The notes under the pieces were generated by a model. The model searched no databases. It was not told where the DNA came from and was given only the letters and a program-made list of their open reading frames with translations. Of a stretch of DNA of 64,000 nt, positions 1-64,000 are shown piece after piece. Made by a program: the position numbers and the translations under genes. Positions within the stretch are counted from its first letter, which is position 1. Every line of letters begins with the position of its first letter. The DNA comes from an uncultured Planctomycetota bacterium (GTDB taxonomy: Bacteria > Planctomycetota > Planctomycetia > Isosphaerales > Isosphaeraceae): the NCBI GenBank assembly GCA_963823665.1, contig CAWGMQ010000007.1, forward strand, positions 512,001-576,000, written 5' to 3'.

Positions 1-454
1 GTACTTTGAAAACGGGCTCCAGGGCCTCGGCGCGCAAGTGGGAATCGGCGTCTCCAGCCCGAATCCGATCCCGATCTCGCCCCTGCCGATCTCGCCTGTT
101 CCGCCATTTACGGGCATCGGCGCGAACGTTTCCACACAACAGGTCGGCAGCCGCGAGCTGTTCACCTTTACGCTAACGAACTACGAGAACCAGCCCGTGA
201 GCATCATGGGCTCCTCGGGCGCCGCCAGATTCGTACTGAAGAAAAACGGCAAGGTGATCTGGCGTTCGACGGCAAAGGTGAAGCTCGCCACGCGCGCAGC
301 CCAATCCCTCGCGCCCGGAGACGCCATCCAGCTCCACGCCAATTGGCCCGCCCCGGCCCGCCAGGCCAGCGTCAAGGGCGGCGGCAAGCCAGCTCTCTAC
401 CAGTTGACCGCAACCTCCGGCGGCCACACCGCAACAACCGTATTCGAGCTTTAG
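1..454 (+). CDS. 3' part of a probably secreted protein ending in a BsuPI-like (Ig-fold proteinase inhibitor-like) domain; 5' end outside window
   Basis: Frame is open from base 2; FTFTLTN...FVLKKNGKVIWRS...LAPGDAIQLHANW pattern. Confidence 0.45.
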   Translation, partial: YFENGLQGLGAQVGIGVSSPNPIPISPLPISPVPPFTGIGANVSTQQVGSRELFTFTLTNYENQPVSIMGSSGAARFVLKKNGKVIWRSTAKVKLATRAAQSLAPGDAIQLHANWPAPARQASVKGGGKPALYQLTATSGGHTATTVFEL

Positions 455-467
455 CCCGCGGTTCCCA

Positions 468-487
468 GTAGGTCAGGCTTCAGCCTG
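468..487 (+). repeat. GTAG-type REP-like palindrome
   Basis: gtaggtcaggcttcagcctg: GTAG foot plus caggct/agcctg hairpin; related copy at 33175-33196 on the minus strand. Confidence 0.55.
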
Positions 488-867
488 GGGTGCTTCGGGC
501 ATCTGTTCAAGGCGACCCCTCCCGCCTCCTCCGGTCCGCCTCCGCGTTCATCTGCCTGCACATCTCATCCATTTCCTTCTGGTACCGCTCCATCCGCTCC
601 TTCTGAGTTTGAACCCGAATCGGAGCCGCTGCAGTTTGACTACCGGCCCGCCGACTTGGGCCTCAGTTTCAGTCGCGCTCATGTCCACCTCCTGAGCTTC
701 GCCGGCGAAAGGTAAGATTGCAGCCCGCCAACCTGAAGATCTCCAGACGCTATGACCGCCTCCATCGCGGAACTGACAGATGTCCTAGGATGATCGTAAC
801 AAATACCGCTCGTCCCGCCAATGTGCGGCTCCGGCCCCCATTTCCAGTCGCACAGCCGCGCCCGGCC

Positions 868-1722
868 CTACTTCGGTCGTTCCTGCGACGGTTTCCTCTC
901 GAGGGGCGGCCGCTCAAGTTTGAGTCCGCCGACAGTCACCCCGACGAGATCATTCGGATGAAACGGCTTGATTGCCGATCGGATCTGGGCGGCCGCCTCC
1001 TCAGCCTTGGATTCGTCGTCAAGCTGCACGACGATTTGCGTGAGCTGATACTCCTCGACCTCCTGCACACCTCCCCGCACGTTCACGATCCGTTCACCGA
1101 AACGTAGCCTGCAAGTATTGAGAGGGATATACACGTCCATATCCGATGCCGTCACGGCAGGCCGTTCTCCGTCGCCGGTCTTGCCCCCGCTTGGTTTGGT
1201 CACGCCCACGACCGTGTAATAATCGGTGCCGCACTTCACTGTCTCACCGAGCGGGTTTTGGTCCGGGAAGAGTGCTTGAGCCGCGCCTGCGCCCAGGACG
1301 GCATGGTTCTCATACTTTGCGTCGTCATCCGCAGTCAAGAATCTTCCGCGGTCGAGCTCGAGTCGTGCGAACGCGGCATACTCGTGCGTCGTCCCGACAA
1401 GATAGCCGTCCAGGGACTTGTCTTGGTGACGAATCTGCTTGGGCAACTCGCGAATCGGCAGTACCCGCTTGATCGCCGGAACGGCCGAGACCAGGCGATC
1501 AAAGTCGCCGTATTTCAGTCCGTAACGGACAACTCGACCGGGCTGGTTGCCATCCACGCTCGGCCTCTTCGACCAGACGGCAACGCAGCTTGATGGCCGC
1601 GGCGGCTTCTCACGCGTCGCCGAGGCCGCGCCGCCATCCTGTGCGGTTCCTGTGCTGACACCGCCGCCGACACTCGGGAAAATCACGAGCGCAGAAACGA
1701 GCAATGCGAATTTCCGTGTCAT
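868..1722 (-). CDS. MacB-like periplasmic core domain protein (ABC permease periplasmic domain, no FtsX TM part)
   Basis: GRFLTADDD, AVLGAGAAQALF, YTVVGV, DVYIPL motifs; N-terminal signal peptide. Confidence 0.75.
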   Translation of the reverse strand: MTRKFALLVSALVIFPSVGGGVSTGTAQDGGAASATREKPPRPSSCVAVWSKRPSVDGNQPGRVVRYGLKYGDFDRLVSAVPAIKRVLPIRELPKQIRHQDKSLDGYLVGTTHEYAAFARLELDRGRFLTADDDAKYENHAVLGAGAAQALFPDQNPLGETVKCGTDYYTVVGVTKPSGGKTGDGERPAVTASDMDVYIPLNTCRLRFGERIVNVRGGVQEVEEYQLTQIVVQLDDESKAEEAAAQIRSAIKPFHPNDLVGVTVGGLKLERPPLERKPSQERPK

Positions 1723-1939
1723 CGGTTGGGCTCTTCGCGAGTCGGATTCGATCTTACCACATCCCGACGTGGAAGTGGCCGAAGACGCGCTCGCCAGGCC
1801 AGTGCCAAACCGATTGCCGCGGGACGTCCGCTACGCCACGCTGTTCGACCAGTCAACACTCCACTCCTGAAGCTGTGTGACGATGCGCACCACTATCCGG
1901 TAGAATGCACTGGTTCGCCTGATCTAGAGGAACACGACC

Positions 1940-2422
1940 ATGAAGAACGACGCCTCATTGCGCCAGCACGTCCTCGAGCTGCTCAAGGGCGGTCACGCCC
2001 ACCTCGATTTCGACAAGGCGATCGCCGGCTTACCTGTCAAGCTTCGAGGCAAAAAGCCCCCCGGCCTGCCTCACACGCCCTGGCGACTGCTCGAGCACAT
2101 GCGAATCGCCCAGTGGGATATTCTCCGCTACAGCGTCGACCCCAAGCACGTCTCCCCAGAGTTTCCCGCCGGCTACTGGCCAACGGGCGATGCACCACCC
2201 GACTCGGCGGCTTGGGACCAATCCGTCGCGGCCTTCCGCGCCGACCTGCAAGCGATGATGGACCTGGTTTCCAACCCCGCGACCGACCTGTTCAAACCGA
2301 TCGGCCAGGACCAGAACCACACGATCCTCCGCGAGGCCCTCCTCATTGCCGATCACAACGCCTACCACCTGGGCCAGCTCGTCACCGTCCGCCGTCTCCT
2401 CGGCGCCTGGCATGATGAGTAG
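1940..2422 (+). CDS. DinB family protein
   Basis: [14 protein letters not shown] and [16 protein letters not shown] motifs; RBS gagga upstream. Confidence 0.9.
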
Positions 2423-2513
2423 GATCCGCCCCGACCGTCTTCACGACCTGTCCACACTTTGCTTTTACACCCGCTCTCTGTTGTTATGGATGGATACGGG
2501 AGGAAAGACCCCA

Positions 2514-3137
2514 ATGACGAATCCGCAAGCCGAAGACCCCCTCGGCAAGGTCGTCCTTGCCTCGCAGATGATCATCGGCGCGCTGATCACCGGCCCAATC
2601 CCCGTGCTGATCATCGCGTTCTTCATCGGGCCCGTACTCGGACAGCCGCCCCCTGGCGCAGTGCCACCCGGCGGTGCCGCCGCCGCGGGCCAGGCGTCGA
2701 ACGAGCCGCTCAACACGATCCTCTCCTATGCGGCGTTCGGCGCAGGCACGCTGGCATTACTCGTCTCGGCCATCGTGCCGCGATTCACGTCCTCGAGCGT
2801 AAGCAAGTCCGTCGCCCCGACCGCGCCCGCAGCGCAGCCCGGGAAGAGCGCCGGCAAAGGCAAGCGACCCGGGCCTCAAACAGCCGACGAGCTGCGGACC
2901 AAGCTGCTCCCGCAGTTTCAACAGCAGCTCATCGTCCGCGCCGCCATCCTCGAGGGCGCGGCCTTCTTCGGAGCGACTGCATACCTCCTGACGGGAAACC
3001 CGGTGCCCGCCTGCGTCACCGTCGCGCTCCTGGTCACAATGCTCGTCGATTTTCCCACCAGGACCCGCGTTGACTCCTGGCTCCAGCGGCAACAAGAAAA
3101 ACTCCGGGACGACGAATTCGCCCACTCGCCGGTTTGA
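2514..3137 (+). CDS. hypothetical membrane protein
   Basis: Several hydrophobic segments, AILEGAAFF and FPTRTRV motifs, ggagg upstream. Confidence 0.7.
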   Translation: MTNPQAEDPLGKVVLASQMIIGALITGPIPVLIIAFFIGPVLGQPPPGAVPPGGAAAAGQASNEPLNTILSYAAFGAGTLALLVSAIVPRFTSSSVSKSVAPTAPAAQPGKSAGKGKRPGPQTADELRTKLLPQFQQQLIVRAAILEGAAFFGATAYLLTGNPVPACVTVALLVTMLVDFPTRTRVDSWLQRQQEKLRDDEFAHSPV

Positions 3138-6005
3138 TCGATTGGGAGGAAGATCAGTTGAAATGGTTTCTCGCACTCGCGCTCGTGAGCTTGCCGCACT
3201 TCTGCCCGGCGCTCGGCCACGCGCAGACAGGCTCGCCGCTGCCCGCCGCTGGCGGAGACGCCAAGAAGGCGACGGCGATCCTTACGAGGCAGTGTCTCAA
3301 GTGCCACGGCCCCGATCATCCCAAGGGCGGCCTCGACCTGAGCCGCCGCGCCGCCGCGCTCAAGGGTGGAAAAAGCGGCGTCGTGCTGGTGCCGGGCTCG
3401 CTGGACGAGAGTCTGCTCCTGGACAAGATCGCCGGCGGCGAGATGCCCCCGAATAATCCGCTCCCACCAGACCAGATCGAGACCCTGCGCACCTGGGTTC
3501 AATCTGGAGCACACTACGCCAGCGAGCCCCTCTCGCTCCCCCGCGCCGGGCCTGATTGGTGGTCGCTCCGGCCGATCCGAAAAGTGGTGGTTCCATCGCC
3601 ACGAAGAGCAGGCTCAGTCTGGGCCAAGAATCCCATCGACGCATTCATTCTTGCGAAGCTCGCCGCAAGCGGCCTCTCCCCCGCTCCCGAAGCTCCGCGC
3701 GCCGCTCTCATCCGCCGCCTCTCTTTCGACCTGACCAGTCTGCCGCCTTCGCCCGAAGCAGTCGACCAGTTCGTTGCCGACCCCGATCCCCGCGCTTATG
3801 AGTTGCTCGTCGACCGGCTGCTGGCGTCCCCGCATTACGGCGAGCGCTGGGGCCGCCACTGGCTCGACGTCGTCCGCTTCGGCGAGAGCGAAGGCTACGA
3901 AACCAACCTGCCGCGGCCGAATGCCTGGCCGTATCCGTGACTACGTCATCCGCGCCTTCAACCGCGACACGCCGTTTCCGCAGTTCGTGCTCGAGCAGCT
4001 CGCGGGCGATACGCTCGATGATGGTCATCCAGGACACGCCGTCGACTGGCTCACCCAGTCGGCCACCGGCTTCTTAGTCGGCGGATCGCACGACGTCGTC
4101 GGCAACCAGACCGTCGAAGGGATGCTCCAGCAGCGTGCCGACGATCTCGACGATATGATCACAGCCACCGGCACCACGTTTCTGGGCCTGACACTTCAAT
4201 GTGCCCGCTGCCACGACCACAAGTTCGATCCGATCACTCAAAAAGATTATTATGGAATGCAAACGATCCTGGCCGGAGTGACCCATGCCGAGCGCGCGAT
4301 CGCAGCGCCCGACGCCGACGCTCGCTTGCGTCAGGCAGGCATCGTTCGAGCCGAGCTCACCGCGATCGAAGCGGGGCTCGATGCCACGGAGCCCCTCGCG
4401 CATCCTGGCCAGGATCGCCCGGCGCGTCCGATGGTCAACTTCCGGCGCAACGTCGAGCGATTCGCACCCGTGAAAGCCCGGATGGTGCGGCTGACGATTC
4501 TGGCCACCAGCAACCAGATCGAGCCGTGCCTCGACGAAGTGGAGGTTTACTCGGCTCCGGGCAACGGAACTCATTCGCCGCGAAACGTCGCCCTGGCAAC
4601 TGCCGGCGGCCGGGCATCAGCCTCGTCGGAATATCCCAATGCCGCGATCCACAAGATCGCTCATCTCAATGACGGACGCACCGGCAACAGCCAGAGCTGG
4701 ATCTCCAATTCCTCGGGGAAGGGGAGTGTGACGCTGGTCTGGCCTGAGCCGGTCACCATCGATCGCATCGTCTGGGGCCGCGATCGCGAAGGAATGTTCA
4801 GCGACCGCCTTGCGACCGAATACTACGTCGAGGCCGCCGTCGAGGCGGATCACTGGGCGGTCGTTGCCTCGTCGATCGATCGCGTGCCGTTCGATCCCAG
4901 GGCAAAGCCCGAGCCCGCCGCGCCCTCGCAGGTTGCAAGCGGCGATCAGCTTGAGCGCGCCCGCCTGGTGCGTCGCCAGGCCGAGTTGCGCACGCTGCTC
5001 GCCGACCTGGGCGCGACGGCGAAAGTCTACGCCGGAACGTTCAGCCAGCCCGGCAAAGGCTATTTGCTGGTTCGCGGCGATCCCACGCGAAAAGGGCCGG
5101 AAGTGCAGCCTGCGGGGCTCGCCGTGCTCAGGCCCGCACTCGTGCTCGACAAGGAATCGCCGGAGGCGTCCCGGCGAGCAGCGCTCGCACGCTGGATCGC
5201 CGATCCGGTCAATCCCCTCCCCGCGCGAGTGATGGTCAATCGGTTGTGGCATTACCATTTCGGCCGGGGACTCGTGGCCACGCCCAGCGACTTCGGCTTC
5301 AACGGCGCGCCCCCCTCGCACCCCGAGCTGCTCGACTGGCTGGCAAGCGCTTATGTCGAAGGCGGCTGGCGGCTCAAGCCCTTGCATCGGCTGATCGTCA
5401 CCTCGGCGACGTATCGCCAGTCAAGCCGGCTCAATGAAAAAGCGCAAGCCATCGATCGCGACAACCGGCTGCTCTGGCGGATGACCCCACGCCGCCTCGA
5501 GGCCGAGCCGATTCGAGACGCGATCTTGGCGTCGAGCGGCAAGCTCGACTCGCGAATGGGCGGGCCCGGATACAACGTCTGGGAAAAAAACACGAATTAC
5601 GTCGCGATCTATAAACCACGAGCCGAGCTGAGCGGCGACGCATTTCGCCGCATGGTCTACCAGTTCAAGCCCCGCAGCCAGGGCGACCCGACATTCGCCG
5701 CCTTCGACTGCCCCGACGCCGCGCTCGCCGTCCCCAGGCGCAACGTCTCGACCACCGCACTCCAGGCTCTGAACCTGCTCAACAGCGAGTTCGTTATCCG
5801 CCAGGCCGCGTTTTTCGCCGAGCGCCTGGAGAAAGAAGTAGGGTCCGATCCCGCCCCGCAGGCGAAGCTCGCTTTTCGCCTGGCGTTCGGCCGCAGTCCA
5901 ACGCAGCCCGAGCTCACCGCCGCCGTGTCGCTGATCAAATCGCATGGAGCGACAGCCCTCTGCCGGGCGCTGTACAATGCGAATGAGTTCATTTACGTTC
6001 CCTGA
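3134..6005 (+). CDS. Planctomycete cytochrome c (PSCyt1)/DUF1549/DUF1553 protein with discoidin-like insert; frameshift near 3935
   Basis: CLKCH, YGERWGRHWLDVVRF, CARCHDHKFDPI, RVMVNRLWHYHFGRGLV, ALQALNLLN; two overlapping ORFs join at NAWPY|RDYVI. Confidence 0.92.
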
Positions 6006-6035
6006 GCAGGATCTCGAATGAGATCGAGGCGTCTG

Positions 6036-6470
6036 ATGGAAACGAACACCATGGGGATCACTCTTGTCACCGCGTTAATCGAGAATCAAGAGGATATCAA
6101 GGCCGCCCAACTTGGCATAATTCCGGAAACGAGTATCCGGCGTTTCGAAGTTGATGACGCTCGAGTTGATACGGGCGCGACGTTCGTCGCCATGCCCAAG
6201 CGACTGATCGACCAATTGGGCCTCAAGAAGATCAAGACGGTCGAGGCCAAGACCGTGTCCGGACTCATGAAGTTTGGCATCTACGACCAGGTCAAACTCA
6301 CGATTCAAGGTCGCGACTGCGAAGTGCGAGTGTCGGAAGTTGCCGACAACCGTCCGGTCTTGATCGGGTACATCCCACTCGAGCTGCTCGATTTCGTTGT
6401 CGCCCCCAGGGAGCAGAAACTGATCGGCAATCCCGATCACGGGGGCCAATACATGATCGACATGTACTGA
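6036..6470 (+). CDS. retropepsin-like clan AA aspartic protease
   Basis: Catalytic VDTGAT motif and C-terminal LIGYIPLELLDFVV. Confidence 0.88.
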   Translation: METNTMGITLVTALIENQEDIKAAQLGIIPETSIRRFEVDDARVDTGATFVAMPKRLIDQLGLKKIKTVEAKTVSGLMKFGIYDQVKLTIQGRDCEVRVSEVADNRPVLIGYIPLELLDFVVAPREQKLIGNPDHGGQYMIDMY

Positions 6471-6536
6471 AATACGCCAGCTCTGGTAGAACTGGCACGC
6501 CCGCCGGACGCTTCCACCTGCTACGAGGTGCAATCC

Positions 6537-6782
6537 ATGGAGTCAGCGAGTGTGGGAAGAGTGCTCGTTTCGGCGAAGATCGAGAACGTAATCTATGGGC
6601 CGGTCCGTTTGACGATCGCCGGACGGCAATGTTCGGTCGACGTCTCGGAAGTGGCGGACACCTGCCCGGTGATCATCGGCTACGTCCCGCTCGAGCTTCT
6701 GGACTTTGTGGTTGATCCTAAGGGCCAGCGACTGATCGGAAATCCCGATCACGGCGGCGAGTTCATGTTCGACATGTATTGA
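6537..6782 (+). pseudogene. paralog of the aspartic protease with an in-frame deletion of ~63 codons removing the DTG active site
   Basis: KIEN joined directly to VIYGPVRLTI; C-terminus IGYVPLELLDFVV..LIGNPDHGG matches the upstream gene. Confidence 0.8.
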
Positions 6783-6803
6783 AGAACACTGGCGGTTGCC
6801 GGC

Positions 6804-6854
6804 ATGCTCGGAAATCCCGAGCACGGTGGCGATCCGATGCTCGATATGTTCTAA
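6804..6854 (+). pseudogene. third copy of the protease 3' end (16-codon ORF MLGNPEHGGDPMLDMF)
   Basis: 51-nt ungapped alignment to 6420-6470 and 6732-6782. Confidence 0.7.
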
Positions 6855-6863
6855 ATGAGAGGC

Positions 6864-7034
6864 AGTGGTGGCGGCGCTCCAAGCATGTGGAGAGGCCGTC
6901 TCTGGCGGTCTTCTCGACGCTCCGGGGTTACCCCGGGGGCGAAAGTTAGCGGTTCATTTCAGCGCGTGATGCTGGGTGCGCTCGTCGCGCACGACCCATC
7001 ACGCTGGACAAGACCGGTTGGAGCCGCCACCACT
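6864..7034 (+). ncRNA. retron msr-msd non-coding RNA (predicted)
   Basis: a1/a2 inverted repeat 6864-6882 and 7018-7034 (17 bp, 2-nt bulge); G6883 in AGC opposite G7017; hairpins 6890-6915, 6918-6941 and 6960-7006; lies upstream of a retron-type RT. Confidence 0.8.
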
Positions 7035-7038
7035 TCAC

Positions 7039-7112
7039 CCCAACGCGGCGACGCCGCAATGTTGGGCGCGGGTCTCCGACCCCGCCCCCTTCCGTGACCG
7101 CAGGTCTCCGAG
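7039..7112 (+). repeat. hairpin plus REP-like element (gggcgcgggtctccgaccccgccc...gaccgcaggtctcc)
   Basis: Palindromes cccaac..gttggg and gggcgcggg..cccgccc; resembles planctomycete intergenic repeats (from recollection). Confidence 0.4.
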
Positions 7113-7127
7113 ACGCGCGCACAGCGC

Positions 7128-8498
7128 ATGGATACAGCAGACGAAGACCCTATGAAGGTAAAAACGTCTCGCGACTCGCTGATGGAATACCTGGCGCAGG
7201 CGTTCCTCGCCGGTCCCTTGTCGGTCGACGGCCTGGTTGAACGCGCTGGCTTGGTTCTGGGCCGTCGCTACCGTTGGCTGCCACCGCTCGCCGCGAGAAT
7301 TCAAGCTCACTTCGCCGGCAAAGAGCGAATCCCTCAATCGCAGCTCGTCGCCTTCCTGCGTGACGACAAAGGATTTCGGCGAGCGTGCGAAACGCGAAAT
7401 CTGAAGGTGCGTTTTGTGCACTGGTCTGATCCAGTGATGGCTCCGGCCCCGGGCTTGCCGCGTTCCTGGAAAGTCCCCGCCATCACCACCCCCGCCGAGC
7501 TGGCCGGCTTCCTCAACATCACGCCGAACGAGCTCGACTGGTTCGCAGACATCCAGGGTCGCGAGCGCATCTGCCGGGTCGAGCCGATGCGTCACTACCG
7601 GTATCGCTGGGTGGCCAAGCGCTCGGGCTCGTTCCGCCTGATCGAAGCACCCAAGCCGCGGTTGAAGGGATTCCAGCGCGTCGTGCTCGACGCGATCCTG
7701 GCGCACATTCCTCCGCACGAAAGCGCACACGGCTTTCGCCCCGGCCGCTCGATCAATTCGTTCGTCGCGCCTCATGTGGCCCGCCCGGTCGTGCTCAAGA
7801 TGGACCTCCGTGATTTCTTCGTGTCGATCACCAGCGCGCGGGTGACCGCGATTTTCCTGACCGCCGGATATCCCGAGCCCGTCGCCCGGCTCCTGGCGGG
7901 GCTATGCACCAACACCGTCCCGGCGGAGGTGTTGAACCAGGTTGGACGCCCGGATCCGAATTCGGTCCGGTCGACGATGTCATGGCAAGACCAGCGTCCC
8001 TACTGCCTTCCGCACCTGCCCCAGGGGTCGCCCACTTCGCCGGCTCTGGCCAACCTCGCTGCCTACCGCTTCGACACGCGGCTGGCTGCTCTTTCGGAAG
8101 CTGCGGGCGCCGACTACACCCGTTACGCCGACGACTTGTTGTTCTCAGGCGATTCATCCTTCGCCCGCTCGGTTCGCCGATTCACGGTTCAAGTCGCCGC
8201 GATCGCCCTCGAGGAGGGCTTTGCCATCGCTCACCGCAAGACACGCGTGATGCGACAAGGCGTCTGCCAGCGCGCCGCCGGAATCGTGATCAATCAGAAA
8301 ATCAACATGCCGCGCGATGACTACGACCGGCTGAAGGCCATATTGAACAACTGCATCAAGCACGGCCCAGCCGGGCAGAACCGAACTGCCGTCGCCGACT
8401 TCCGGGCCCACCTGTCGGGCCGTGTCGCGCATGCAATCCGGCTCAACCCACACCGGGGTGAGAAGCTGAGGGGGCTCCTCAGACAGATCGAATGGTGA
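7128..8498 (+). CDS. retron-type RNA-directed DNA polymerase (reverse transcriptase) with N-terminal extension
   Basis: HYRY, RLIEAPKPRLK, AHGF, MDLRDFF, LPQGSPTSPALAN, YTRYADDLLFSG; no maturase or endonuclease domain seen. Confidence 0.93.
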   Translation: MDTADEDPMKVKTSRDSLMEYLAQAFLAGPLSVDGLVERAGLVLGRRYRWLPPLAARIQAHFAGKERIPQSQLVAFLRDDKGFRRACETRNLKVRFVHWSDPVMAPAPGLPRSWKVPAITTPAELAGFLNITPNELDWFADIQGRERICRVEPMRHYRYRWVAKRSGSFRLIEAPKPRLKGFQRVVLDAILAHIPPHESAHGFRPGRSINSFVAPHVARPVVLKMDLRDFFVSITSARVTAIFLTAGYPEPVARLLAGLCTNTVPAEVLNQVGRPDPNSVRSTMSWQDQRPYCLPHLPQGSPTSPALANLAAYRFDTRLAALSEAAGADYTRYADDLLFSGDSSFARSVRRFTVQVAAIALEEGFAIAHRKTRVMRQGVCQRAAGIVINQKINMPRDDYDRLKAILNNCIKHGPAGQNRTAVADFRAHLSGRVAHAIRLNPHRGEKLRGLLRQIEW

Positions 8499-8530
8499 GT
8501 CGCTCGCGGTGAAGCCTCCATCGCCGAACC

Positions 8531-8559
8531 TTGATTGCAACCGTAAACGGTAGTAAGAT
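8531..8559 (+). promoter_or_regulatory. sigma70 promoter with palindromic operator for the TA operon
   Basis: TTGATT-N17-TAAGAT with ACCGT-aa-ACGGT (8540-8551) in the spacer; similar motif at 14276-14296. Confidence 0.65.
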
Positions 8560-8589
8560 TAGAGACGCAATTCGATTCCGGGGCCTGGG

Positions 8590-8916
8590 ATGAGACTGCA
8601 TCATTCGTTCGAGTGGGACGAGGACAAGGCGGTCAAGAACCGGAAGAAACACAATGTGTCTTTCGACGATGCTGCACGAGTGCTCGCGGATAACGAGGGA
8701 GGCTTCTATCACATAGAAGAGTTCGACGATCTCCACAACGACGATGAGGACCGGTACATCACAACCGCGGCCCACCCGGACGACCGACTGATCGTTCTTC
8801 GCATCACATGGACCGACCGGTCCACTCGCTCTCAACCGATCACTCGAATTATCAGTGCCCGACTCGCGACGAGACTCGAGAGGAAGAATTATGCGCAAGA
8901 AATCAAAAACAAGTAG
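8590..8916 (+). CDS. brnT: BrnT family (DUF497) ribonuclease toxin
   Basis: FEWDEDKAVKNRKKHNVSFDDA, EDRY, RIISAR, ERKNY motifs. Confidence 0.9.
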   Translation: MRLHHSFEWDEDKAVKNRKKHNVSFDDAARVLADNEGGFYHIEEFDDLHNDDEDRYITTAAHPDDRLIVLRITWTDRSTRSQPITRIISARLATRLERKNYAQEIKNK

Positions 8917-9373
8917 GGTCATCAAAAAGAACGCCGCCGATATATCACCAGCGACAAACGAAGATCTCGTTCGCCTTCGCAACGCGATGGTTGGACAAAT
9001 CGACACATCAGAAATCGCCGAGCGCAGGCGAACACCCGATCGGCTCCTGCGCGATTCAACAGGCCGACTCCCGTCTCGAAGGAGCATTGTGCGAGACGCG
9101 ATCGTGCGTGAGCTCAAGCATCTCAAGATGACGCCCTACCGCCTGTGGAAGGAGGCCAGGGTGCATTGCCCCACCCTTTCCCAGTCCGCAGTTCACGAGT
9201 TCATTAAGGGTCAAAGGCAACTCGAGCTTCCTTACGCAGAAGCCCTCATGATGGCGACGCACCTCGGAATCGTTCGCAAGCAAGCTGGTGGTGGGCTGAA
9301 AAAGGTGAGATTACGTCGCACTGCTCTTGCGAACGTGCAGTCAAAAGCCGGTCTGACCCGTCGCGAAGATTAA
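8891..9373 (+). CDS. putative antitoxin: BrnA-like N-terminal motif plus C-terminal XRE-like HTH
   Basis: Overlaps the brnT 3' end; IDTSEIAE motif; [23 protein letters not shown]-like segment. Confidence 0.7.
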
Positions 9374-9423
9374 AAACCTCCACCGACCGCCAGACCTTGA
9401 ATCTCTCAATGAGGCTAGCGCCG

Positions 9424-10911
9424 ATGCCCGCTCGACGAACCCTACTCCTGGCCCGCCACCTCCTCGACCGCCGCAATTTCCTCGCCCACATGGCAACCGG
9501 CATGGGCGGAATTGCCCTGGGCGCTTTACTCGCCGAGGATGGGCTCCTGGCAGCAGATGACACTTCCGAATCCAAAAAGAACACGGCCGCTCCGGGTAGT
9601 CCGCTCGCATCGAGACCGCCGCATTTCCCCGCCAAAGCCACTCGCGTCCTGCACATCTTCTGCACCGGCGCCGTCAGCCATCTCGACACCTGGGATTACA
9701 AGCCCGCCCTCTGGAAGCGCGACGGCCAGCCCATGCCCGGCGTCGAGAAATTGATCACATTTCAGGGCGAAAACGGCAACCTCGCGCGCAGCCCATGGAC
9801 ATTCCGCCAGCGCGGCCAGACCGGCAAATGGGTCTCCGACCTCCTGCCGCATCTCGCCGAACGTGTCGACGAGATGTGCTTCATCCATTCGCTGACATCG
9901 AAGACCAACACGCACGGCCCGGGCGAAATGTTCATGAGCACGGGCTTCACCCTCGAAGGCTTTCCCAGCGCCGGCGCGTGGGTCAGCTACGCGCTGGGCA
10001 CCGAGAACCAGGACTTGCCCGCCTACGTCGCGATTCCCGACCCGCGCGGCGACCCGCAACAAGGTCCCGCCAACTGGACGAATGGCTTCCTGCCGGCTGT
10101 CTATCAGGGCACCGCGTTCAACGCCGGCCGGCCAATCAGCCATCTGGCGCGGCCAAAACAAATCTCGCCCGGCGACGATGTCGCCGCCCGTGATTTCCTC
10201 AGCTTGCTCAACGATCTGCACCTGAAGCAGAACCCGGGCGACGCCGAGCTTTCAGCGAGGATCGCCGCCTACGAGCTCGCCGGCCGGATGCAGCAAAGCG
10301 CTCCCGAAGTCGGCAACCTCTCGCAAGTAAGCCCGGCGACGCAGGCGCTCTACGGGCTCAATTCCCCCAACCCGCTCACCGCCGCCTTCGGCCGGAACTG
10401 TTTGCTGGCGCGCCGTCTTCTCGAGCGCGGCGTGCGATTCGTCACGCTCTACAACGGTGCCTTTGCCATGGGCGAAGGCGTGCTCAACTGGGACGGCCAC
10501 CGCCGCATCCAGTCCGATTACAACCGTCACGCCCCGATCCTCGACCAACCCGCCGCAGCCCTCTTGATCGACATGAAGAGCCGCGGCCTGCTCGACGACA
10601 CCCTGGTCGTCTGGACCACCGAATTCGGCCGCATGCCGACATTCCAGAAGGGAACTCAAGGCCGCGACCATAACCCGAAAGGCTTCACCGCCTGGCTCGC
10701 CGGCGCAGGCGTCAAGCGCGGCTTCAGCTTCGGTGCAACCGACGAATTCGGCTATCAAGCCTTGGAAAACGTGGTCGACGTCCACGACTTCCACGCAACC
10801 ATCCTGCACCTGCTCGGCCTCGATCACACCAGGTTGACCTACAACCACAACGGCACATCCCGCCGACTCACCGACGTGCACGGTCACGTTATCAAGGACG
10901 TGCTGGCGTAG
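9424..10911 (+). CDS. DUF1501 domain protein (Tat-exported, sulfatase-like)
   Basis: DRRNFL twin-arginine motif, [47 protein letters not shown]. Confidence 0.93.
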
Positions 10912-10915
10912 CAGT

Positions 10916-13100
10916 TCAATTCCCAAACTCTTCCTGGACGGTCGACTTATCATCGACCAGCACGAACGACTCGAACTTGGCCGTGAATGTTCTCTTCGAC
11001 AAGTTCGAGGCGCACAGCCCGACTTTCACCTTGGACGGATAATCCAGCGTGAAGTCATGGAAAACCCCCAGGCTACGCCCGTCATCAAAGCTGAACAGAC
11101 ACGTGAACTTATCCCCATTTCGCACGACGAACAGGATCATCGGCGCTTTCGGATCGCCGGGCAGCGGGATATAAGCATATGCGATCTCCTGGCCGTGGCG
11201 CACCACCTCGACCAGAAGCTCGCGGTACTGCAATACCCCCTTCGCCCGGCAGGCTCGCTCCAGCCGCAGGAAGTTTTCTTTGTCTTGATAGATCAATATC
11301 CCGGCGGACTGGTGGCAGATCCCAAGGCTCCGCCCCCGCGGATCCTTGATCGCATCGAGCCCCGGATTGATATCGCCGCTCACCTCGACGAACGCCGCGA
11401 AATCGCCCACGACCTCCGCGAGTGTCCGAGGCGCGTTGTGCACCGGCTTCTTTTGCTGCGTCTGCACCTTCGGCGAAAGGCTGAAGGCCTGATTCGCCGG
11501 AATCGAGATCGTGACCAGATGCTTTCCGCGATCCTTCGTCAAGCTGCATTCGTTCTCTTCCTTCGAGCCGGCTTTCTCGACGAGCGGCCCGAGCTTCGCG
11601 AGGCTCTTGCCTTCAAGACGGTTCCGCAGCTCCTCGATTCGACCGCCGTCCGAGATCGGCCCTTTCTGAACTGGCAGAAGCCACGACCGCGGCGGCGAGA
11701 GAATCGTTTTGCCTCCTTGGTCCACGTGCGAAGTTTGGATCAGTACTTTGCGTGCATCGGGGCCATTCTGCCCCAACGAGACGTGAATCTGCCCCTTGGC
11801 CATCCCGTTCTCGACGCTGAGATCGGCCGACGCGGCTCCTTCGATCGCCGGCCAGCTTCCGTCGGCAAGCGGGGCAGATGTTCGCCCCTGTGCCGGTGCA
11901 ATCAACACCTTCACACTCTTGATGCGCCGGTTCGGGTCGACGAGTTGGACCTTCACTTGCAGCTCGGGCGTCGGCGAGTTGTCCGTCATGTTAAAAAGCC
12001 GCATCGCCCCCACTCGCCCCGCCAGCACCCCGCGCAAGTCAGCCGCCGGAATCGCAAAGCCGATGTTGGCACCTTCCAGCTTCGCAACGGCCACTCCCAG
12101 CAGCCGCCCCTGCTCATCAACCAGTGGTCCCCCGCTGTTTCCCGGATGCAGCGCTCCGTCCAGCTTGAGCGAGACAAGCTGCCCATGCTCGTCGTTCATC
12201 AGGCTCGATATCGTTCCCCCCGCAACCGAGATCGGCGGGTTCCCCTTGTTGAGGTTGAGCAGATCAGCGTACGGAAACCCATAAACCGAGTATTTCATCT
12301 GTAACGACGGAACGGTCGGAACCGCCGGATCAATCGGCTTGACCGCCTTCTTGAGCCCTCGCACCCGCAAGATGGCCAGGTCGTGGTTCAGCTCGCGCGA
12401 GTAGTCCATCGCCACGATCTCCGCCGGCAGCGACTCCTCAAACGCCGGTCCCTGCCCGCTGCGGAAAACCGCCGTGATGTCGGCTTTCCCGCCGTCATCC
12501 GTTTCCGCATCGGCAACGTGCCGGTTGGTCGCCAGCAGAACCGCGTCTTTCTCGGCCCTGATCACAAACCCGCTGCCGCCGCCGATGAGCATGCCGTGAC
12601 TCGAGAGCTTCAGGTAAACCGTGGCGTCTTCGAGCGCCTTCTTGCGCCGCGCCGCGGCGTCCGCGTGTTCTTGCTCGATCGTGACCGGCGGCGGCACCGG
12701 CGGTGGCACCGGAGTGCGGTCCGGCGGGGGGATGACCTCTTGTTTCACTTCAAGTTGCGGCTTGTCGCTTTGCCTGGATGGGATGCGCACGACCACGACT
12801 ACCAGAAGCAAAGCGCAAACCCCGCCGATTCCGATGGCCGCGTAAACCGCGGGCGAAGTTGCGCATCGGCTCGGGTTGTGCCGATCGTCGTGTGGAGGCC
12901 AGCGGCAGCGGCCGAACGGCGGCCGTGCGATCTTCTTCGAGCATCGCCGCGAGCGTCCCCGTCGACTGCGCCGCCCCGGATTTCGGGGCCGCCACGAGGA
13001 ATGGTTGATGACATCCCGCACACTTGACGCGCTGACCGCGCATCGCTTCAGGAAGCGTGCCGCGTTTCTCACAGAATGGACAGGTGACGGGAATGCGCAT
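10916..13100 (-). CDS. zinc-ribbon/TM/trypsin-like serine protease with C-terminal beta-sandwich (DUF1349-like); frameshift near 12870
   Basis: CPFC..CAGC N-terminus, GSGFVI, TNRHV, DLAIL, HPGNSGGPL triad motifs. Confidence 0.85.
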
Positions 13101-13349
13101 CACACACCTCCTCGATGATCCTCGGGCGACTCTTGGTCGAACCAACACGTGATATGGCTAGGTACGCACCGGTTCGAGATTCCTTTCGCCGTGATGTGCG
13201 GAAGTCGGAAAAAAAGCTGACGGTGACGTCAATGTCAGCGCGTGGCGACGGTAGCACAGCCGGAGCCTCGCACCGCCTTCCGATTTTCAGTAAGCTTTCG
13301 AGAGGTTTGACCTATCAGAAAGGAAAGCAGCTTTCGGAGGGCCAGCTCA

Positions 13350-14058
13350 ATGGCGGAACCAGAGCCCGCGACTTGCCCGCGCTGCGGCGCCCCACTCTCG
13401 GCCGACGGCCCGGCCGGACCCTGCCCGCGCTGCCTCGTGGCTGACACCCAGGCTGAGAAGGCAGAAATCCCACCCGTCAGTCCGTCATCCCCGAAACGGG
13501 CGCGCCGCAAGCCGATCCTGCTTTTTGCAGTCGCGGCCGCCGTGCTCGCCGCGGGTCTCTGGTTCGGTCTCAGGTGGGCGCGGCAGCAGCCTGACGGCGC
13601 CGGAGTCCTTCTCAACCGCGGCGCCGACTTGCGTCGCGAGGGGAAGCTGGACGAGGCGATCGCCGCGTACCGTGAAGCGATCCGCCTCAAGCCCGACTTC
13701 GCCTACCCGTACGACAACCTCGGCACCGCCCTACGAGCGCAGGGGAAGCTGGACGAGGCGATCGCCGCCTACCGTGAAGCGATTCGCCTCGATCCAAAGC
13801 GTGACTACGACGAAGCCCTGGTGCTTTCCCGCAAAAGGGCGTCGAGCTCAAGGCAGAGGAGGGAAGCGCCTACCGGACGCTGGCGCTGGTGCACCGGCAG
13901 CAAGGTGACAAGGACCAGGCCCGCAACTGGTTCGACAAGGCCGTCGCGTGGACCAAGGAGAACGCCCCGAGAACATCGGCCTGCGCCAGCTCTGGACCGA
14001 AGCGGCCCAGTTGCTGGGCCAGCCGGGGCCGGAGGCCGCCGCCGAGAAACCGCGTTGA
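13350..14058 (+). pseudogene. TPR protein made of kinase-type N- and C-termini without a kinase domain; frameshifted
   Basis: CPRCG..CPRCL start, TM segment, 102-bp repeated GKLDEAIAAYREAIRL, C-terminal GDKDQARNWFDKAVAW in a shifted frame. Confidence 0.6.
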
Positions 14059-14127
14059 GTGACGATCGACGGCTCGCCGAACGGCAAGGAGCATCACCGC
14101 ACCGAGCCGGCTCCGACGTGATCTGCT

Positions 14128-14152
14128 GTAGGAGGGAGCTCCGTCTCCCGAC
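14128..14152 (+). repeat. GTAG-type REP-like element
   Basis: gtaggagggagctccgtctcccgac: GTAG foot plus gggag/ctccc hairpin. Confidence 0.45.
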
Positions 14153-14339
14153 CCGATCACATGATCTGCCCTATATTCCGGCTATTACGCAACCGGGCGG
14201 GAAACCTTACAAGGCCACGCTGGTTTTTGCGGGGCATTGCGGTCGTGCAATGGCTGCCCCGCGATCCTAGTCGTCTTGATAATTACCTTTAACGGTACGA
14301 CCGTGGCCTGAGAAGCTGGCGAGGCAATAAGGAAACAAT

Positions 14340-14781
14340 ATGCCCAAGCAATCAAAGGCAGGTAAGATGATCCGGCAGATCCGCAGGCGATGGCCCTGCG
14401 ACGACGGCGCTGGACCTGGAACGCCTCAGGGAGACAATGCGCCGCGCTGTCCGAACGGACGATATACCGGAGTTGAAAGGAACTGAAGCTCCGGTCTGCC
14501 GCGACGCGTCGGGCAATCTACCCGTAAGACGGCTAGGACCGATGCGTCGGGCCATTTTGGAAGCGCTCGACGATCACAAAATGACGCGATACGAATTATG
14601 GAAGAAGGCCCGCGCCCATTGCGGCACGCTGTCGCGGTCGGCAGTCCATGAATATTTAAGGGGCGCCAGGGACATTGGGGTCGAATACGCCGAAGCCTTG
14701 ATGATGGCTGCAAATTTGAAAGTCGTTGGACAAAGCCGGGCCAGACCGAAGGGACCGAGCGCAGGTCGCCTGAAAGCGTAA
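14340..14781 (+). CDS. orphan paralog of the 8891-9373 antitoxin (frameshift near 14380)
   Basis: [51 protein letters not shown] align with 8891-9373. Confidence 0.75.
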
Positions 14782-14789
14782 CGCTATTT

Positions 14790-14865
14790 TCTCCGGGCAG
14801 AGGCCCTGCGCTGCATTGGCAGGTATTTCCTGCCCACAATCTGGACAGCGCTCATTCTCCGCCAT
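14790..14865 (-). pseudogene. N-terminal stub of a Ser/Thr kinase following the ECF sigma gene
   Basis: MAENERCPDCGQEIPANAAQGLCP resembles [11 protein letters not shown] (start of kinase at 20712); breaks off after ~25 codons. Confidence 0.65.
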
Positions 14866-14951
14866 CAGAAAGCCCCCTGCGCAGACTTCGGGTGGACCGC
14901 TTCCCCCCAGTACGCATCGTTGCGGAAAACCTTACAGCGCCATCACGGAAT

Positions 14952-15689
14952 TCATCGCCGCATTGCCGCGAACAGGTCGCGGATCTCGTCATCGATCTGC
15001 GCCGGGTCGTCAAGCGTGGCGGCGATCTGGTCCTTGAGGATCTCACGGTAACGCTTGCGGAGCTGATGGGTTGCGCCGTGCACGGCCCCCTCGGTCGTTC
15101 CCAGCCGTTCGGCCAGCGTTGCGGCCGAAACAGCTCCGTTGCCCTCGGTCAACACGACCTTGAGATGCGCGAATGCTTCGGCTCGGCCGGATTCGGCGTA
15201 TTCGCCAGCCAGCAGGTCGAGGACTCGGCCGAGCAGCGTGACGGCCCAGGCACGCTCGAACAGCCGGTCTGGCGTCATCGTGTCATCCGGCTCGAATCGG
15301 TAACGGCTTTCTGCGTCTTGCGCGTCGATCGAGATCAGGCCGATTTCGCCACCGCGCTGAATCGCCTTGGCGCGGCGGTGCTCGCTGATCAGGAAGTGTT
15401 CGCAGTCGGTTCAAATGAAAGAGCGAAAGCGTCCCTTGCGAGGGTCGGCCGCGGCGAGCACCGGCTTCTCCAGCAGCCGGGCGAAATAGCTCTGGGCCAA
15501 GTCCTGCGACTTCTCGGCGTCGTTTCCTTTCCGTCGGATGAACACATAGATGGGGTACCAGTACGCCGAGCACAACTCGGCCAGGGCCGACCGGGCTTCG
15601 GGCGTCGCCAGATCGGCCGCCGCGACGACTTTGCTCCATCGAGTTGATGGGAACTCCGATGGCGCACCGTTTGGACTGGGATTCACCAT
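14952..15689 (-). CDS. ECF sigma-70 factor (planctomycete kinase-associated type); frameshift near 15412
   Basis: FPSTRWSKV, LCSAYWYPIYVFIRR, KGRFRSF, FERAWAVTLL, LRKRYREIL. Confidence 0.9.
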
Positions 15690-15961
15690 GAGCGTCTCCA
15701 CCATACTTGAATGCCGTACGGCGCACGAACGACGCCGGGACGGGATTTCTGAGATGGCGATCGGGTATTGTGCCGGCATCATTGCCCGTTCACGGTCATC
15801 GTTCAGCGTATCGCCTTCGATTCGCCCGAACAAGAAACTTATTCGGGCGGGCTAAGATACAGGAATCTCGCACGTTGATCATAGTGGCAAGACCGCATTT
15901 TCTGCGTGGATGGATGAGACGACGGACGGATTATCCTCGTTCCAAAGCAAGGAGCTGTCCG

Positions 15962-16330
15962 ATGAAGCTCACGGCCGAGTTCGACCCTGATTTCGTCGCC
16001 GTGCCCCGGCCCAAGTGCCGGCGGATTCGTATCTGGCGGCTGGTGATCCTTTCCGCGCCGCTGGCCGCTCTCGCGCTGGCATTCGCAAACACGAATCCAG
16101 CGCCCGGCTCGCCGATGATTGCGCAGGCCCTCGTCCCCGCACCAGCGCGCGTCGGCCTGTCCAATTTGCAGGCAGGATCGGACTCGTCGCTCCGGTTGAC
16201 GGCGGTGCCCGGAGACCATTTCATCTGGCTGGCCAGTCCGGCGATTGATCCTGAAATGGTTCATGTTGCACCGAAAGGGATCGACGAGGAGATGGTCATA
16301 CCGGCCAGCGATGGGCGGGCGCCGCGTTGA
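15962..16330 (+). CDS. hypothetical protein
   Basis: aggag RBS, TM segment, repeated IDPEMV/IDEEMV. Confidence 0.55.
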   Translation: MKLTAEFDPDFVAVPRPKCRRIRIWRLVILSAPLAALALAFANTNPAPGSPMIAQALVPAPARVGLSNLQAGSDSSLRLTAVPGDHFIWLASPAIDPEMVHVAPKGIDEEMVIPASDGRAPR

Positions 16331-16446
16331 GGTGAACTGTGACTTCCGTTCGCGCACCGATCGTCTTTTCCGTCCCGCTCTTGAGAGTGGATAACGCGGG
16401 GGCTGATCATAATCGGTTCAGGAGGCGGATCAGCGGCCTTCGCCAA

Positions 16447-16959
16447 TTACCCATTCTGACAGTAACGTGCCGCCGCTCCGGGTCGAACCACAAATCGAGA
16501 TTGTTGTTTAGAAATGCCGGAAGTCCCAGCAACGGCACGCGGGCCCGGCGAAACCCTTTCGTCCTTATAGACGGCAATTCCTTTGGCCATCCGCAGTTGG
16601 CACGGCGGCCGGTCGCTGGCCATGTCGAGTTGGCCGGGAATGTTCGGGTGTAGCCAGACTGTCGCACGCTGGAGGGTTGCGGCCTGCCTGTTGATCTCGA
16701 TCTCCCCAAGGACCACCAATAGTCTCGGGTCGACCCCTGCCCAATCACGAAGTTGCTGCTCGCGCAGAGAGAAGTCGAAGTTGTTCCCTGTGTCTAGCAG
16801 CGCGGGAAACCTCGGAGTCTTCTCGTCCGGCTCGTGGACCCCGGCCAGGCTTACACTCAGCCACACCAGAACCTGGTCCCGGTGGAGCGTGATGTATCGA
16901 TCTCCGAATCGTAGCGACGCGCGCTTCTCGGGAATCGGCAGTCGGTCGAGGATCTTCAT
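16447..16959 (-). CDS. retropepsin-like aspartyl protease family protein
   Basis: FPALLDTGNN motif; C-terminal PLLGLPAF is in a shifted frame near 16545. Confidence 0.75.
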   Translation of the reverse strand: MKILDRLPIPEKRASLRFGDRYITLHRDQVLVWLSVSLAGVHEPDEKTPRFPALLDTGNNFDFSLREQQLRDWAGVDPRLLVVLGEIEINRQAATLQRATVWLHPNIPGQLDMASDRPPCQLRMAKGIAVYKDERVSPGPRAVAGTSGISKQQSRFVVRPGAAARYCQNG

Positions 16960-17411
16960 GCGGGTTCGGCGGGAGTTTCATGCGTCGCTTCGTAAAGCGA
17001 CCAATCGGATTCGAACGTACCCCAGGGAGGAATCCCGTCCGGATCAGCTTCCAACTTGCCGACGTAGAACTCCTCGTGTTTGAGTCCCCGGCGGAAACAC
17101 TCCTGATAGGCGTCGACATCCGACCGAGTAATAGCCACTCGCTCGTCGCCGTGGTATGCCGCCCACTTCTTCCGATACCGTTTGATTTTCAGGAGCTCCG
17201 GCAGGTCTCGCCAGAACGCCTTCTGCGATTGAAGCACCAGCGGTGGAATCTCCGAACACGGCTCCCTCGCGGGTCGCTCCTGCACCGCCGCGAGGCGCGC
17301 GTACACGTCGGCCCGGACCAAGACATAGGAATCGTGTGTCAAGGGATCGATTATTCGCACTGGCTCGCCGTGCGCCACTGCCTGCCGCTGCTCGGGGTCG
17401 AGTTCGATCAT
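16956..17411 (-). CDS. DUF5678-like protein coupled to the protease gene
   Basis: AFWRDLPELL, KWAAYHGDERV, YQECFRRGL; 4-bp overlap with the downstream gene. Confidence 0.7.
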   Translation of the reverse strand: MIELDPEQRQAVAHGEPVRIIDPLTHDSYVLVRADVYARLAAVQERPAREPCSEIPPLVLQSQKAFWRDLPELLKIKRYRKKWAAYHGDERVAITRSDVDAYQECFRRGLKHEEFYVGKLEADPDGIPPWGTFESDWSLYEATHETPAEPA

Positions 17412-17472
17412 CGACGTCCTCCACCATGATCGTATCGGAAAATCAGGAATGAAACCAGATAATACGACTCCT

Positions 17473-20400
17473 CTACTTAATCACATTTCCAAGCTTCGCC
17501 TCGATCATCGTCACATCGTCCAGCAACACAAAACCCTCGAACGTCGCGGTGAACGGCGTGGCCGAAATATTGGACGCTGAGAGGCCAATCTGTACCTTCG
17601 CGGGCAGGTCCATTTCCACGTGCATGCTTGGCGCAAGCGGAGCGGTCAGATCAACGCTCGCCGTACAGATTACGCGCCCCTGGCGCCGCATCACGATCAA
17701 ATACAGCGGGCCGCTTGGCGGCGCAGATATCCTTTGAGTCTCGGCCGGATTGCCGTTCTTCACGACTTCAAGCAAGACCTTATGACTCGGCTGGATCGAC
17801 CCGAGACTCACGCGTGCCGATCTCTCGAACCGGACGAAGTTGTCCTTGTCCTGGTACAAGAGCAAGCCTGCTCCTTGCACGGTCGCGGAGACGGTGTTGC
17901 CTTGCGAATCCTCCGGCGGAGTGAGGCTGGGACTCATCTCCCCAGTCACTTCGACAACGGCGGCGAAGTCGCCATCGACATCGGTCAAGATCATCGGGGC
18001 ATTCTGGAGCGGCTTCGTATTGTCCAGCGGCGAGACGATGTCGCGATCGAGGGTGTGCAACTTGTTGCCGGGGATCTCAATCGCGAACGTGTGGCTCGCT
18101 TCGTCCTTCTTGAGGACGCAATCTTTTTCGGGATCGATCATTTGTCCCAGCAGGGCAAAGCTCGCGTGTCGGCCGCCCTCTAGAATTCGCTCCAGAGACG
18201 CGCCGATCGGATAGAGCCGGCCAGGCTTGCGCCGCAGGTAGTACGCCTGGGGCTTCGAGCAAACAATCTGGCCGCTCTGGTACCGCTGCGCTGTCTGAAT
18301 CAGGCACTGCGCCGCGCGTGTGCTCTGTCCGCCCAGGATGAGCGGGACACGCCCCGATGCGGATGCCGTATTCGGGTCGTGCGCAAGCTCAATGCCTTCC
18401 GTATTGCGGAGCGACGGCCATGAACCATCGCTGTAAGGAGTGGCCGGCTCGCCATCGGCCGCGCCGGCAACATGCACCAACACAGCCTTCACCTGACCCT
18501 TGGGGTCGACGAGCTCGGCTTTCACGCGAAGTTCCGCTTTTCCTGGAGCCGCAGATTCAAGCGAGACGTCGAGAGCACCCACGCGCCCGGACAGCGCACG
18601 GCGGACCTCGTCGGCCGGAATCAAGAACCCGAGGGATTCGTTCGACCCGGCCTTGGTCAATGCCACACCGATCGATTCACCCGGCTTGCCCGCTTGGCTG
18701 ACCGCGACACCGATCAGCGTGCCGGTCCGTTCCTCGACGATCGGGCCGGCGCCATCACCCGCGGCGAGGCCCTCGTCGATTCGAATCGACGTGAGCCCAC
18801 CGCGCTCGCCGCGCAGCAGCTCCGTTATCGCCCCGCGGACGACCGCGATTGACGGATTGCCCTTGGCATCCGTCGCCGGCTTCCGCAGGCTGACCGACGC
18901 GCTGCCCGCGCCCAGGTAGGTCATGCCCACCGTTGGGTCAAGGCGATTGAGCACGTTGATCGGCAAGGGTGGGTGCTTCACGCCCTTGACGATCAAGAAG
19001 GCCAGTTGTGTGCCGAGGTCATCCGACCGATCAACGGCGATCAAACGCGCAGGCAGCGTTTGCTCCTGCGCAGGCCCCTGGCCGCTCAGGAAGAAGGCCT
19101 CGATCTCTGGCTTGCTGTCTGCTTGCGGACGCAGTTTGGCATTTGCCTCCGGATCGAGCGCCGCGACGCGCCGGCTCGTCACCAGCAGCACGGAATCTCC
19201 GGTGACCTCGATCACAAATCCCGTGCCGGCTGCGAGCGTCTTGCCCCCGACCTGGTTTCTCAGATAGACGGTCGCTTCCTTGATCCGGCGCACCTGGTCC
19301 GCGACTCGCTCAAGCTCGGCCCGTGCGACCTGCTCGGCCTTCTGTGCCCGCACGGTCTGCTCGTTCGCCAGTTTCTCGGCCTCGAGCGCCCGGTTTCGCT
19401 CGGCCTGGGCGGCGAGCTCGGCCCGCGTCGCGCGGAACGCCTGCCAAAGGCTGACCGCCGTCGCCACCACCAGCAGCGCGGCAAACGCCGCGGCGGCGAT
19501 GAGCCACGGCCGGTATTTCCGGGCGAACTTCCGCAGACGGTAAGTGGTCGACGGCGGCCCGGCCTCGACGGGATCACCCGCCAGGTAGCGCTGGATGTCG
19601 CGGGCCAGAGCGCTCGCGGTCTCGTAGCGGCGCACGCGGTCTTTCTCGAGCGCCCGCATCGCGATCCAGTCCAGCTCCCCGCGCACCAGATCGAGCCAGC
19701 TTCGCCGGCTCCATCTTCCGCTGCGCCGAGATGGTGGCAAGGGAGTCTTTCATCTCGCTCAAGCGTGTGCTCGGCCTGGGGGTGTCGTCATCGCGAATCC
19801 GCCGCAGGATCTCGATATAGGCGGCTTGCCGCAGCCGGGCTCGCTGAAGCGGCGTGCTGCCGGTCAGCAGCTCGTAAAGAACCACTCCCAGCGAGTAAAT
19901 GTCGCTGCGCGAGTCGATGTCGAGCGCGCCCATCTCGGCCTGCTCGGGGCTCATGTACTCCAGCGTGCCGACGATCTGGCCAAACTGGGTGAACATCGTC
20001 CGCTCGGTCAATCGCTGGTCGGTCGCCTTCGCCACACCGAAGTCGATCACCTTGGCCACCGGCTTGCCGTCGTAGAGCGTCACCAGCACGTTCGACGGTT
20101 TGATATCGCGGTGGATGATTCCCTTCTGATGCGCGTGCTGGATCGCGTTACAAACCGGGATGAAAAGCTCCAGCCGCTCTTTGGGAGTGAGTTGGTTGCG
20201 GTCGCAATACTCGGTGATCGGAACACCCCGCACCAGTTCCATCACGAAGTACGGGCGGCCAACCGCCCCCCCTTGGGAAGGGGGGGGGGGTGGCGCCGGC
20301 ATCCAGCACCTTGGCGATGTGCTGGTGGTCCATGAGCGCCAGCGCCTGGCGCTCGGCCTCGAATCGGGCGATCACCTGCGCCGTGTCCATACCGGGCTTG

Positions 20401-20712
20401 ATGATCTTGAGGGCGACCCGCCGTCGAACCGGCTTTTCCTGCTCGGCCATGTAGACGACGCCCATGCCGCCCTCGCCGATTTCCTGCAAGAGCTTGTACG
20501 GGCCGATGTGTGACCCGGGACCTTCGGTAATCGAGTGAGGCGCTGTTGAATCCCGATCGCCGCGCGGAACTGGCGGGCGCCCCATCGCCGTCTGACGGAC
20601 TCGCGGCTTCGCGTTCGGTCGGCAGCTCCAGCAAACCCGTGGGCGCATCAACCGGCCGGGCGCTCGGAGGTAGTTCCCGGCCGCAGGATGGGCAGCGCTC
20701 GTTGTCCGGCAT
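17473..20712 (-). CDS. Ser/Thr protein kinase with TM, degenerate trypsin-like and beta-sandwich domains; frameshifts near 20600, 20290 and 19690
   Basis: [40 protein letters not shown]-terminus paralogous to 10916-13100. Confidence 0.9.
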
Positions 20713-20866
20713 CAAAAACCCCCGTTTGATTCTCGCACGGACCGAAGCCGATGCCACTATCTGAGCATAACCCGGGAACAGCTTCACCGAAACCAATTTG
20801 CTTGGATCTTGCGATTCCGTGCCCACCGCGTGATAGTTGCGTCATTCGCACGAACAAAAACCGGAG

Positions 20867-21623
20867 ATGCCGATGCCAGAAGGTGATGGACCCCTCGCGT
20901 GGGATTTTCGAACGCTACTCTTATGGTGGAACCTCTTCGCCTTGCCGGCGTTGCTCGTCGTCACTACGGTGTTCGTTGTGGTCCGGAACCGGCGGCTCGA
21001 CCGAAACAACCCCGCCGCCATCGATCTCGACGGCCGCCGGCTGGTCAAGATCGCTGCGCTCATTCATCTGGGAATCAGCGTTCAAGCTCTGGTGCGGCTC
21101 ATACAAGAGCTGCTCACGATGCGCGAGATGGGAGTCACCGAGTCGTTTGAAAATCTGGTCGGGCAAACGTGTTCGGTTATCGTCAATCCGCTCCTTGCTC
21201 TGGGTTTCTGGCGCGGCTGCGCGCAGCACGATGGATTGCAATCGCCGTGGTATGTCGCTCCTGTCGGTGATCAGCGTGATCGTGACGGGTTTTAACTCCC
21301 GATTTCCCACCGCACTCGACCCCATCTGGTGGGCCGATTACTTCGCCGGCAGGTTGATGCCGTTCTTCCTGCTCTTCGTGATGTTCCTACCTCGGGTGAA
21401 GCGCGTCTTCGCCCAGCCGAAAGTCAAGCCGGCCGCTGCCGTCGAGCAAGCTTCAAACGAACCGGCACCGGCCAGGAACGTGCGCTGGTCGATCATCTCG
21501 ATTCTCGCACTGTTATGCTTGATCGTGGTCTTCTCAAACCTCGCCGTCGATACCGCCGACTGGATCGAACGGTCGATCGCAGTGCCCGACGATCTGCCTT
21601 CCGGCCCGGGTGAGATTGAATAA
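20867..21623 (+). CDS. hypothetical membrane protein (frameshifted near 21220-21250)
   Basis: Multiple TM segments spread over two frames. Confidence 0.6.
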
Positions 21624-21685
21624 CTTCGCCCGCGCGACGAACGCTTTTAGATACCATCGTCGGGTTTCGGAACAAGGATTGAACC

Positions 21686-24432
21686 ATGCCAAAGTCATCC
21701 CGTCGCGGTTTGCTCGCGCTCTTCTTGTGTATCACGCTGCTCGCTCGAGCCACGCAGGCGCAGACGGCATCCCAATCCGCACCGTTTAACCCGCCGGACG
21801 ACATCCAATTCCGGGCGGCCAGCATCATCAGCGAGGGCACGCGCATCGCGGCCGAGGTGTATTCCCTCAAGTCGCTCGACGGCAAGCGGCTGCCGACGAT
21901 CGTGCTCTGCCACGGCTGGGGAGGGACGGCCAAAGACCTCCGCCCGGAAGGAATCGCCTTCGCCCGGGCAGGATATCTCGTGGTCGCAATCGACTACCGG
22001 GGCTGGGGAGAAAGCGACGCCCGGCTGGTGCTGACCGGTCCGTCACCCAAGGAAAAGCCCAACCATCGCTTCACGGCCGAAGTGCAGGAAGTGCGCGAGG
22101 TGGTCGACCCGATCGACCAGACGACCGACCTGTTGAATGCGATCCACTGGGTCGCCGGCGATCCGCAGTGCGACCCGGCGCACATCGGTCTCTGGGGCTC
22201 GAGCTATTCGGGCGGCCACGTCGTTTATGCCGCGGCTCGCGACGAACGCGTCAAGGCGACCGTGAGCCAGGTGCCCGCGCTGGATTCACGCTGGGTGGTC
22301 TCAAACCCCAGATCAAAGCCCAGACATTCCGCGAGGCGACCCGGCGAGCCCGAGGCGAGATCGGCTATCCCGAGCCCGGCGCACGGGTCATCCAGGGCCT
22401 GCGCGGCGCACCGATCAGCGAGCGAATGATCAATTATGCACCCGTGGACGACGTCGAGAAGGCCCCGAACTGCGCCATGCTCTTCATCCTCGCGGAGAAG
22501 GAGGAGTACTTCAACAACAAGGACCACGGGTTGAAGGCATTCGAGCGAGCCAAGGGGCCCAAGAAGGTGGTCACGATCCCAGGCATCACTCACTACGGAA
22601 TCTACCTTCAAGCCAGGCCGCAGGCCCAGAAGCTCGCGATCGCGTGGTTCGACGAGCATTTGAAGGGTCAGAACCAGCCGCAGCAGCAGGAGAGCGATCA
22701 CTCAGGCGACTGGACGTCCTACAACGGCGACGTGCTCGGCACGCGGCATAACCGAGGCGAGCACGGCGCTCGATGCGGAAAACGCCGCGCGGCTCGAGCT
22801 CAAGTGGCGGTTCCCGGCGGAAGGCTCCGATCTACAGCTTGGCACCATTCATGCGACGCCGATCGTCGTCGCCGGCTACGTCTATTTCGGCACGGCCACG
22901 GACCCAGCATTCTACAAGCTGACGCCCGACGGCAAGATCCGCTGGGTTTATCGCAACCCCGCATACAAGTCGAGCAAGCCCTCTTCCGACCTGCGAAAAG
23001 GTGTTGCCCAGGGAGGCGAGCGATTTCAGTCCTCCGAGAACGGCGTGCTCGGCTCGGCTCTGGTTGAGGGAGACACGGTCTACTTCGGCGACGTCGGCGG
23101 GTGGTTTTGTGCCCTCGACCGCGCCGACTGGCGTCGAGCGCTGGCGCATCAATGCGCGTGGCAAGGAATTTCCCGGATCACACCCGATCAACGTGTTCAT
23201 GGCGTCGCCGATCATGGCCGACGGAAAGCTCATTGCGGCCGGTGGCACGCTCGAGCAGCTCGTCGCGGCGACGCCGTTCTATCGCGGCAGCACCGGCCGC
23301 GGTTTCGTGCTGGCGCTGGAGCCAAAGACCGGCCGCATCATCTGGAAGTACGACCTGGGCGAAAAACCCGAGCCCCTCGACCCCCCGATCACGATCACGG
23401 ATAGCTGGGGGCCGCACAAGTTCTATTACGGGCCGGGCACCAGCTCGATCTGGAGCACGCCGTCATTCGACGCCGAAACCGGGACGATCTTCTTTGGCAC
23501 GGACGTGAACACGGCCCCGAGGCGCCCGACCTCCGAGGATCCGCGGTCGTCAACGGGTGTCTCGTGCGCGATCGTCGCGGTCGACGTGAAGGACGGAAAA
23601 GAGCGCTGGGTGACCCAGATCAACCCCGGCGATGTGTGGACCAACTCGATGCGGTCCTACGACCCGAAGGAAGGCCGCTACAAGGATCAGTCCATCGGTG
23701 ACACGCCCAAGATCTACACGATCAACGTCGACGGCAAGCCGGTCAAGGTCGTCGGCGCCGGTTGCAAGAACGGCGGGCTTTTACGTTCTTCGAGCCTCCG
23801 ACGGCAAGATGCTCGACCACACACCGATCTACACAGGGCCGCCCGCTTTTCCGCTTTCTCCCGAGCCGGACAGGCGCATGCTTGCCCTGCCGAGCTGCAT
23901 CGGCGGCCTGCAGACTGGCTGTGCTATCGATGGACAAACCATCTTCACCAACGGGATTGATGCTCTGCTGCTCGGCTCGCAGGAAAAAGCGATCGCCAGC
24001 GGTGTTCCCCCGACGGCGGGACGGGTCGTGGCGATCTCCCTCGACACCAGCACCGAGCGCTGGCGTCACGAGCGGCCGAGGGTCGCCAAGGTTGGCGGCC
24101 CTCCGCCGAGGTCGGTCTACACCGACGTCGGCGACCCCGTTGCCTCGGGCATCGCGGTTGCCAACGGCGTCGTTTATTTCACAACGGTGGCCAGTGGAAA
24201 GCTCGTGGCGTTGAACGCGGCGACCGGCAGTCTGATCAAGGAGATCGACATCGGCCCAGTCTGGTCCGGCCCCTCGGTGTCTCGCGGCCGCGTCTACGTG
24301 GGAACCGGCAACACGCTCTTCAACCCAGGCAACTACGAGGCATTCTTCCCCAAAAAATACAGCGGCGTGCTCTACTCCTTCGGGCTGCCAGGCGAGGACG
24401 AAGTTAGCCGAATGGGCGCCGGCAAAGAATGA
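21686..24432 (+). CDS. alpha/beta hydrolase fused to a PQQ-like beta-propeller; several frameshifts
   Basis: CHGWGG, IDYRGWGES, GSSYSGG, HYGIY, then in frame DWTSYNGD and propeller repeats ending WSGPSVSRGRVYVGTG. Confidence 0.8.
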
Positions 24433-24570
24433 CCATATTCCAGAAGTGCGAGGCTCCCGCCAAGCGGGAAATGCGGGCGCAATTTGCAACGCGCATGATA
24501 AACCCCCGATTCCGAATAACAAACCAGGCGTCTCAGCACGAATTCCGCCTTCTCGAACCGAAGAAACCCA

Positions 24571-25355
24571 TCAAAGCATACCGACAATCGCATCATACCG
24601 CGCCAGATGCTCCGCCGGCGCAAACAGCGGCTGCGTGAAACGAAAGAGCGACTTTTGATCAAGACTCCACCCGATCTCCCCTGCGTGGTCGACCGGCCAG
24701 TCATCCAGATGCTCGCGTCCCGGGCGAAGCGCCGACGACCTGGTCACGACGCCGTCATTCAATTCCCCTCGAATCCGGCCGATCGCCGACGCAAGCTTGA
24801 AAAGCAACAACTGGTTGCTCTCTCGAGAGGCATCGCCGGCCACTTCGAAGTACGCGCACACCGCTTGAATCCGGCGTCGAATCATCAAACTGGCACGACG
24901 ACCACGGTGGTCAAATCTCGCAGGCCTCCCGCATTCGCCTCGAGCAAGGCGACAAGAGGCTTGGGAATATAGGCAAAAAGCGGATCCGTGTGGTTGGCAA
25001 CAGCGTCAGCCACCGGTGACCCCCGATGCGGTGTACCGATCGTCACAAGCGTCTTCACCCGCGCGGCGACATTCGCGACGTTGCAGAGCGCATATCTCGC
25101 GTCGAGCCCCCCCATACTGTGCGCGATCACGTGCAACGGATTGTCAGACGGCGACACAGCCAGGATCGCCGCGGCAAGCTGCTGACCGCGCTGGGCAACT
25201 GATCCGACTGGATTCACCTGCGGGGCGATCACCGTGTGGCCCTGCTTTGTAAGATGCGCAGCAACCCCGTTGAAATAATTGAGCAGCGACGACACGCCAG
25301 GGATCGTTCCATATCCCAGAATTCCATGCGCGAGAATGATCGTGTGTTGTGCCAT
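24571..25355 (-). CDS. triacylglycerol lipase-like alpha/beta hydrolase; frameshift near 24890
   Basis: LAHG, IAHSMGGLDAR, TIGTPHRGS, NDGVV, DHAGEIG. Confidence 0.85.
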
Positions 25356-25399
25356 GTCATGCCATGCCGTTGCACGCGCTGCTGAGGTTACGGTCGCGG

Positions 25400-26356
25400 T
25401 TACAAACCTTTCGTTCCCGCGACATTCACACCGCTGCCGATGATGAGGTTGTGATGAAACGCCCAGTTGTACAGATTCCCATTCTTGGCCGGCTCCAGCT
25501 CCACCAGGTTTTCAAAGCCTTCTTCGTGGAACCAGCCTTTGAGTTCGTCAATGGTGTGGTGCGACTGATATCGCGGCGCGTACCAGTCGAAATTGTCGCA
25601 GACGCGCAACGTCCAGTCTGGGTGGCTGGAGAAGTTGGCGATTTTGTTAAGCGTGCGGTTCAAGATCGGGATGCTCCCCAGGGCACCCATGCCGGCGGAA
25701 ATGGGTTCGAGAACCCGCGCGGGCAAGCGCGTCGTCAAACTTCGCAAGCCCGAATTCAACCATTCCTGAGCCAGCACGTTCCGGCGATAAAGCCATACGG
25801 CGAGGCGGCCGCCCTGCTTGACCTTGCGGGCGATCTGTGCGAACGCCCGGCGCGGGTCCGGCGTATGGTGCAGAACCCCGATCGAGTAAACCAGGTCGAA
25901 CGCGTCATCGGCCAGCGCAAGGTCAAGAAGATCGGCCTGGAGGATGGCCACATTCGGCAGGCCCTGGCACAGCCGCGACGCTCTCACGACGGCGGAGCTC
26001 AAGTCGACGCCGATGACCTTGGCGCCGTGAGACCCGACCAGGCGGGCATATCGCCCCCCGCCGCAGCCCGCATCGAGAACGAGGTGGCCGGCGAGGTCCG
26101 CCGACGTGACGCCCGTCTTGACCAGAAACGTTGCCTCGTCTTCTTCCGGCCGGACAACATCATAGCGATTCCACTGCCGGCCGAAGCTGGCGGAATAAGA
26201 TTCAAGCTCGCCAGCCAGACGAGGAATTCCATCGACGACCGGCACCACCGTACGACAATCGAGGCAGAGCATGCCGTCCCGTGATTCACTCGTGATCGTG
26301 AGTGAGCCTGTTCGGCACTTGGGACACCGCAAAAAGCGAAGCAGCTCAGATTCCAT
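25400..26356 (-). CDS. class I SAM-dependent methyltransferase with Trm112-like N-terminus
   Basis: LRCPKC..CLDC..VVDGIPR, VLDAGCGGGR, GVLHHTPD. Confidence 0.9.
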   Translation of the reverse strand: MESELLRFLRCPKCRTGSLTITSESRDGMLCLDCRTVVPVVDGIPRLAGELESYSASFGRQWNRYDVVRPEEDEATFLVKTGVTSADLAGHLVLDAGCGGGRYARLVGSHGAKVIGVDLSSAVVRASRLCQGLPNVAILQADLLDLALADDAFDLVYSIGVLHHTPDPRRAFAQIARKVKQGGRLAVWLYRRNVLAQEWLNSGLRSLTTRLPARVLEPISAGMGALGSIPILNRTLNKIANFSSHPDWTLRVCDNFDWYAPRYQSHHTIDELKGWFHEEGFENLVELEPAKNGNLYNWAFHHNLIIGSGVNVAGTKGL

Positions 26357-26557
26357 GATCAGGTCGTACTCATCCTCGTTTCCGTCCGTCGTTCTGGTTA
26401 CTCTACGATAGCAGACAACTGGGCGGGTGGACGACCTTCGGCTGCGAGTCAGTCGCTGATCTCGACTCATGGACACGGGCCAAGCAAATGATGAAGCGTG
26501 TTTGCCTTGGCATCCTCACACTCGCGATCGTTGTTTTCCGCACAAGCGAGCTCGCCG

Positions 26558-27154
26558 ATGGATGACATCGACCACATCTTTGAGCGCCTTGGGCGTTCGC
26601 GCTTTCGAAGCCGGTTTCGCCTGCGAGCGAAGGAACGCGAGTACCTGGAGCGCAAGGGGCTCGACGTGATCCTCGATCACGGACGAGACTTCATTGAAAA
26701 GCGGCTCGCGCCGGCAGAACCGGAAAACGACGGCCGTCAAACGCCGATGAGGAACCATCCTGTGTTCGTCGCCCAGCACGCGACGGCTACCTGTTGCCGT
26801 GGGTGCCTCGAGAAATGGCACGGCATTCCCAAGGGCAGGCTATTGTCGACGCAAGAGAAAGCACACATATTGGCTGCGATCAGCCGCTGGTTGCGCACGG
26901 GCTCAGCGACTAAGGAGGTCACGATCGACGATGGCGAAATTGACTCACCGCACTACGCAGCATGCCGTTGCTCAACCCGCAGCAGGTCATGTACAGATTC
27001 GAAGTCAGCACGCCCTTCGCACAAAAACGCGTCGAAGTCGAGCTCCAACTCCGCCGGATGCACCCGGCTGGCCTCGATGTTCGCTCTGTGGTTGTCGAAA
27101 GCCCAGGACATCACCAAGATCGACGTGCAAGTCAGCAGAATGTTCAACAGATAG
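26558..27154 (+). CDS. DUF4186 domain protein (true 3' end probably near 26950)
   Basis: RSRFRSRFRL, NDGRQTP, HPVFVAQHATATCCRGCLEKWHGI. Confidence 0.85.
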   Translation: MDDIDHIFERLGRSRFRSRFRLRAKEREYLERKGLDVILDHGRDFIEKRLAPAEPENDGRQTPMRNHPVFVAQHATATCCRGCLEKWHGIPKGRLLSTQEKAHILAAISRWLRTGSATKEVTIDDGEIDSPHYAACRCSTRSRSCTDSKSARPSHKNASKSSSNSAGCTRLASMFALWLSKAQDITKIDVQVSRMFNR

Positions 27155-27160
27155 AACCCA

Positions 27161-28714
27161 GCCTCCTCAGCAGAATCTGTGGGTAAATTCTGGCTCAGGC
27201 AGGGCGCCAAGGCTGTGATACAAGGCGTTTTTCACTGCATCGAACGTCCGAAAACCGTACGCCTTTCTCGTCGTCAATTTCACCTTGTTGTTCAGGCCCT
27301 CTGCAATGCCTGCGGAAATCGTCCCACGGGCCTTGAACCAATTCAGGATCAATTCTTCATGGCTGCGAAGCCTTCGAGCCACTTTCTTCATTGGCTCGAT
27401 CTTTGATCGCATCGTCCTGGTGCACCACTCGTGCAGAAATCGACTCGCCCAGCCGTGATATTGGTAAGTCCAGAAACGCTGAAAATCCTCCCGCAAAAGA
27501 TAGCTTCTCACGGACTTTAGGTTGTACTGCACCAGTTCGGCCAATCTCACGGTCTGCTTCTTTGTTAGGTTCTCCGGCCGCTTCAGCAGGCACCATCGCG
27601 CCCGTTTCAGGACTGGCTCGTAGCCATCTCGCTTCAGCCGGCGCGCTTCCTCGGCACGTACTTCGTCGATCGCCTTATTCATCGCTTGCATGATGTGAAA
27701 GCGGTCGAGCACGTGGATCGCGCCAGAAACCTCTTGGGCCAGCACGTTGAGGTACGGTTTCCACATATCGCTGCATAGATAGCGGATCGAGTTCTTGGTC
27801 TCGTCGGTTATGGTTTGGAAAAAGCCACGCAGGCTTTCCTCCGTCCGGTCCAACCCAATCCAGAGCAACCGCCTGAACCCAGCGTCAATCTGGTAAACCA
27901 GCGTCAGGTAATGATGGCCCCTTTGCCACTGCACTTCGTCTACAGCGATGGCCTTGATTCCGGTCATCGTCCGTCTCGCCAAGCCCCATGCGACTGCATA
28001 CTCGACCGAGCGGTACACAGTTTCCCAGGTAGTATGGAATATCAAGGCGACTTCCAGCCACGAGAGCCGCTTGGCCCAACCGGCTAGAAACCATCGGTAG
28101 GCCGTAGTCACCGGGCTCTTGCCGTCACTCCACGGGACCTCTTCGACGATCACACCGCACTTCGGGCAGTCAACGCGCCTCATTGCGTAGACAAAGAACA
28201 CAGCGATCTGCCAGAGCGGCACGAACTCGAACCTTCGTACAGGTAGTTGATCATACCCGGCTCGCTTACGGTGGCACCCGGAGCAAACAGCTCGGCTGTT
28301 GCGGCGGGCTTCAATTTCTACCTCCAAGGCAAGTTGCTTTCCTTTCGAGACCAAACTTACCTTGCCGTACACGAAGGACTTTTGCGGTGCAATGCGATTG
28401 AGGATAGTCTTGAGGAGCATCGTGTGGGGCCTCTCGATTGGGATGGTCTTGGTAACCCTTCCCTAACCGACGGCCGCGCACGATGCACTACCCTACCTTC
28501 TTCAAAAAAACCTTTCTCAAGAACGAGTCCGCGAAGAGCTATTTAAAACTGAACCATCAAATGTGAACTTCGCCTACCCCTCCCGCCTTCACCTTCGCTT
28601 CGCCCTCAACCTAGCAGGGCGGACCGAATGTGAAGGTGGGAGGGAGAACCCTCCTGTCGAGCCCGAGCCGAGCCGCTGCATCGTTTTTCAACCCACAAAT
28701 TCTGCCGAAGACCC
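27161..28714 (-). mobile_element. ISL3 family insertion sequence (~1.55 kb)
   Basis: Imperfect terminal inverted repeats gcctcctcagcagaatctgtgggt / gggtcttcggcagaatttgtgggt; flanks gaaccca and gaaacca look like a target duplication. Confidence 0.85.
27167..28420 (-). CDS. ISL3 family transposase
   Basis: Zn finger CSGC/CPKC, IAVDE, CSDMWKPY, LDRFH, EGLNNKVK..AYGFR. Confidence 0.95.
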   Translation of the reverse strand: MLLKTILNRIAPQKSFVYGKVSLVSKGKQLALEVEIEARRNSRAVCSGCHRKRAGYDQLPVRRFEFVPLWQIAVFFVYAMRRVDCPKCGVIVEEVPWSDGKSPVTTAYRWFLAGWAKRLSWLEVALIFHTTWETVYRSVEYAVAWGLARRTMTGIKAIAVDEVQWQRGHHYLTLVYQIDAGFRRLLWIGLDRTEESLRGFFQTITDETKNSIRYLCSDMWKPYLNVLAQEVSGAIHVLDRFHIMQAMNKAIDEVRAEEARRLKRDGYEPVLKRARWCLLKRPENLTKKQTVRLAELVQYNLKSVRSYLLREDFQRFWTYQYHGWASRFLHEWCTRTMRSKIEPMKKVARRLRSHEELILNWFKARGTISAGIAEGLNNKVKLTTRKAYGFRTFDAVKNALYHSLGALPEPEFTHRFC

Positions 28715-28889
28715 GAAACCAAAGGTGCGAGCATCTGAGAAGCCTCCCCGCGAATTGGACCTCCGGCAGCCTACGGCGGATCCCCCTCTGGTGGGCATTT
28801 CAATCCGCTGAGCGTCGTCTGTCATGAATGATCCTACGCGGCGAAGTTAAGACCACGGTGAAGCGAACATAAAATCCTCTTCATCTCGC

Positions 28890-29111
28890 TTACGCAGCAC
28901 CACGCGTATCAACCCAAAGCACGTCATACACGGATTCGAAGTCTGACCGCCGGTCGCGCGGCATCAAGTCGCGGCCGAGTTGCAAATCCGCCGGACGAAA
29001 CGGGCCGGCCTCGATCGCCGCTTGGTGGGTCTCGTAGGCCCAAGAGATCAAATACATCCCCGTGCATGCGAGCAGTATGGTCAATAGACCGAATCCCAAC
29101 GGTGCGAGCAT
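28890..29111 (-). CDS. small (73 aa) membrane protein, intact tandem copy
   Basis: ggagg RBS before ATG; N-terminal TM segment; paralog of the interrupted copy. Confidence 0.65.
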   Translation of the reverse strand: MLAPLGFGLLTILLACTGMYLISWAYETHQAAIEAGPFRPADLQLGRDLMPRDRRSDFESVYDVLWVDTRGAA

Positions 29112-29564
29112 TTGAGAAGCCTCCCCGCGAGTTCGACTCCTGGCCGCCGGTGGCGGATCCGCCCGTGATGGGCATTTCAATCCGCTGGGCGTCGACTGTC
29201 ATGAATAACCATACGCGGTGAAGTTAAGAGCACGGTGAAGCGGAGATAAAATCCTCTTCATCATGCGTCCAAAACGCGCACCAGAAGGCTATCTCTGCCG
29301 CAAGTCGTTGCTGCCAGCTCAGTTGGGTTCTGGCCACGGCCGCGTTCATCCGGCGCGTGCGTGACACAGATGAAGCTCAAGATTTTGGAGAAACCTCATT
29401 TCGTCACGTCAAATCAACCGGAGCCGGACACGAGCGCCCGGGCAAGGAACTTTCCGGTATCCGTCGCGCCCGCCTCGGGCGATGCTCACCCATGACGTGC
29501 GTGCAGCCTTGACTCGGGTACCTGTTTGATGCACGCTTTGAATACGTACGCGGAGAATCTCGTC

Positions 29565-29840
29565 GTGCCTCGAGCACCCGTTGATGACGACCGAGTGGCT
29601 TTGCGGGTCAGGCCGGCCGACAAGGCCATGATCGTGCGCGCTGCCGCCCTGGCGCAAACGGACATGACCACGTTCATCCTACGCACCGTGCTGCGGGAAG
29701 CGGAGTCAGTGATCAAAGAACATGAGCGAATCAAGCTCTCAGTCCGTGACAGCAAGCTCGCGATGGACCTGCTGGAAAACCCCCCTCCACCCAATGCAAA
29801 GCTGCTAAAAGCCGCACGCGCGATGCTGCGACGCTCATGA
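29565..29840 (+). CDS. DUF1778 (TacA/AtaR-like) RHH antitoxin
   Basis: LRVRPADKAMIVRAAAL, TFIL, LLENPPPPNAKL. Confidence 0.9.
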   Translation: MPRAPVDDDRVALRVRPADKAMIVRAAALAQTDMTTFILRTVLREAESVIKEHERIKLSVRDSKLAMDLLENPPPPNAKLLKAARAMLRRS

Positions 29841-29865
29841 CTCTGCCCGCCTGGCATGAAGAGAG
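29837..29865 (+). pseudogene. stub of a GNAT acetyltransferase toxin (MTLPAWHEE)
   Basis: ATGA overlap with the antitoxin stop; N-terminus typical of DUF1778-partnered GNAT toxins, similarity then ends. Confidence 0.55.
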
Positions 29866-29931
29866 ACGCGATCGTTTGCCACTCCCCCGCCGGGCACCCG
29901 CAGCGTGCAGAGTGCGCCCGGCGGGTGAAGG

Positions 29932-30387
29932 TCAACCCTGACTGCCAGCTTGCTGTTTTTCCGTCGTCGCCTTCCATTCCTGGAATCGTTGGTCGAGCAC
30001 AGGCTTGATGCGCTCGAAGTTCTCCCAGGTATCGGCGACGTGGTAGAGATACGGGAGATCTGCGCCAAGGGTCTTCTCGTAATCGCCGAGAAACTGGCCT
30101 GTTTCGAGCTCGAAGTATTCCTGAGCGAACGCATTTCTCTCATCGTTCAGGTCGTCGTCAGTGAATTTGCCGTCACAGACATTGACGAAGAAGGCCCCGG
30201 GTGTCACCGTTCGAGACCGCAGTTGCTCGAGCTCGTCCGGCAAGTCAACCACATAATCTTCGCCCGCAAGTCCGGACAGCAGCGCCCAGGCAAGAAACAT
30301 TCCGGTATGCGTCCCGCCTGCCTCGATCGGCAAGTCCTTGGGAAAATCCCCACCGTAGTGCCATGATACATCGTCATATTTGGTCAT
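29932..30387 (-). CDS. conserved hypothetical acidic protein (possible immunity-type)
   Basis: KYDDVSWHYGGDFP..THTGMFLAW..DGKF..YHVADTWENF. Confidence 0.7.
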   Translation of the reverse strand: MTKYDDVSWHYGGDFPKDLPIEAGGTHTGMFLAWALLSGLAGEDYVVDLPDELEQLRSRTVTPGAFFVNVCDGKFTDDDLNDERNAFAQEYFELETGQFLGDYEKTLGADLPYLYHVADTWENFERIKPVLDQRFQEWKATTEKQQAGSQG

Positions 30388-30477
30388 CAGAATCACTTGG
30401 GATGATCTCGAGCTGGGTGCAGGAAGCCATTCACAATGCCCGGTCGAATCGCCGCCCCCGGAATCGAAAAAAGCCAT

Positions 30478-30782
30478 TCAGGCAGGCCTTGATCGCCGGG
30501 GAGCAGGTTTCTTCGTTTCCTTGACGCCCGGCACATCTTTCCAGAACTCGTCGCCAGGGATTCCGGTCCCGGCGCCTCAATCCGACGTCGGGCGGCCGCC
30601 AGGATTTCCTGGAGTCGCGGCGAATGGGCCATCAACAGGCGCTCCGGTTCATCATCATCGCTTACGGCCAGAAGCACCGCGGTGGGCTTGCCATCGCGGA
30701 TGACCATGACAGGCCCCCGCTTGGTAGCCCGGAGGTAAGCGCTGAAATGTGCCTTCACATCCGCCACCGAAGCGATTTTCAT
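30478..30782 (-). CDS. Phd/YefM family antitoxin (frameshift near 30572)
   Basis: MKIASVADVKAHFSAYL..GPVMVIRDGKPTAVL; C-terminal GIPGDEFWK in a shifted frame. Confidence 0.85.
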
Positions 30783-30832
30783 AGCTCCAACTCTTCTCCG
30801 CCCTTGATGAGACGATTCCTTGCCTTTATCGT
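30779..30832 (-). pseudogene. C-terminal stub of a RelE/ParE-like toxin (TIKARNRLIKGGEELEL*)
   Basis: Stop overlaps the antitoxin ATG; resembles the C-terminus of toxins that precede this antitoxin type. Confidence 0.55.
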
Positions 30833-30871
30833 CGCGGGTGCAAGCTCGCGTCAATCGCGTAGACTTGCCGC

Positions 30872-31291
30872 TCAGATCGACCAGTCCTCGACGATCAGCC
30901 CAGGGATTCGGCCAAAGTCACGGCGGTTGCGCGTAACGACCACCGCTCCGTTCTCACGGGCGATCGCGCCGATGCGCAGATCCATAAGGCGGACATTGAG
31001 ATGGAGGGTCTTGAGTTGCGCTGTCCGCGCGATGGCGGATTCGGTGTAAGGGAGTACGCGCCACTTCGCCAAGCGCGGGACTGCCTCCCCGAGATGCGCG
31101 TAGGCTCGTGCGACCTGTTCCGGTCGGCGGGCTTGACGGGTCAGCGTGTACCATCCCGTGAGTTGCTCGTCGACGGTCATGATTGAAATCGCCAACTCAC
31201 CGGGCGGCCTGGCACCAATTCGCCGCACGACTGCGGCATCGCCATGGTAGAACAGAGTCAGATGGTCCGTATCGAGGACGAAGAGGCTCAC
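30872..31291 (-). CDS. vapC: PIN-domain VapC toxin
   Basis: FVLDTDHL, ISIMTVDE, MDLRIGAIA, VVTRNRRDF. Confidence 0.92.
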   Translation of the reverse strand: MSLFVLDTDHLTLFYHGDAAVVRRIGARPPGELAISIMTVDEQLTGWYTLTRQARRPEQVARAYAHLGEAVPRLAKWRVLPYTESAIARTAQLKTLHLNVRLMDLRIGAIARENGAVVVTRNRRDFGRIPGLIVEDWSI

Positions 31292-31593
31292 AACGCCTCG
31301 GGATCTTCATCCAGCTTGCGACGGTATTCTTCCATCGCTTCACGCCAGGGCTCGTACAGCGGTTCGTCACGCAGGTAGCCGGCATCCGGCATCCAGCTAG
31401 CAGAGCCAGGAGTCAAGTTCAGCTCAGTCAGCATCGCTCCCGCGGTCACACGCGCCCGTACTTGTTCGGCGAGGCGGTCGATGGCTTCCACTGCCGTCGC
31501 GCCCTCGGCTGTGAGGCCGACCGAAAGCCCGCCCGCCCCTGTGGCGCGATACCCGTTACCGGCGACCGTTTCGATGATGACAGGTATTTCCAT
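31288..31593 (-). CDS. putative antitoxin of VapC (HicB-like N-terminus)
   Basis: 4-bp overlap with vapC; GYRATG..AEGATAVEAI. Confidence 0.7.
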   Translation of the reverse strand: MEIPVIIETVAGNGYRATGAGGLSVGLTAEGATAVEAIDRLAEQVRARVTAGAMLTELNLTPGSASWMPDAGYLRDEPLYEPWREAMEEYRRKLDEDPEAL

Positions 31594-31796
31594 GGAGGGC
31601 ACTCCGTCTGTAATCACCACGACTACGATATTCTAACCGGAAGTAAATGGGCCTGAAAGAGAACCGCGCTGGACGAACCGGACCTCATCCTGCTGGGTGG
31701 GCGGTCCACTCGAAGCCCTGATGACCGACCTCGACAATGCCGAAGGCACGGCCCACCGTACGAATTCGCGTTTGGGTTCGTGTTGTCCGGCTCCGC

Positions 31797-33059
31797 TCAA
31801 ACCGTCGTCACTTTCACCGACTCCCGAACAAACGCCGGGTCAACCACAATCCCAAACCCCGGCCCCGATGGCACCTTGACCACCCCATTCTCACACTTGA
31901 GCGACGATGTCTCACTGCTCACGGGAATCTCGGCATTCCCCTTGAATTCCGTGAACGGCACCGGATTCGGAATACACGACGCAAAGATCGCCGCATCCAG
32001 ATACCCCAGCCCAGAGCCCGACATATGCGGCGTGCACAATAGCCCCGCCGCGTGCGCCATGCGAGCCACCCGCATCGAGCGGATGAAGCCGCCGTAGTAG
32101 TGGAGGTCGGGCTGCACGATGTCGACGCCGCGGTTGGCGATTGTCCAGCGGAAGCGGTACTCGCTGAACTCCTGCTCGCCGGCGGCCACGGGGATCTTCA
32201 AGGCGTCGGCGACCGCCTTGGTGTCTTCGAGATGGTCGAACTGGCACGGCTCTTCGTAAAAGCTGTAATCATATTCTTCCATCAGCCGACCTATTTCGAT
32301 CGCCTTCGGCACGTCGTAGGAGCTATTCGAATCGGCATAGAGCGTCAGGGTCTTGCCGAATGTCTCACGCACGAGCGGAATCAGCTTCTCGGTGCGGCCT
32401 GGCAGCGAGTCGGCATTGTCATTTCTCATCCGCCCTCCCAGGCGGAACTTGAGCGCCTTCGCGCCACTCTCGGCGACCAGTTTCTTGAGGTCCTCGATCT
32501 CGGCTTCAGGGGTGTTTCCGCGGGTGCCGCTGGCCGTGTAGACCGCGATCTCGCGCTGTCTCACGCCACCCAGAAGATCGCCGATCGACTTGCCCGCCAG
32601 CTTGCCAAGCAGGTCGAGCAGGGCGAATTCGGCGCCCGCGACGCACACCCACAAGGCCAGTCCCTGGTACTTGTAGTTGTCGGCATGCCGGTAAAGTTCC
32701 CAGAGCAGGTCTTCAAGCTCGCGCGCATCCTTGCCCACAAAGAACGGGGCGACCCGGTTGACGAAGATCGGATACGTATGCACGTAGTGCATCGCGTTCG
32801 GCACGCCAATCCCCTCGGCGCCATCGTCCGTTCGCACCCGAACGAGGAAGTTCTTCCGGTTCCGCAACAGCTCCATCGACGCGATCTTCACCGGCTTGGG
32901 CCAGAGCGCGGTGTTCAAAATCGGGGCGGCCGCGGCCTGGTCGATCTTCTCATAGGTTGCACGCAGGTCATCACCGGCTGCGCGAGCCGGCGGCGCCGCG
33001 GCGAGCAAGCTTCCGGTTCCCAGTGCTGCGCCCAGAAACGATCGTCGAGTGCGTGGCAT
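31797..33059 (-). CDS. mandelate racemase/muconate lactonizing enzyme family, Tat signal
   Basis: TRRSFL, ALKFRLG, YADSNS, FYEEP, AAGEQ, VQPD, TPH. Confidence 0.9.
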   Translation of the reverse strand: MPRTRRSFLGAALGTGSLLAAAPPARAAGDDLRATYEKIDQAAAAPILNTALWPKPVKIASMELLRNRKNFLVRVRTDDGAEGIGVPNAMHYVHTYPIFVNRVAPFFVGKDARELEDLLWELYRHADNYKYQGLALWVCVAGAEFALLDLLGKLAGKSIGDLLGGVRQREIAVYTASGTRGNTPEAEIEDLKKLVAESGAKALKFRLGGRMRNDNADSLPGRTEKLIPLVRETFGKTLTLYADSNSSYDVPKAIEIGRLMEEYDYSFYEEPCQFDHLEDTKAVADALKIPVAAGEQEFSEYRFRWTIANRGVDIVQPDLHYYGGFIRSMRVARMAHAAGLLCTPHMSGSGLGYLDAAIFASCIPNPVPFTEFKGNAEIPVSSETSSLKCENGVVKVPSGPGFGIVVDPAFVRESVKVTTV

Positions 33060-33174
33060 GTTGTAACCTCCGCGATGAGCGTGCGGGCGTCGACATGGCT
33101 CCATCTGCGATGAAACGGGACGCTGTTCGCTCAACATACCACGCGGTCGGGGCGCACGACAGATCGTCGAATGC

Positions 33175-33196
33175 GTCAGGCTAAAGCCCGACCTAC
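33175..33196 (-). repeat. GTAG-type REP-like palindrome overlapping the ABC ATPase stop
   Basis: Reverse complement is gtaggtcgggctttagcctgac, similar to 468-487. Confidence 0.55.
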
Positions 33197-33993
33197 TCCG
33201 AAACAATCCTTCCGTCTTCCATCTGGATCACCCGATCGGCCACGTCCGCGATGCGGACGTCGTGGGTCACCATCAGGATCGTGCAGCCTTCCTCGCGGGC
33301 TAGACGCAGCAGGATCTCGACCACCTCGCGCCCGGTCTGGCTGTCGAGTGCCGACGTCGGCTCGTCAGCGAGGATGAGGTCGGGACGGGCCGCCAGCGCC
33401 CGGGCGATCGAAACCCGCTGCTTCTGGCCGCCGGATAGATGCGCGGGATAGGCGTCGACATAGCGGCCCAGGCCAACGGAATCGAGGATCTCGGCGGCGC
33501 GATCCTCCATCATCCCGCGAGGCAGCTCAGGATGTAGCTGCAGGGCCATCTGCACGTTCTGGCGGGCGGTCAAGAAGTCGAGCAGGTTGTGCAACTGGAA
33601 GATGAAGCCGATGGATCGGCGAACCATCACCAGATCGGAGGTCGCACACGCGTGCAGCTCGCGGCCGAGCACCGTCAGCTCGCCCGTCTCGACGCTGCGC
33701 AGTCCGCCGATCAAGGTGAGCAGCGTCGTCTTGCCGCAGCCGGACGGGCCGGTCAAGAGCACGACTTCGCCGCGGTGAATGTCGAGATCGAGGCCAAACA
33801 GCACCTGGTGCGGGCGGCCTCCCTCGTCGTACGAGTAGTCGAGCCCGCGCATGCGAATAGCGGGCTCGTTTTCATCGTGATCTATCATGTGTCCGCCGTG
33901 CACCGCGTGAGGATGCCCTGCTCGTGTGGCCGGCGCGTCCCGCCGCCGGTAACCCGCTCGCTTGGTCTCGATCGAAGTCGTTGCATCGGTCAT
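33193..33993 (-). CDS. devA: DevA-family ABC transporter ATP-binding protein
   Basis: GPSGCGKTT, LSGGQKQR, LADEPT. Confidence 0.88.
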   Translation of the reverse strand: MTDATTSIETKRAGYRRRDAPATRAGHPHAVHGGHMIDHDENEPAIRMRGLDYSYDEGGRPHQVLFGLDLDIHRGEVVLLTGPSGCGKTTLLTLIGGLRSVETGELTVLGRELHACATSDLVMVRRSIGFIFQLHNLLDFLTARQNVQMALQLHPELPRGMMEDRAAEILDSVGLGRYVDAYPAHLSGGQKQRVSIARALAARPDLILADEPTSALDSQTGREVVEILLRLAREEGCTILMVTHDVRIADVADRVIQMEDGRIVSE

Positions 33994-34007
33994 TTTTGGG
34001 CCCCCAG

Positions 34008-35174
34008 TCAAAACACCGCGGCGGGATCGGCCTGGCTCAGCTTGCGCATGGCAAGCAAGCCGGAGAAACCGCACATCACGATCGTCAGGGCAAAGATCAA
34101 GAGCCCGCGATCCAGCGTCATGCTCATCGGCAAGTTGGTGACCTTCACCGCGAACGCGTAAAGGCACCACGCCAGCGCCGCGCCGGGCACATAGCCCAGA
34201 AGCGACAGTATCAGCGACTCTTCCATCACGACGCGTCGCAGGTAGCCGTCGGAATAGCCGATTGCCTTGAGCGTCGCGTATTGAGGGAGATGATTGTTGA
34301 CGTCGGTGAAGAGCACCTGGTAAACGATCGCGAAGCCCACCAGAAAGCCCACGGCGGCTCCAAGGGTGAAGATGAAATTGATCGGGCGGGATTTCAGCAG
34401 GAACTCGGTCTCGCGATCCATCATCTCCTTGACCGTGAGCACCATCAGGTCGACGCCGAAGACCTTGGCAAGCTCCGCCTGCACCTGCCGAAGCGGAGCG
34501 CCTTTGCGCAAGCGAACAACTCCCAGATCAACCGATCCGGGCGGCCGAGCCGGGAACAGCCGCAAGAAATTCACGTCGCTCGTGACCATGTTTCCATCGA
34601 CGGCGAAGTTCGCCCCGATCTTCGTCGTGCCGACGACCTTCACGCGGCGCAGGCCGTTGATCTCGGCCTCGATCGATTCGCCGGCGGCCACTCTGGCCGC
34701 GACCTGGCCGAACTCCTTGCGCGACATGGCGTCGAAGAGGCAAGTATCCGTTTCGTGCAAGATACTGGCTGCTTCCATGACGCCTGGCGCACGGATCGCG
34801 GGCGAATAGGGAACGACTCCGTACACGAAAAGGGGCTGTTTGTCGCGTGTCCACGGGTCTCGCCACTTGGCCGTTCCCATGTACAGAGGCGTGACTTCCT
34901 CGACATCGGGGTGCCCCTTGGCGCGGGTCAAGAGCCGGCGCGCGAAGGGTTGAGGGCTGGTGATCTGATGGGTGTGCGGGTTCATGATCACCAGGTCGCC
35001 GCGAAGCTGGCGGTGGATCGTCGTGGCGCTCGCCAGTGCGGCGCCCAGGAAACCGAGTTGCATCCACATGAGAAGATCCGCGAACACGATGCCGACGACG
35101 GCGGCCACCAGCTTGGTGCGTCCGTGCGTGAGCTGAAGCCAGGCGATCGGAAGGCGCCGGAACGGACTTCTCAT
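34008..35174 (-). CDS. devC: DevC-family ABC transporter permease
   Basis: IAWLQL, MQLGF, VYQVLFTDV..HLPQYATLKAIGY, ADPAAVF. Confidence 0.9.
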   Translation of the reverse strand: MRSPFRRLPIAWLQLTHGRTKLVAAVVGIVFADLLMWMQLGFLGAALASATTIHRQLRGDLVIMNPHTHQITSPQPFARRLLTRAKGHPDVEEVTPLYMGTAKWRDPWTRDKQPLFVYGVVPYSPAIRAPGVMEAASILHETDTCLFDAMSRKEFGQVAARVAAGESIEAEINGLRRVKVVGTTKIGANFAVDGNMVTSDVNFLRLFPARPPGSVDLGVVRLRKGAPLRQVQAELAKVFGVDLMVLTVKEMMDRETEFLLKSRPINFIFTLGAAVGFLVGFAIVYQVLFTDVNNHLPQYATLKAIGYSDGYLRRVVMEESLILSLLGYVPGAALAWCLYAFAVKVTNLPMSMTLDRGLLIFALTIVMCGFSGLLAMRKLSQADPAAVF

Positions 35175-36295
35175 TTTCCGTTTTCTCCCGTGTCGATGGT
35201 TACCTCGGCCCGGGCGTTCGAGATGGCCGCGACTCTGCGGCTGTCATCCGGGCTCAATTCAATCCGCACTTCGACAACGCGGGCATCGATGTCGGCGACA
35301 GGGTCGTTGCTGAAGACGACCTTGCGGCTGACGACCAGATCCTTGCGGACGACTTTGCCGGTCAGGTCAGCGGCGAGCGTCGGGATTCGCACTTTCGCGT
35401 TCTGGCCGATCGAGACCTTGCCGACATCCTGCTCATAAACTTCGGCGACCGCGTGCATGACCTGCGTGTCGCCGATCTCGACGATTCCCTGGTCGGCCAC
35501 GCGTTCGCCGGGCCAGACGTGGATGCGCAGGACTTGACCTTTGATCGGCGAGCGAACCTCGGTGGCGTCGAGATCGGCGCGGGCCAGCTCCAGCCCAGCC
35601 TGGGCCTGCACCAGCTCGGCCTCGGCGACCTTGACATCGGCGGGGCGAATCGCCTTGAGAGCAGCGAGGTCGGCCTTGGCCTGGTCGAGTGACTCGCGGG
35701 CAGTTTCATATTTGAGTGTCTCGTCGTCAAAATCCTGCGCGAGCCCGCGGCGCGCTTGAGCAGGATCCCCGCTCGCCCCAGGTCGCGCTCGGCGCCGCGC
35801 ACCTCGGCTTCCCATTTCTTGATGAGGGCTTCCTTCGCCTCGACTTCCTCGCGCTTCGGCCCAGCCAGCACCTGTGCCAGCTTCGCCCGCGCCACCCCGA
35901 CCTCGGCCTGTGCCTTCTGGACCGACGCTTCGCGGCGGCGATAAGGATCGAGAACGGCGATCACCTGTCCCGACCTCGACCCAGTCGCCCACGCTGACGA
36001 GCAGTTGATCGACTCGCCCGCCTTCCGACCCGCTGACCGGCGCGATCTTGATCACCTCGCCGTGCGGCGCCAGCCGGCCGAGCGCACTCACGCCGATCGC
36101 AATCGGCCGTGGCTCGACGTGCTCTTCAGTAGGCTTGAGCAGCGGAGCGACACGAGTCGCACCCCAGGCCCCTCCGGCTGCGAGCAACGGAAGCAACACC
36201 CAGGGCCCGAAGCGACGTAACGCGTTTTTCCGATTCCGCGGCCGCGTGGAGGCACGCACCTCCTGCGCCGATCTGACCGCTTCTGCAGTTGCCAT
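35171..36295 (-). CDS. devB: DevB/HlyD-family membrane fusion protein (two compensating frameshifts ~35970 and ~35745)
   Basis: VSALGRLAPHGEVI, VRSPIKG, AEVYEQD, DARVVEVRI. Confidence 0.85.
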   Translation of the reverse strand: MATAEAVRSAQEVRASTRPRNRKNALRRFGPWVLLPLLAAGGAWGATRVAPLLKPTEEHVEPRPIAIGVSALGRLAPHGEVIKIAPVSGSEGGRVDQLLVSVGDWVEVGTGDRRSRSLSPPRSVGPEGTGRGRGGAGEAGTGAGWAEARGSRGEGSPHQEMGSRGARRRARPGASGDPAQARRGLAQDFDDETLKYETARESLDQAKADLAALKAIRPADVKVAEAELVQAQAGLELARADLDATEVRSPIKGQVLRIHVWPGERVADQGIVEIGDTQVMHAVAEVYEQDVGKVSIGQNAKVRIPTLAADLTGKVVRKDLVVSRKVVFSNDPVADIDARVVEVRIELSPDDSRRVAAISNARAEVTIDTGENGK

Positions 36296-36408
36296 CGATC
36301 GCAAACCTCCGAAGGTAGGGTCCGCTGTTGCGGACCGTCTGACGAGCGAGGGAACGGTCCGCAATGGCGGACCCTGTAAAGCCTCACCGTTTTAATCGGA
36401 TTTCGAGT

Positions 36409-37026
36409 TTACGTAATCGGATTTGTTTCTTCTTCCGCGAGCTTCAAAAGCTCTGCGACGATCGCGTGCCGCACCGGGTCGTCGTCTGCCAGCACGCCCA
36501 GGTGCCGCCAGAGCATGAGCCCGAACACGGCAGGCCAGAGCGCGACCTGGCGAAGGCCGTTGGGGCCTTCTTCGAGCAGCCGCTCGCGCACGCCCTTCAA
36601 TCGCTCGCGGATGGGGTCGAGCAGCCGCGGGTTGGTCGCCGATGCGGCCAGCATCGCGATCAAGAATCGCGGCATTTCCGGAAGTCCAGGGCAGGCCCCC
36701 TCGGTTCCGTGAATCGTCTGGATCAAAGCACGGAACCACCGGCCGTTTGGATTCGGGTCCGAAGCCATCCGCGACTCGATGGTCTTCTGACACAGACCCG
36801 CATGGTGCTGAAGCATGGCGGCAATCAACTCGTCCTTGGACGCGAAGTGATAGAGCAGCCCGCCCTTGCTGACGCCCGCCTCCTTGGCCACCGCTTCCAG
36901 CGTCATGCCCGAGATCCCCTCGCGCAGCGCCACCTGCACCGCCGCAACCATGAGCCTCTCCCGGCTCGATAGCGGAGCGTCACCGGCGAGACCCGCATCA
37001 GGCGCCGAAAGCACCGTCCGAGACAT
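36409..37026 (-). CDS. TetR/AcrR family regulator
   Basis: TLEAVAKEAGVSKGGLLYHFASKDELI. Confidence 0.93.
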   Translation of the reverse strand: MSRTVLSAPDAGLAGDAPLSSRERLMVAAVQVALREGISGMTLEAVAKEAGVSKGGLLYHFASKDELIAAMLQHHAGLCQKTIESRMASDPNPNGRWFRALIQTIHGTEGACPGLPEMPRFLIAMLAASATNPRLLDPIRERLKGVRERLLEEGPNGLRQVALWPAVFGLMLWRHLGVLADDDPVRHAIVAELLKLAEEETNPIT

Positions 37027-37064
37027 GTCTCTCTTCCTCGAGCACCGACCAGCCATTGCACTAT

Positions 37065-37114
37065 ACCGTCCAGCCGGTACAGCAACTATACCGGCTGGAC
37101 GGTTGGTTTGTCAA
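37065..37114 (-). promoter_or_regulatory. promoter TTGACA-N18-TATAGT with tandem TetR-type operators
   Basis: Perfect 15-bp inverted repeat 37065-37079 and 37089-37103; tgtcaa at 37109-37114, actata at 37085-37090. Confidence 0.8.
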
Positions 37115-37276
37115 GATCGCCTCTGTTCGTGGACGCAAGAATCGGATGCGGAAAGCCTAAGACGAGTCTTGAAAACGATTTAGAGAACGACGATAGCAAC
37201 GCTCTCAGGGTAGTGGAGTGACGGCGCCAAGCTGCGTGCGCGAGCGAAGTCCGCATCGGTCACCACCTGTACGAGC

Positions 37277-38893
37277 TCAACCAAGCTGAATATCCAGCCG
37301 ATTGACCGAGGCCGGCGGCAGCACACAACGAATCTCTTCGCCGCCTGCTCGCGGGTCGTGCACGGCCGGGCGGGGCAATACGGTGTCCGGCTGCAAAAAC
37401 GTGTTGTGGCCGTTTAATTGCTCGTGGGATAGCACCGTCTGCTTCGCGCCGGCCGCGCGCCCGCCTTTGAGCCGCACCACCAACTCCGCCGGCTCGGTCG
37501 CATGTGTGTGCACCAGCGTGACCGTCGCCGAGCCCGCGCCGCTTACCGACGCTGACCCGGCTACCCGAAAGAGTTGCTGCTCGCCGACGCCCGCGTGAAA
37601 CGCGATATCCGGCGCTTCCACCACCAACCGCACGGCCTTGGCCCCATGATGCGGCCGGTACATCGTGTAAACATGATAGGTAGGCGTCGCCACGAAGTTG
37701 TCGCCATCGGCCAGGAACAGCGAGTGAAGGTTGTTGACGAGCTGTGCCACGTTGGCCATGTCGACCTTTTCCGCGTGCCGGTTGAACGTGTCGAGCGAGA
37801 GCGCCGCCACCAGGCCGTCGCGCAGCGTCCCCATCTGCTCGAAGAGATGGCGCTTGTTGATCTCGGTTCCCTCGGGATGCCAGCTTCCCCATTCGTCGAT
37901 GATCAGCTTGATTCCGTGCTTTGTGTCAAATTCACCCAGTGCGGCCCACTGGTCCTTGATGAGCGTCTCCATCCGGTTGGCCTTGTGGAGCTGCTCGTAC
38001 CACTGATCCTGATTGAATTGAAGCGCGTGCCCGGTCGTTCCGCAATAGTAGTGCGGCGCCCAGCCTTGAATCGGCGCGTGCTGGCCGTCGTTCCATTTCG
38101 CGAAAAAGCGCCGTGTCCAGCCGACGTCGTTGCCGTTGGGGCCCGCGGCGATCAGGTAGAGCGGCACGCCGTATTTCGGCAGCCATTCGGTGAACTTTCG
38201 GTACTCGCGGCAGTAATCTTCGGGGATGAAGTTGCCGCCGCAGCCCCAGCTCTCGTTGCCGACTCCCCAGTACCGCACGCGGAACGGCTCGGTCGCGCCG
38301 TTGCCAGCACGCCCGTCGGCGATGGAAGTCGAGCCCGCCGGTGCGTTGCAGTATTCGATCCACTGCTGAAATTCCTCCGGCGAGCCGGTTCCAACATTGG
38401 CGGCGAAATAGGGCTCGACCTCGCAGAGACGACAGAAGCGGATGAATTCGTGCGTGCCGAAGTGGTTCGATTCGGTTTCCTCGCGCCATCGGCCGAAGCG
38501 CCGCGGGCGCGACGCTCGCGGACCGATGCCGTCGCGCCAGTGATACTTGTCCGCGAAACAGCCCCCCGGCCAGCGCACGACAACATTCCCGAGCTGCTTG
38601 ACGTGATCGATCAGCTTCTGGCGGATGCCATCGGTGTTCGCGATCTTCGAGTCCGGTCCGACCCAGATTCCGTCATAGATCACGCCGCCGATGTGCTCGG
38701 CAAACTGGCTGTAAATCGCCGGCTTGATCGTGCCGATCGGCTCATTGAGGAGGATCGTGCACGAGAGCTGCTCGGCCGAGCCGGCTCGTCCGCGGACTGC
38801 CCGAGAAGCCCCCGTGGCACCAGCGACCGCCGCGGCGCCGGTAAAGGCCAGCCGCTGTAGCGCTTTCCGCCTGCCGATCGAATCGCCTTGCAT
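37277..38893 (-). CDS. alpha-L-arabinofuranosidase (GH51), Tat signal
   Basis: FAEH, RWPGGCFAD, GVGNESWGCGG, IDEWG, MANVAQLVN. Confidence 0.92.
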   Translation of the reverse strand: MQGDSIGRRKALQRLAFTGAAAVAGATGASRAVRGRAGSAEQLSCTILLNEPIGTIKPAIYSQFAEHIGGVIYDGIWVGPDSKIANTDGIRQKLIDHVKQLGNVVVRWPGGCFADKYHWRDGIGPRASRPRRFGRWREETESNHFGTHEFIRFCRLCEVEPYFAANVGTGSPEEFQQWIEYCNAPAGSTSIADGRAGNGATEPFRVRYWGVGNESWGCGGNFIPEDYCREYRKFTEWLPKYGVPLYLIAAGPNGNDVGWTRRFFAKWNDGQHAPIQGWAPHYYCGTTGHALQFNQDQWYEQLHKANRMETLIKDQWAALGEFDTKHGIKLIIDEWGSWHPEGTEINKRHLFEQMGTLRDGLVAALSLDTFNRHAEKVDMANVAQLVNNLHSLFLADGDNFVATPTYHVYTMYRPHHGAKAVRLVVEAPDIAFHAGVGEQQLFRVAGSASVSGAGSATVTLVHTHATEPAELVVRLKGGRAAGAKQTVLSHEQLNGHNTFLQPDTVLPRPAVHDPRAGGEEIRCVLPPASVNRLDIQLG

Positions 38894-39007
38894 GTCGCTC
38901 TCCCTTCCAGATTGTCGCCGGGCAGCATGGTTTCGATCCACCTACCCAAGGCAGTATCATCTCTTCCTGGTCTTCTTGCAAACACCTGGCACGCGGGGGT
39001 CTTGCTG

Positions 39008-42000
39008 ATGTCGAAGGTCTGTTCCAGCAGTCGGCGATCGCGGCGCGAATTCCTCTCACTCGCCATATCGGCCGTCGCGATTTCCATTTCGTCTACCTTT
39101 GCCGCAGCGCCAGACTCCGAGCACCCGAACAAACCAGTCGTCGCCGACGTGGTGCTGCGCAACGGGACCTTGATCGACGGTACCGGCGCACCGGCCCGGC
39201 GGGGCGACCTCGCTTTCCTCGGCGAGCGGATTCTCGCCGCCGATTCGTTTGAGATCGGTCCCAACTCGAAGGTCATCGACGTCACCTCGCTCGTCGTCGC
39301 GCCCGGATTCATCGACCTCCATACGCATTCCGATCCGGGGATCACCGAGCCGGCGAAACGGCTGAACCGGAATTACATCACTCAGGGGGTCACCACCATC
39401 GTGACCGGCAATTGCGGGCTTGGCGTGGTCGACGCAGGCAAGTTCTTCACCGCGATTGATGCGCACAGGGCCGGCACCAACGTGATTCACCTGGTTCCTC
39501 TCGGAGCGCTGCGCTCGAGCGTCATGGGCAACGCCGATCGGCTGCCGAGCCGCGACGAGCTGGCGCGAATGAAGCAGTTGATCAACCGTGCAATGGAAAG
39601 CGGCGCGTGGGGGATCTCCAGCGGGTTGATTTACGTGCCCGGCCGATACGCGAAGACTCCAGAGCTGATCGAGCTCGCCAAGGAGGCCGCCCGGCATGGC
39701 GGAATCTACGCTTCGCACATCCGCAGTGAAGGGGCACATCTGGCCGAATCGATTGACGAGGCGATCGCGATTGGCAAGGCAGCAGGAATTCCGGTGCACA
39801 TCTCGCACTTGAAGGCCAGCGGAAAATCGTACTGGGGAACGGTCGGCCAGGCGATCAGTCGCATCGCCGCCGCCCGCTCATCTGGTGCGCGCGTGACGGC
39901 CGATCAATACCCCTACGTCGCTTCAGCCACGAGCCTGGCCGCGATGGCTGTGCCCGACTGGGCGCTTCAGGGAACAACGGCCGATTTCGTGCGGATCGCC
40001 GCGGACGGCGACCGCGGCCGCCGGCTCCGCGCGGGGATCGAGCAAAACCTCCTCGAACGCGACGGCGGCAGCTCGATCCGGATTGCGCTATCCCCCGCGG
40101 CCCGACTGGGCCGGGCTCGATCTCGCCTCGATCGCCAGTCGCGAAGGGGTGACGCCGGCTGATGTCGTACTGGAAATCCAGCGCAAGGGCGGCGCATCGG
40201 CGATCAGCTTCGGGATGAGCGAGGACGACGTACGAGAGGTGATGCGGCAACCGTTCGTCGCCACGGCGTCCGACGGCTCGACGCACATCGCACGATCCGG
40301 CGAGGTCACTCACCCGCGGGCGTATGGCACCTTTCCGCGCAAGATCCGCTACGCGCTCGACGAGAAGCTTATCACGCTCGAAGAGGCAATCCGATCGTGC
40401 ACCGGCCTGCCCGCGGAGATCCTCGGGCTGCCCGATCGAGGCGTCCTCCGCGCCGATGCGGCTGCCGACGTCGTCGTGTTTGATCCCGCAACGTTTCGCG
40501 ATGCGGCAACTTTCGATCGGCCGACCCAATTTGCTCCTGGACTGAAGCATCTCTTCGTCAACGGCAAACCACTGATCGCAGGCGGAGATCTTCTCGTGGA
40601 TTCGAAGACAAAAGCCAAGCTTCCCGGCCGCACACTGCGCCTCAAGCGAGATGGCCACGCCTCGTTGATTATCCGGGTGAAACGCATCTGGACAGGTGAC
40701 CGGGCCAACCCGCACGCAGAGGCAATCGCCGTGCGCGACGGCGCGATTGCGGCCGTGGGCACAAAGGCCGATGTCGATCGCTTCCGCGGTCCGCGCACCC
40801 GCGTGATCGATCGGCCGGAGCTTTTTGCGCTGCCGGGCTTGATCGATGCGCACGGCCACATGGAGTCGCTCGGAGCCACGCGGGAACAGCTCGATCTGCG
40901 GGGTGTCGCATCACTCGCGGAGGCCGAGCGCAAGGTGAAGGAGCGGGCTCAAGCCATGCCGGCGGGCTCGTGGCTCACCGGGCGAAACTGGGACCAGAGC
41001 CTCTGGCCGGGCGGAAAGTTTCCAACGGCGGAGCTACTCGACCGCGCCGCGCCCGGACGCGCGGTGTGGCTGAGGCGCGTCGACGGCCACGCCGGCTGGG
41101 CCAGCACCGAAGCGATGAAGCTAGCCAAGATCACGAAAGACACCCAGGCGCCGCCGAGCGGCCAGATCATCCGCGACTCCGCGGGCAACCCGACGGGCGT
41201 GTTCATCGACGGTGCCATGGGTCTGGTCGCCAGCGCTGTTCCGTCCTCGGGCAAGGATGCGATCAAACGCCACCTGCTGGCCGCACAGCAGGTGGTGCTT
41301 GAACACGGGTTGACCTCGGTGCACGACGCGGGCATTTCCGGGGCGGTCGCGGATGCCTATCGCGAGCTCGATCGCGAAGGAAAGCTAATTGTCCGGGTTT
41401 ACGGCATGGCCTCGTTGCCCGCCGGTGGCGAGCTCGCGTTTGCCGGCCGGCGGCCGCCGGCGTCGCTCGAGAACGCGAGGTTCGAGCTCCGGGCGATCAA
41501 GCTCTTCATCGACGGCGCCATGGGCTCGCGCGGCGCCCTCCTCTTCGAGCCTTACCACGATGATCCGCGCAATAGAGGCCTGCTCTTGATCGACCCCAAG
41601 CTGCTTGAGGCGATCGCCACACACGGCCTCCGCAACGGCTGGCAAATCTGCACGCACGCCATCGGCGACAAGGGCAATGCCCTGGTTCTGGACGCCTATG
41701 CGGCTGCGCGGAAAGCCGTGCCCGAGGCCCGCGACCCGCGGCTGCGGATCGAGCACGCCCAGGTGGTGCGAAAGCAGGATGTGGCCCGTTTCGCGGAACT
41801 GGGCGTGATCGCGTCGATGCAGCCATCGCATGCCAGTGACGATCTGCGCTGGGCCGATGCGCGGCTCGGGCCCGATCGAGTGGCCGGTGCCTACGCCTGG
41901 CGATGGTTTGTTCAGGCGGGCGTGAAACTGGCCCACGGCAGCGATTTCCCGGTCGAGATCGTCAACCCGTTCTGGGGAATCTACGCCGGAATCACCCGGC

Positions 42001-42269
42001 AGGAAGCAAATGGTAATCCGAAAGGCGGCTGGCATCCCGAGCAGAAGCTCACGCTCGAAGAAACGCTCCGCGGCTTCACGGCCGGTGCAGCGTACGCGGG
42101 TTTTGCCGAAGATCGGCTGGGTGTGCTCAAGCCGGGTTACCGTGCGGATTTGACGATCGTCGATCGCGATCTCTTCGAGGCCGACGCAGCGAGCGTGCTC
42201 GGAAGCAAAGTCATGATGACGGTCGTTGATGGAACAGTGGCATTCGAGCGGCCGGGAAACACACCCTGA
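39008..42269 (+). CDS. fused double amidohydrolase (N-acyl-D-amino acid deacylase plus YtcJ-like); frameshift near 40087
   Basis: PGFIDLHTH, GNCG, HPRAYGTF; second domain PGLIDAHGH, DGHAGW, HAIGD, RIEHAQ, GSDFP. Confidence 0.88.
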
Positions 42270-42296
42270 GGAGCTTCGCACATCGGTCGCGGTCGG

Positions 42297-42785
42297 TTAC
42301 CACAATTCGTCTCGCAGCTCGAGCTCGCCTTCCTCGCGCATGTGCTGGGCCTGCTCGGCAAGCTGATTGCGGATCCGATCGAGCTTCCCCGATAATACCC
42401 CCGGCGGAATCGCTTGCAGCACGGACAGCCCCTGCGTGGGCCGCGCGAGCTTCTGGATCAGCACCTGCGCCAGCTTGAGCTGCACGCGCGGCGAGGGCTC
42501 CGGAACGGCCTGCACATAGTCGAGCATCACGTGTGCGGCTTCGCCCCAGCAATCCTGATCAGTGAGGGCCTGGATGAGATCGATCCAGTCGGATTCCTGC
42601 GGTTGCCAGCCGCTCAAACGGCCGTGCGACTTCTTGTAAACGGCAAGCGCCGCCTCGACTTCGCCCAGCTCGAGATGCAGGCGCATCGTTCTGAGAGCCG
42701 CCGCGGGTTTGTCTTCGATCGAGGTCACAGGCCGCGGACCCGTTTTTCTCGCATTGTCCTTTTTGCGTGGCGGCTCGTCGGGCAT
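42297..42785 (-). CDS. hypothetical helical protein
   Basis: Coding-like ORF downstream of the CAAX gene. Confidence 0.55.
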   Translation of the reverse strand: MPDEPPRKKDNARKTGPRPVTSIEDKPAAALRTMRLHLELGEVEAALAVYKKSHGRLSGWQPQESDWIDLIQALTDQDCWGEAAHVMLDYVQAVPEPSPRVQLKLAQVLIQKLARPTQGLSVLQAIPPGVLSGKLDRIRNQLAEQAQHMREEGELELRDELW

Positions 42786-42868
42786 TCGCGTCTTCTCACT
42801 CGGCTGGTGGAAAAGCGGAGCGTCTTTGCCCGGAAGCAACCGCATCGAAGCAAAAGCTCCGAGAAGGC

Positions 42869-43651
42869 TCACCAGAACTTCCAATCATGTGTCACAATAA
42901 CATAAACCCCCAGCGCCAGGTTGGCTGTCGCATGGCTGATCAGACACGCCGAAAGGGATTTGGTCCACCACAACAGCCACGCCCAGAGCGCACCGGTCAA
43001 GAGAGCGGGCAGCCATTCGGGATGTGCCAACGCAAACAAGACCGAGGTGACAGTCGCGGCGATGAGAGTCACCTTGCCGATGGACACCCGTGTGAACTCG
43101 TTGTCGATCAGCCATCGCAACAGGAACGACCGCCAGAAGAGCTCCTCGAACACTGGCACGAGCACAACCAGCCCGAGCAGCCTCACGCTGATAAACGCCC
43201 ATCGCCAGGCCGGCTCGAGAACGAACGGGTCAAACGCCGACCGGCTCCCCCCGAGAAACGTGAAGGTGGGATAATGCCCGTCGAGGCCGACCCATCCCAC
43301 ACAGACCAGGAAACCCGTCATGATTCCCAGGGCGATCGCGCCCGCATTCGGCCGCGGCCGGAAGTCGTTCCACGTTCCTCGATAATGCCAGGCCAGGAGG
43401 GAAACGATCGAGAGCTTGACGGCGTAGGCAATCGGGTAGAGCTGGAAGCCCGGCTTGCCCACGATCTGCGGCAGATAGCCTTCCAGCGCGGTAAGCCCGA
43501 CATACGCGAACATCGGCACGACGTAGGCGAGAATGCGGGCGTCTGAACTTTCGCCCGCGGCCGGCGCTGCCCCGGAAGGCACGGTCGGCTCGGCCGCGGC
43601 AAGGGCACCGGAGGAGCGATTTCTTCCAGAAGGGTCAGTGGAGTGGCTCAT
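42869..43651 (-). CDS. CAAX prenyl protease-related (CPBP) membrane protein, PEP-CTERM-associated type
   Basis: VPVFEELFWRSFLLR, LFALAH, HATAN. Confidence 0.88.
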   Translation of the reverse strand: MSHSTDPSGRNRSSGALAAAEPTVPSGAAPAAGESSDARILAYVVPMFAYVGLTALEGYLPQIVGKPGFQLYPIAYAVKLSIVSLLAWHYRGTWNDFRPRPNAGAIALGIMTGFLVCVGWVGLDGHYPTFTFLGGSRSAFDPFVLEPAWRWAFISVRLLGLVVLVPVFEELFWRSFLLRWLIDNEFTRVSIGKVTLIAATVTSVLFALAHPEWLPALLTGALWAWLLWWTKSLSACLISHATANLALGVYVIVTHDWKFW

Positions 43652-44318
43652 CGGTCAAGGGCATCCCGTCTCGAGATGCGATCAGGTGAAGAAGTGAAGG
43701 GTCATCCAGCCGGGTGACGATCAGATCGGCGGCCTGGAGCGCCTCGACCGGGCTGTGCTCGTGTGGAATTCCGACGGCGAAGGCCTCGGCGGACCTGGCG
43801 GCGGCCAGGCCGGCCGGGCTGTCCTCGAGCACGAGCATCGACCGGGCCGGCACGCCGAATCGATGGGCTGCAAGCTGATAGATCTCCGGGTCCGGCTTGC
43901 CGAGCTTCACGTCCTCCGCAGCAAGCACGAACGCAAATCGGCTCTCGAGGCCGTGGCGGACGAGCAGCCTCTCGGCATAAGCGTGGCCCGAAGAGGTCGC
44001 CACGGCGGACGGGCACTTTAGCCTCTGGAGCGAGTCGAGCAGCACAAACAGCCCCGGCATCGGATGCACTGTGGTATCGACTTCATCGTAGAAGCGCTTC
44101 CGGACGTCGGCGAGGAAATCCTCGACGGGCCCTTCCACTCCCGCGAGCGATTTCCAGAGCGGGGCAACCTCCCGCGCGCGGCGGCCGATGAACTGCTTCA
44201 TGATCTCGGGAGTGAACGCCTTCCCCCGGTCCGCGAGTGCCTCGGAGGCAACGCGGAAGAACAGGGCCTCGGTGTCGAACATCAGTCCGTCGAGATCGAA
44301 CACGACAGCGCGGATCAA
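43635..44318 (-). CDS. HAD family phosphatase
   Basis: FDLDGLMFDTE, VATSS, GKPDPEIY, LEDSPAG. Confidence 0.92.
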   Translation of the reverse strand: MIRAVVFDLDGLMFDTEALFFRVASEALADRGKAFTPEIMKQFIGRRAREVAPLWKSLAGVEGPVEDFLADVRKRFYDEVDTTVHPMPGLFVLLDSLQRLKCPSAVATSSGHAYAERLLVRHGLESRFAFVLAAEDVKLGKPDPEIYQLAAHRFGVPARSMLVLEDSPAGLAAARSAEAFAVGIPHEHSPVEALQAADLIVTRLDDPSLLHLIASRDGMPLTDEPLH

Positions 44319-45607
44319 GACCGTAGCCTCCGCGCTCGATGGCTCTCCGGAAAGAGTTCTTCCTGCTGCAGGTTTCCAAGCGCGTCGAATGGGATCGGAC
44401 GAAAGTCGCACTCGAACGTGAGCTCCGGGTGGCCCTCGACGTCGTTCCGAAGCGCGGGCGTAACCCAGAGTGTGGTCAGCTCCAGCGTGTTGGGAACGAG
44501 CACCATTCGCGCTTCGGCCATGTCAATTCGCCAGCAGGTTTCGAGCGAAGTGGCGATCACGTCGCGGTCGGTGGGCAAAGCCAGCGGCACCCGGGCGCGG
44601 GTCAGGAAATTGCTCGTGAAGCTGTTCACCTTGATCGGTTTCGGGTCGATGCTGCGCACCAGACGCTCGGTGGTCAGGTCCGCCAGCCCGATCCCCAGGG
44701 CGTTGCCGCGAGTTTCGTGAGAGAGGTCGAGCACCGCCAGGCGCGTGATGACCGGCGTCGGCAGATCGGGCATCGTTTCCACTCGCTGGCGGCCGATCAC
44801 GTTGGGGTCGAGCCCGGTGCCGCTGTAGTTCTTGCCCAGCTCGCCGACCACGAGCACGTCGATCTGCTCGATCGGCAGACGGCCCATCAGTGTTCGGGCC
44901 TCATCGAGCAGCCTGGGCTCAACCTCGAGAATCTCTTCGGGCTCGACGGCCACGATCCGGGCGGTTTCTTCGCTCGCGTTTTCGAGGATGGCCACACCCA
45001 GCGCCGCCCGCGTTTTTTCGAGCAGGAACGCGCCAACTTCGGGAACGAGCTTCAAAAGCCCCGGCAGGCCCAGCTTGTGAACCTGCGCGGCTCCCTGGCG
45101 CTTGCCCAGACCGATCGCGAGCATCTTGAGCAGCCCGCTCTCGTATCGCCCTGTGAACGACGTGTGCGGCTTGATGCGGTTGAGAACGATGATCCCATCA
45201 GCCTCGTAGGCGTGACGATCGAAATGGATCGGCAATCCGAACGAGTTGGTCCCGAGCTCGACGGTCTCCATGCTGGAACGAATCGGGCAGCCGGCCGTTG
45301 ATTCGGTTACGCCGAGCTCCGCGAGCAGCGCAGTTTGCTCGGGGGCCGTGCCGCCGCCATGGCTTCCCATCGCGGCCACCACGAATGGCTCGAAGCCGAG
45401 GCGGCGAACCGCCGCGGCTGCGGCGCCGACGATCGCGCCGATCTGGGAAATGCCTCGGCTGCCAGCGGTGATTGCAACCCGCGCGCCCGGAGCCAGTCGA
45501 GTTGCCAGGCGGCTGCGCTCGATGGCGGCCATGGTGGCGGCCCGGACGTCGGCAACAACCGGCTGCTGGTACTGGCGGCGCACGCGGGCGATTGACGGAA
45601 GGCTCAT
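44315..45607 (-). CDS. lactate racemase (LarA-like)/DUF362 domain protein
   Basis: AGSRGI, AMGSHGG, NRIKPHT, GKNYSGTGLDPNV. Confidence 0.8.
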   Translation of the reverse strand: MSLPSIARVRRQYQQPVVADVRAATMAAIERSRLATRLAPGARVAITAGSRGISQIGAIVGAAAAAVRRLGFEPFVVAAMGSHGGGTAPEQTALLAELGVTESTAGCPIRSSMETVELGTNSFGLPIHFDRHAYEADGIIVLNRIKPHTSFTGRYESGLLKMLAIGLGKRQGAAQVHKLGLPGLLKLVPEVGAFLLEKTRAALGVAILENASEETARIVAVEPEEILEVEPRLLDEARTLMGRLPIEQIDVLVVGELGKNYSGTGLDPNVIGRQRVETMPDLPTPVITRLAVLDLSHETRGNALGIGLADLTTERLVRSIDPKPIKVNSFTSNFLTRARVPLALPTDRDVIATSLETCWRIDMAEARMVLVPNTLELTTLWVTPALRNDVEGHPELTFECDFRPIPFDALGNLQQEELFPESHRARRLRS

Positions 45608-45801
45608 CAGTTGGGTTCGTCCAGGTCAGTGCTGGTGGCTTCTCGGGCATTCGCACCGTTCAATTCGCGAGGCGCTATCCTAAACCATTTCCCGGAAAAC
45701 GACCAAGCCCCTCGCGACCTTCAAGAAGGCGGCGAGGGGCCGAGTTGGTTTGGTCGGTTGTCTTGTCGTGGGCTCGCGCGGCTTGGCGAGATTCGCCTGC
45801 T

Positions 45802-46620
45802 TCAGGCTACGAGATCGCGGCGGCGGAACCGCCGGCCGATTGCCAGGCACGCAACCACACCGGCCCAGGCCAGCACGGTGGCCGGCTCAGGTGCCGGCAC
45901 CTGGTCGATGGGGCCGCCTGTCGGCGAATAGGCCTTGGGATAGAGCGTCTGGGGCTCGGGATTCTGAACGCTCACAAATTGCTGCGTGAACGGCTGGTTG
46001 GAGATGACCACCAGCGTGCCGCTCAAGGCACCGGCCGCCAGCGGCCCGCTGTTGGTGGACGGATTCAGGTACTGGAAGGTCAGCGATCCGGTGGTCGAGC
46101 TCGGCAGCCACGAGATCGACGACGGGACCTGGATCACGCTGCCAGGCGCGGCGGTTGGAACGTTGATGCCGCCGACCTGTCCGTTGGTCACCACGTAGGC
46201 GTAGGTGGTGCCGGTTCCGGTGAAGTTCGTGCCCAGCGGCGTCGCGTTGAACAGCATCGACGCGCTGTTCACGCTCGTGAGCTGCTGGATCGACGTGTCC
46301 ATGGCGCTGTTGACGCCAAACTGATAGGCGTAGGCATAGTAGCCGGAGGCGGCGGTGTTGGCGTTGCCCGTGAACACCTGCGACTCGACGACACCCGCGT
46401 TCGGGGTGTTCATGAAGTCGTAGCCCGCCGTGAGCACCGTCGTGCTCGGCGTGAACAGGTTATTGAACTGAGCCGCGCTCATCGACGTCGGGGTCAGGTT
46501 CTGGACAACGGGAGACGTCGAGCTCGAGTTCTGGACAATGGGATCTGCTTGAGCGAGAGGGGCTGCCAGGCTCAAAACGAGTCCAGCCCCCAGGGCGAGA
46601 GCGTACTTGAACATTTTCAT
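45802..46620 (-). CDS. PEP-CTERM sorting domain protein
   Basis: Signal peptide; C-terminal VPAPEPAT, TM segment, RRFRRR. Confidence 0.88.
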   Translation of the reverse strand: MKMFKYALALGAGLVLSLAAPLAQADPIVQNSSSTSPVVQNLTPTSMSAAQFNNLFTPSTTVLTAGYDFMNTPNAGVVESQVFTGNANTAASGYYAYAYQFGVNSAMDTSIQQLTSVNSASMLFNATPLGTNFTGTGTTYAYVVTNGQVGGINVPTAAPGSVIQVPSSISWLPSSTTGSLTFQYLNPSTNSGPLAAGALSGTLVVISNQPFTQQFVSVQNPEPQTLYPKAYSPTGGPIDQVPAPEPATVLAWAGVVACLAIGRRFRRRDLVA

Positions 46621-46943
46621 TCTAGCGATCTTCCAGGGTTGATCGGGAAGGTCCGTCATGTAAACGAACCCAAGAAGCGAGTCATTCCATAACTCGCCCA
46701 CCCGGAGAACGTCTCCGGACGGGGCCCCGCGGGACTTTCGTCGCGTCGAGCGCGGGCCGGATAGGATCCCCGAGAAAAAGCCTCGATTCGATTCGCCGAG
46801 ACTCGGTGGGATCAACGTCTCTGCCTTGGCTCCCACGCTGATTTCGCCAAGGCGTCCGGGACCCTATCAGGAACATCAAAATGGGTCAACACGATTTTTG
46901 TAAAGGTTTCAGTCTGGGTGAATGACACCGGGGGAGTTCTTTT

Positions 46944-47837
46944 TCAGTTGCTTGATCCGGACTGTGGCCGTGATATGTGCGGCATCGCCGACTCCACGGC
47001 TACGCCATCGAGATTCGGGCTAGAGAACGACCCGGGGAGGTGGGCGGGGCTCGAATCGGCTACCTGAGACTCGGCGGTTGATTCGCGTGGCTCCTCGGCC
47101 TCCGCCGGCTCGAGATCCACTTCCTCCGGCTTGGCTGAGGCTTCCGTTTCAGCTTCGCTTTCGCTCGCGGCGGTTTGAGAGCCCTGACTGCCCGGCAATT
47201 TGCCGATCGAGAGCGGGTCGAGGTCGTCTTCCAGCACCGGCGGCCCCACAGGCTGGCCCGGCGGCGCCGGCCGCGATAGTAGCGAATGAGCAGCCAGACC
47301 ACGACGGCGACCGCCACCCCCACCAGGATCCATTGCTGCACTTCGCGAATTCCTTGCTGGATCTGATAGGCGAAAGCGTATCCCAGCCCAAAAAAGAACA
47401 TCGTGCTGACTGACGCGGCCACCAGATCGGTCAAGACCAGCTTGAGCGGCGGAAGCTTGAGAATTCCCGCCGTCAGATACGCAGCCGTGCGGAAACCGGG
47501 CACGAAACGTCCCGAGACCAGAATCTTGAACCCGTGGCGGTGAAAATAGCCCTTGATCTGATTCTCCCGCTGGCGGGTCAACAGCCTGCGCGTGAGCGGG
47601 AAGGCTGAGCACTTTTTCGCCGTAGAAGAAGCCCAGGAAATAGACGACCAGGTCACCGAGCAGAACACCGCTCAAGCAACTGCCCAGCGCCAGCGGCCAG
47701 CTCAATTTGCCGTTTCGGCTCAGCACGGCCGCGACAATGATCGGCGCTTCTTCGGGGATCGGTAAGCCCAGTCCGCCCAGGATCAGAATGAGGGCGATTC
47801 CCACGTATCCAAGCTGTGCGATGAGTTGCTCGGTCAA
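46944..47837 (-). CDS. DedA family membrane protein (frameshifts ~47600 and ~47265)
   Basis: GLPIPEE, LLGDLVVY, GRFVPGFRT. Confidence 0.85.
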   Translation of the reverse strand: MTEQLIAQLGYVGIALILILGGLGLPIPEEAPIIVAAVLSRNGKLSWPLALGSCLSGVLLGDLVVYFLGFFYGEKVLSLPAHAQAVDPPAGESDQGLFSPPRVQDSGLGTFRARFPHGCVSDGGNSQASAAQAGLDRSGGRVSQHDVLFWAGIRFRLSDPARNSRSAAMDPGGGGGRRRGLAAHSLLSRPAPPGQPVGPPVLEDDLDPLSIGKLPGSQGSQTAASESEAETEASAKPEEVDLEPAEAEEPRESTAESQVADSSPAHLPGSFSSPNLDGVAVESAMPHISRPQSGSSN

Positions 47838-47981
47838 CGAACGCCGGCTCCCGGACTGGGCAGAAGAAAGTATGGCTAAACGATTAAAGGCTGCGCCCGA
47901 ACAAGCGAAATCGGGGGTATCATACCGTGCCAGTGCGCCGTCCAGCAGCTCTCTTCCCGGGGCAAGAAACTGTTGATGCTG

Positions 47982-48398
47982 TCAACGCGTGGAATTCTGC
48001 CTCCGGGCGCGATTCTCATCCACGCTGGCACCGAACCGCTCGGCCCAGTCGTGCAAACCCACCAGGGCCGGTACCAGGGAAGAGCCCAGCTCGGTCAAAC
48101 GATACTCGACGCGCGGCGGGACCTCGGCGTAGACTCGCCGATCCACGATCCCCGCCTGCTCCAGCTCACGAAGCCGCTTCGTAAGCTCTTTCTGCGTAAT
48201 CGGTTCGACGGCCCGCTGGAGCTTCCGGAACCTCACCGGCCCGCCACCTTCGTGCAACGCGAAGAGAATGTGGATTGTCCATTTGTGGGCGATCAGATCG
48301 ATCGCCCGACTCGCCGGACAGTCCTTCGGAACCGGTCGCTCGGCCGCAAGCCTTTCCGGCAAATGCTTTTGCTCGTCAGTCGTTGCTTTGCTCATCAA
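47982..48398 (-). CDS. HxlR family winged-helix regulator
   Basis: CP..LIAHKWT, ITQKELTKRLRELE, VPPRVEYRLT. Confidence 0.92.
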   Translation of the reverse strand: MMSKATTDEQKHLPERLAAERPVPKDCPASRAIDLIAHKWTIHILFALHEGGGPVRFRKLQRAVEPITQKELTKRLRELEQAGIVDRRVYAEVPPRVEYRLTELGSSLVPALVGLHDWAERFGASVDENRARRQNSTR

Positions 48399-48532
48399 TC
48401 GTGGTATCCAACTGGTACCTACGTTCCTGTTTGGTGCCTACTTGCCAGGAGATATCAGACGTCTATTGTTTACGCAGGAAGAGTTGACGGTCAATATGCG
48501 GTTCTTTGTCGCGCAGATGAGGGGATGATACG

Positions 48533-49228
48533 ATGATTAAGCTTCGACCGGCCGCGGAACGGGGCAGGGCGGATTACGGCTGGCTCGATACCCGGCACAG
48601 CTTCTCGTTCAATGACTATCATGACGCGCACCATATGGGGTTTCGTGCACTGCGGGTGATCAATGAAGATTGGATTGCGCCGGGAAAAGGCTTCGGTACC
48701 CACGGGCATCGCGACATGGAGATCGTGACGTATGTTCTCGAGGGCGCAGTGGCACACAAGGACAGTCTGGGCAACGGCTCGGTGCTTCGGCCGGGCGAGT
48801 TTCAGCGGATGACGGCCGGGACCGGCATCGAGCACAGCGAGTTCAATCCGTCGGAGACGGAGCCGGTGCATCTCTATCAGATCTGGCTCTTCCCCGAGAA
48901 GCGCGGGCTGCCCCGAGCTACGATCAGCGAGCGTTTCCGGATGAGGAGCGACAGGGCAAGCTGCGTGTCGTCGCGTCGCCGGACGGGCGGGACGGGTCGC
49001 TCACCATCCGTCAAGATTCGCAAATCTTTCTGGCAACGCTTGCCGCCGGAGAGCGCGTATCGTACGAGCTTGCGCCGGGGCGTCATGCCTGGGTTCAAGT
49101 GTTGCGCGGAGCAATCGAGATGAATGGCGTCGAACTTGCCCTGAGTGATGGCGCTGCGATCAGCGAGGAAAGGGGTTTGGCCCTGCGCGAAGCACGCGTC
49201 GGAGGTGATGCTCTTTGACTTGGCATAG
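48533..49228 (+). CDS. pirin family protein (frameshifts ~48915 and ~49190)
   Basis: [37 protein letters not shown]. Confidence 0.92.
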
Positions 49229-49250
49229 TGAAGATGGCTGGGCGGGAGCC

Positions 49251-50087
49251 CTATCGCCGGCGAGCCGAGAACGCCGACACGGCGTTGAGCACAGTTCCGG
49301 CGACCATCACGATCGCGATGACGATGGGAATGTGAAACCAGCGCGCGTTCATCCAGGCCAGGATATCGCCACCGCGGAAGATCATCGCCAGGAAAACGCC
49401 ACCCCCGCACGCGGAGCGTACCGCCGCGATGACTCGCTCCGCGCGCGACAACATTGTCCACTGATGCCGGAAGCGATTCCTGGCACCGCGATCCTTCAAT
49501 AATCTCGACAACGCGAATAATGCAAATGCTGGCACCAGAATGAGAGCGAGGAGCACAACACGCCCCCCGCGCTGAGCCAACCAGATGCCCGGACCGATCC
49601 ATTCGATGAGGACGATCGCGACGACGGCGAACAAAAAGACTGGCAGAGTTCGGACGAACGAAGCGCGTTCAAGCATCCGATCGGGGATTGGCGGCTTCGG
49701 CATCGGAACGAGACCGCCCGTTCGGTTGTACCAGCTCACCATCTCAAGCCACGATTGCAAGAAGAGCCACACGATCAGGAATCCGAGAATCAAGTTGATT
49801 CCAAGGAAAGCGGATACGCTCCACTCCCGAATTTGTTGCGGGGTGCCTGATAGGGACCGCAAGATCCAGGCCGCGATGGCGTTCGGAATTGAGAACACCA
49901 CTACGAGGATCATCAGAGCTTTGATCGTGAAACGCAGCCGCTGAACACCCTGGTCAGTTGGTGGTGGTTTGACATACTTCGCTTCGTAGCAGCTCGAACA
50001 GTAGAAGCCTTCCTCGCTGCGGCCGTCGGCCTCTCGCTGGGTGACGCGGCACGTTGCCGGGCTGAACACGCAGAGCTGGCAACTCAT
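49251..50087 (-). CDS. hypothetical membrane protein with N-terminal CxxC motifs
   Basis: CQLC..CSSC, RFTIKALM, about six TM segments. Confidence 0.6.
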   Translation of the reverse strand: MSCQLCVFSPATCRVTQREADGRSEEGFYCSSCYEAKYVKPPPTDQGVQRLRFTIKALMILVVVFSIPNAIAAWILRSLSGTPQQIREWSVSAFLGINLILGFLIVWLFLQSWLEMVSWYNRTGGLVPMPKPPIPDRMLERASFVRTLPVFLFAVVAIVLIEWIGPGIWLAQRGGRVVLLALILVPAFALFALSRLLKDRGARNRFRHQWTMLSRAERVIAAVRSACGGGVFLAMIFRGGDILAWMNARWFHIPIVIAIVMVAGTVLNAVSAFSARRR

Positions 50088-50358
50088 GCCTTCCAGGTTT
50101 TTGCGATCGACCGAGATGTCACTGATCATGGCCAGCGCGAGCTTGAGCTCGTGCCCCTTCAAGCTGACGCGGGTTTACTCGCGGAGGATCAAAAACAAAG
50201 CGATCGCTAAGAATCTTGTATTCGAGATGCTGTTTGTTTGCACTAAGGATGCGGTTGGTCCGTGAAAGTGTGCGAGTGGCAGGCCGGTTGTGTGGAGATT
50301 GACGGTCGGTGAAGATCGCCCGGTCGGAGACTCGGGCCAAACAGCAGAGATCCCGTTC

Positions 50359-53244
50359 ATGGATAATCGACCGGCTGACACGGTCTCTCATGATCTCGAC
50401 GCATTGTTCCGCCTGGGCGTCGTCGCGGCGATGAGCGACGAGCAGCTCCTGGAGCACTTCACGGCGCAGAGCGAATCAGCCGGCGAGATCGCGTTTGAAG
50501 CCATCGTGCGACGGCACGGGCCGATGGTGATGGGCGTCTGCCGGCGCCTACTCGGCAACCAGCACGATGCCGAGGATGCGTTCCAGGCGACATTCATCGT
50601 GCTCGCGCTCCGGGCAGGAGCCGTTCGCAAGAGGCAATCACTGGGTCCCTGGCTGCATGGAGTCGCGGCTCGGATCTGCGGGCGAGCGAGGCTGGTGAGC
50701 CGCCGGCGCAGGGAAGCGGAGCTTCCAGCCGAGGCTTTGAACGACCACCGCAGTCACGACCCAGCTCTGGGCGATCTCAATTAGGTACTCGATGAAGAGC
50801 TTCGAAGGCTGCCCGAGAAATATCGGCGGCCAATCGTGCTTTGCTATCTCGAAGGCCGGTCCCAGGAAGATGCCGCACGCGAGCTGGGATGGACGAAGGG
50901 AACCATCTCCGGAAGGCTGGCGCGTGCCAAAGAGGTTTTGCAACGCCGGCTGATCCGTCGTGGCCTGGCTCCGGCGGCGGCGCTCGTGGCGACGTCTTTC
51001 GCTTCGGAAGCGGCTGGCGCGGCAGTCAGTACGCCCCTCCTGACGGCGACGGTTCGAACAGCTACCCTCGCGAGCTTCTCCGGCTTGAAAACCGGATCGA
51101 TGACGGTCGAAGTGGGGACACTCGTCCGGCTCGGTGTCAGGGCGCTCTTGCTCGGGCGAGTCGCGAGATTGTCTGCCGTGTTGCTTGCGCTCGGGCTGGG
51201 AGCGTCGGCGATCGCCACGCAGATCATCGGGCCGGCACGACCAGACCGGCACGGACACGCGGACGACACGGCCCTGGCATTGGCCGGACGACGAAAGACG
51301 GAGCCTACGCCGCGCCTCGATCGCTTCGGCGATCCTTTGCCGGCGCCGATCATGATGCGACTCGGCACCATCCAGCGGCGACACACCACGAGGGTGGTGG
51401 GCGTGACATTTACTCGTGACGGAAACTCGGCCCTGACAGCTCAGGCAGACGGGCTCGTGCGATTCTGGAACGTCGAGCGTGGGAGCCAGGAACGCATCAT
51501 CGACGTGACGGCAGCCACGCCCGGGGTAAACAAGTCGATCCGGCAGGTGGCGACTTCGCACGATGGCCGGTATCTGGCCGCTGCGGGGCTCGTTCGGAGC
51601 GATGGTGCCGGACGCCCCGTCGGCAAGCTCTGGATTCTGAGTCTGTCCGACTCAAGCGTGCTCCGGACGATCGACACGAACACGATGGATCTCCAGTGCC
51701 TGTCGTTGTCGCCGGATGGGACGATCATCGCGACCGGCGAGCACGCAGGAGAAGTCAAGCTGTGGAATACCCAAACGGGTGACTGTTTCAAAACGACCAA
51801 ACTGCTGGAGATTCAACCTGTCTTTGCTCTCGCGTTCGCACCGGATGGAAAAATTCTGGCGACAAACCAGATCGGAAAAGGCGTTGTGCTCTGGCATCTG
51901 AACAGCGGCGAGACCGAGCGGATTGCGATGCCCTTGATCGACGGAGCGTCACCGTACTTCTCGGACGACGGGCGCTACCTGGCGACGAGCACACGTGACG
52001 GCGAGTCGACGATCTGGGACCGCCGAACGAGCCAGAGACATTGCGTTGCTCGTGGGTTTGCGCAGGGATTCACGCCGGACGGGAATTCACTTGCGGTGAT
52101 CCGTCCTGTAGACGGATCGATCGCGCTCGTCGACATTGAGACCGGGCAAGACCGCTGGAAGGCGGTTCTCGGGCCTGCGCTTCAGCCCGGCGGACTCGCC
52201 TTTGCGCCTGACGGAACAACGATGATCGTGGGCTGGGACAACGTGCTGAGAGTCTTCGAGACCGTTGGCGGACGCGAGCGGTTCGAGAGCGACGCCGCGC
52301 ATCGGGGCGCCGTGAGCGCGATTGGCTACATGCCGGGTGGAAGAACGGCGATCACTGCCGGAAATGACGGCACCATCCGGCAGTGGGACGCCGCGAGCGG
52401 CCGCCAGCTCCGAGTGATGAGCGACGCCCTGGTCGCGCAGCTCCTGGCGATCTCACCGGACGGAACCACATTGGCCTCGACGTCGCTTCGCGCGCCGGCG
52501 AATGCGCCGGCCTTCCGCGTCTGGAACCTGACTAACGGCAGCCTCGAGCGCGAGTATCAAACAAAGAAAACCGTGAACGGCACAAAGGCCCTGGCATTCT
52601 CGACCGACGGCAAGCTCGTTCTCTTTTACGCACACAGTCTCGGGCTCAAAGTGGTCGATGTCTCGAGCGGACAAGAGCAGCCGGCCGTTCAGCCGCGGTT
52701 CGTGCTCGGCCCGGACGAAGCGGCTGAGCTCAACCTGGCGGCGATCGCTTTTGCTCCTGGTAATCGATATCTCGCGATCTGCACGGGGACGGTCACGCAC
52801 GTAGCTGAGCTGGAGAGCGGCGTGGAACGGTTCTCGTGTTCCGGCTATGCCATGACGTTCACGCCCGATGGACAAGGTCTGGCCGTGGCGAGCCAGGGCG
52901 ATCGGTCCGCCAACCACGGGATGAGCGAAGCCGGGATGGGTGAAGGCTCGGTCGAAATCGTCGAGATCAGTACAGGTACGCGGAAACGGATCGCCGTGCC
53001 GGCTGATCGGGTAGGGGCGCTGGCATTCTCGCCCGACGGGCGAATCGTTGCGGTCGCCCTGGGCTCGCGTGAATCCCGCATTCGACTCTATTCGGCGGAA
53101 AACTTGCACGAAATCGACACGTTCGTTTGCCCCGCGACTCGCACACACCCGGGCGCGCTCGCGTTTGCGCCCGATTCCCGCGGCTTGGCGGTGGGCCTCG
53201 ACGATACAACCGCGGTCATCTATAACATAGGCGGTGCTCGATGA
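50359..53244 (+). CDS. ECF sigma factor fused to TM and WD40 repeats; internal TAG at 50782-50784
   Basis: SDEQLL, RHGPMV, AEDAFQATF, LCYLEG, GTISGRL, DRFGDPLP, WD repeats; same frame either side of the stop. Confidence 0.88.
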
Positions 53245-55030
53245 ATCTCCGGTCGCAGAACCAGGCGCCGCGATCGATGAACGCGGCGATCAATTCCAGC
53301 ACCCTGATCCTCGCGGCGGTTCTTACCGTCATGGCCGCCGTGGCGGGTCGCGCCGGAGACATCGATTCGCTCTCGCTTTCGGACCGCGAGGCCTACGCGA
53401 AGGCGGCGGAGGCCGCGCGTCACGACCCGGCCGCCCACGTGCGGCTGGCGCTCTGGTGTGAGGCGCATGACTGCTCGACCGAACGTGCCAGGCATCTTGC
53501 GCTGGCGGTGAAGTATGATTCGTCGAACGCACTGGCAAGGGGGTTGCTGGGTCTGCTCGAGCATCAGAAGCTGTGGGGCCGGCCCGATGACGTCGCGCAG
53601 CAGATTCGGGACGACCCGGCAGGAATCGCTTTGATCTCCGAGTACAACGAGCGACGCTCCGGCACACCCGCCAAGGTCGACGCCCTGTTGAAGCTGGCAC
53701 AATGGTGCGCAGAGCGCAGGCTGAACGAGCAGGCCGCGCTCCTCTACAACCAGGTGCTGGTGCTTGACCCGTCGCGGGAAATTGCGTGGCGGCATCTGGG
53801 ATACAAGAAGCAGGGCAAGGGCTGGGTCAAGCCGGAGCACCTCGCGGCCGCGAAGCATAACTCCGCACTTCAGAAGCAAGCAGACAGGAGCTGGAAGACC
53901 AAGCTCGAGAAGATGCGCGAGTGGCTCTTGAGCAAGGATGGCGCGAAACGAGCGAAGGCTGAAGAGGAGCTGGCAGCCGTGACCGACCCGCGCGCGGTTC
54001 CGATGATTTGGGCGATTTTCGTGCGCGGGGGGCGCGCCTTCAGAATGCCGCGGTGCAGATACTCTCGCAGATCGATGGTCCCTCGGCGTCGAACGGATTG
54101 GCGGCGCTGGCGGTTTTCAGCCGCGTGCCGGAGGTGAGGTCTCGCGCGCTCGAGGCGCTCAAACGCCGCGATCCGCATCGTCGTGACCAGCAGGCGCCCG
54201 GCCCCTCGGCGGCGATCGGACTGATGATCCAGGCAGGGGGCACCGCGGCACAGCAAGACATGAATATCGTCCGCGACATGCTTGCCATCGCCCAGGCCAA
54301 GCTAAACTTGCAGCAGAAGCTGGCCATGGACATACAGATCATCGAATCGATCAATGCCGGTATCAAGATGACCAACGATCGCGTACAGCCGGTTCTGAGC
54401 GCGATTGCCGGAACGGATCTGGGGGCCGACCCCGAGAAGTGGCGGAACTGGTGGATTGGATTGCTGCGGAACAGCACGGGAACAAGTCAGACCCTCGCGA
54501 GTCGCGGTGGAACCCGAACCGCAGAAGGCCCCCAAGCTTTTGTGGGTGTGGCGTCTCTTGGAGCTGGTACCCTGGTTCATACGCTCGAAGGCCCGCGGCC
54601 GATTGAGAAAATCAACGTGAACGACCGAGTGCTGGCGCAGGATACGACGTCGGGCAAGCTGTCGTTTCAGCCGGTCGTGGCTGTTCGGGCCGCTGTGTCT
54701 GCCCCGACCTTCAACGTGCGAGCGGGTGGTGTATCGATTCCCGTGACGGGATTGCTTCGCTTCTGGAAGGCCGGGAAAGGCTGGACGATGGCGCGAGACC
54801 TGAGAGCCGGCGATCGGTTGCGGGTGGCTGGGGATATCGTGCTGGTCGAGTCGGTCGAACCGCAAGCGAGTCAGCCGGTTTACAACATCGGCGTTGCCGA
54901 ATGCGGCGATCTGTTCGTGGGAGCGAACAGGGTACCGGTGCACGACTTCGCTGTCGTGCAACCGGTGCTTGCGTTGTTTGACCGAGCTGTTGACCTCCAG
55001 GCGATGAAGGCTTCCGGCGGCGGCGAGTGA
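53241..55030 (+). CDS. helical-repeat protein with C-terminal Hint (PT-HINT/BIL-like) domain; frameshift ~54035
   Basis: GAGTLVHTLEGPRPIEKI, GWTMARDL, VYNIGV, VHD. Confidence 0.8.
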
Positions 55031-55160
55031 GTCGCTGGTGACTCCCGTCCGGGGCTCGCTGTGCACTGCGATCGGCGGTACACTCGGGGAGTGTTTCGGG
55101 CTATGCAAATCGCGACGGCGGTTTTGCGCGTGCAGCACTTCCCGTCATCGGAGTTTCGAC

Positions 55161-56333
55161 ATGTCCTGCATCAATCCCTGGCGTTTGATAACCGTGCTGG
55201 CTCTGGGCCTGGGCGTCGTGCACGCCGGCGCAGTCGAGCAGAAGGGGGAAGGACGGCTCAAGCTGGTCCAGGCCGAGCCGCACGACGAGCTTGACAGCGT
55301 GGTCACGGCAACGATCAGCTCCGACGGCAGGTTTCTGTACGCCGCGTCGTGGAAGATCGGCGCGCTCAATGTCTACGCCCGCGATTTGAAGACGGGTCTT
55401 CTTGAAAATAAACAGACGATCGCCGAGCCGGACGACCTCGCAGGCGTGACCGACATCGAGCTGAGCCCGGACGGGAAGATGGCGGTGGCCGTCGCGTTTC
55501 GATCACGGACGGTCACGCTTTACGATCGCAATTCCGATACCGGCGAGCTGAAGCTGGTTGATCTTGTGCGCGATGGTGAAAAGCGTGTGCACTTGAGCTT
55601 TCCGGTCCAGGGGGCGTTCTCGCCCGACTCGCGTTTCGTTGTGGTTCTCGACGACGGGGGAGAAGACGACGGGGCCGTGGTGAGCTTCCGCGTTGGAACA
55701 AACAAAAAGCTCGAGCTGGCGGGGGTCGATAAGGGCAGGGACGGTTGTTACGCCGGCGCCCGCGGTCTGGCCTTCCACCCGAGCGGCAAGACCCTGACGG
55801 TCGCCTCTTACCGCGGCTCGGCTCTCGTTGCGGCTGACTTCGATGCGAAGACGGGAAGCACGCGGGTGCGCCAGGTGGTGCGGGACGGGCAGGGGGGAGC
55901 GCGTGGTCTCGTGGGTGCCTTTGGCGTGGTGGTCAGCCCCGACGCGAAACACGTTTACGTGGTGTCAGGCCGGTTCGGCGGCGACAACGCGGTGAGTGCA
56001 TTCAAGCTGACGGAGGGGGGCGAGCTTGCGTTTATCCAGGAATTTCGTGACGGCGGCGGAGAACTGCAAGGATTCCTGGGGGGCAACCATGTGACTGTCA
56101 GCCCCGACGGTTTGAACGTGTACGCCGCGGCCACTCGCTCCGGCTCGATCGCATCCTTCCGCCGCGACCCGGCGAGCGGCAAACTTACATATCTGGAAAC
56201 CATCCCGGATTGTGGCGAAGGGGGCGAAAACGGCGCGGTGGCTGTCTCCGTCAGTCCGGATAACGCATTCGTCTATGTTGCCACTGAAGACAAGGAGGCG
56301 ATTTCGATCTTCAAGCGGGACGGGGGAAAATGA
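55161..56333 (+). CDS. lactonase-family beta-propeller protein
   Basis: Signal peptide; repeated SPDG..VYV blades. Confidence 0.85.
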   Translation: MSCINPWRLITVLALGLGVVHAGAVEQKGEGRLKLVQAEPHDELDSVVTATISSDGRFLYAASWKIGALNVYARDLKTGLLENKQTIAEPDDLAGVTDIELSPDGKMAVAVAFRSRTVTLYDRNSDTGELKLVDLVRDGEKRVHLSFPVQGAFSPDSRFVVVLDDGGEDDGAVVSFRVGTNKKLELAGVDKGRDGCYAGARGLAFHPSGKTLTVASYRGSALVAADFDAKTGSTRVRQVVRDGQGGARGLVGAFGVVVSPDAKHVYVVSGRFGGDNAVSAFKLTEGGELAFIQEFRDGGGELQGFLGGNHVTVSPDGLNVYAAATRSGSIASFRRDPASGKLTYLETIPDCGEGGENGAVAVSVSPDNAFVYVATEDKEAISIFKRDGGK

Positions 56334-56555
56334 GCGGCGCGAACGTGAATTCTCCGTAGGGTTCGCTATTGCGGACCATCCGGATATGAGCCTTCGGACG
56401 CGGAAAGCCGTGTACTGCCTTCTCGCCGATCCGGCGTGGGCGAGCTAGTCCTGTCAGCGGCGTTCGCATCGCGTGGCTTGACTCGAGTCCGTCTGGACGA
56501 GACGAGATCCCCGATCTTGAACACGGTCTCTTGCTGACGTGATTCGATGACGCAG

Positions 56556-57206
56556 TTAGTCGCATGCACCGCTACAGTTTTGACCCAAGGGTCGCCCGCG
56601 CGTCACCCAGAGCGCCATCCCCTTCCAGGCCCGGTGCTGGTATCCGAAGTCAACCCGCGCGCGGCCGCGCCCGATCACTTCGACGACCTTGCCGTTGATG
56701 GGGGCCGGCAGAAGCATCGACTCCCACTCCTTGGGCACGCGTGGGATACCTGCGGCTGGTCTCTTGCCGTCACCGGAGCGTGCAAAGAAGGTGTTGGAGG
56801 GCCAACCAGGCTCGGGGCCCTCGATATTGACGTAGTCGCAGAAGTTCCTGCCGCGTTCCTTGGGAACAAGGTATAACCGCTCGCCCCAGTGGATTGGAAT
56901 CAGTTCCCCAGGGGCGTCAGGAAAGAACGCCCGACTAACGAGAGAGGTTCGAAGAATAACGTGTCCGCCGACGAGCTTAGCACGTCCATACGCATGGCTC
57001 TCGCCGGTGCACATATGGTATGTGAGCTTGAAACGTCCATCCGAGTCGATTTTCAAACGCTCTCCGGAGAATCCGTCTGAGTAGGAGTATTCGCCAGCCA
57101 GAGTCGCGAGCGACAGCAGAGGCGTGCCGTCCTTCCGGATCGGGTCGTCTGGCTCGCCGAAAAATGCCGTCACAGAGAGTATCGCCGAGAAGATCGCCAT
57201 GTACAT
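56556..57206 (-). CDS. hypothetical secreted protein
   Basis: Signal-like start, PIHWGERLYLV, PRVPKEW motifs. Confidence 0.6.
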   Translation of the reverse strand: MYMAIFSAILSVTAFFGEPDDPIRKDGTPLLSLATLAGEYSYSDGFSGERLKIDSDGRFKLTYHMCTGESHAYGRAKLVGGHVILRTSLVSRAFFPDAPGELIPIHWGERLYLVPKERGRNFCDYVNIEGPEPGWPSNTFFARSGDGKRPAAGIPRVPKEWESMLLPAPINGKVVEVIGRGRARVDFGYQHRAWKGMALWVTRGRPLGQNCSGACD

Positions 57207-57383
57207 CGGACACCTATCTTCCATCAGTGTGATCGACAAGCTTGGCTTGTATTCGCGCCCCGAACTTCGGTCAATTCGAGTTTCTTACAAATGCGGCTGG
57301 TAGAGCCGGCGACACGCGACGGGATGTGCGGCAAGATCACAGTTGTACAAATGGCTAAGCTCGCCGCGATTGAGGTTTTGACT

Positions 57384-57704
57384 ATGCGACTCCCGGCATC
57401 GGATCCCTCCAATCGCCCCGACTCAAGAACTCGTCTCAGCCTGCGAAAGGCGATTGTGATCGTCGCACCGTCGGTGATCGTGATCGTCGGAGTCTGGCTC
57501 GGCAGCGTCGCTGGGCTGATGCTTGTGAACGACCCATTCGAGTCAGGCCTCGTCGTCATGAGTGGTGGATCGGCAGTTGCTGTGACGGCGGCCCTGGTGG
57601 TGAGTCTTCTCATCAACCGGCGGAGCGGACGCGATGTGAGTGCCGTTCGGGATACCGCGGAGTGTCACGCGAAAAGCCCGTTCTACGAGCGCGGAACGTG
57701 CTAA
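57384..57704 (+). CDS. small hypothetical membrane protein
   Basis: Two TM segments. Confidence 0.45.
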   Translation: MRLPASDPSNRPDSRTRLSLRKAIVIVAPSVIVIVGVWLGSVAGLMLVNDPFESGLVVMSGGSAVAVTAALVVSLLINRRSGRDVSAVRDTAECHAKSPFYERGTC

Positions 57705-57961
57705 AGCACGCAGTGATCGTGTAGCGGCGTCTGCGCCGGGACCTAAGTGCTGCTGTTTCACAATTAGCTGTGCGGTTGTGGGACGGTTTTATGGGACGCC
57801 GGCCCGGTCGTGCTGACACCCCGAGCCTCGCGCCGGACCGCACCAGTTTATTGTGAAACGGAGCACTTAGCGTCCGATTCCGACCTGGTCGTCGGTACCG
57901 CCCTCGAGCGCACCGAGCGCGCTCAACGGGGCGACAACTTGGAAAACCGAATTCCATTTTG

Positions 57962-58077
57962 GAACAGAAGGGCGCGAAGGACACGAAGAGTGCACAAATA
58001 CCGAGCCCGATCGGTTGGCGTCCCTCGCCTCCCCTCGGATTCTCTCCGATCTTCGCGCCCTTCGCGATCTTATGTTC
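57962..58077. repeat. 27-bp imperfect inverted repeat pair (22/27 matches)
   Basis: gaacagaagggcgcgaaggacacgaag versus the reverse complement of 58051-58077. Confidence 0.65.
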
Positions 58078-58228
58078 AAGGTTTTCTCCCCCCATGTTCG
58101 AGGTTTCCCCGCACGGCTCGCGAGGGCGAGCGAGATTCGGTCAGCGAGCCGGACCACGTGTACGTTCAACAGCAGGTCGAGCTTGCGTCCCGCCCGCTTA
58201 CCGCTTTGTCCGTGCGGCTCTCTCCTCC

Positions 58229-58339
58229 CTATGTTGAAAGGCTGCTTGCGCCGGCGAGAACGAGGCGCGACATTCCATCGACGAGCTTGATCTCGTGGAA
58301 GTTGAAGAGCAATCCCAGGGGCACGTCCAGCAGTCTCAT
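58229..58339 (-). pseudogene. C-terminal remnant of a GxxExxY protein
   Basis: MRLLDVPLGLLFNFHEIKLVDGMSRLVL. Confidence 0.7.
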
Positions 58340-58687
58340 GCCATCGTGCTGATACCGCCCTTAGGCTCGCACTGGACCGCACAGTTAATTGTGAAATGGA
58401 GCACTAAGCGGCGAGAGAAATCCCCCCAAGTGATGATCCGCGCGGATCACGTTTCTTTACACGCCGGTTTCACGCGGCTGATTTTGCGCCGGGTGTAAGA
58501 TCCCGGTCCCTTCGACCGTATTCACCGCGACGACCGCGCGCCTGTGCCGCACGATAGTTGCTTCCCGACCAGCTCGCCATTCTGGGTCGGGACATGGGAG
58601 CGGCGCCCTCGTTAACATACCTTGACGATGGTCGTCAGACTTGCCGATCGTCCCACCGATCTGACGAGCGCTGAGCGAAGGAGTGCG

Positions 58688-58945
58688 ATGAAAAGGGAAT
58701 CCAGTCGCACGACGCGAGAAGCCATGGGCTGCTTCTTCATGCTCGTCTTCGGGGCGATCATGTGTGTGTGCCTGATGAGAATCGCGGTGGTTGCAATTAG
58801 CCAGCGCGAGGGAACAGGCCAGGCGTCTTGCTGGCCGCTCGATCTCATCTTGGTGGCTGTTCCGTGCGCAGGGATCATCGTGGCCGGCTGGGTCACGTAT
58901 GGATTCAAGGGCGCGTGGGATCTTCTGAAACGCAACCGGAGGTGA
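58688..58945 (+). CDS. small hypothetical membrane protein
   Basis: aggag RBS, two TM segments. Confidence 0.5.
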   Translation: MKRESSRTTREAMGCFFMLVFGAIMCVCLMRIAVVAISQREGTGQASCWPLDLILVAVPCAGIIVAGWVTYGFKGAWDLLKRNRR

Positions 58946-59249
58946 CCACCGGGTTGGGATGGGGGTGGTTTCAGGGGGCAGGGGCACGCATATCAATCTG
59001 CGTGATTTAGACCGGTTCGATCTTGTTCTAAACACCGACGACGGTGTAGAGACCGTGCATCTACGTGAGCGCCGGTGGCGATGCGAGCAGGATCGTTTAC
59101 CGTGCTCGGGCGCATTGCGCACGGCATCGGCAGTGACGGTACAGCAAGCGCCGAACTCGGACCGCAGCGCGAGTGACGGGCGCCTCGCATCCGAATAGAC
59201 TGAGTCCAGAGGGTGGCTGTCCGGCTTCCCCGAACGCCCGAACGGGGTC

Positions 59250-62200
59250 TTACTTGGGGCCGGCGAACGGCTCGGCCGGGAAGGCCAGATCCATCATCAG
59301 CAGCCGGAAGTCGGCGCGAGAGCGCAGCGTGTTGAGAGCATCCTCTGCGCGAAACGTGTCAAGGTTGCGGTGGTCCATCTCGACGGCCCTGCGCAACTGC
59401 GCCATCGCCATCTCGATCTCGCTTGCGGCTCGAGCACCCGAGACGCCCGAGTCAAATTGACCGGCCAGGCCTGCCAGCGCGGCGTGGGCACACGCGGAGA
59501 AGAACCAGGCGTCGCCCGTCCGCGACGGCGTTGCGTCGAACAGTTCCACCGCCCGTCGGATATCGGCCGCGGCGCCAGCGAGCTCCCCGATAGCGTGGCG
59601 GACCAGGCCGCGGTTGAGCAGGTCCTCGGCCAGGCCATCGCGATGATCTGTCATGCTCTTGTCGTTCTCGACAAGGGCCTCGTCACTTGCGACGGCGCGG
59701 TCGGCGTGATGGCGAGCCTCGGACAGACGGCCGAGGCGTCGGAGCACCGCGGAGAGGTTTTTGTCGAGCGCCGCTGCGCCGGCGCGAACGCGAGGTTCCG
59801 GGTTATCCTCAGATAGCTTCCCGTAAAGCGCCTGTGCCGCGCGAAACTCGGCCTCAGCTTCCACCAGTTTGCCGGCCGTCGACAGGAGGAGGCCCAGGCT
59901 GCGTCGGCCATTCGCCAGACTTTCGCGGAACCCGGGGAACTTGGGGTTGCCGTCGGCCAGCTCCCGCGAGAGCGTGATCGAAGCGCGGAACTCGCGCTCC
60001 GACTCCGCCGGCCGGCCTACTTTCGAGAGGTATTCGCCGAGGCTCAGGTGGACGCTGGCCAGGCGGCTCCGGAAAGTAGTTATAGTGGGGTGATCCTCGG
60101 TCAAGTCTCGGTAGAGCGCCACCGCCGCGCGGTATTCGGTCTCGGCCTCCGCCGGCTTGCCCGCGGCCAAGAGCAAGTTGCCGAGGTTGCCGTGACTTAT
60201 CCCCAGGACGCCGCGGAATTCGGTGACAGCGGGGTTGTCGTCGGCCAGCTTCCGCCGGATCGCCAGGGCCTCCCGGTACTCCGCCTCCGCCTCCGCCGGC
60301 CTTCCCGTGCGCCTCAACAGGACTCCCAGGCAGTTGTGGCTCTCCGCCAGATTGTTCTGGAATTCGGTGACAGCGGGGTTATCGTCGGCCAGCTTCCGCC
60401 GGATCACCAACCCATTGCGAATCTCGGCTTCCGCGTCCTTCGATCGGCTCGTCTCCGCCAGTAGGATGCCGAGGTAGTTGTGGCTGTCGGCCAGCCGGGC
60501 GCGGAATTCATTCACGGCGGGGTTGTCGTGGGCAAGCTTCGACCGAATCGCCACGGCCTCCCGGTACTCGGCCTCCGCCTCGGGGACCTTGCTCGTCACA
60601 GATAGCAAGACACCGAGTTCATGATGGCTGATCGCCGCGTTGCTGTGGAATTCGGTGACAGCGGGGTTGTCGTCGGCCAGCTTCCGCCGGATCGCCAGGG
60701 CAGCGCGATGCTCCGCCTCTGCCTCTATCGGCTTGCCTGTCTTGTACAGGAGCACCGCGATCCGGCCGACCGTCAACGCCAGGTCGCGACGTGCATCGTT
60801 CGGGGCCCCGGGCGCGTTGGCCAGGGCCTCCTGGTGGACTCGGGCCAGCCGCAAGGCCACCAGCGCATCGGCTGTTTTCCCTGCCCTGAACAGGAGCGAG
60901 CCCATGCTCGACCGGCAGGCTGCCAGCGCGGCCTCCGCGGCCGGTTCGGGACCCGCTAGACCCGCCAACAACGACTCCGCGCGACGGTAGGCTGCCAGTG
61001 CCGTGTCGATCTTCCCCGTCGCGTCGAGCAGCGCCGCCACCGCGTTGAGGCTCCGGCCGACGTCGACCTTCATCACGGCGTCGGCCCCTGGCTTCGCCGC
61101 GAGCGCCTCCCGCGCCGCCAGCACGCCTCGATGAGTGGCTAGTGCCTCCTCCTTGCGGCCGACCTTGTTCGTCAGTTCGGCCAATTCGAAGTTCGAAGCC
61201 GCGAGCGCTCGCCGCGCGGCCGCATCCGTCTCTTTGCCCAGCAAGGCAGAGAGCTTGCCGTAGAAGTCCGAAGCCGACTTCAGGAGCCGGTTGCGCAGCT
61301 CCTTGAACTGCTCCTCTTTGAGCAGGAAGTCTTCGCTCACGCCGGTGTGGAACGTCTCGATCGCCTCCACTGCCAGGTCGTATCGCGCCTGCATCGCGGC
61401 CTTGGACTTCGCCAGCTCGGCGTTGGCCTGCGTCTGCACTACCGCAACCGCCGCGAGGCCCACCGTCCCGGCCAAGAGCGCCACCGCCGTCGCCGTCACC
61501 GCCGTCCGGTTTCGTTTCGCCCACCGCCGCACTCGCCGCCAAAACGGCTCGCGGTAAGCCGTCACCGGCTCGTCGGCCATCCACCGCTCGACGTCGTCGG
61601 CCAGCGCGGGGCAACCGGCATAGCGGTTCTCCGGCTTGGTCGCCATCGCCTTCACGCAGACGGCCTCCAGGGCCGGATCGATCGTCGGATCAAACTGCCG
61701 CGGTCTGGGGAACTCGCCATGCTGCACGCGACGCAACAACTCGCCGATGTCGTTCCCTTCGTGAGGCGGGTTGCCCGTCAAGAGGCAGTAGAGCGTCGCA
61801 CCGAGACTATACACGTCCGAGGGCGGCCCCAGGCGCTCGAGATCGCCCGCGGCCTGCTCGGGGCTCATGTAGGCCGGCGTGCCCAGGGCGCTGCCAGGGA
61901 GTGTCTCGGAGCTGCCGCTGGCTGAGCTGGGCATGAGCGTCCGCTCTTCGGCACCCGGCGCGGCCCTACCGGTGGGCTTGGCCAGGCCCCAGTCGACGAC
62001 GAGCGTCTCGCCGTGCTTGCCGACGATGATATTCCCGGGCTTGATGTCCCGATGCAATACCCCGCGGCTGTGCGCGTAGTCGATCGCGTTGCAGACGTCC
62101 ATGAAACGTCGCAGCAGCTTGCGCAATTCCAGCGAGCGGCGGCCGGAGTCCTGATTCAAGGTCTCGTCGGCGTGGAAGCGGTCGATGGCTTCCTTGAGGC

Positions 62201-62861
62201 TGTCGCCACGAATGAACCGCATCGCGTAATAGGGCCGGCCGTCGGCGTAGGTGCCCAGGCCGTAGACCGGGACGATGCCCGGGTGCTCCAGCCCGCCTGT
62301 CACCTCGGCCTCGAGCAAGAATCGCTGGCGGCTCGTCGGGTTGTCGGCGTGGCGGTCGAGGATCTGCTTCAACGCGACCTCACGGTTGAGCTCGCCATCG
62401 AGCGCCACGAACACGGCGCCCAGGCCTCCCCGGGCATGCGGGCGCAAGACGCGGAACCGGTGGCCGTCCGAGGTGGCGGTGCCGATGGCGTATGATCCCG
62501 TCCGGTCAACATCGCGGTCATCGGTCGAACCGTGGCCGGAGGGCACATGGCCGAGCGTCGCTCCGATATCTGGGTCGCCGAGGTTCTCCAGGCCCTCGCG
62601 CGTGGATTTGCCAGCCGGGATAGCAGCCAGGCTTTGCTGCACGTCTCCCCCGTGCGCCTCCAGGTGAACCTCGGCTAACCTATCGAGGAGCGCCCGCTTG
62701 GCTCGGTTAAGGTCGCCGCGGGCTTCCAAGTGGTCGGCCAGGCTCCTGGTCTTGTCGAGCGTCCACGCCTGGAAGGCCGCGACAAGCTGGCCCTGATTGA
62801 TCAGGCCGTTCTGGAGGGCGAGCAAACCGAAAAGGAGATGATGGTCAGCGACGGCGTCCAC
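59250..62861 (-). CDS. Ser/Thr protein kinase with TPR repeats
   Basis: HARGGLGAV, VALKQI, HRDIKPGN, DWG, YMSPE; 48-aa repeats ADDNPAVTEF. Confidence 0.95.
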   Translation of the reverse strand: MDAVADHHLLFGLLALQNGLINQGQLVAAFQAWTLDKTRSLADHLEARGDLNRAKRALLDRLAEVHLEAHGGDVQQSLAAIPAGKSTREGLENLGDPDIGATLGHVPSGHGSTDDRDVDRTGSYAIGTATSDGHRFRVLRPHARGGLGAVFVALDGELNREVALKQILDRHADNPTSRQRFLLEAEVTGGLEHPGIVPVYGLGTYADGRPYYAMRFIRGDSLKEAIDRFHADETLNQDSGRRSLELRKLLRRFMDVCNAIDYAHSRGVLHRDIKPGNIIVGKHGETLVVDWGLAKPTGRAAPGAEERTLMPSSASGSSETLPGSALGTPAYMSPEQAAGDLERLGPPSDVYSLGATLYCLLTGNPPHEGNDIGELLRRVQHGEFPRPRQFDPTIDPALEAVCVKAMATKPENRYAGCPALADDVERWMADEPVTAYREPFWRRVRRWAKRNRTAVTATAVALLAGTVGLAAVAVVQTQANAELAKSKAAMQARYDLAVEAIETFHTGVSEDFLLKEEQFKELRNRLLKSASDFYGKLSALLGKETDAAARRALAASNFELAELTNKVGRKEEALATHRGVLAAREALAAKPGADAVMKVDVGRSLNAVAALLDATGKIDTALAAYRRAESLLAGLAGPEPAAEAALAACRSSMGSLLFRAGKTADALVALRLARVHQEALANAPGAPNDARRDLALTVGRIAVLLYKTGKPIEAEAEHRAALAIRRKLADDNPAVTEFHSNAAISHHELGVLLSVTSKVPEAEAEYREAVAIRSKLAHDNPAVNEFRARLADSHNYLGILLAETSRSKDAEAEIRNGLVIRRKLADDNPAVTEFQNNLAESHNCLGVLLRRTGRPAEAEAEYREALAIRRKLADDNPAVTEFRGVLGISHGNLGNLLLAAGKPAEAETEYRAAVALYRDLTEDHPTITTFRSRLASVHLSLGEYLSKVGRPAESEREFRASITLSRELADGNPKFPGFRESLANGRRSLGLLLSTAGKLVEAEAEFRAAQALYGKLSEDNPEPRVRAGAAALDKNLSAVLRRLGRLSEARHHADRAVASDEALVENDKSMTDHRDGLAEDLLNRGLVRHAIGELAGAAADIRRAVELFDATPSRTGDAWFFSACAHAALAGLAGQFDSGVSGARAASEIEMAMAQLRRAVEMDHRNLDTFRAEDALNTLRSRADFRLLMMDLAFPAEPFAGPK

Positions 62862-63159
62862 GGCGGAGTCTCCAAACGACGGTGTCAACCGCGCCACGAC
62901 CGGATCTGGAGTTCAGTCGTCAGGGTGGCGCCCAATGTCAGTATCACGATAGCGTATGCGGACCGTCCAGCCTCCCCGGTCAGCGACCGAAGTCGTTCCC
63001 CGACCGGAGCCGGCCGAAAGCTTGCGCACTGCACGGTCAGAAGCGGCCTCGCCGGGCGAACAAATCGCAAGCCACCGTGTCGATGCCGCGAGGCGTGTGG
63101 TGCTTCCGATCCGATCGCGGGCGTGAGGCTCCAGGCGACGTTAAGACGGCCGCTGCCTG

Positions 63160-63232
63160 CGCGGCATCTGATCAAGGGTTTCTGCCGATCGAGACCAGTA
63201 AGTACGTCATGCTGCTCGATTGCACGGGCCGG
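63160..63232 (+). pseudogene. remnant of an IS200-like/REP-associated tyrosine transposase C-terminus
   Basis: ASDQGFLPIETSKYVMLLDCTGR resembles the SDxGFLP..Y..LLDWTGR motif. Confidence 0.55.
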
Positions 63233-63443
63233 GTGCCAGGCCGACACCGGCGCCGGCGGCCCGATCCCTTGCGAGTTCCCGGTTCATGGCGACTGCGCCC
63301 ATGGATCGAGCCACGGTTCGCGCAAGCTCATCGTTATCAGGAGGTTAGGAAATACGGATGCCACTGGTACTCTCACAGCCTAAACATTTCGCCGAGTAGT
63401 GACGAATAGCTGGGTGGCTCGCCAACTGCCCGCGGAGCTCACC

Positions 63444-64000
63444 ATGTCCACTTCTACGAACGGCGAATCGCAAGGCGCAGACGTCATCTCACGGCCCGCC
63501 GCCCCCGACATCGGACGTACCAGTGCGCCACCGGTGGCGCTGGCCGATGACATCCCGCCCAATATTCGAGCGGCGCTCTACAAGCAAGAACATCGCCTCG
63601 TCCCGGTGATATTCAACCTCTTTAATACGCGCCATCTGCCTAAAGGCGACCCGCGGAGAGCCGGGGCCGTCTATGCCTGCATATATTACTTTTTTTCTCC
63701 GTCGGCGGCGGCAAAGGGCGGGATCGGCCTGGCCGGCATCCTGGGCATTTACCTGGCCTGGCAGGCTAACAATCTTTTGTCAGCCCAGAATCGCATCGTC
63801 GCAGACCAGACGCGCCTTTTGGAGTCGCAGAACGCCAAACTGGACGAGCAGAATCAGCTGATGACGTCTCAGAACAAAAACATCGAGATGCAAACCGGGC
63901 TGATGGAGAGTGCCCGTTGCTCGAATCTGCTTGCGGTTCAGTTACCGCCACTTCTCAATGATGATTCGATCTCCAAAAACCCGGAAAACACCGCCGCCCG
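63444..64000 (+). CDS. 5' part of a membrane protein (possibly pentapeptide-repeat type), frameshifted, runs off the window
   Basis: ggag RBS; TM segment followed by QN-rich heptads. Confidence 0.45.
   Translation, partial: MSTSTNGESQGADVISRPAAPDIGRTSAPPVALADDIPPNIRAALYKQEHRLVPVIFNLFNTRHLPKGDPRRAGAVYACIYYFFSPSAAAKGGIGLAGILGIYLAWQANNLLSAQNRIVADQTRLLESQNAKLDEQNQLMTSQNKNIEMQTGLMESARCSNLLAVQLPPLLNDDSISKNPENTAA

Follow-up and report, generated by a model that had tools for sequence, protein, structure and literature searches.

The window analysed here is the whole stretch of 64,000 nt at positions 512,001-576,000 on the forward strand of contig CAWGMQ010000007.1 (assembly GCA_963823665.1). It carries a structured ncRNA followed by a reverse transcriptase (RT) gene, with protease reading frames upstream and a toxin gene downstream. 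Positions are those of the window, and the features are given below.

6018-6470 and 6528-6782, forward strand: two clan AA aspartic-protease ORFs (Pfam), the second internally shortened; passengers
6804-6854, forward strand: clan AA aspartic-protease C-terminal remnant, a 16-codon tail that abuts the ncRNA and occupies the site of the TTGAC -35 box of the relatives
6864-6882, forward strand: a1 arm of the terminal inverted repeat (sequence, fold), of which the inner 6 bp covary in 50 homologues (helix 1, two-sided changes in 5/6 pairs)
6883, forward strand: predicted branching (2'-OH priming) G, unpaired in the MFE fold; G in 49/50 rows of an alignment that was anchored on G..G
6890-6915, forward strand: msr hairpin 1 (fold), variable in sequence and length among homologues
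6920-6938, forward strand (6918-6941 including outer pairs): msr hairpin 2, near-invariant across phyla, 99.3% of cells paired
6939-6963, forward strand: A/T-rich linker, likely the region where reverse transcription stops; 51% A+T against 33% elsewhere in the 50-row alignment
6964-7004, forward strand: msd hairpin of two stems with a 4x4 internal loop between them (helices 3 and 4, 91.5% and 85.2% paired)
7017, forward strand: opposing G, a G in 50/50 alignment rows
7018-7034, forward strand: a2 arm (sequence, fold, covariation)
7042-7151, forward strand: REP-like dispersed repeat insertion of 110 nt, not part of the retron; absent from the related loci L001, L002 and L008
7152-8498, forward strand: clade-11 (outgroup) retron RT, 448 aa, intact frame (Pfam, PADLOC, PDB and Foldseek matches, tree)
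7152-7400, forward strand: N-terminal five-helix domain of the RT, about residues 6-82 (models with pLDDT 93 and 85; profile search)
8590-8916, forward strand: BrnT-family toxin gene (Pfam); passenger
8891-9373, forward strand: antitoxin-like ORF overlapping the BrnT gene, with no Pfam or PADLOC match; passenger

The a1 and a2 arms (6864-6882 with 7018-7034) form a 17-bp duplex with one 2-nt bulge. This pairing had been proposed in a first-pass annotation and was borne out by sequence, fold and covariation. The annotation had also set G6883 against G7017; both are unpaired and opposite in the MFE fold, and the G..G closure is common in homologues. Its two msr hairpins, at 6890-6915 and 6918-6941, were both present in the fold. 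The long bulged hairpin that it placed at 6960-7006 was found as well, but in another register: homologues keep G6964-C7004, and 6960-7006 is an alternative register because T7005 allows pairing. Folding of the RNA, which the annotation had suggested as a check, was done on 6850-7060 and gave an MFE of -108.2 kcal/mol with a z score of -4.82, and 0/200 shuffled sequences were equally stable. The identical structure forms within a 421-nt flanked fold. An Rfam scan of window positions 1-20000 gave no family for the element. The lone match, RNase MRP with an E value of 0.15, lies outside the element and was taken as chance.

A GTDB scan gave 307 relatives of the RT, and the best 80 of the 307 were fetched. 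Upstream duplexes were scanned without a G filter in 80 sequences (79 loci and the window; L007 has no upstream DNA). The best duplex closed on G..G in 64/80 sequences, compared with 6/75 control stretches further upstream, and a duplex score of at least 15 was reached in 63/80 sequences and 9/75 control stretches. The RNA alignment was built from 50 sequences; it excludes 7 loci in which the scan gave no RNA that convinced, and 23 sequences that were near-duplicates or had parts deleted. Over 28 named pairs, 93.0% of the cells were paired, against 75.8% in shuffled and 33-48% in slid alignments. Two-sided changes were found in 212 cells compared with 46.9 after shuffling, to be read with the caveat that the structure was partly derived from the same sequences and that kin are not independent. 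This covariance check, also suggested by the first-pass annotation, thus gave helices that covary across 50 homologues, with two-sided changes in all four. They occur in 4/8 pairs of msr hairpin 2, where 3 pairs never vary, and in 11/14 pairs of msd helices 3 and 4. The columns of the 4x4 loop in the msd pair in just 8-19 of the 50 rows. The near-invariant msr hairpin 2 is the probable RT-recognition stem. Hairpin 1 is absent from the RNAalifold consensus of the homologues because its region aligns poorly.

A covariance model built from the 50-row alignment matched 53/57 further sources. All 24 family loci are among those matched, 3 of them being duplicate training rows. No match was found in L007, L009, L073 or the type XIII locus described below. 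Five matches were weak (30-44 bits), and the match in L072 lies about 4 kb from its RT. Burkholderia, Dietzia and Tsukamurella sequences scored 69.9, 53.6 and 29.8 bits. Variant forms of the element were seen in a few loci. At L017 (4699-4840), the msd hairpin is mostly deleted while a1/a2 and msr are intact, next to an intact RT. The RTs of L069, L076 and L080 belong to the Gimesia group; their N-terminal domain is degenerate and the ncRNA beside them divergent (L076 and L080 score 55-60 bits).

The ORF at 7128-8498 encodes an intact RVT_1 protein. Three relatives lack the insertion at 7042-7151, so the RT most probably begins at 7152 rather than at 7128. The QGSPTSP and YADD motifs read by the first-pass annotation were located at 8022-8042 (residues 291-297) and 8124-8135 (residues 325-328) in an intact frame, together with D218. 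D218, Y325-A-D-D328, H208 and G377 are invariant in 56 aligned sequences. Region X reads FVAPH in place of NAXXH, and region Y reads AAG in place of VTG; only the H and the G agree. The H of region X and the G of region Y are named as the most conserved residues of those motifs in the available text of PMC7736814.

The PADLOC scores of the RT were 494 bits for RT_other, 466 for RT_outgroup, 298 for RT_XIII and 190 for RT_II-A, and the RT_other and RT_outgroup matches span nearly the whole protein, N-terminal domain included. All 25 PADLOC matches listed are retron-type or RT_other models. The PDB sequence matches were retron RTs or generically named RTs in 14/14 cases, and the top 17 Foldseek ranks with the pLDDT-93 RT model were retrons. 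Actinobacterial homologues also score best on RT_other and RT_outgroup. The PADLOC term "outgroup" was equated with clade 11 on the basis of the available text of PMC13712802.

A tree of 135 rows was made from 169 hits thinned by similarity, with a quick method, a midpoint root and our own hits only, so that Mestre's reference proteins are not among its rows. The window RT lies in a 75-row branch (SH-aLRT 100) together with Arthrobacter and Nakamurella. This branch spans planctomycete, verrucomicrobial, acidobacterial, proteobacterial and actinobacterial RTs; 59 viral-contig RTs and the type XIII RT of the host genome fall outside it. Within it, the 18 rows of the host's family fall in one 23-row branch (support 98) whose records are labelled Isosphaeraceae, Isosphaerales or Planctomycetota, which suggests vertical descent and makes Isosphaeraceae the probable family of the host. 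The phylogenetic placement that the first-pass annotation had called for thus gave a single clade, with matches to retron RTs by profile and by structure. Its broader reading, a planctomycete retron with an msr-msd layout and a priming G, is supported by the covariation, by these matches and by the tree. Its reference systems, Ec86 and Mx162, were not retained: RT_other and RT_outgroup outscore RT_XIII and RT_II-A, and no effector is linked. The RT scores point to clade 11 in Mestre's classification, whose retrons have no effector, and on every feature testable here the element is a member of it.

Two further identities for the element were weighed; together they are very improbable and already largely refuted. 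One is a type XIII (Mx162-like) retron from which the SWIM and HEAT genes have disappeared. RT_XIII does rank third among the PADLOC models and type XIII is common in the family, but the outgroup models score 170-195 bits higher. The host genome has a real type XIII retron on contig C7, at a distance of about 200 kb (L097, 2075-7595). It consists of genes for HEAT-ARM, RT_XIII and SWIM, the last of them broken across two frames. Its RT shows the reverse order of scores (476 vs 359 and 343 bits), falls outside the clade and has no RNA-model match. The other is a non-retron RT beside a chance GC-rich fold, and the covariation across homologues excludes the chance fold. The host genome also contains 22 RVT_1 matches, including seven equal-scoring copies in 634-aa frames. 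Four of these seven lie 2-3 kb from a second RT match, and they are probably group II intron-type elements.

The N-terminal domain of the RT is basic and conserved, and solved retron RTs do not align to it. In the best 150 of 910 profile hits, it was seen only on clade-11 RTs or pieces of them: 65 hits run on into the RT up to their last residue, 51 stop within the domain or shortly behind it, and 34 carry unrelated tails that look like frameshifts. One column reaches 90% conservation and no residue is invariant. In L069, of the Gimesia group, the domain is degenerate and the RNA is kept. Foldseek gave nothing for the fold in the PDB at E <= 0.001; the best Z in a wide search was 5.3 and the best Atlas value was 0.77, figures that do not in themselves imply a new fold. 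Saposin- and bacteriocin-like matches (Z 4.0-4.6) were rejected as a common helical arrangement. The C-terminal end of the RT consists of thumb helices, with no fused effector.

The neighbourhood was then compared across loci. When the 3,080 ORFs lying within 5 kb were all compared with one another, no partner gene recurred. The recurring neighbours were lineage synteny, PSD1/PSCyt2, DUF1501 and ORFs overlapping the RNA; PSD1/PSCyt2 and DUF1501 are abundant planctomycete families. Pfam annotation of 150 of 153 flanking ORFs, picked by a heuristic and many without a match, gave mostly metabolic or housekeeping functions. At the window locus, PADLOC gave no match for four neighbouring ORFs. An NDT-like effector (type II-A3) was not found there, Pfam giving an aspartic protease and BrnT instead, and neither were SWIM, WGR or HEAT genes. 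Loose ancestral synteny was seen in the family, with an S9 peptidase gene upstream (L001, L101, L107, L111) and a DUF1501 gene downstream (L001, L008, L107, L109, L116 and the window). Genes split by frameshifts, RT homologues included, occur at window 3134-6005 and in L001, L008, L024, L038 and L062, and are likely assembly errors.

The BrnT gene has the orientation of the RT gene and begins 91 nt beyond its stop codon, which would suit a tripartite retron with this ribonuclease, or the upstream proteases, as effector. Such an arrangement is very unlikely. The BrnT gene comes with an overlapping antitoxin-like ORF of its own, and a search of the other fetched loci gave no BrnT homologue; in L008, nothing but the beginning of the antitoxin-like ORF is left. 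The clan AA proteases are likewise confined, among the fetched loci, to the window and a remnant in L008. Two side observations concern these passengers. The antitoxin-like ORFs at 8891-9373 and 14437-14781 are 47% identical, and only the first follows a BrnT gene. The protease gene at 6018-6854 is present in three tandem copies, each shorter than the last.

A TTGAC box lies 51-68 nt before the branching G in 67/93 sequences, compared with 97/5000 background windows. It is present in 21/25 family-level sequences, and a sigma-70-like promoter is thereby recognised in the relatives. The box is absent in the window and in its nearest relative, L008, and no sigma-70-like site lies nearer to the window retron than 5949-5978. 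The insertion at 7042-7151 is unique to the window copy. At least 68 matches to this repeat, itself included, were counted in the host genome when 40 of 148 candidates were scored, and such repeats often occur in tandem clusters with 65-90 nt spacing. Extra DNA between the ncRNA and the RT was also seen elsewhere: in L104 an ORF at about 230-1490 that is putatively TnpB-like (IS200/IS605 type) by its motifs, and in L023 and L052 about 300 extra nt. These cases indicate that the gap between a2 and the RT tolerates insertions.

These features raise the reading that a real clade-11 retron has fallen silent or is decaying here, its promoter lost first and the repeat inserted afterwards. The missing box, the 110-nt insertion before the start codon and an RT branch of 0.37, somewhat longer than the 0.15-0.31 of the nearest relatives, all speak for it. 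On the other side stand the intact frame and catalytic residues and the comparison with L008. Over 439 codons, dN is 0.087 and dS 0.59 (ratio 0.147), and single-site changes polarised to the window lineage comprise 37 synonymous and 9 non-synonymous ones, a count that omits 40 multi-hit codons, 18 unpolarised codons and 20 ties. Only 8/171 ncRNA positions differ from L008, none of them in the four covarying helices, which are thus unbroken. Five of the eight are paired in the single-sequence MFE fold: two in the a1 bulge (alternative register), one that turns a G-C into a G-U pair in hairpin 1, and two outside the conserved stems. By these codon counts, the RT is evidently under purifying selection. 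The promoter loss is common to the window and L008 and therefore predates the dS 0.59 divergence, and selection went on afterwards. This indicates read-through from co-oriented upstream genes, for which the clan AA protease ORFs are a possible source. Since the repeat arrived recently, a loss of translation caused by it might not yet show in dN/dS. A silent copy is nonetheless unlikely; judged from the sequence, the retron is likely active, with purifying selection continuing despite the lost promoter box and the repeat insertion.

Translational autoregulation, with the RT starting at the TTG that opens a2, was considered and rejected. This TTG is in frame in 30/95 sequences, which equals chance, and the arrangement concerns a close subclade only, not the window. 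The TTG is in frame with the RT in L002, L008, L101, L103, L106 and L111, and in L101 and L103 no other ATG, GTG or TTG start was found. Members of this subclade might thus have their RT start codon hidden by the a1/a2 duplex.

The mechanism proposed here follows that of known retrons. With its own -35 box lost, the RNA and the RT of this copy would be made by read-through from upstream co-oriented genes. The ncRNA would fold a1 onto a2, and the RT would bind msr hairpin 2 and prime on the 2'-OH of G6883. The opposing G7017 is presumably not copied, by analogy with Ec86, which would put the template start at 7016. Copying would then run from about 7016 back through the msd hairpin and stop in the A/T-rich linker (6960-6939). 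Termination before AT-rich sequence is reported in the available text of PMC10849725. A stop ahead of the ATTT tract would give a product of 57 nt and a stop at 6950 one of about 67 nt; copying as far as hairpin 2 would give the maximum of 78 nt. This DNA would fold into a hairpin containing a 4x4 internal loop, attached to the msr RNA by a 2'-5' link and staying bound to the RT. By analogy, a branched msDNA of 57-78 nt from a read-through transcript is the most likely outcome. The first-pass annotation had predicted an msDNA of about 60-70 nt complementary to about 6950-7017; its length falls within the range given here, but by the Ec86 analogy its template start shifts from 7017 to 7016.

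The RNA model found one copy each in 35/81 family genomes (11/33 high-quality genomes), and these are the same 35 genomes that hold this RT. The RNA lies upstream of the RT on the same contig in 34/35, and in the remaining genome the RT contig begins inside the gene. SWIM_XIII matches were found in 42/81 family genomes and are missing in 11/35 of the RNA-positive ones; the type XIII effector is therefore not a needed partner. Among the best 80 of 503 viral RT relatives, identity was at most 37% and the RNA model matched 0/80. One exact hairpin match in the viral search was rejected, having neither the full RNA nor a long ORF adjoining. At E <= 1e-40 there were also matches in seven plasmid records, every one of them typed as non-mobilizable.

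Taken together, the locus is very probably a standalone clade-11 retron inherited vertically in the host's planctomycete family, with a domesticated particle favoured as its role. For that role, an RT-msDNA particle that acts on a host protein encoded elsewhere, with the clade-specific N-terminal domain as contact surface, is our preferred reading, at somewhat under an even chance. It is favoured over an anti-phage system with the same retron chemistry, whose effector would be built in as the N-terminal domain or encoded elsewhere in the genome, a reading that is possible at about one chance in three. Characterised retrons are reported to be defence systems, the patchy presence in the family fits a dispensable defence gene, and the conserved basic five-helix domain is one to which solved retron RTs do not align. 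Against defence, the flanks are mostly housekeeping genes, with Fic, TIR-ATPase and nucleotidyltransferase occurring once each among 150 flanking ORFs; no member was found among the best 80 viral-contig RTs; the N-terminal domain lacks an invariant residue and is degenerate in L069, whose RNA is kept; and the 11 RNA-positive genomes without a SWIM_XIII match also count against it. The domesticated particle is thus kept as the preferred role. Clade 11 as a whole may, more doubtfully, be a toxin-free domesticated class with a role other than phage defence, in which the RT-msDNA particle would be the decoy or sensor of a host protein that handles DNA. On this reading, a single-copy RT under its own promoter, bearing the five-helix domain specific to the clade, would make a hairpin DNA whose unpaired 4x4 loop is conserved. 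This class would span Planctomycetota, Verrucomicrobiota, Acidobacteriota, Pseudomonadota and Actinomycetota.

As a retron the locus is ordinary, since clade 11 and its ncRNA families are published with planctomycete members listed. Domestication of clade 11 was already suggested by Mestre et al. (available text of PMC7736814); new here are the N-terminal domain, the promoter conserved among relatives and the one-to-one inheritance throughout the family. For the question of what effector-less retrons do, the value of the family lies in its 35 examples, all single-copy and inherited vertically, in which promoter, priming G and template are defined and which carry the N-terminal domain. GC-rich pairs of clade-11 RT and ncRNA are candidates for ssDNA production and recombineering, and a relative with an intact promoter is a better test subject than the window copy.

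Among known systems, clade 11 is the closest. In the available text of PMC7736814 (Mestre 2020), it is a branch of standalone msr-msd-RT cassettes that is essentially confined to actinobacteria and may have been domesticated, with its function left open. The SPIRE survey of 2026 (available text of PMC13712802) divides it into clade11-A (71) and clade11-B (39) with OutgroupA/B ncRNAs, includes Planctomycetota and gives it low priority; the string "isosphaer" was not found in 8 supplementary files of that paper. The window shares with clade 11 the standalone cassette without an associated gene and has its best profile matches there. Its homologues come from groups listed for clade11-A in the same text, namely Nakamurella, Arthrobacter, Paraburkholderia, Bryobacterales and Gemmataceae next to a PGM/PMM gene. 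The subfamily, judged only by taxon, leans to clade11-A rather than clade11-B. The window copy differs from other members by the lost promoter box and the repeat insertion. Clade-11 retrons were tested in the Khan preprint (available text of PMC10849725), where the clade is neither among the highest nor among the near-zero producers and so belongs to the "intermediate" ones; two were taken into recombineering, with donors placed by sequenced RT-DNA. "Outgroup" is not mentioned in the available text of PMC9252829. A literature search whose coverage excluded most subscription journals found no paper devoted to clade-11 function.

Retron-Eco1 (Ec86, type II-A3, clade 9) shares the a1/a2 duplex, the opposed Gs, the short msr hairpins and the long msd hairpin, and is the best PDB match by sequence (E 7e-24) and by Foldseek (E 3e-18, 24% identity). 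Unlike Ec86, the retron described here lacks an NDT effector gene, has CCAA instead of TTA before the branching G and AAG instead of VTG, and encodes a longer RT, to which a helical domain is added at the N-terminus. The type XIII retrons (Mx162, Mx65, Sa163; clade 10) resemble it in the nearest typed profile (298 bits), GC-rich hosts and reported vertical inheritance, whereas the window has no SWIM/WGR/HEAT genes at the locus and a different ncRNA family. The Retron-Eco5 (Ec107)-like orphans of clade 2 are likewise effector-less and chromosomal, with function unknown according to the available text of PMC7736814. The window RT belongs to a different clade and reaches 179 bits only against them, and it therefore represents an independent effector-less lineage.
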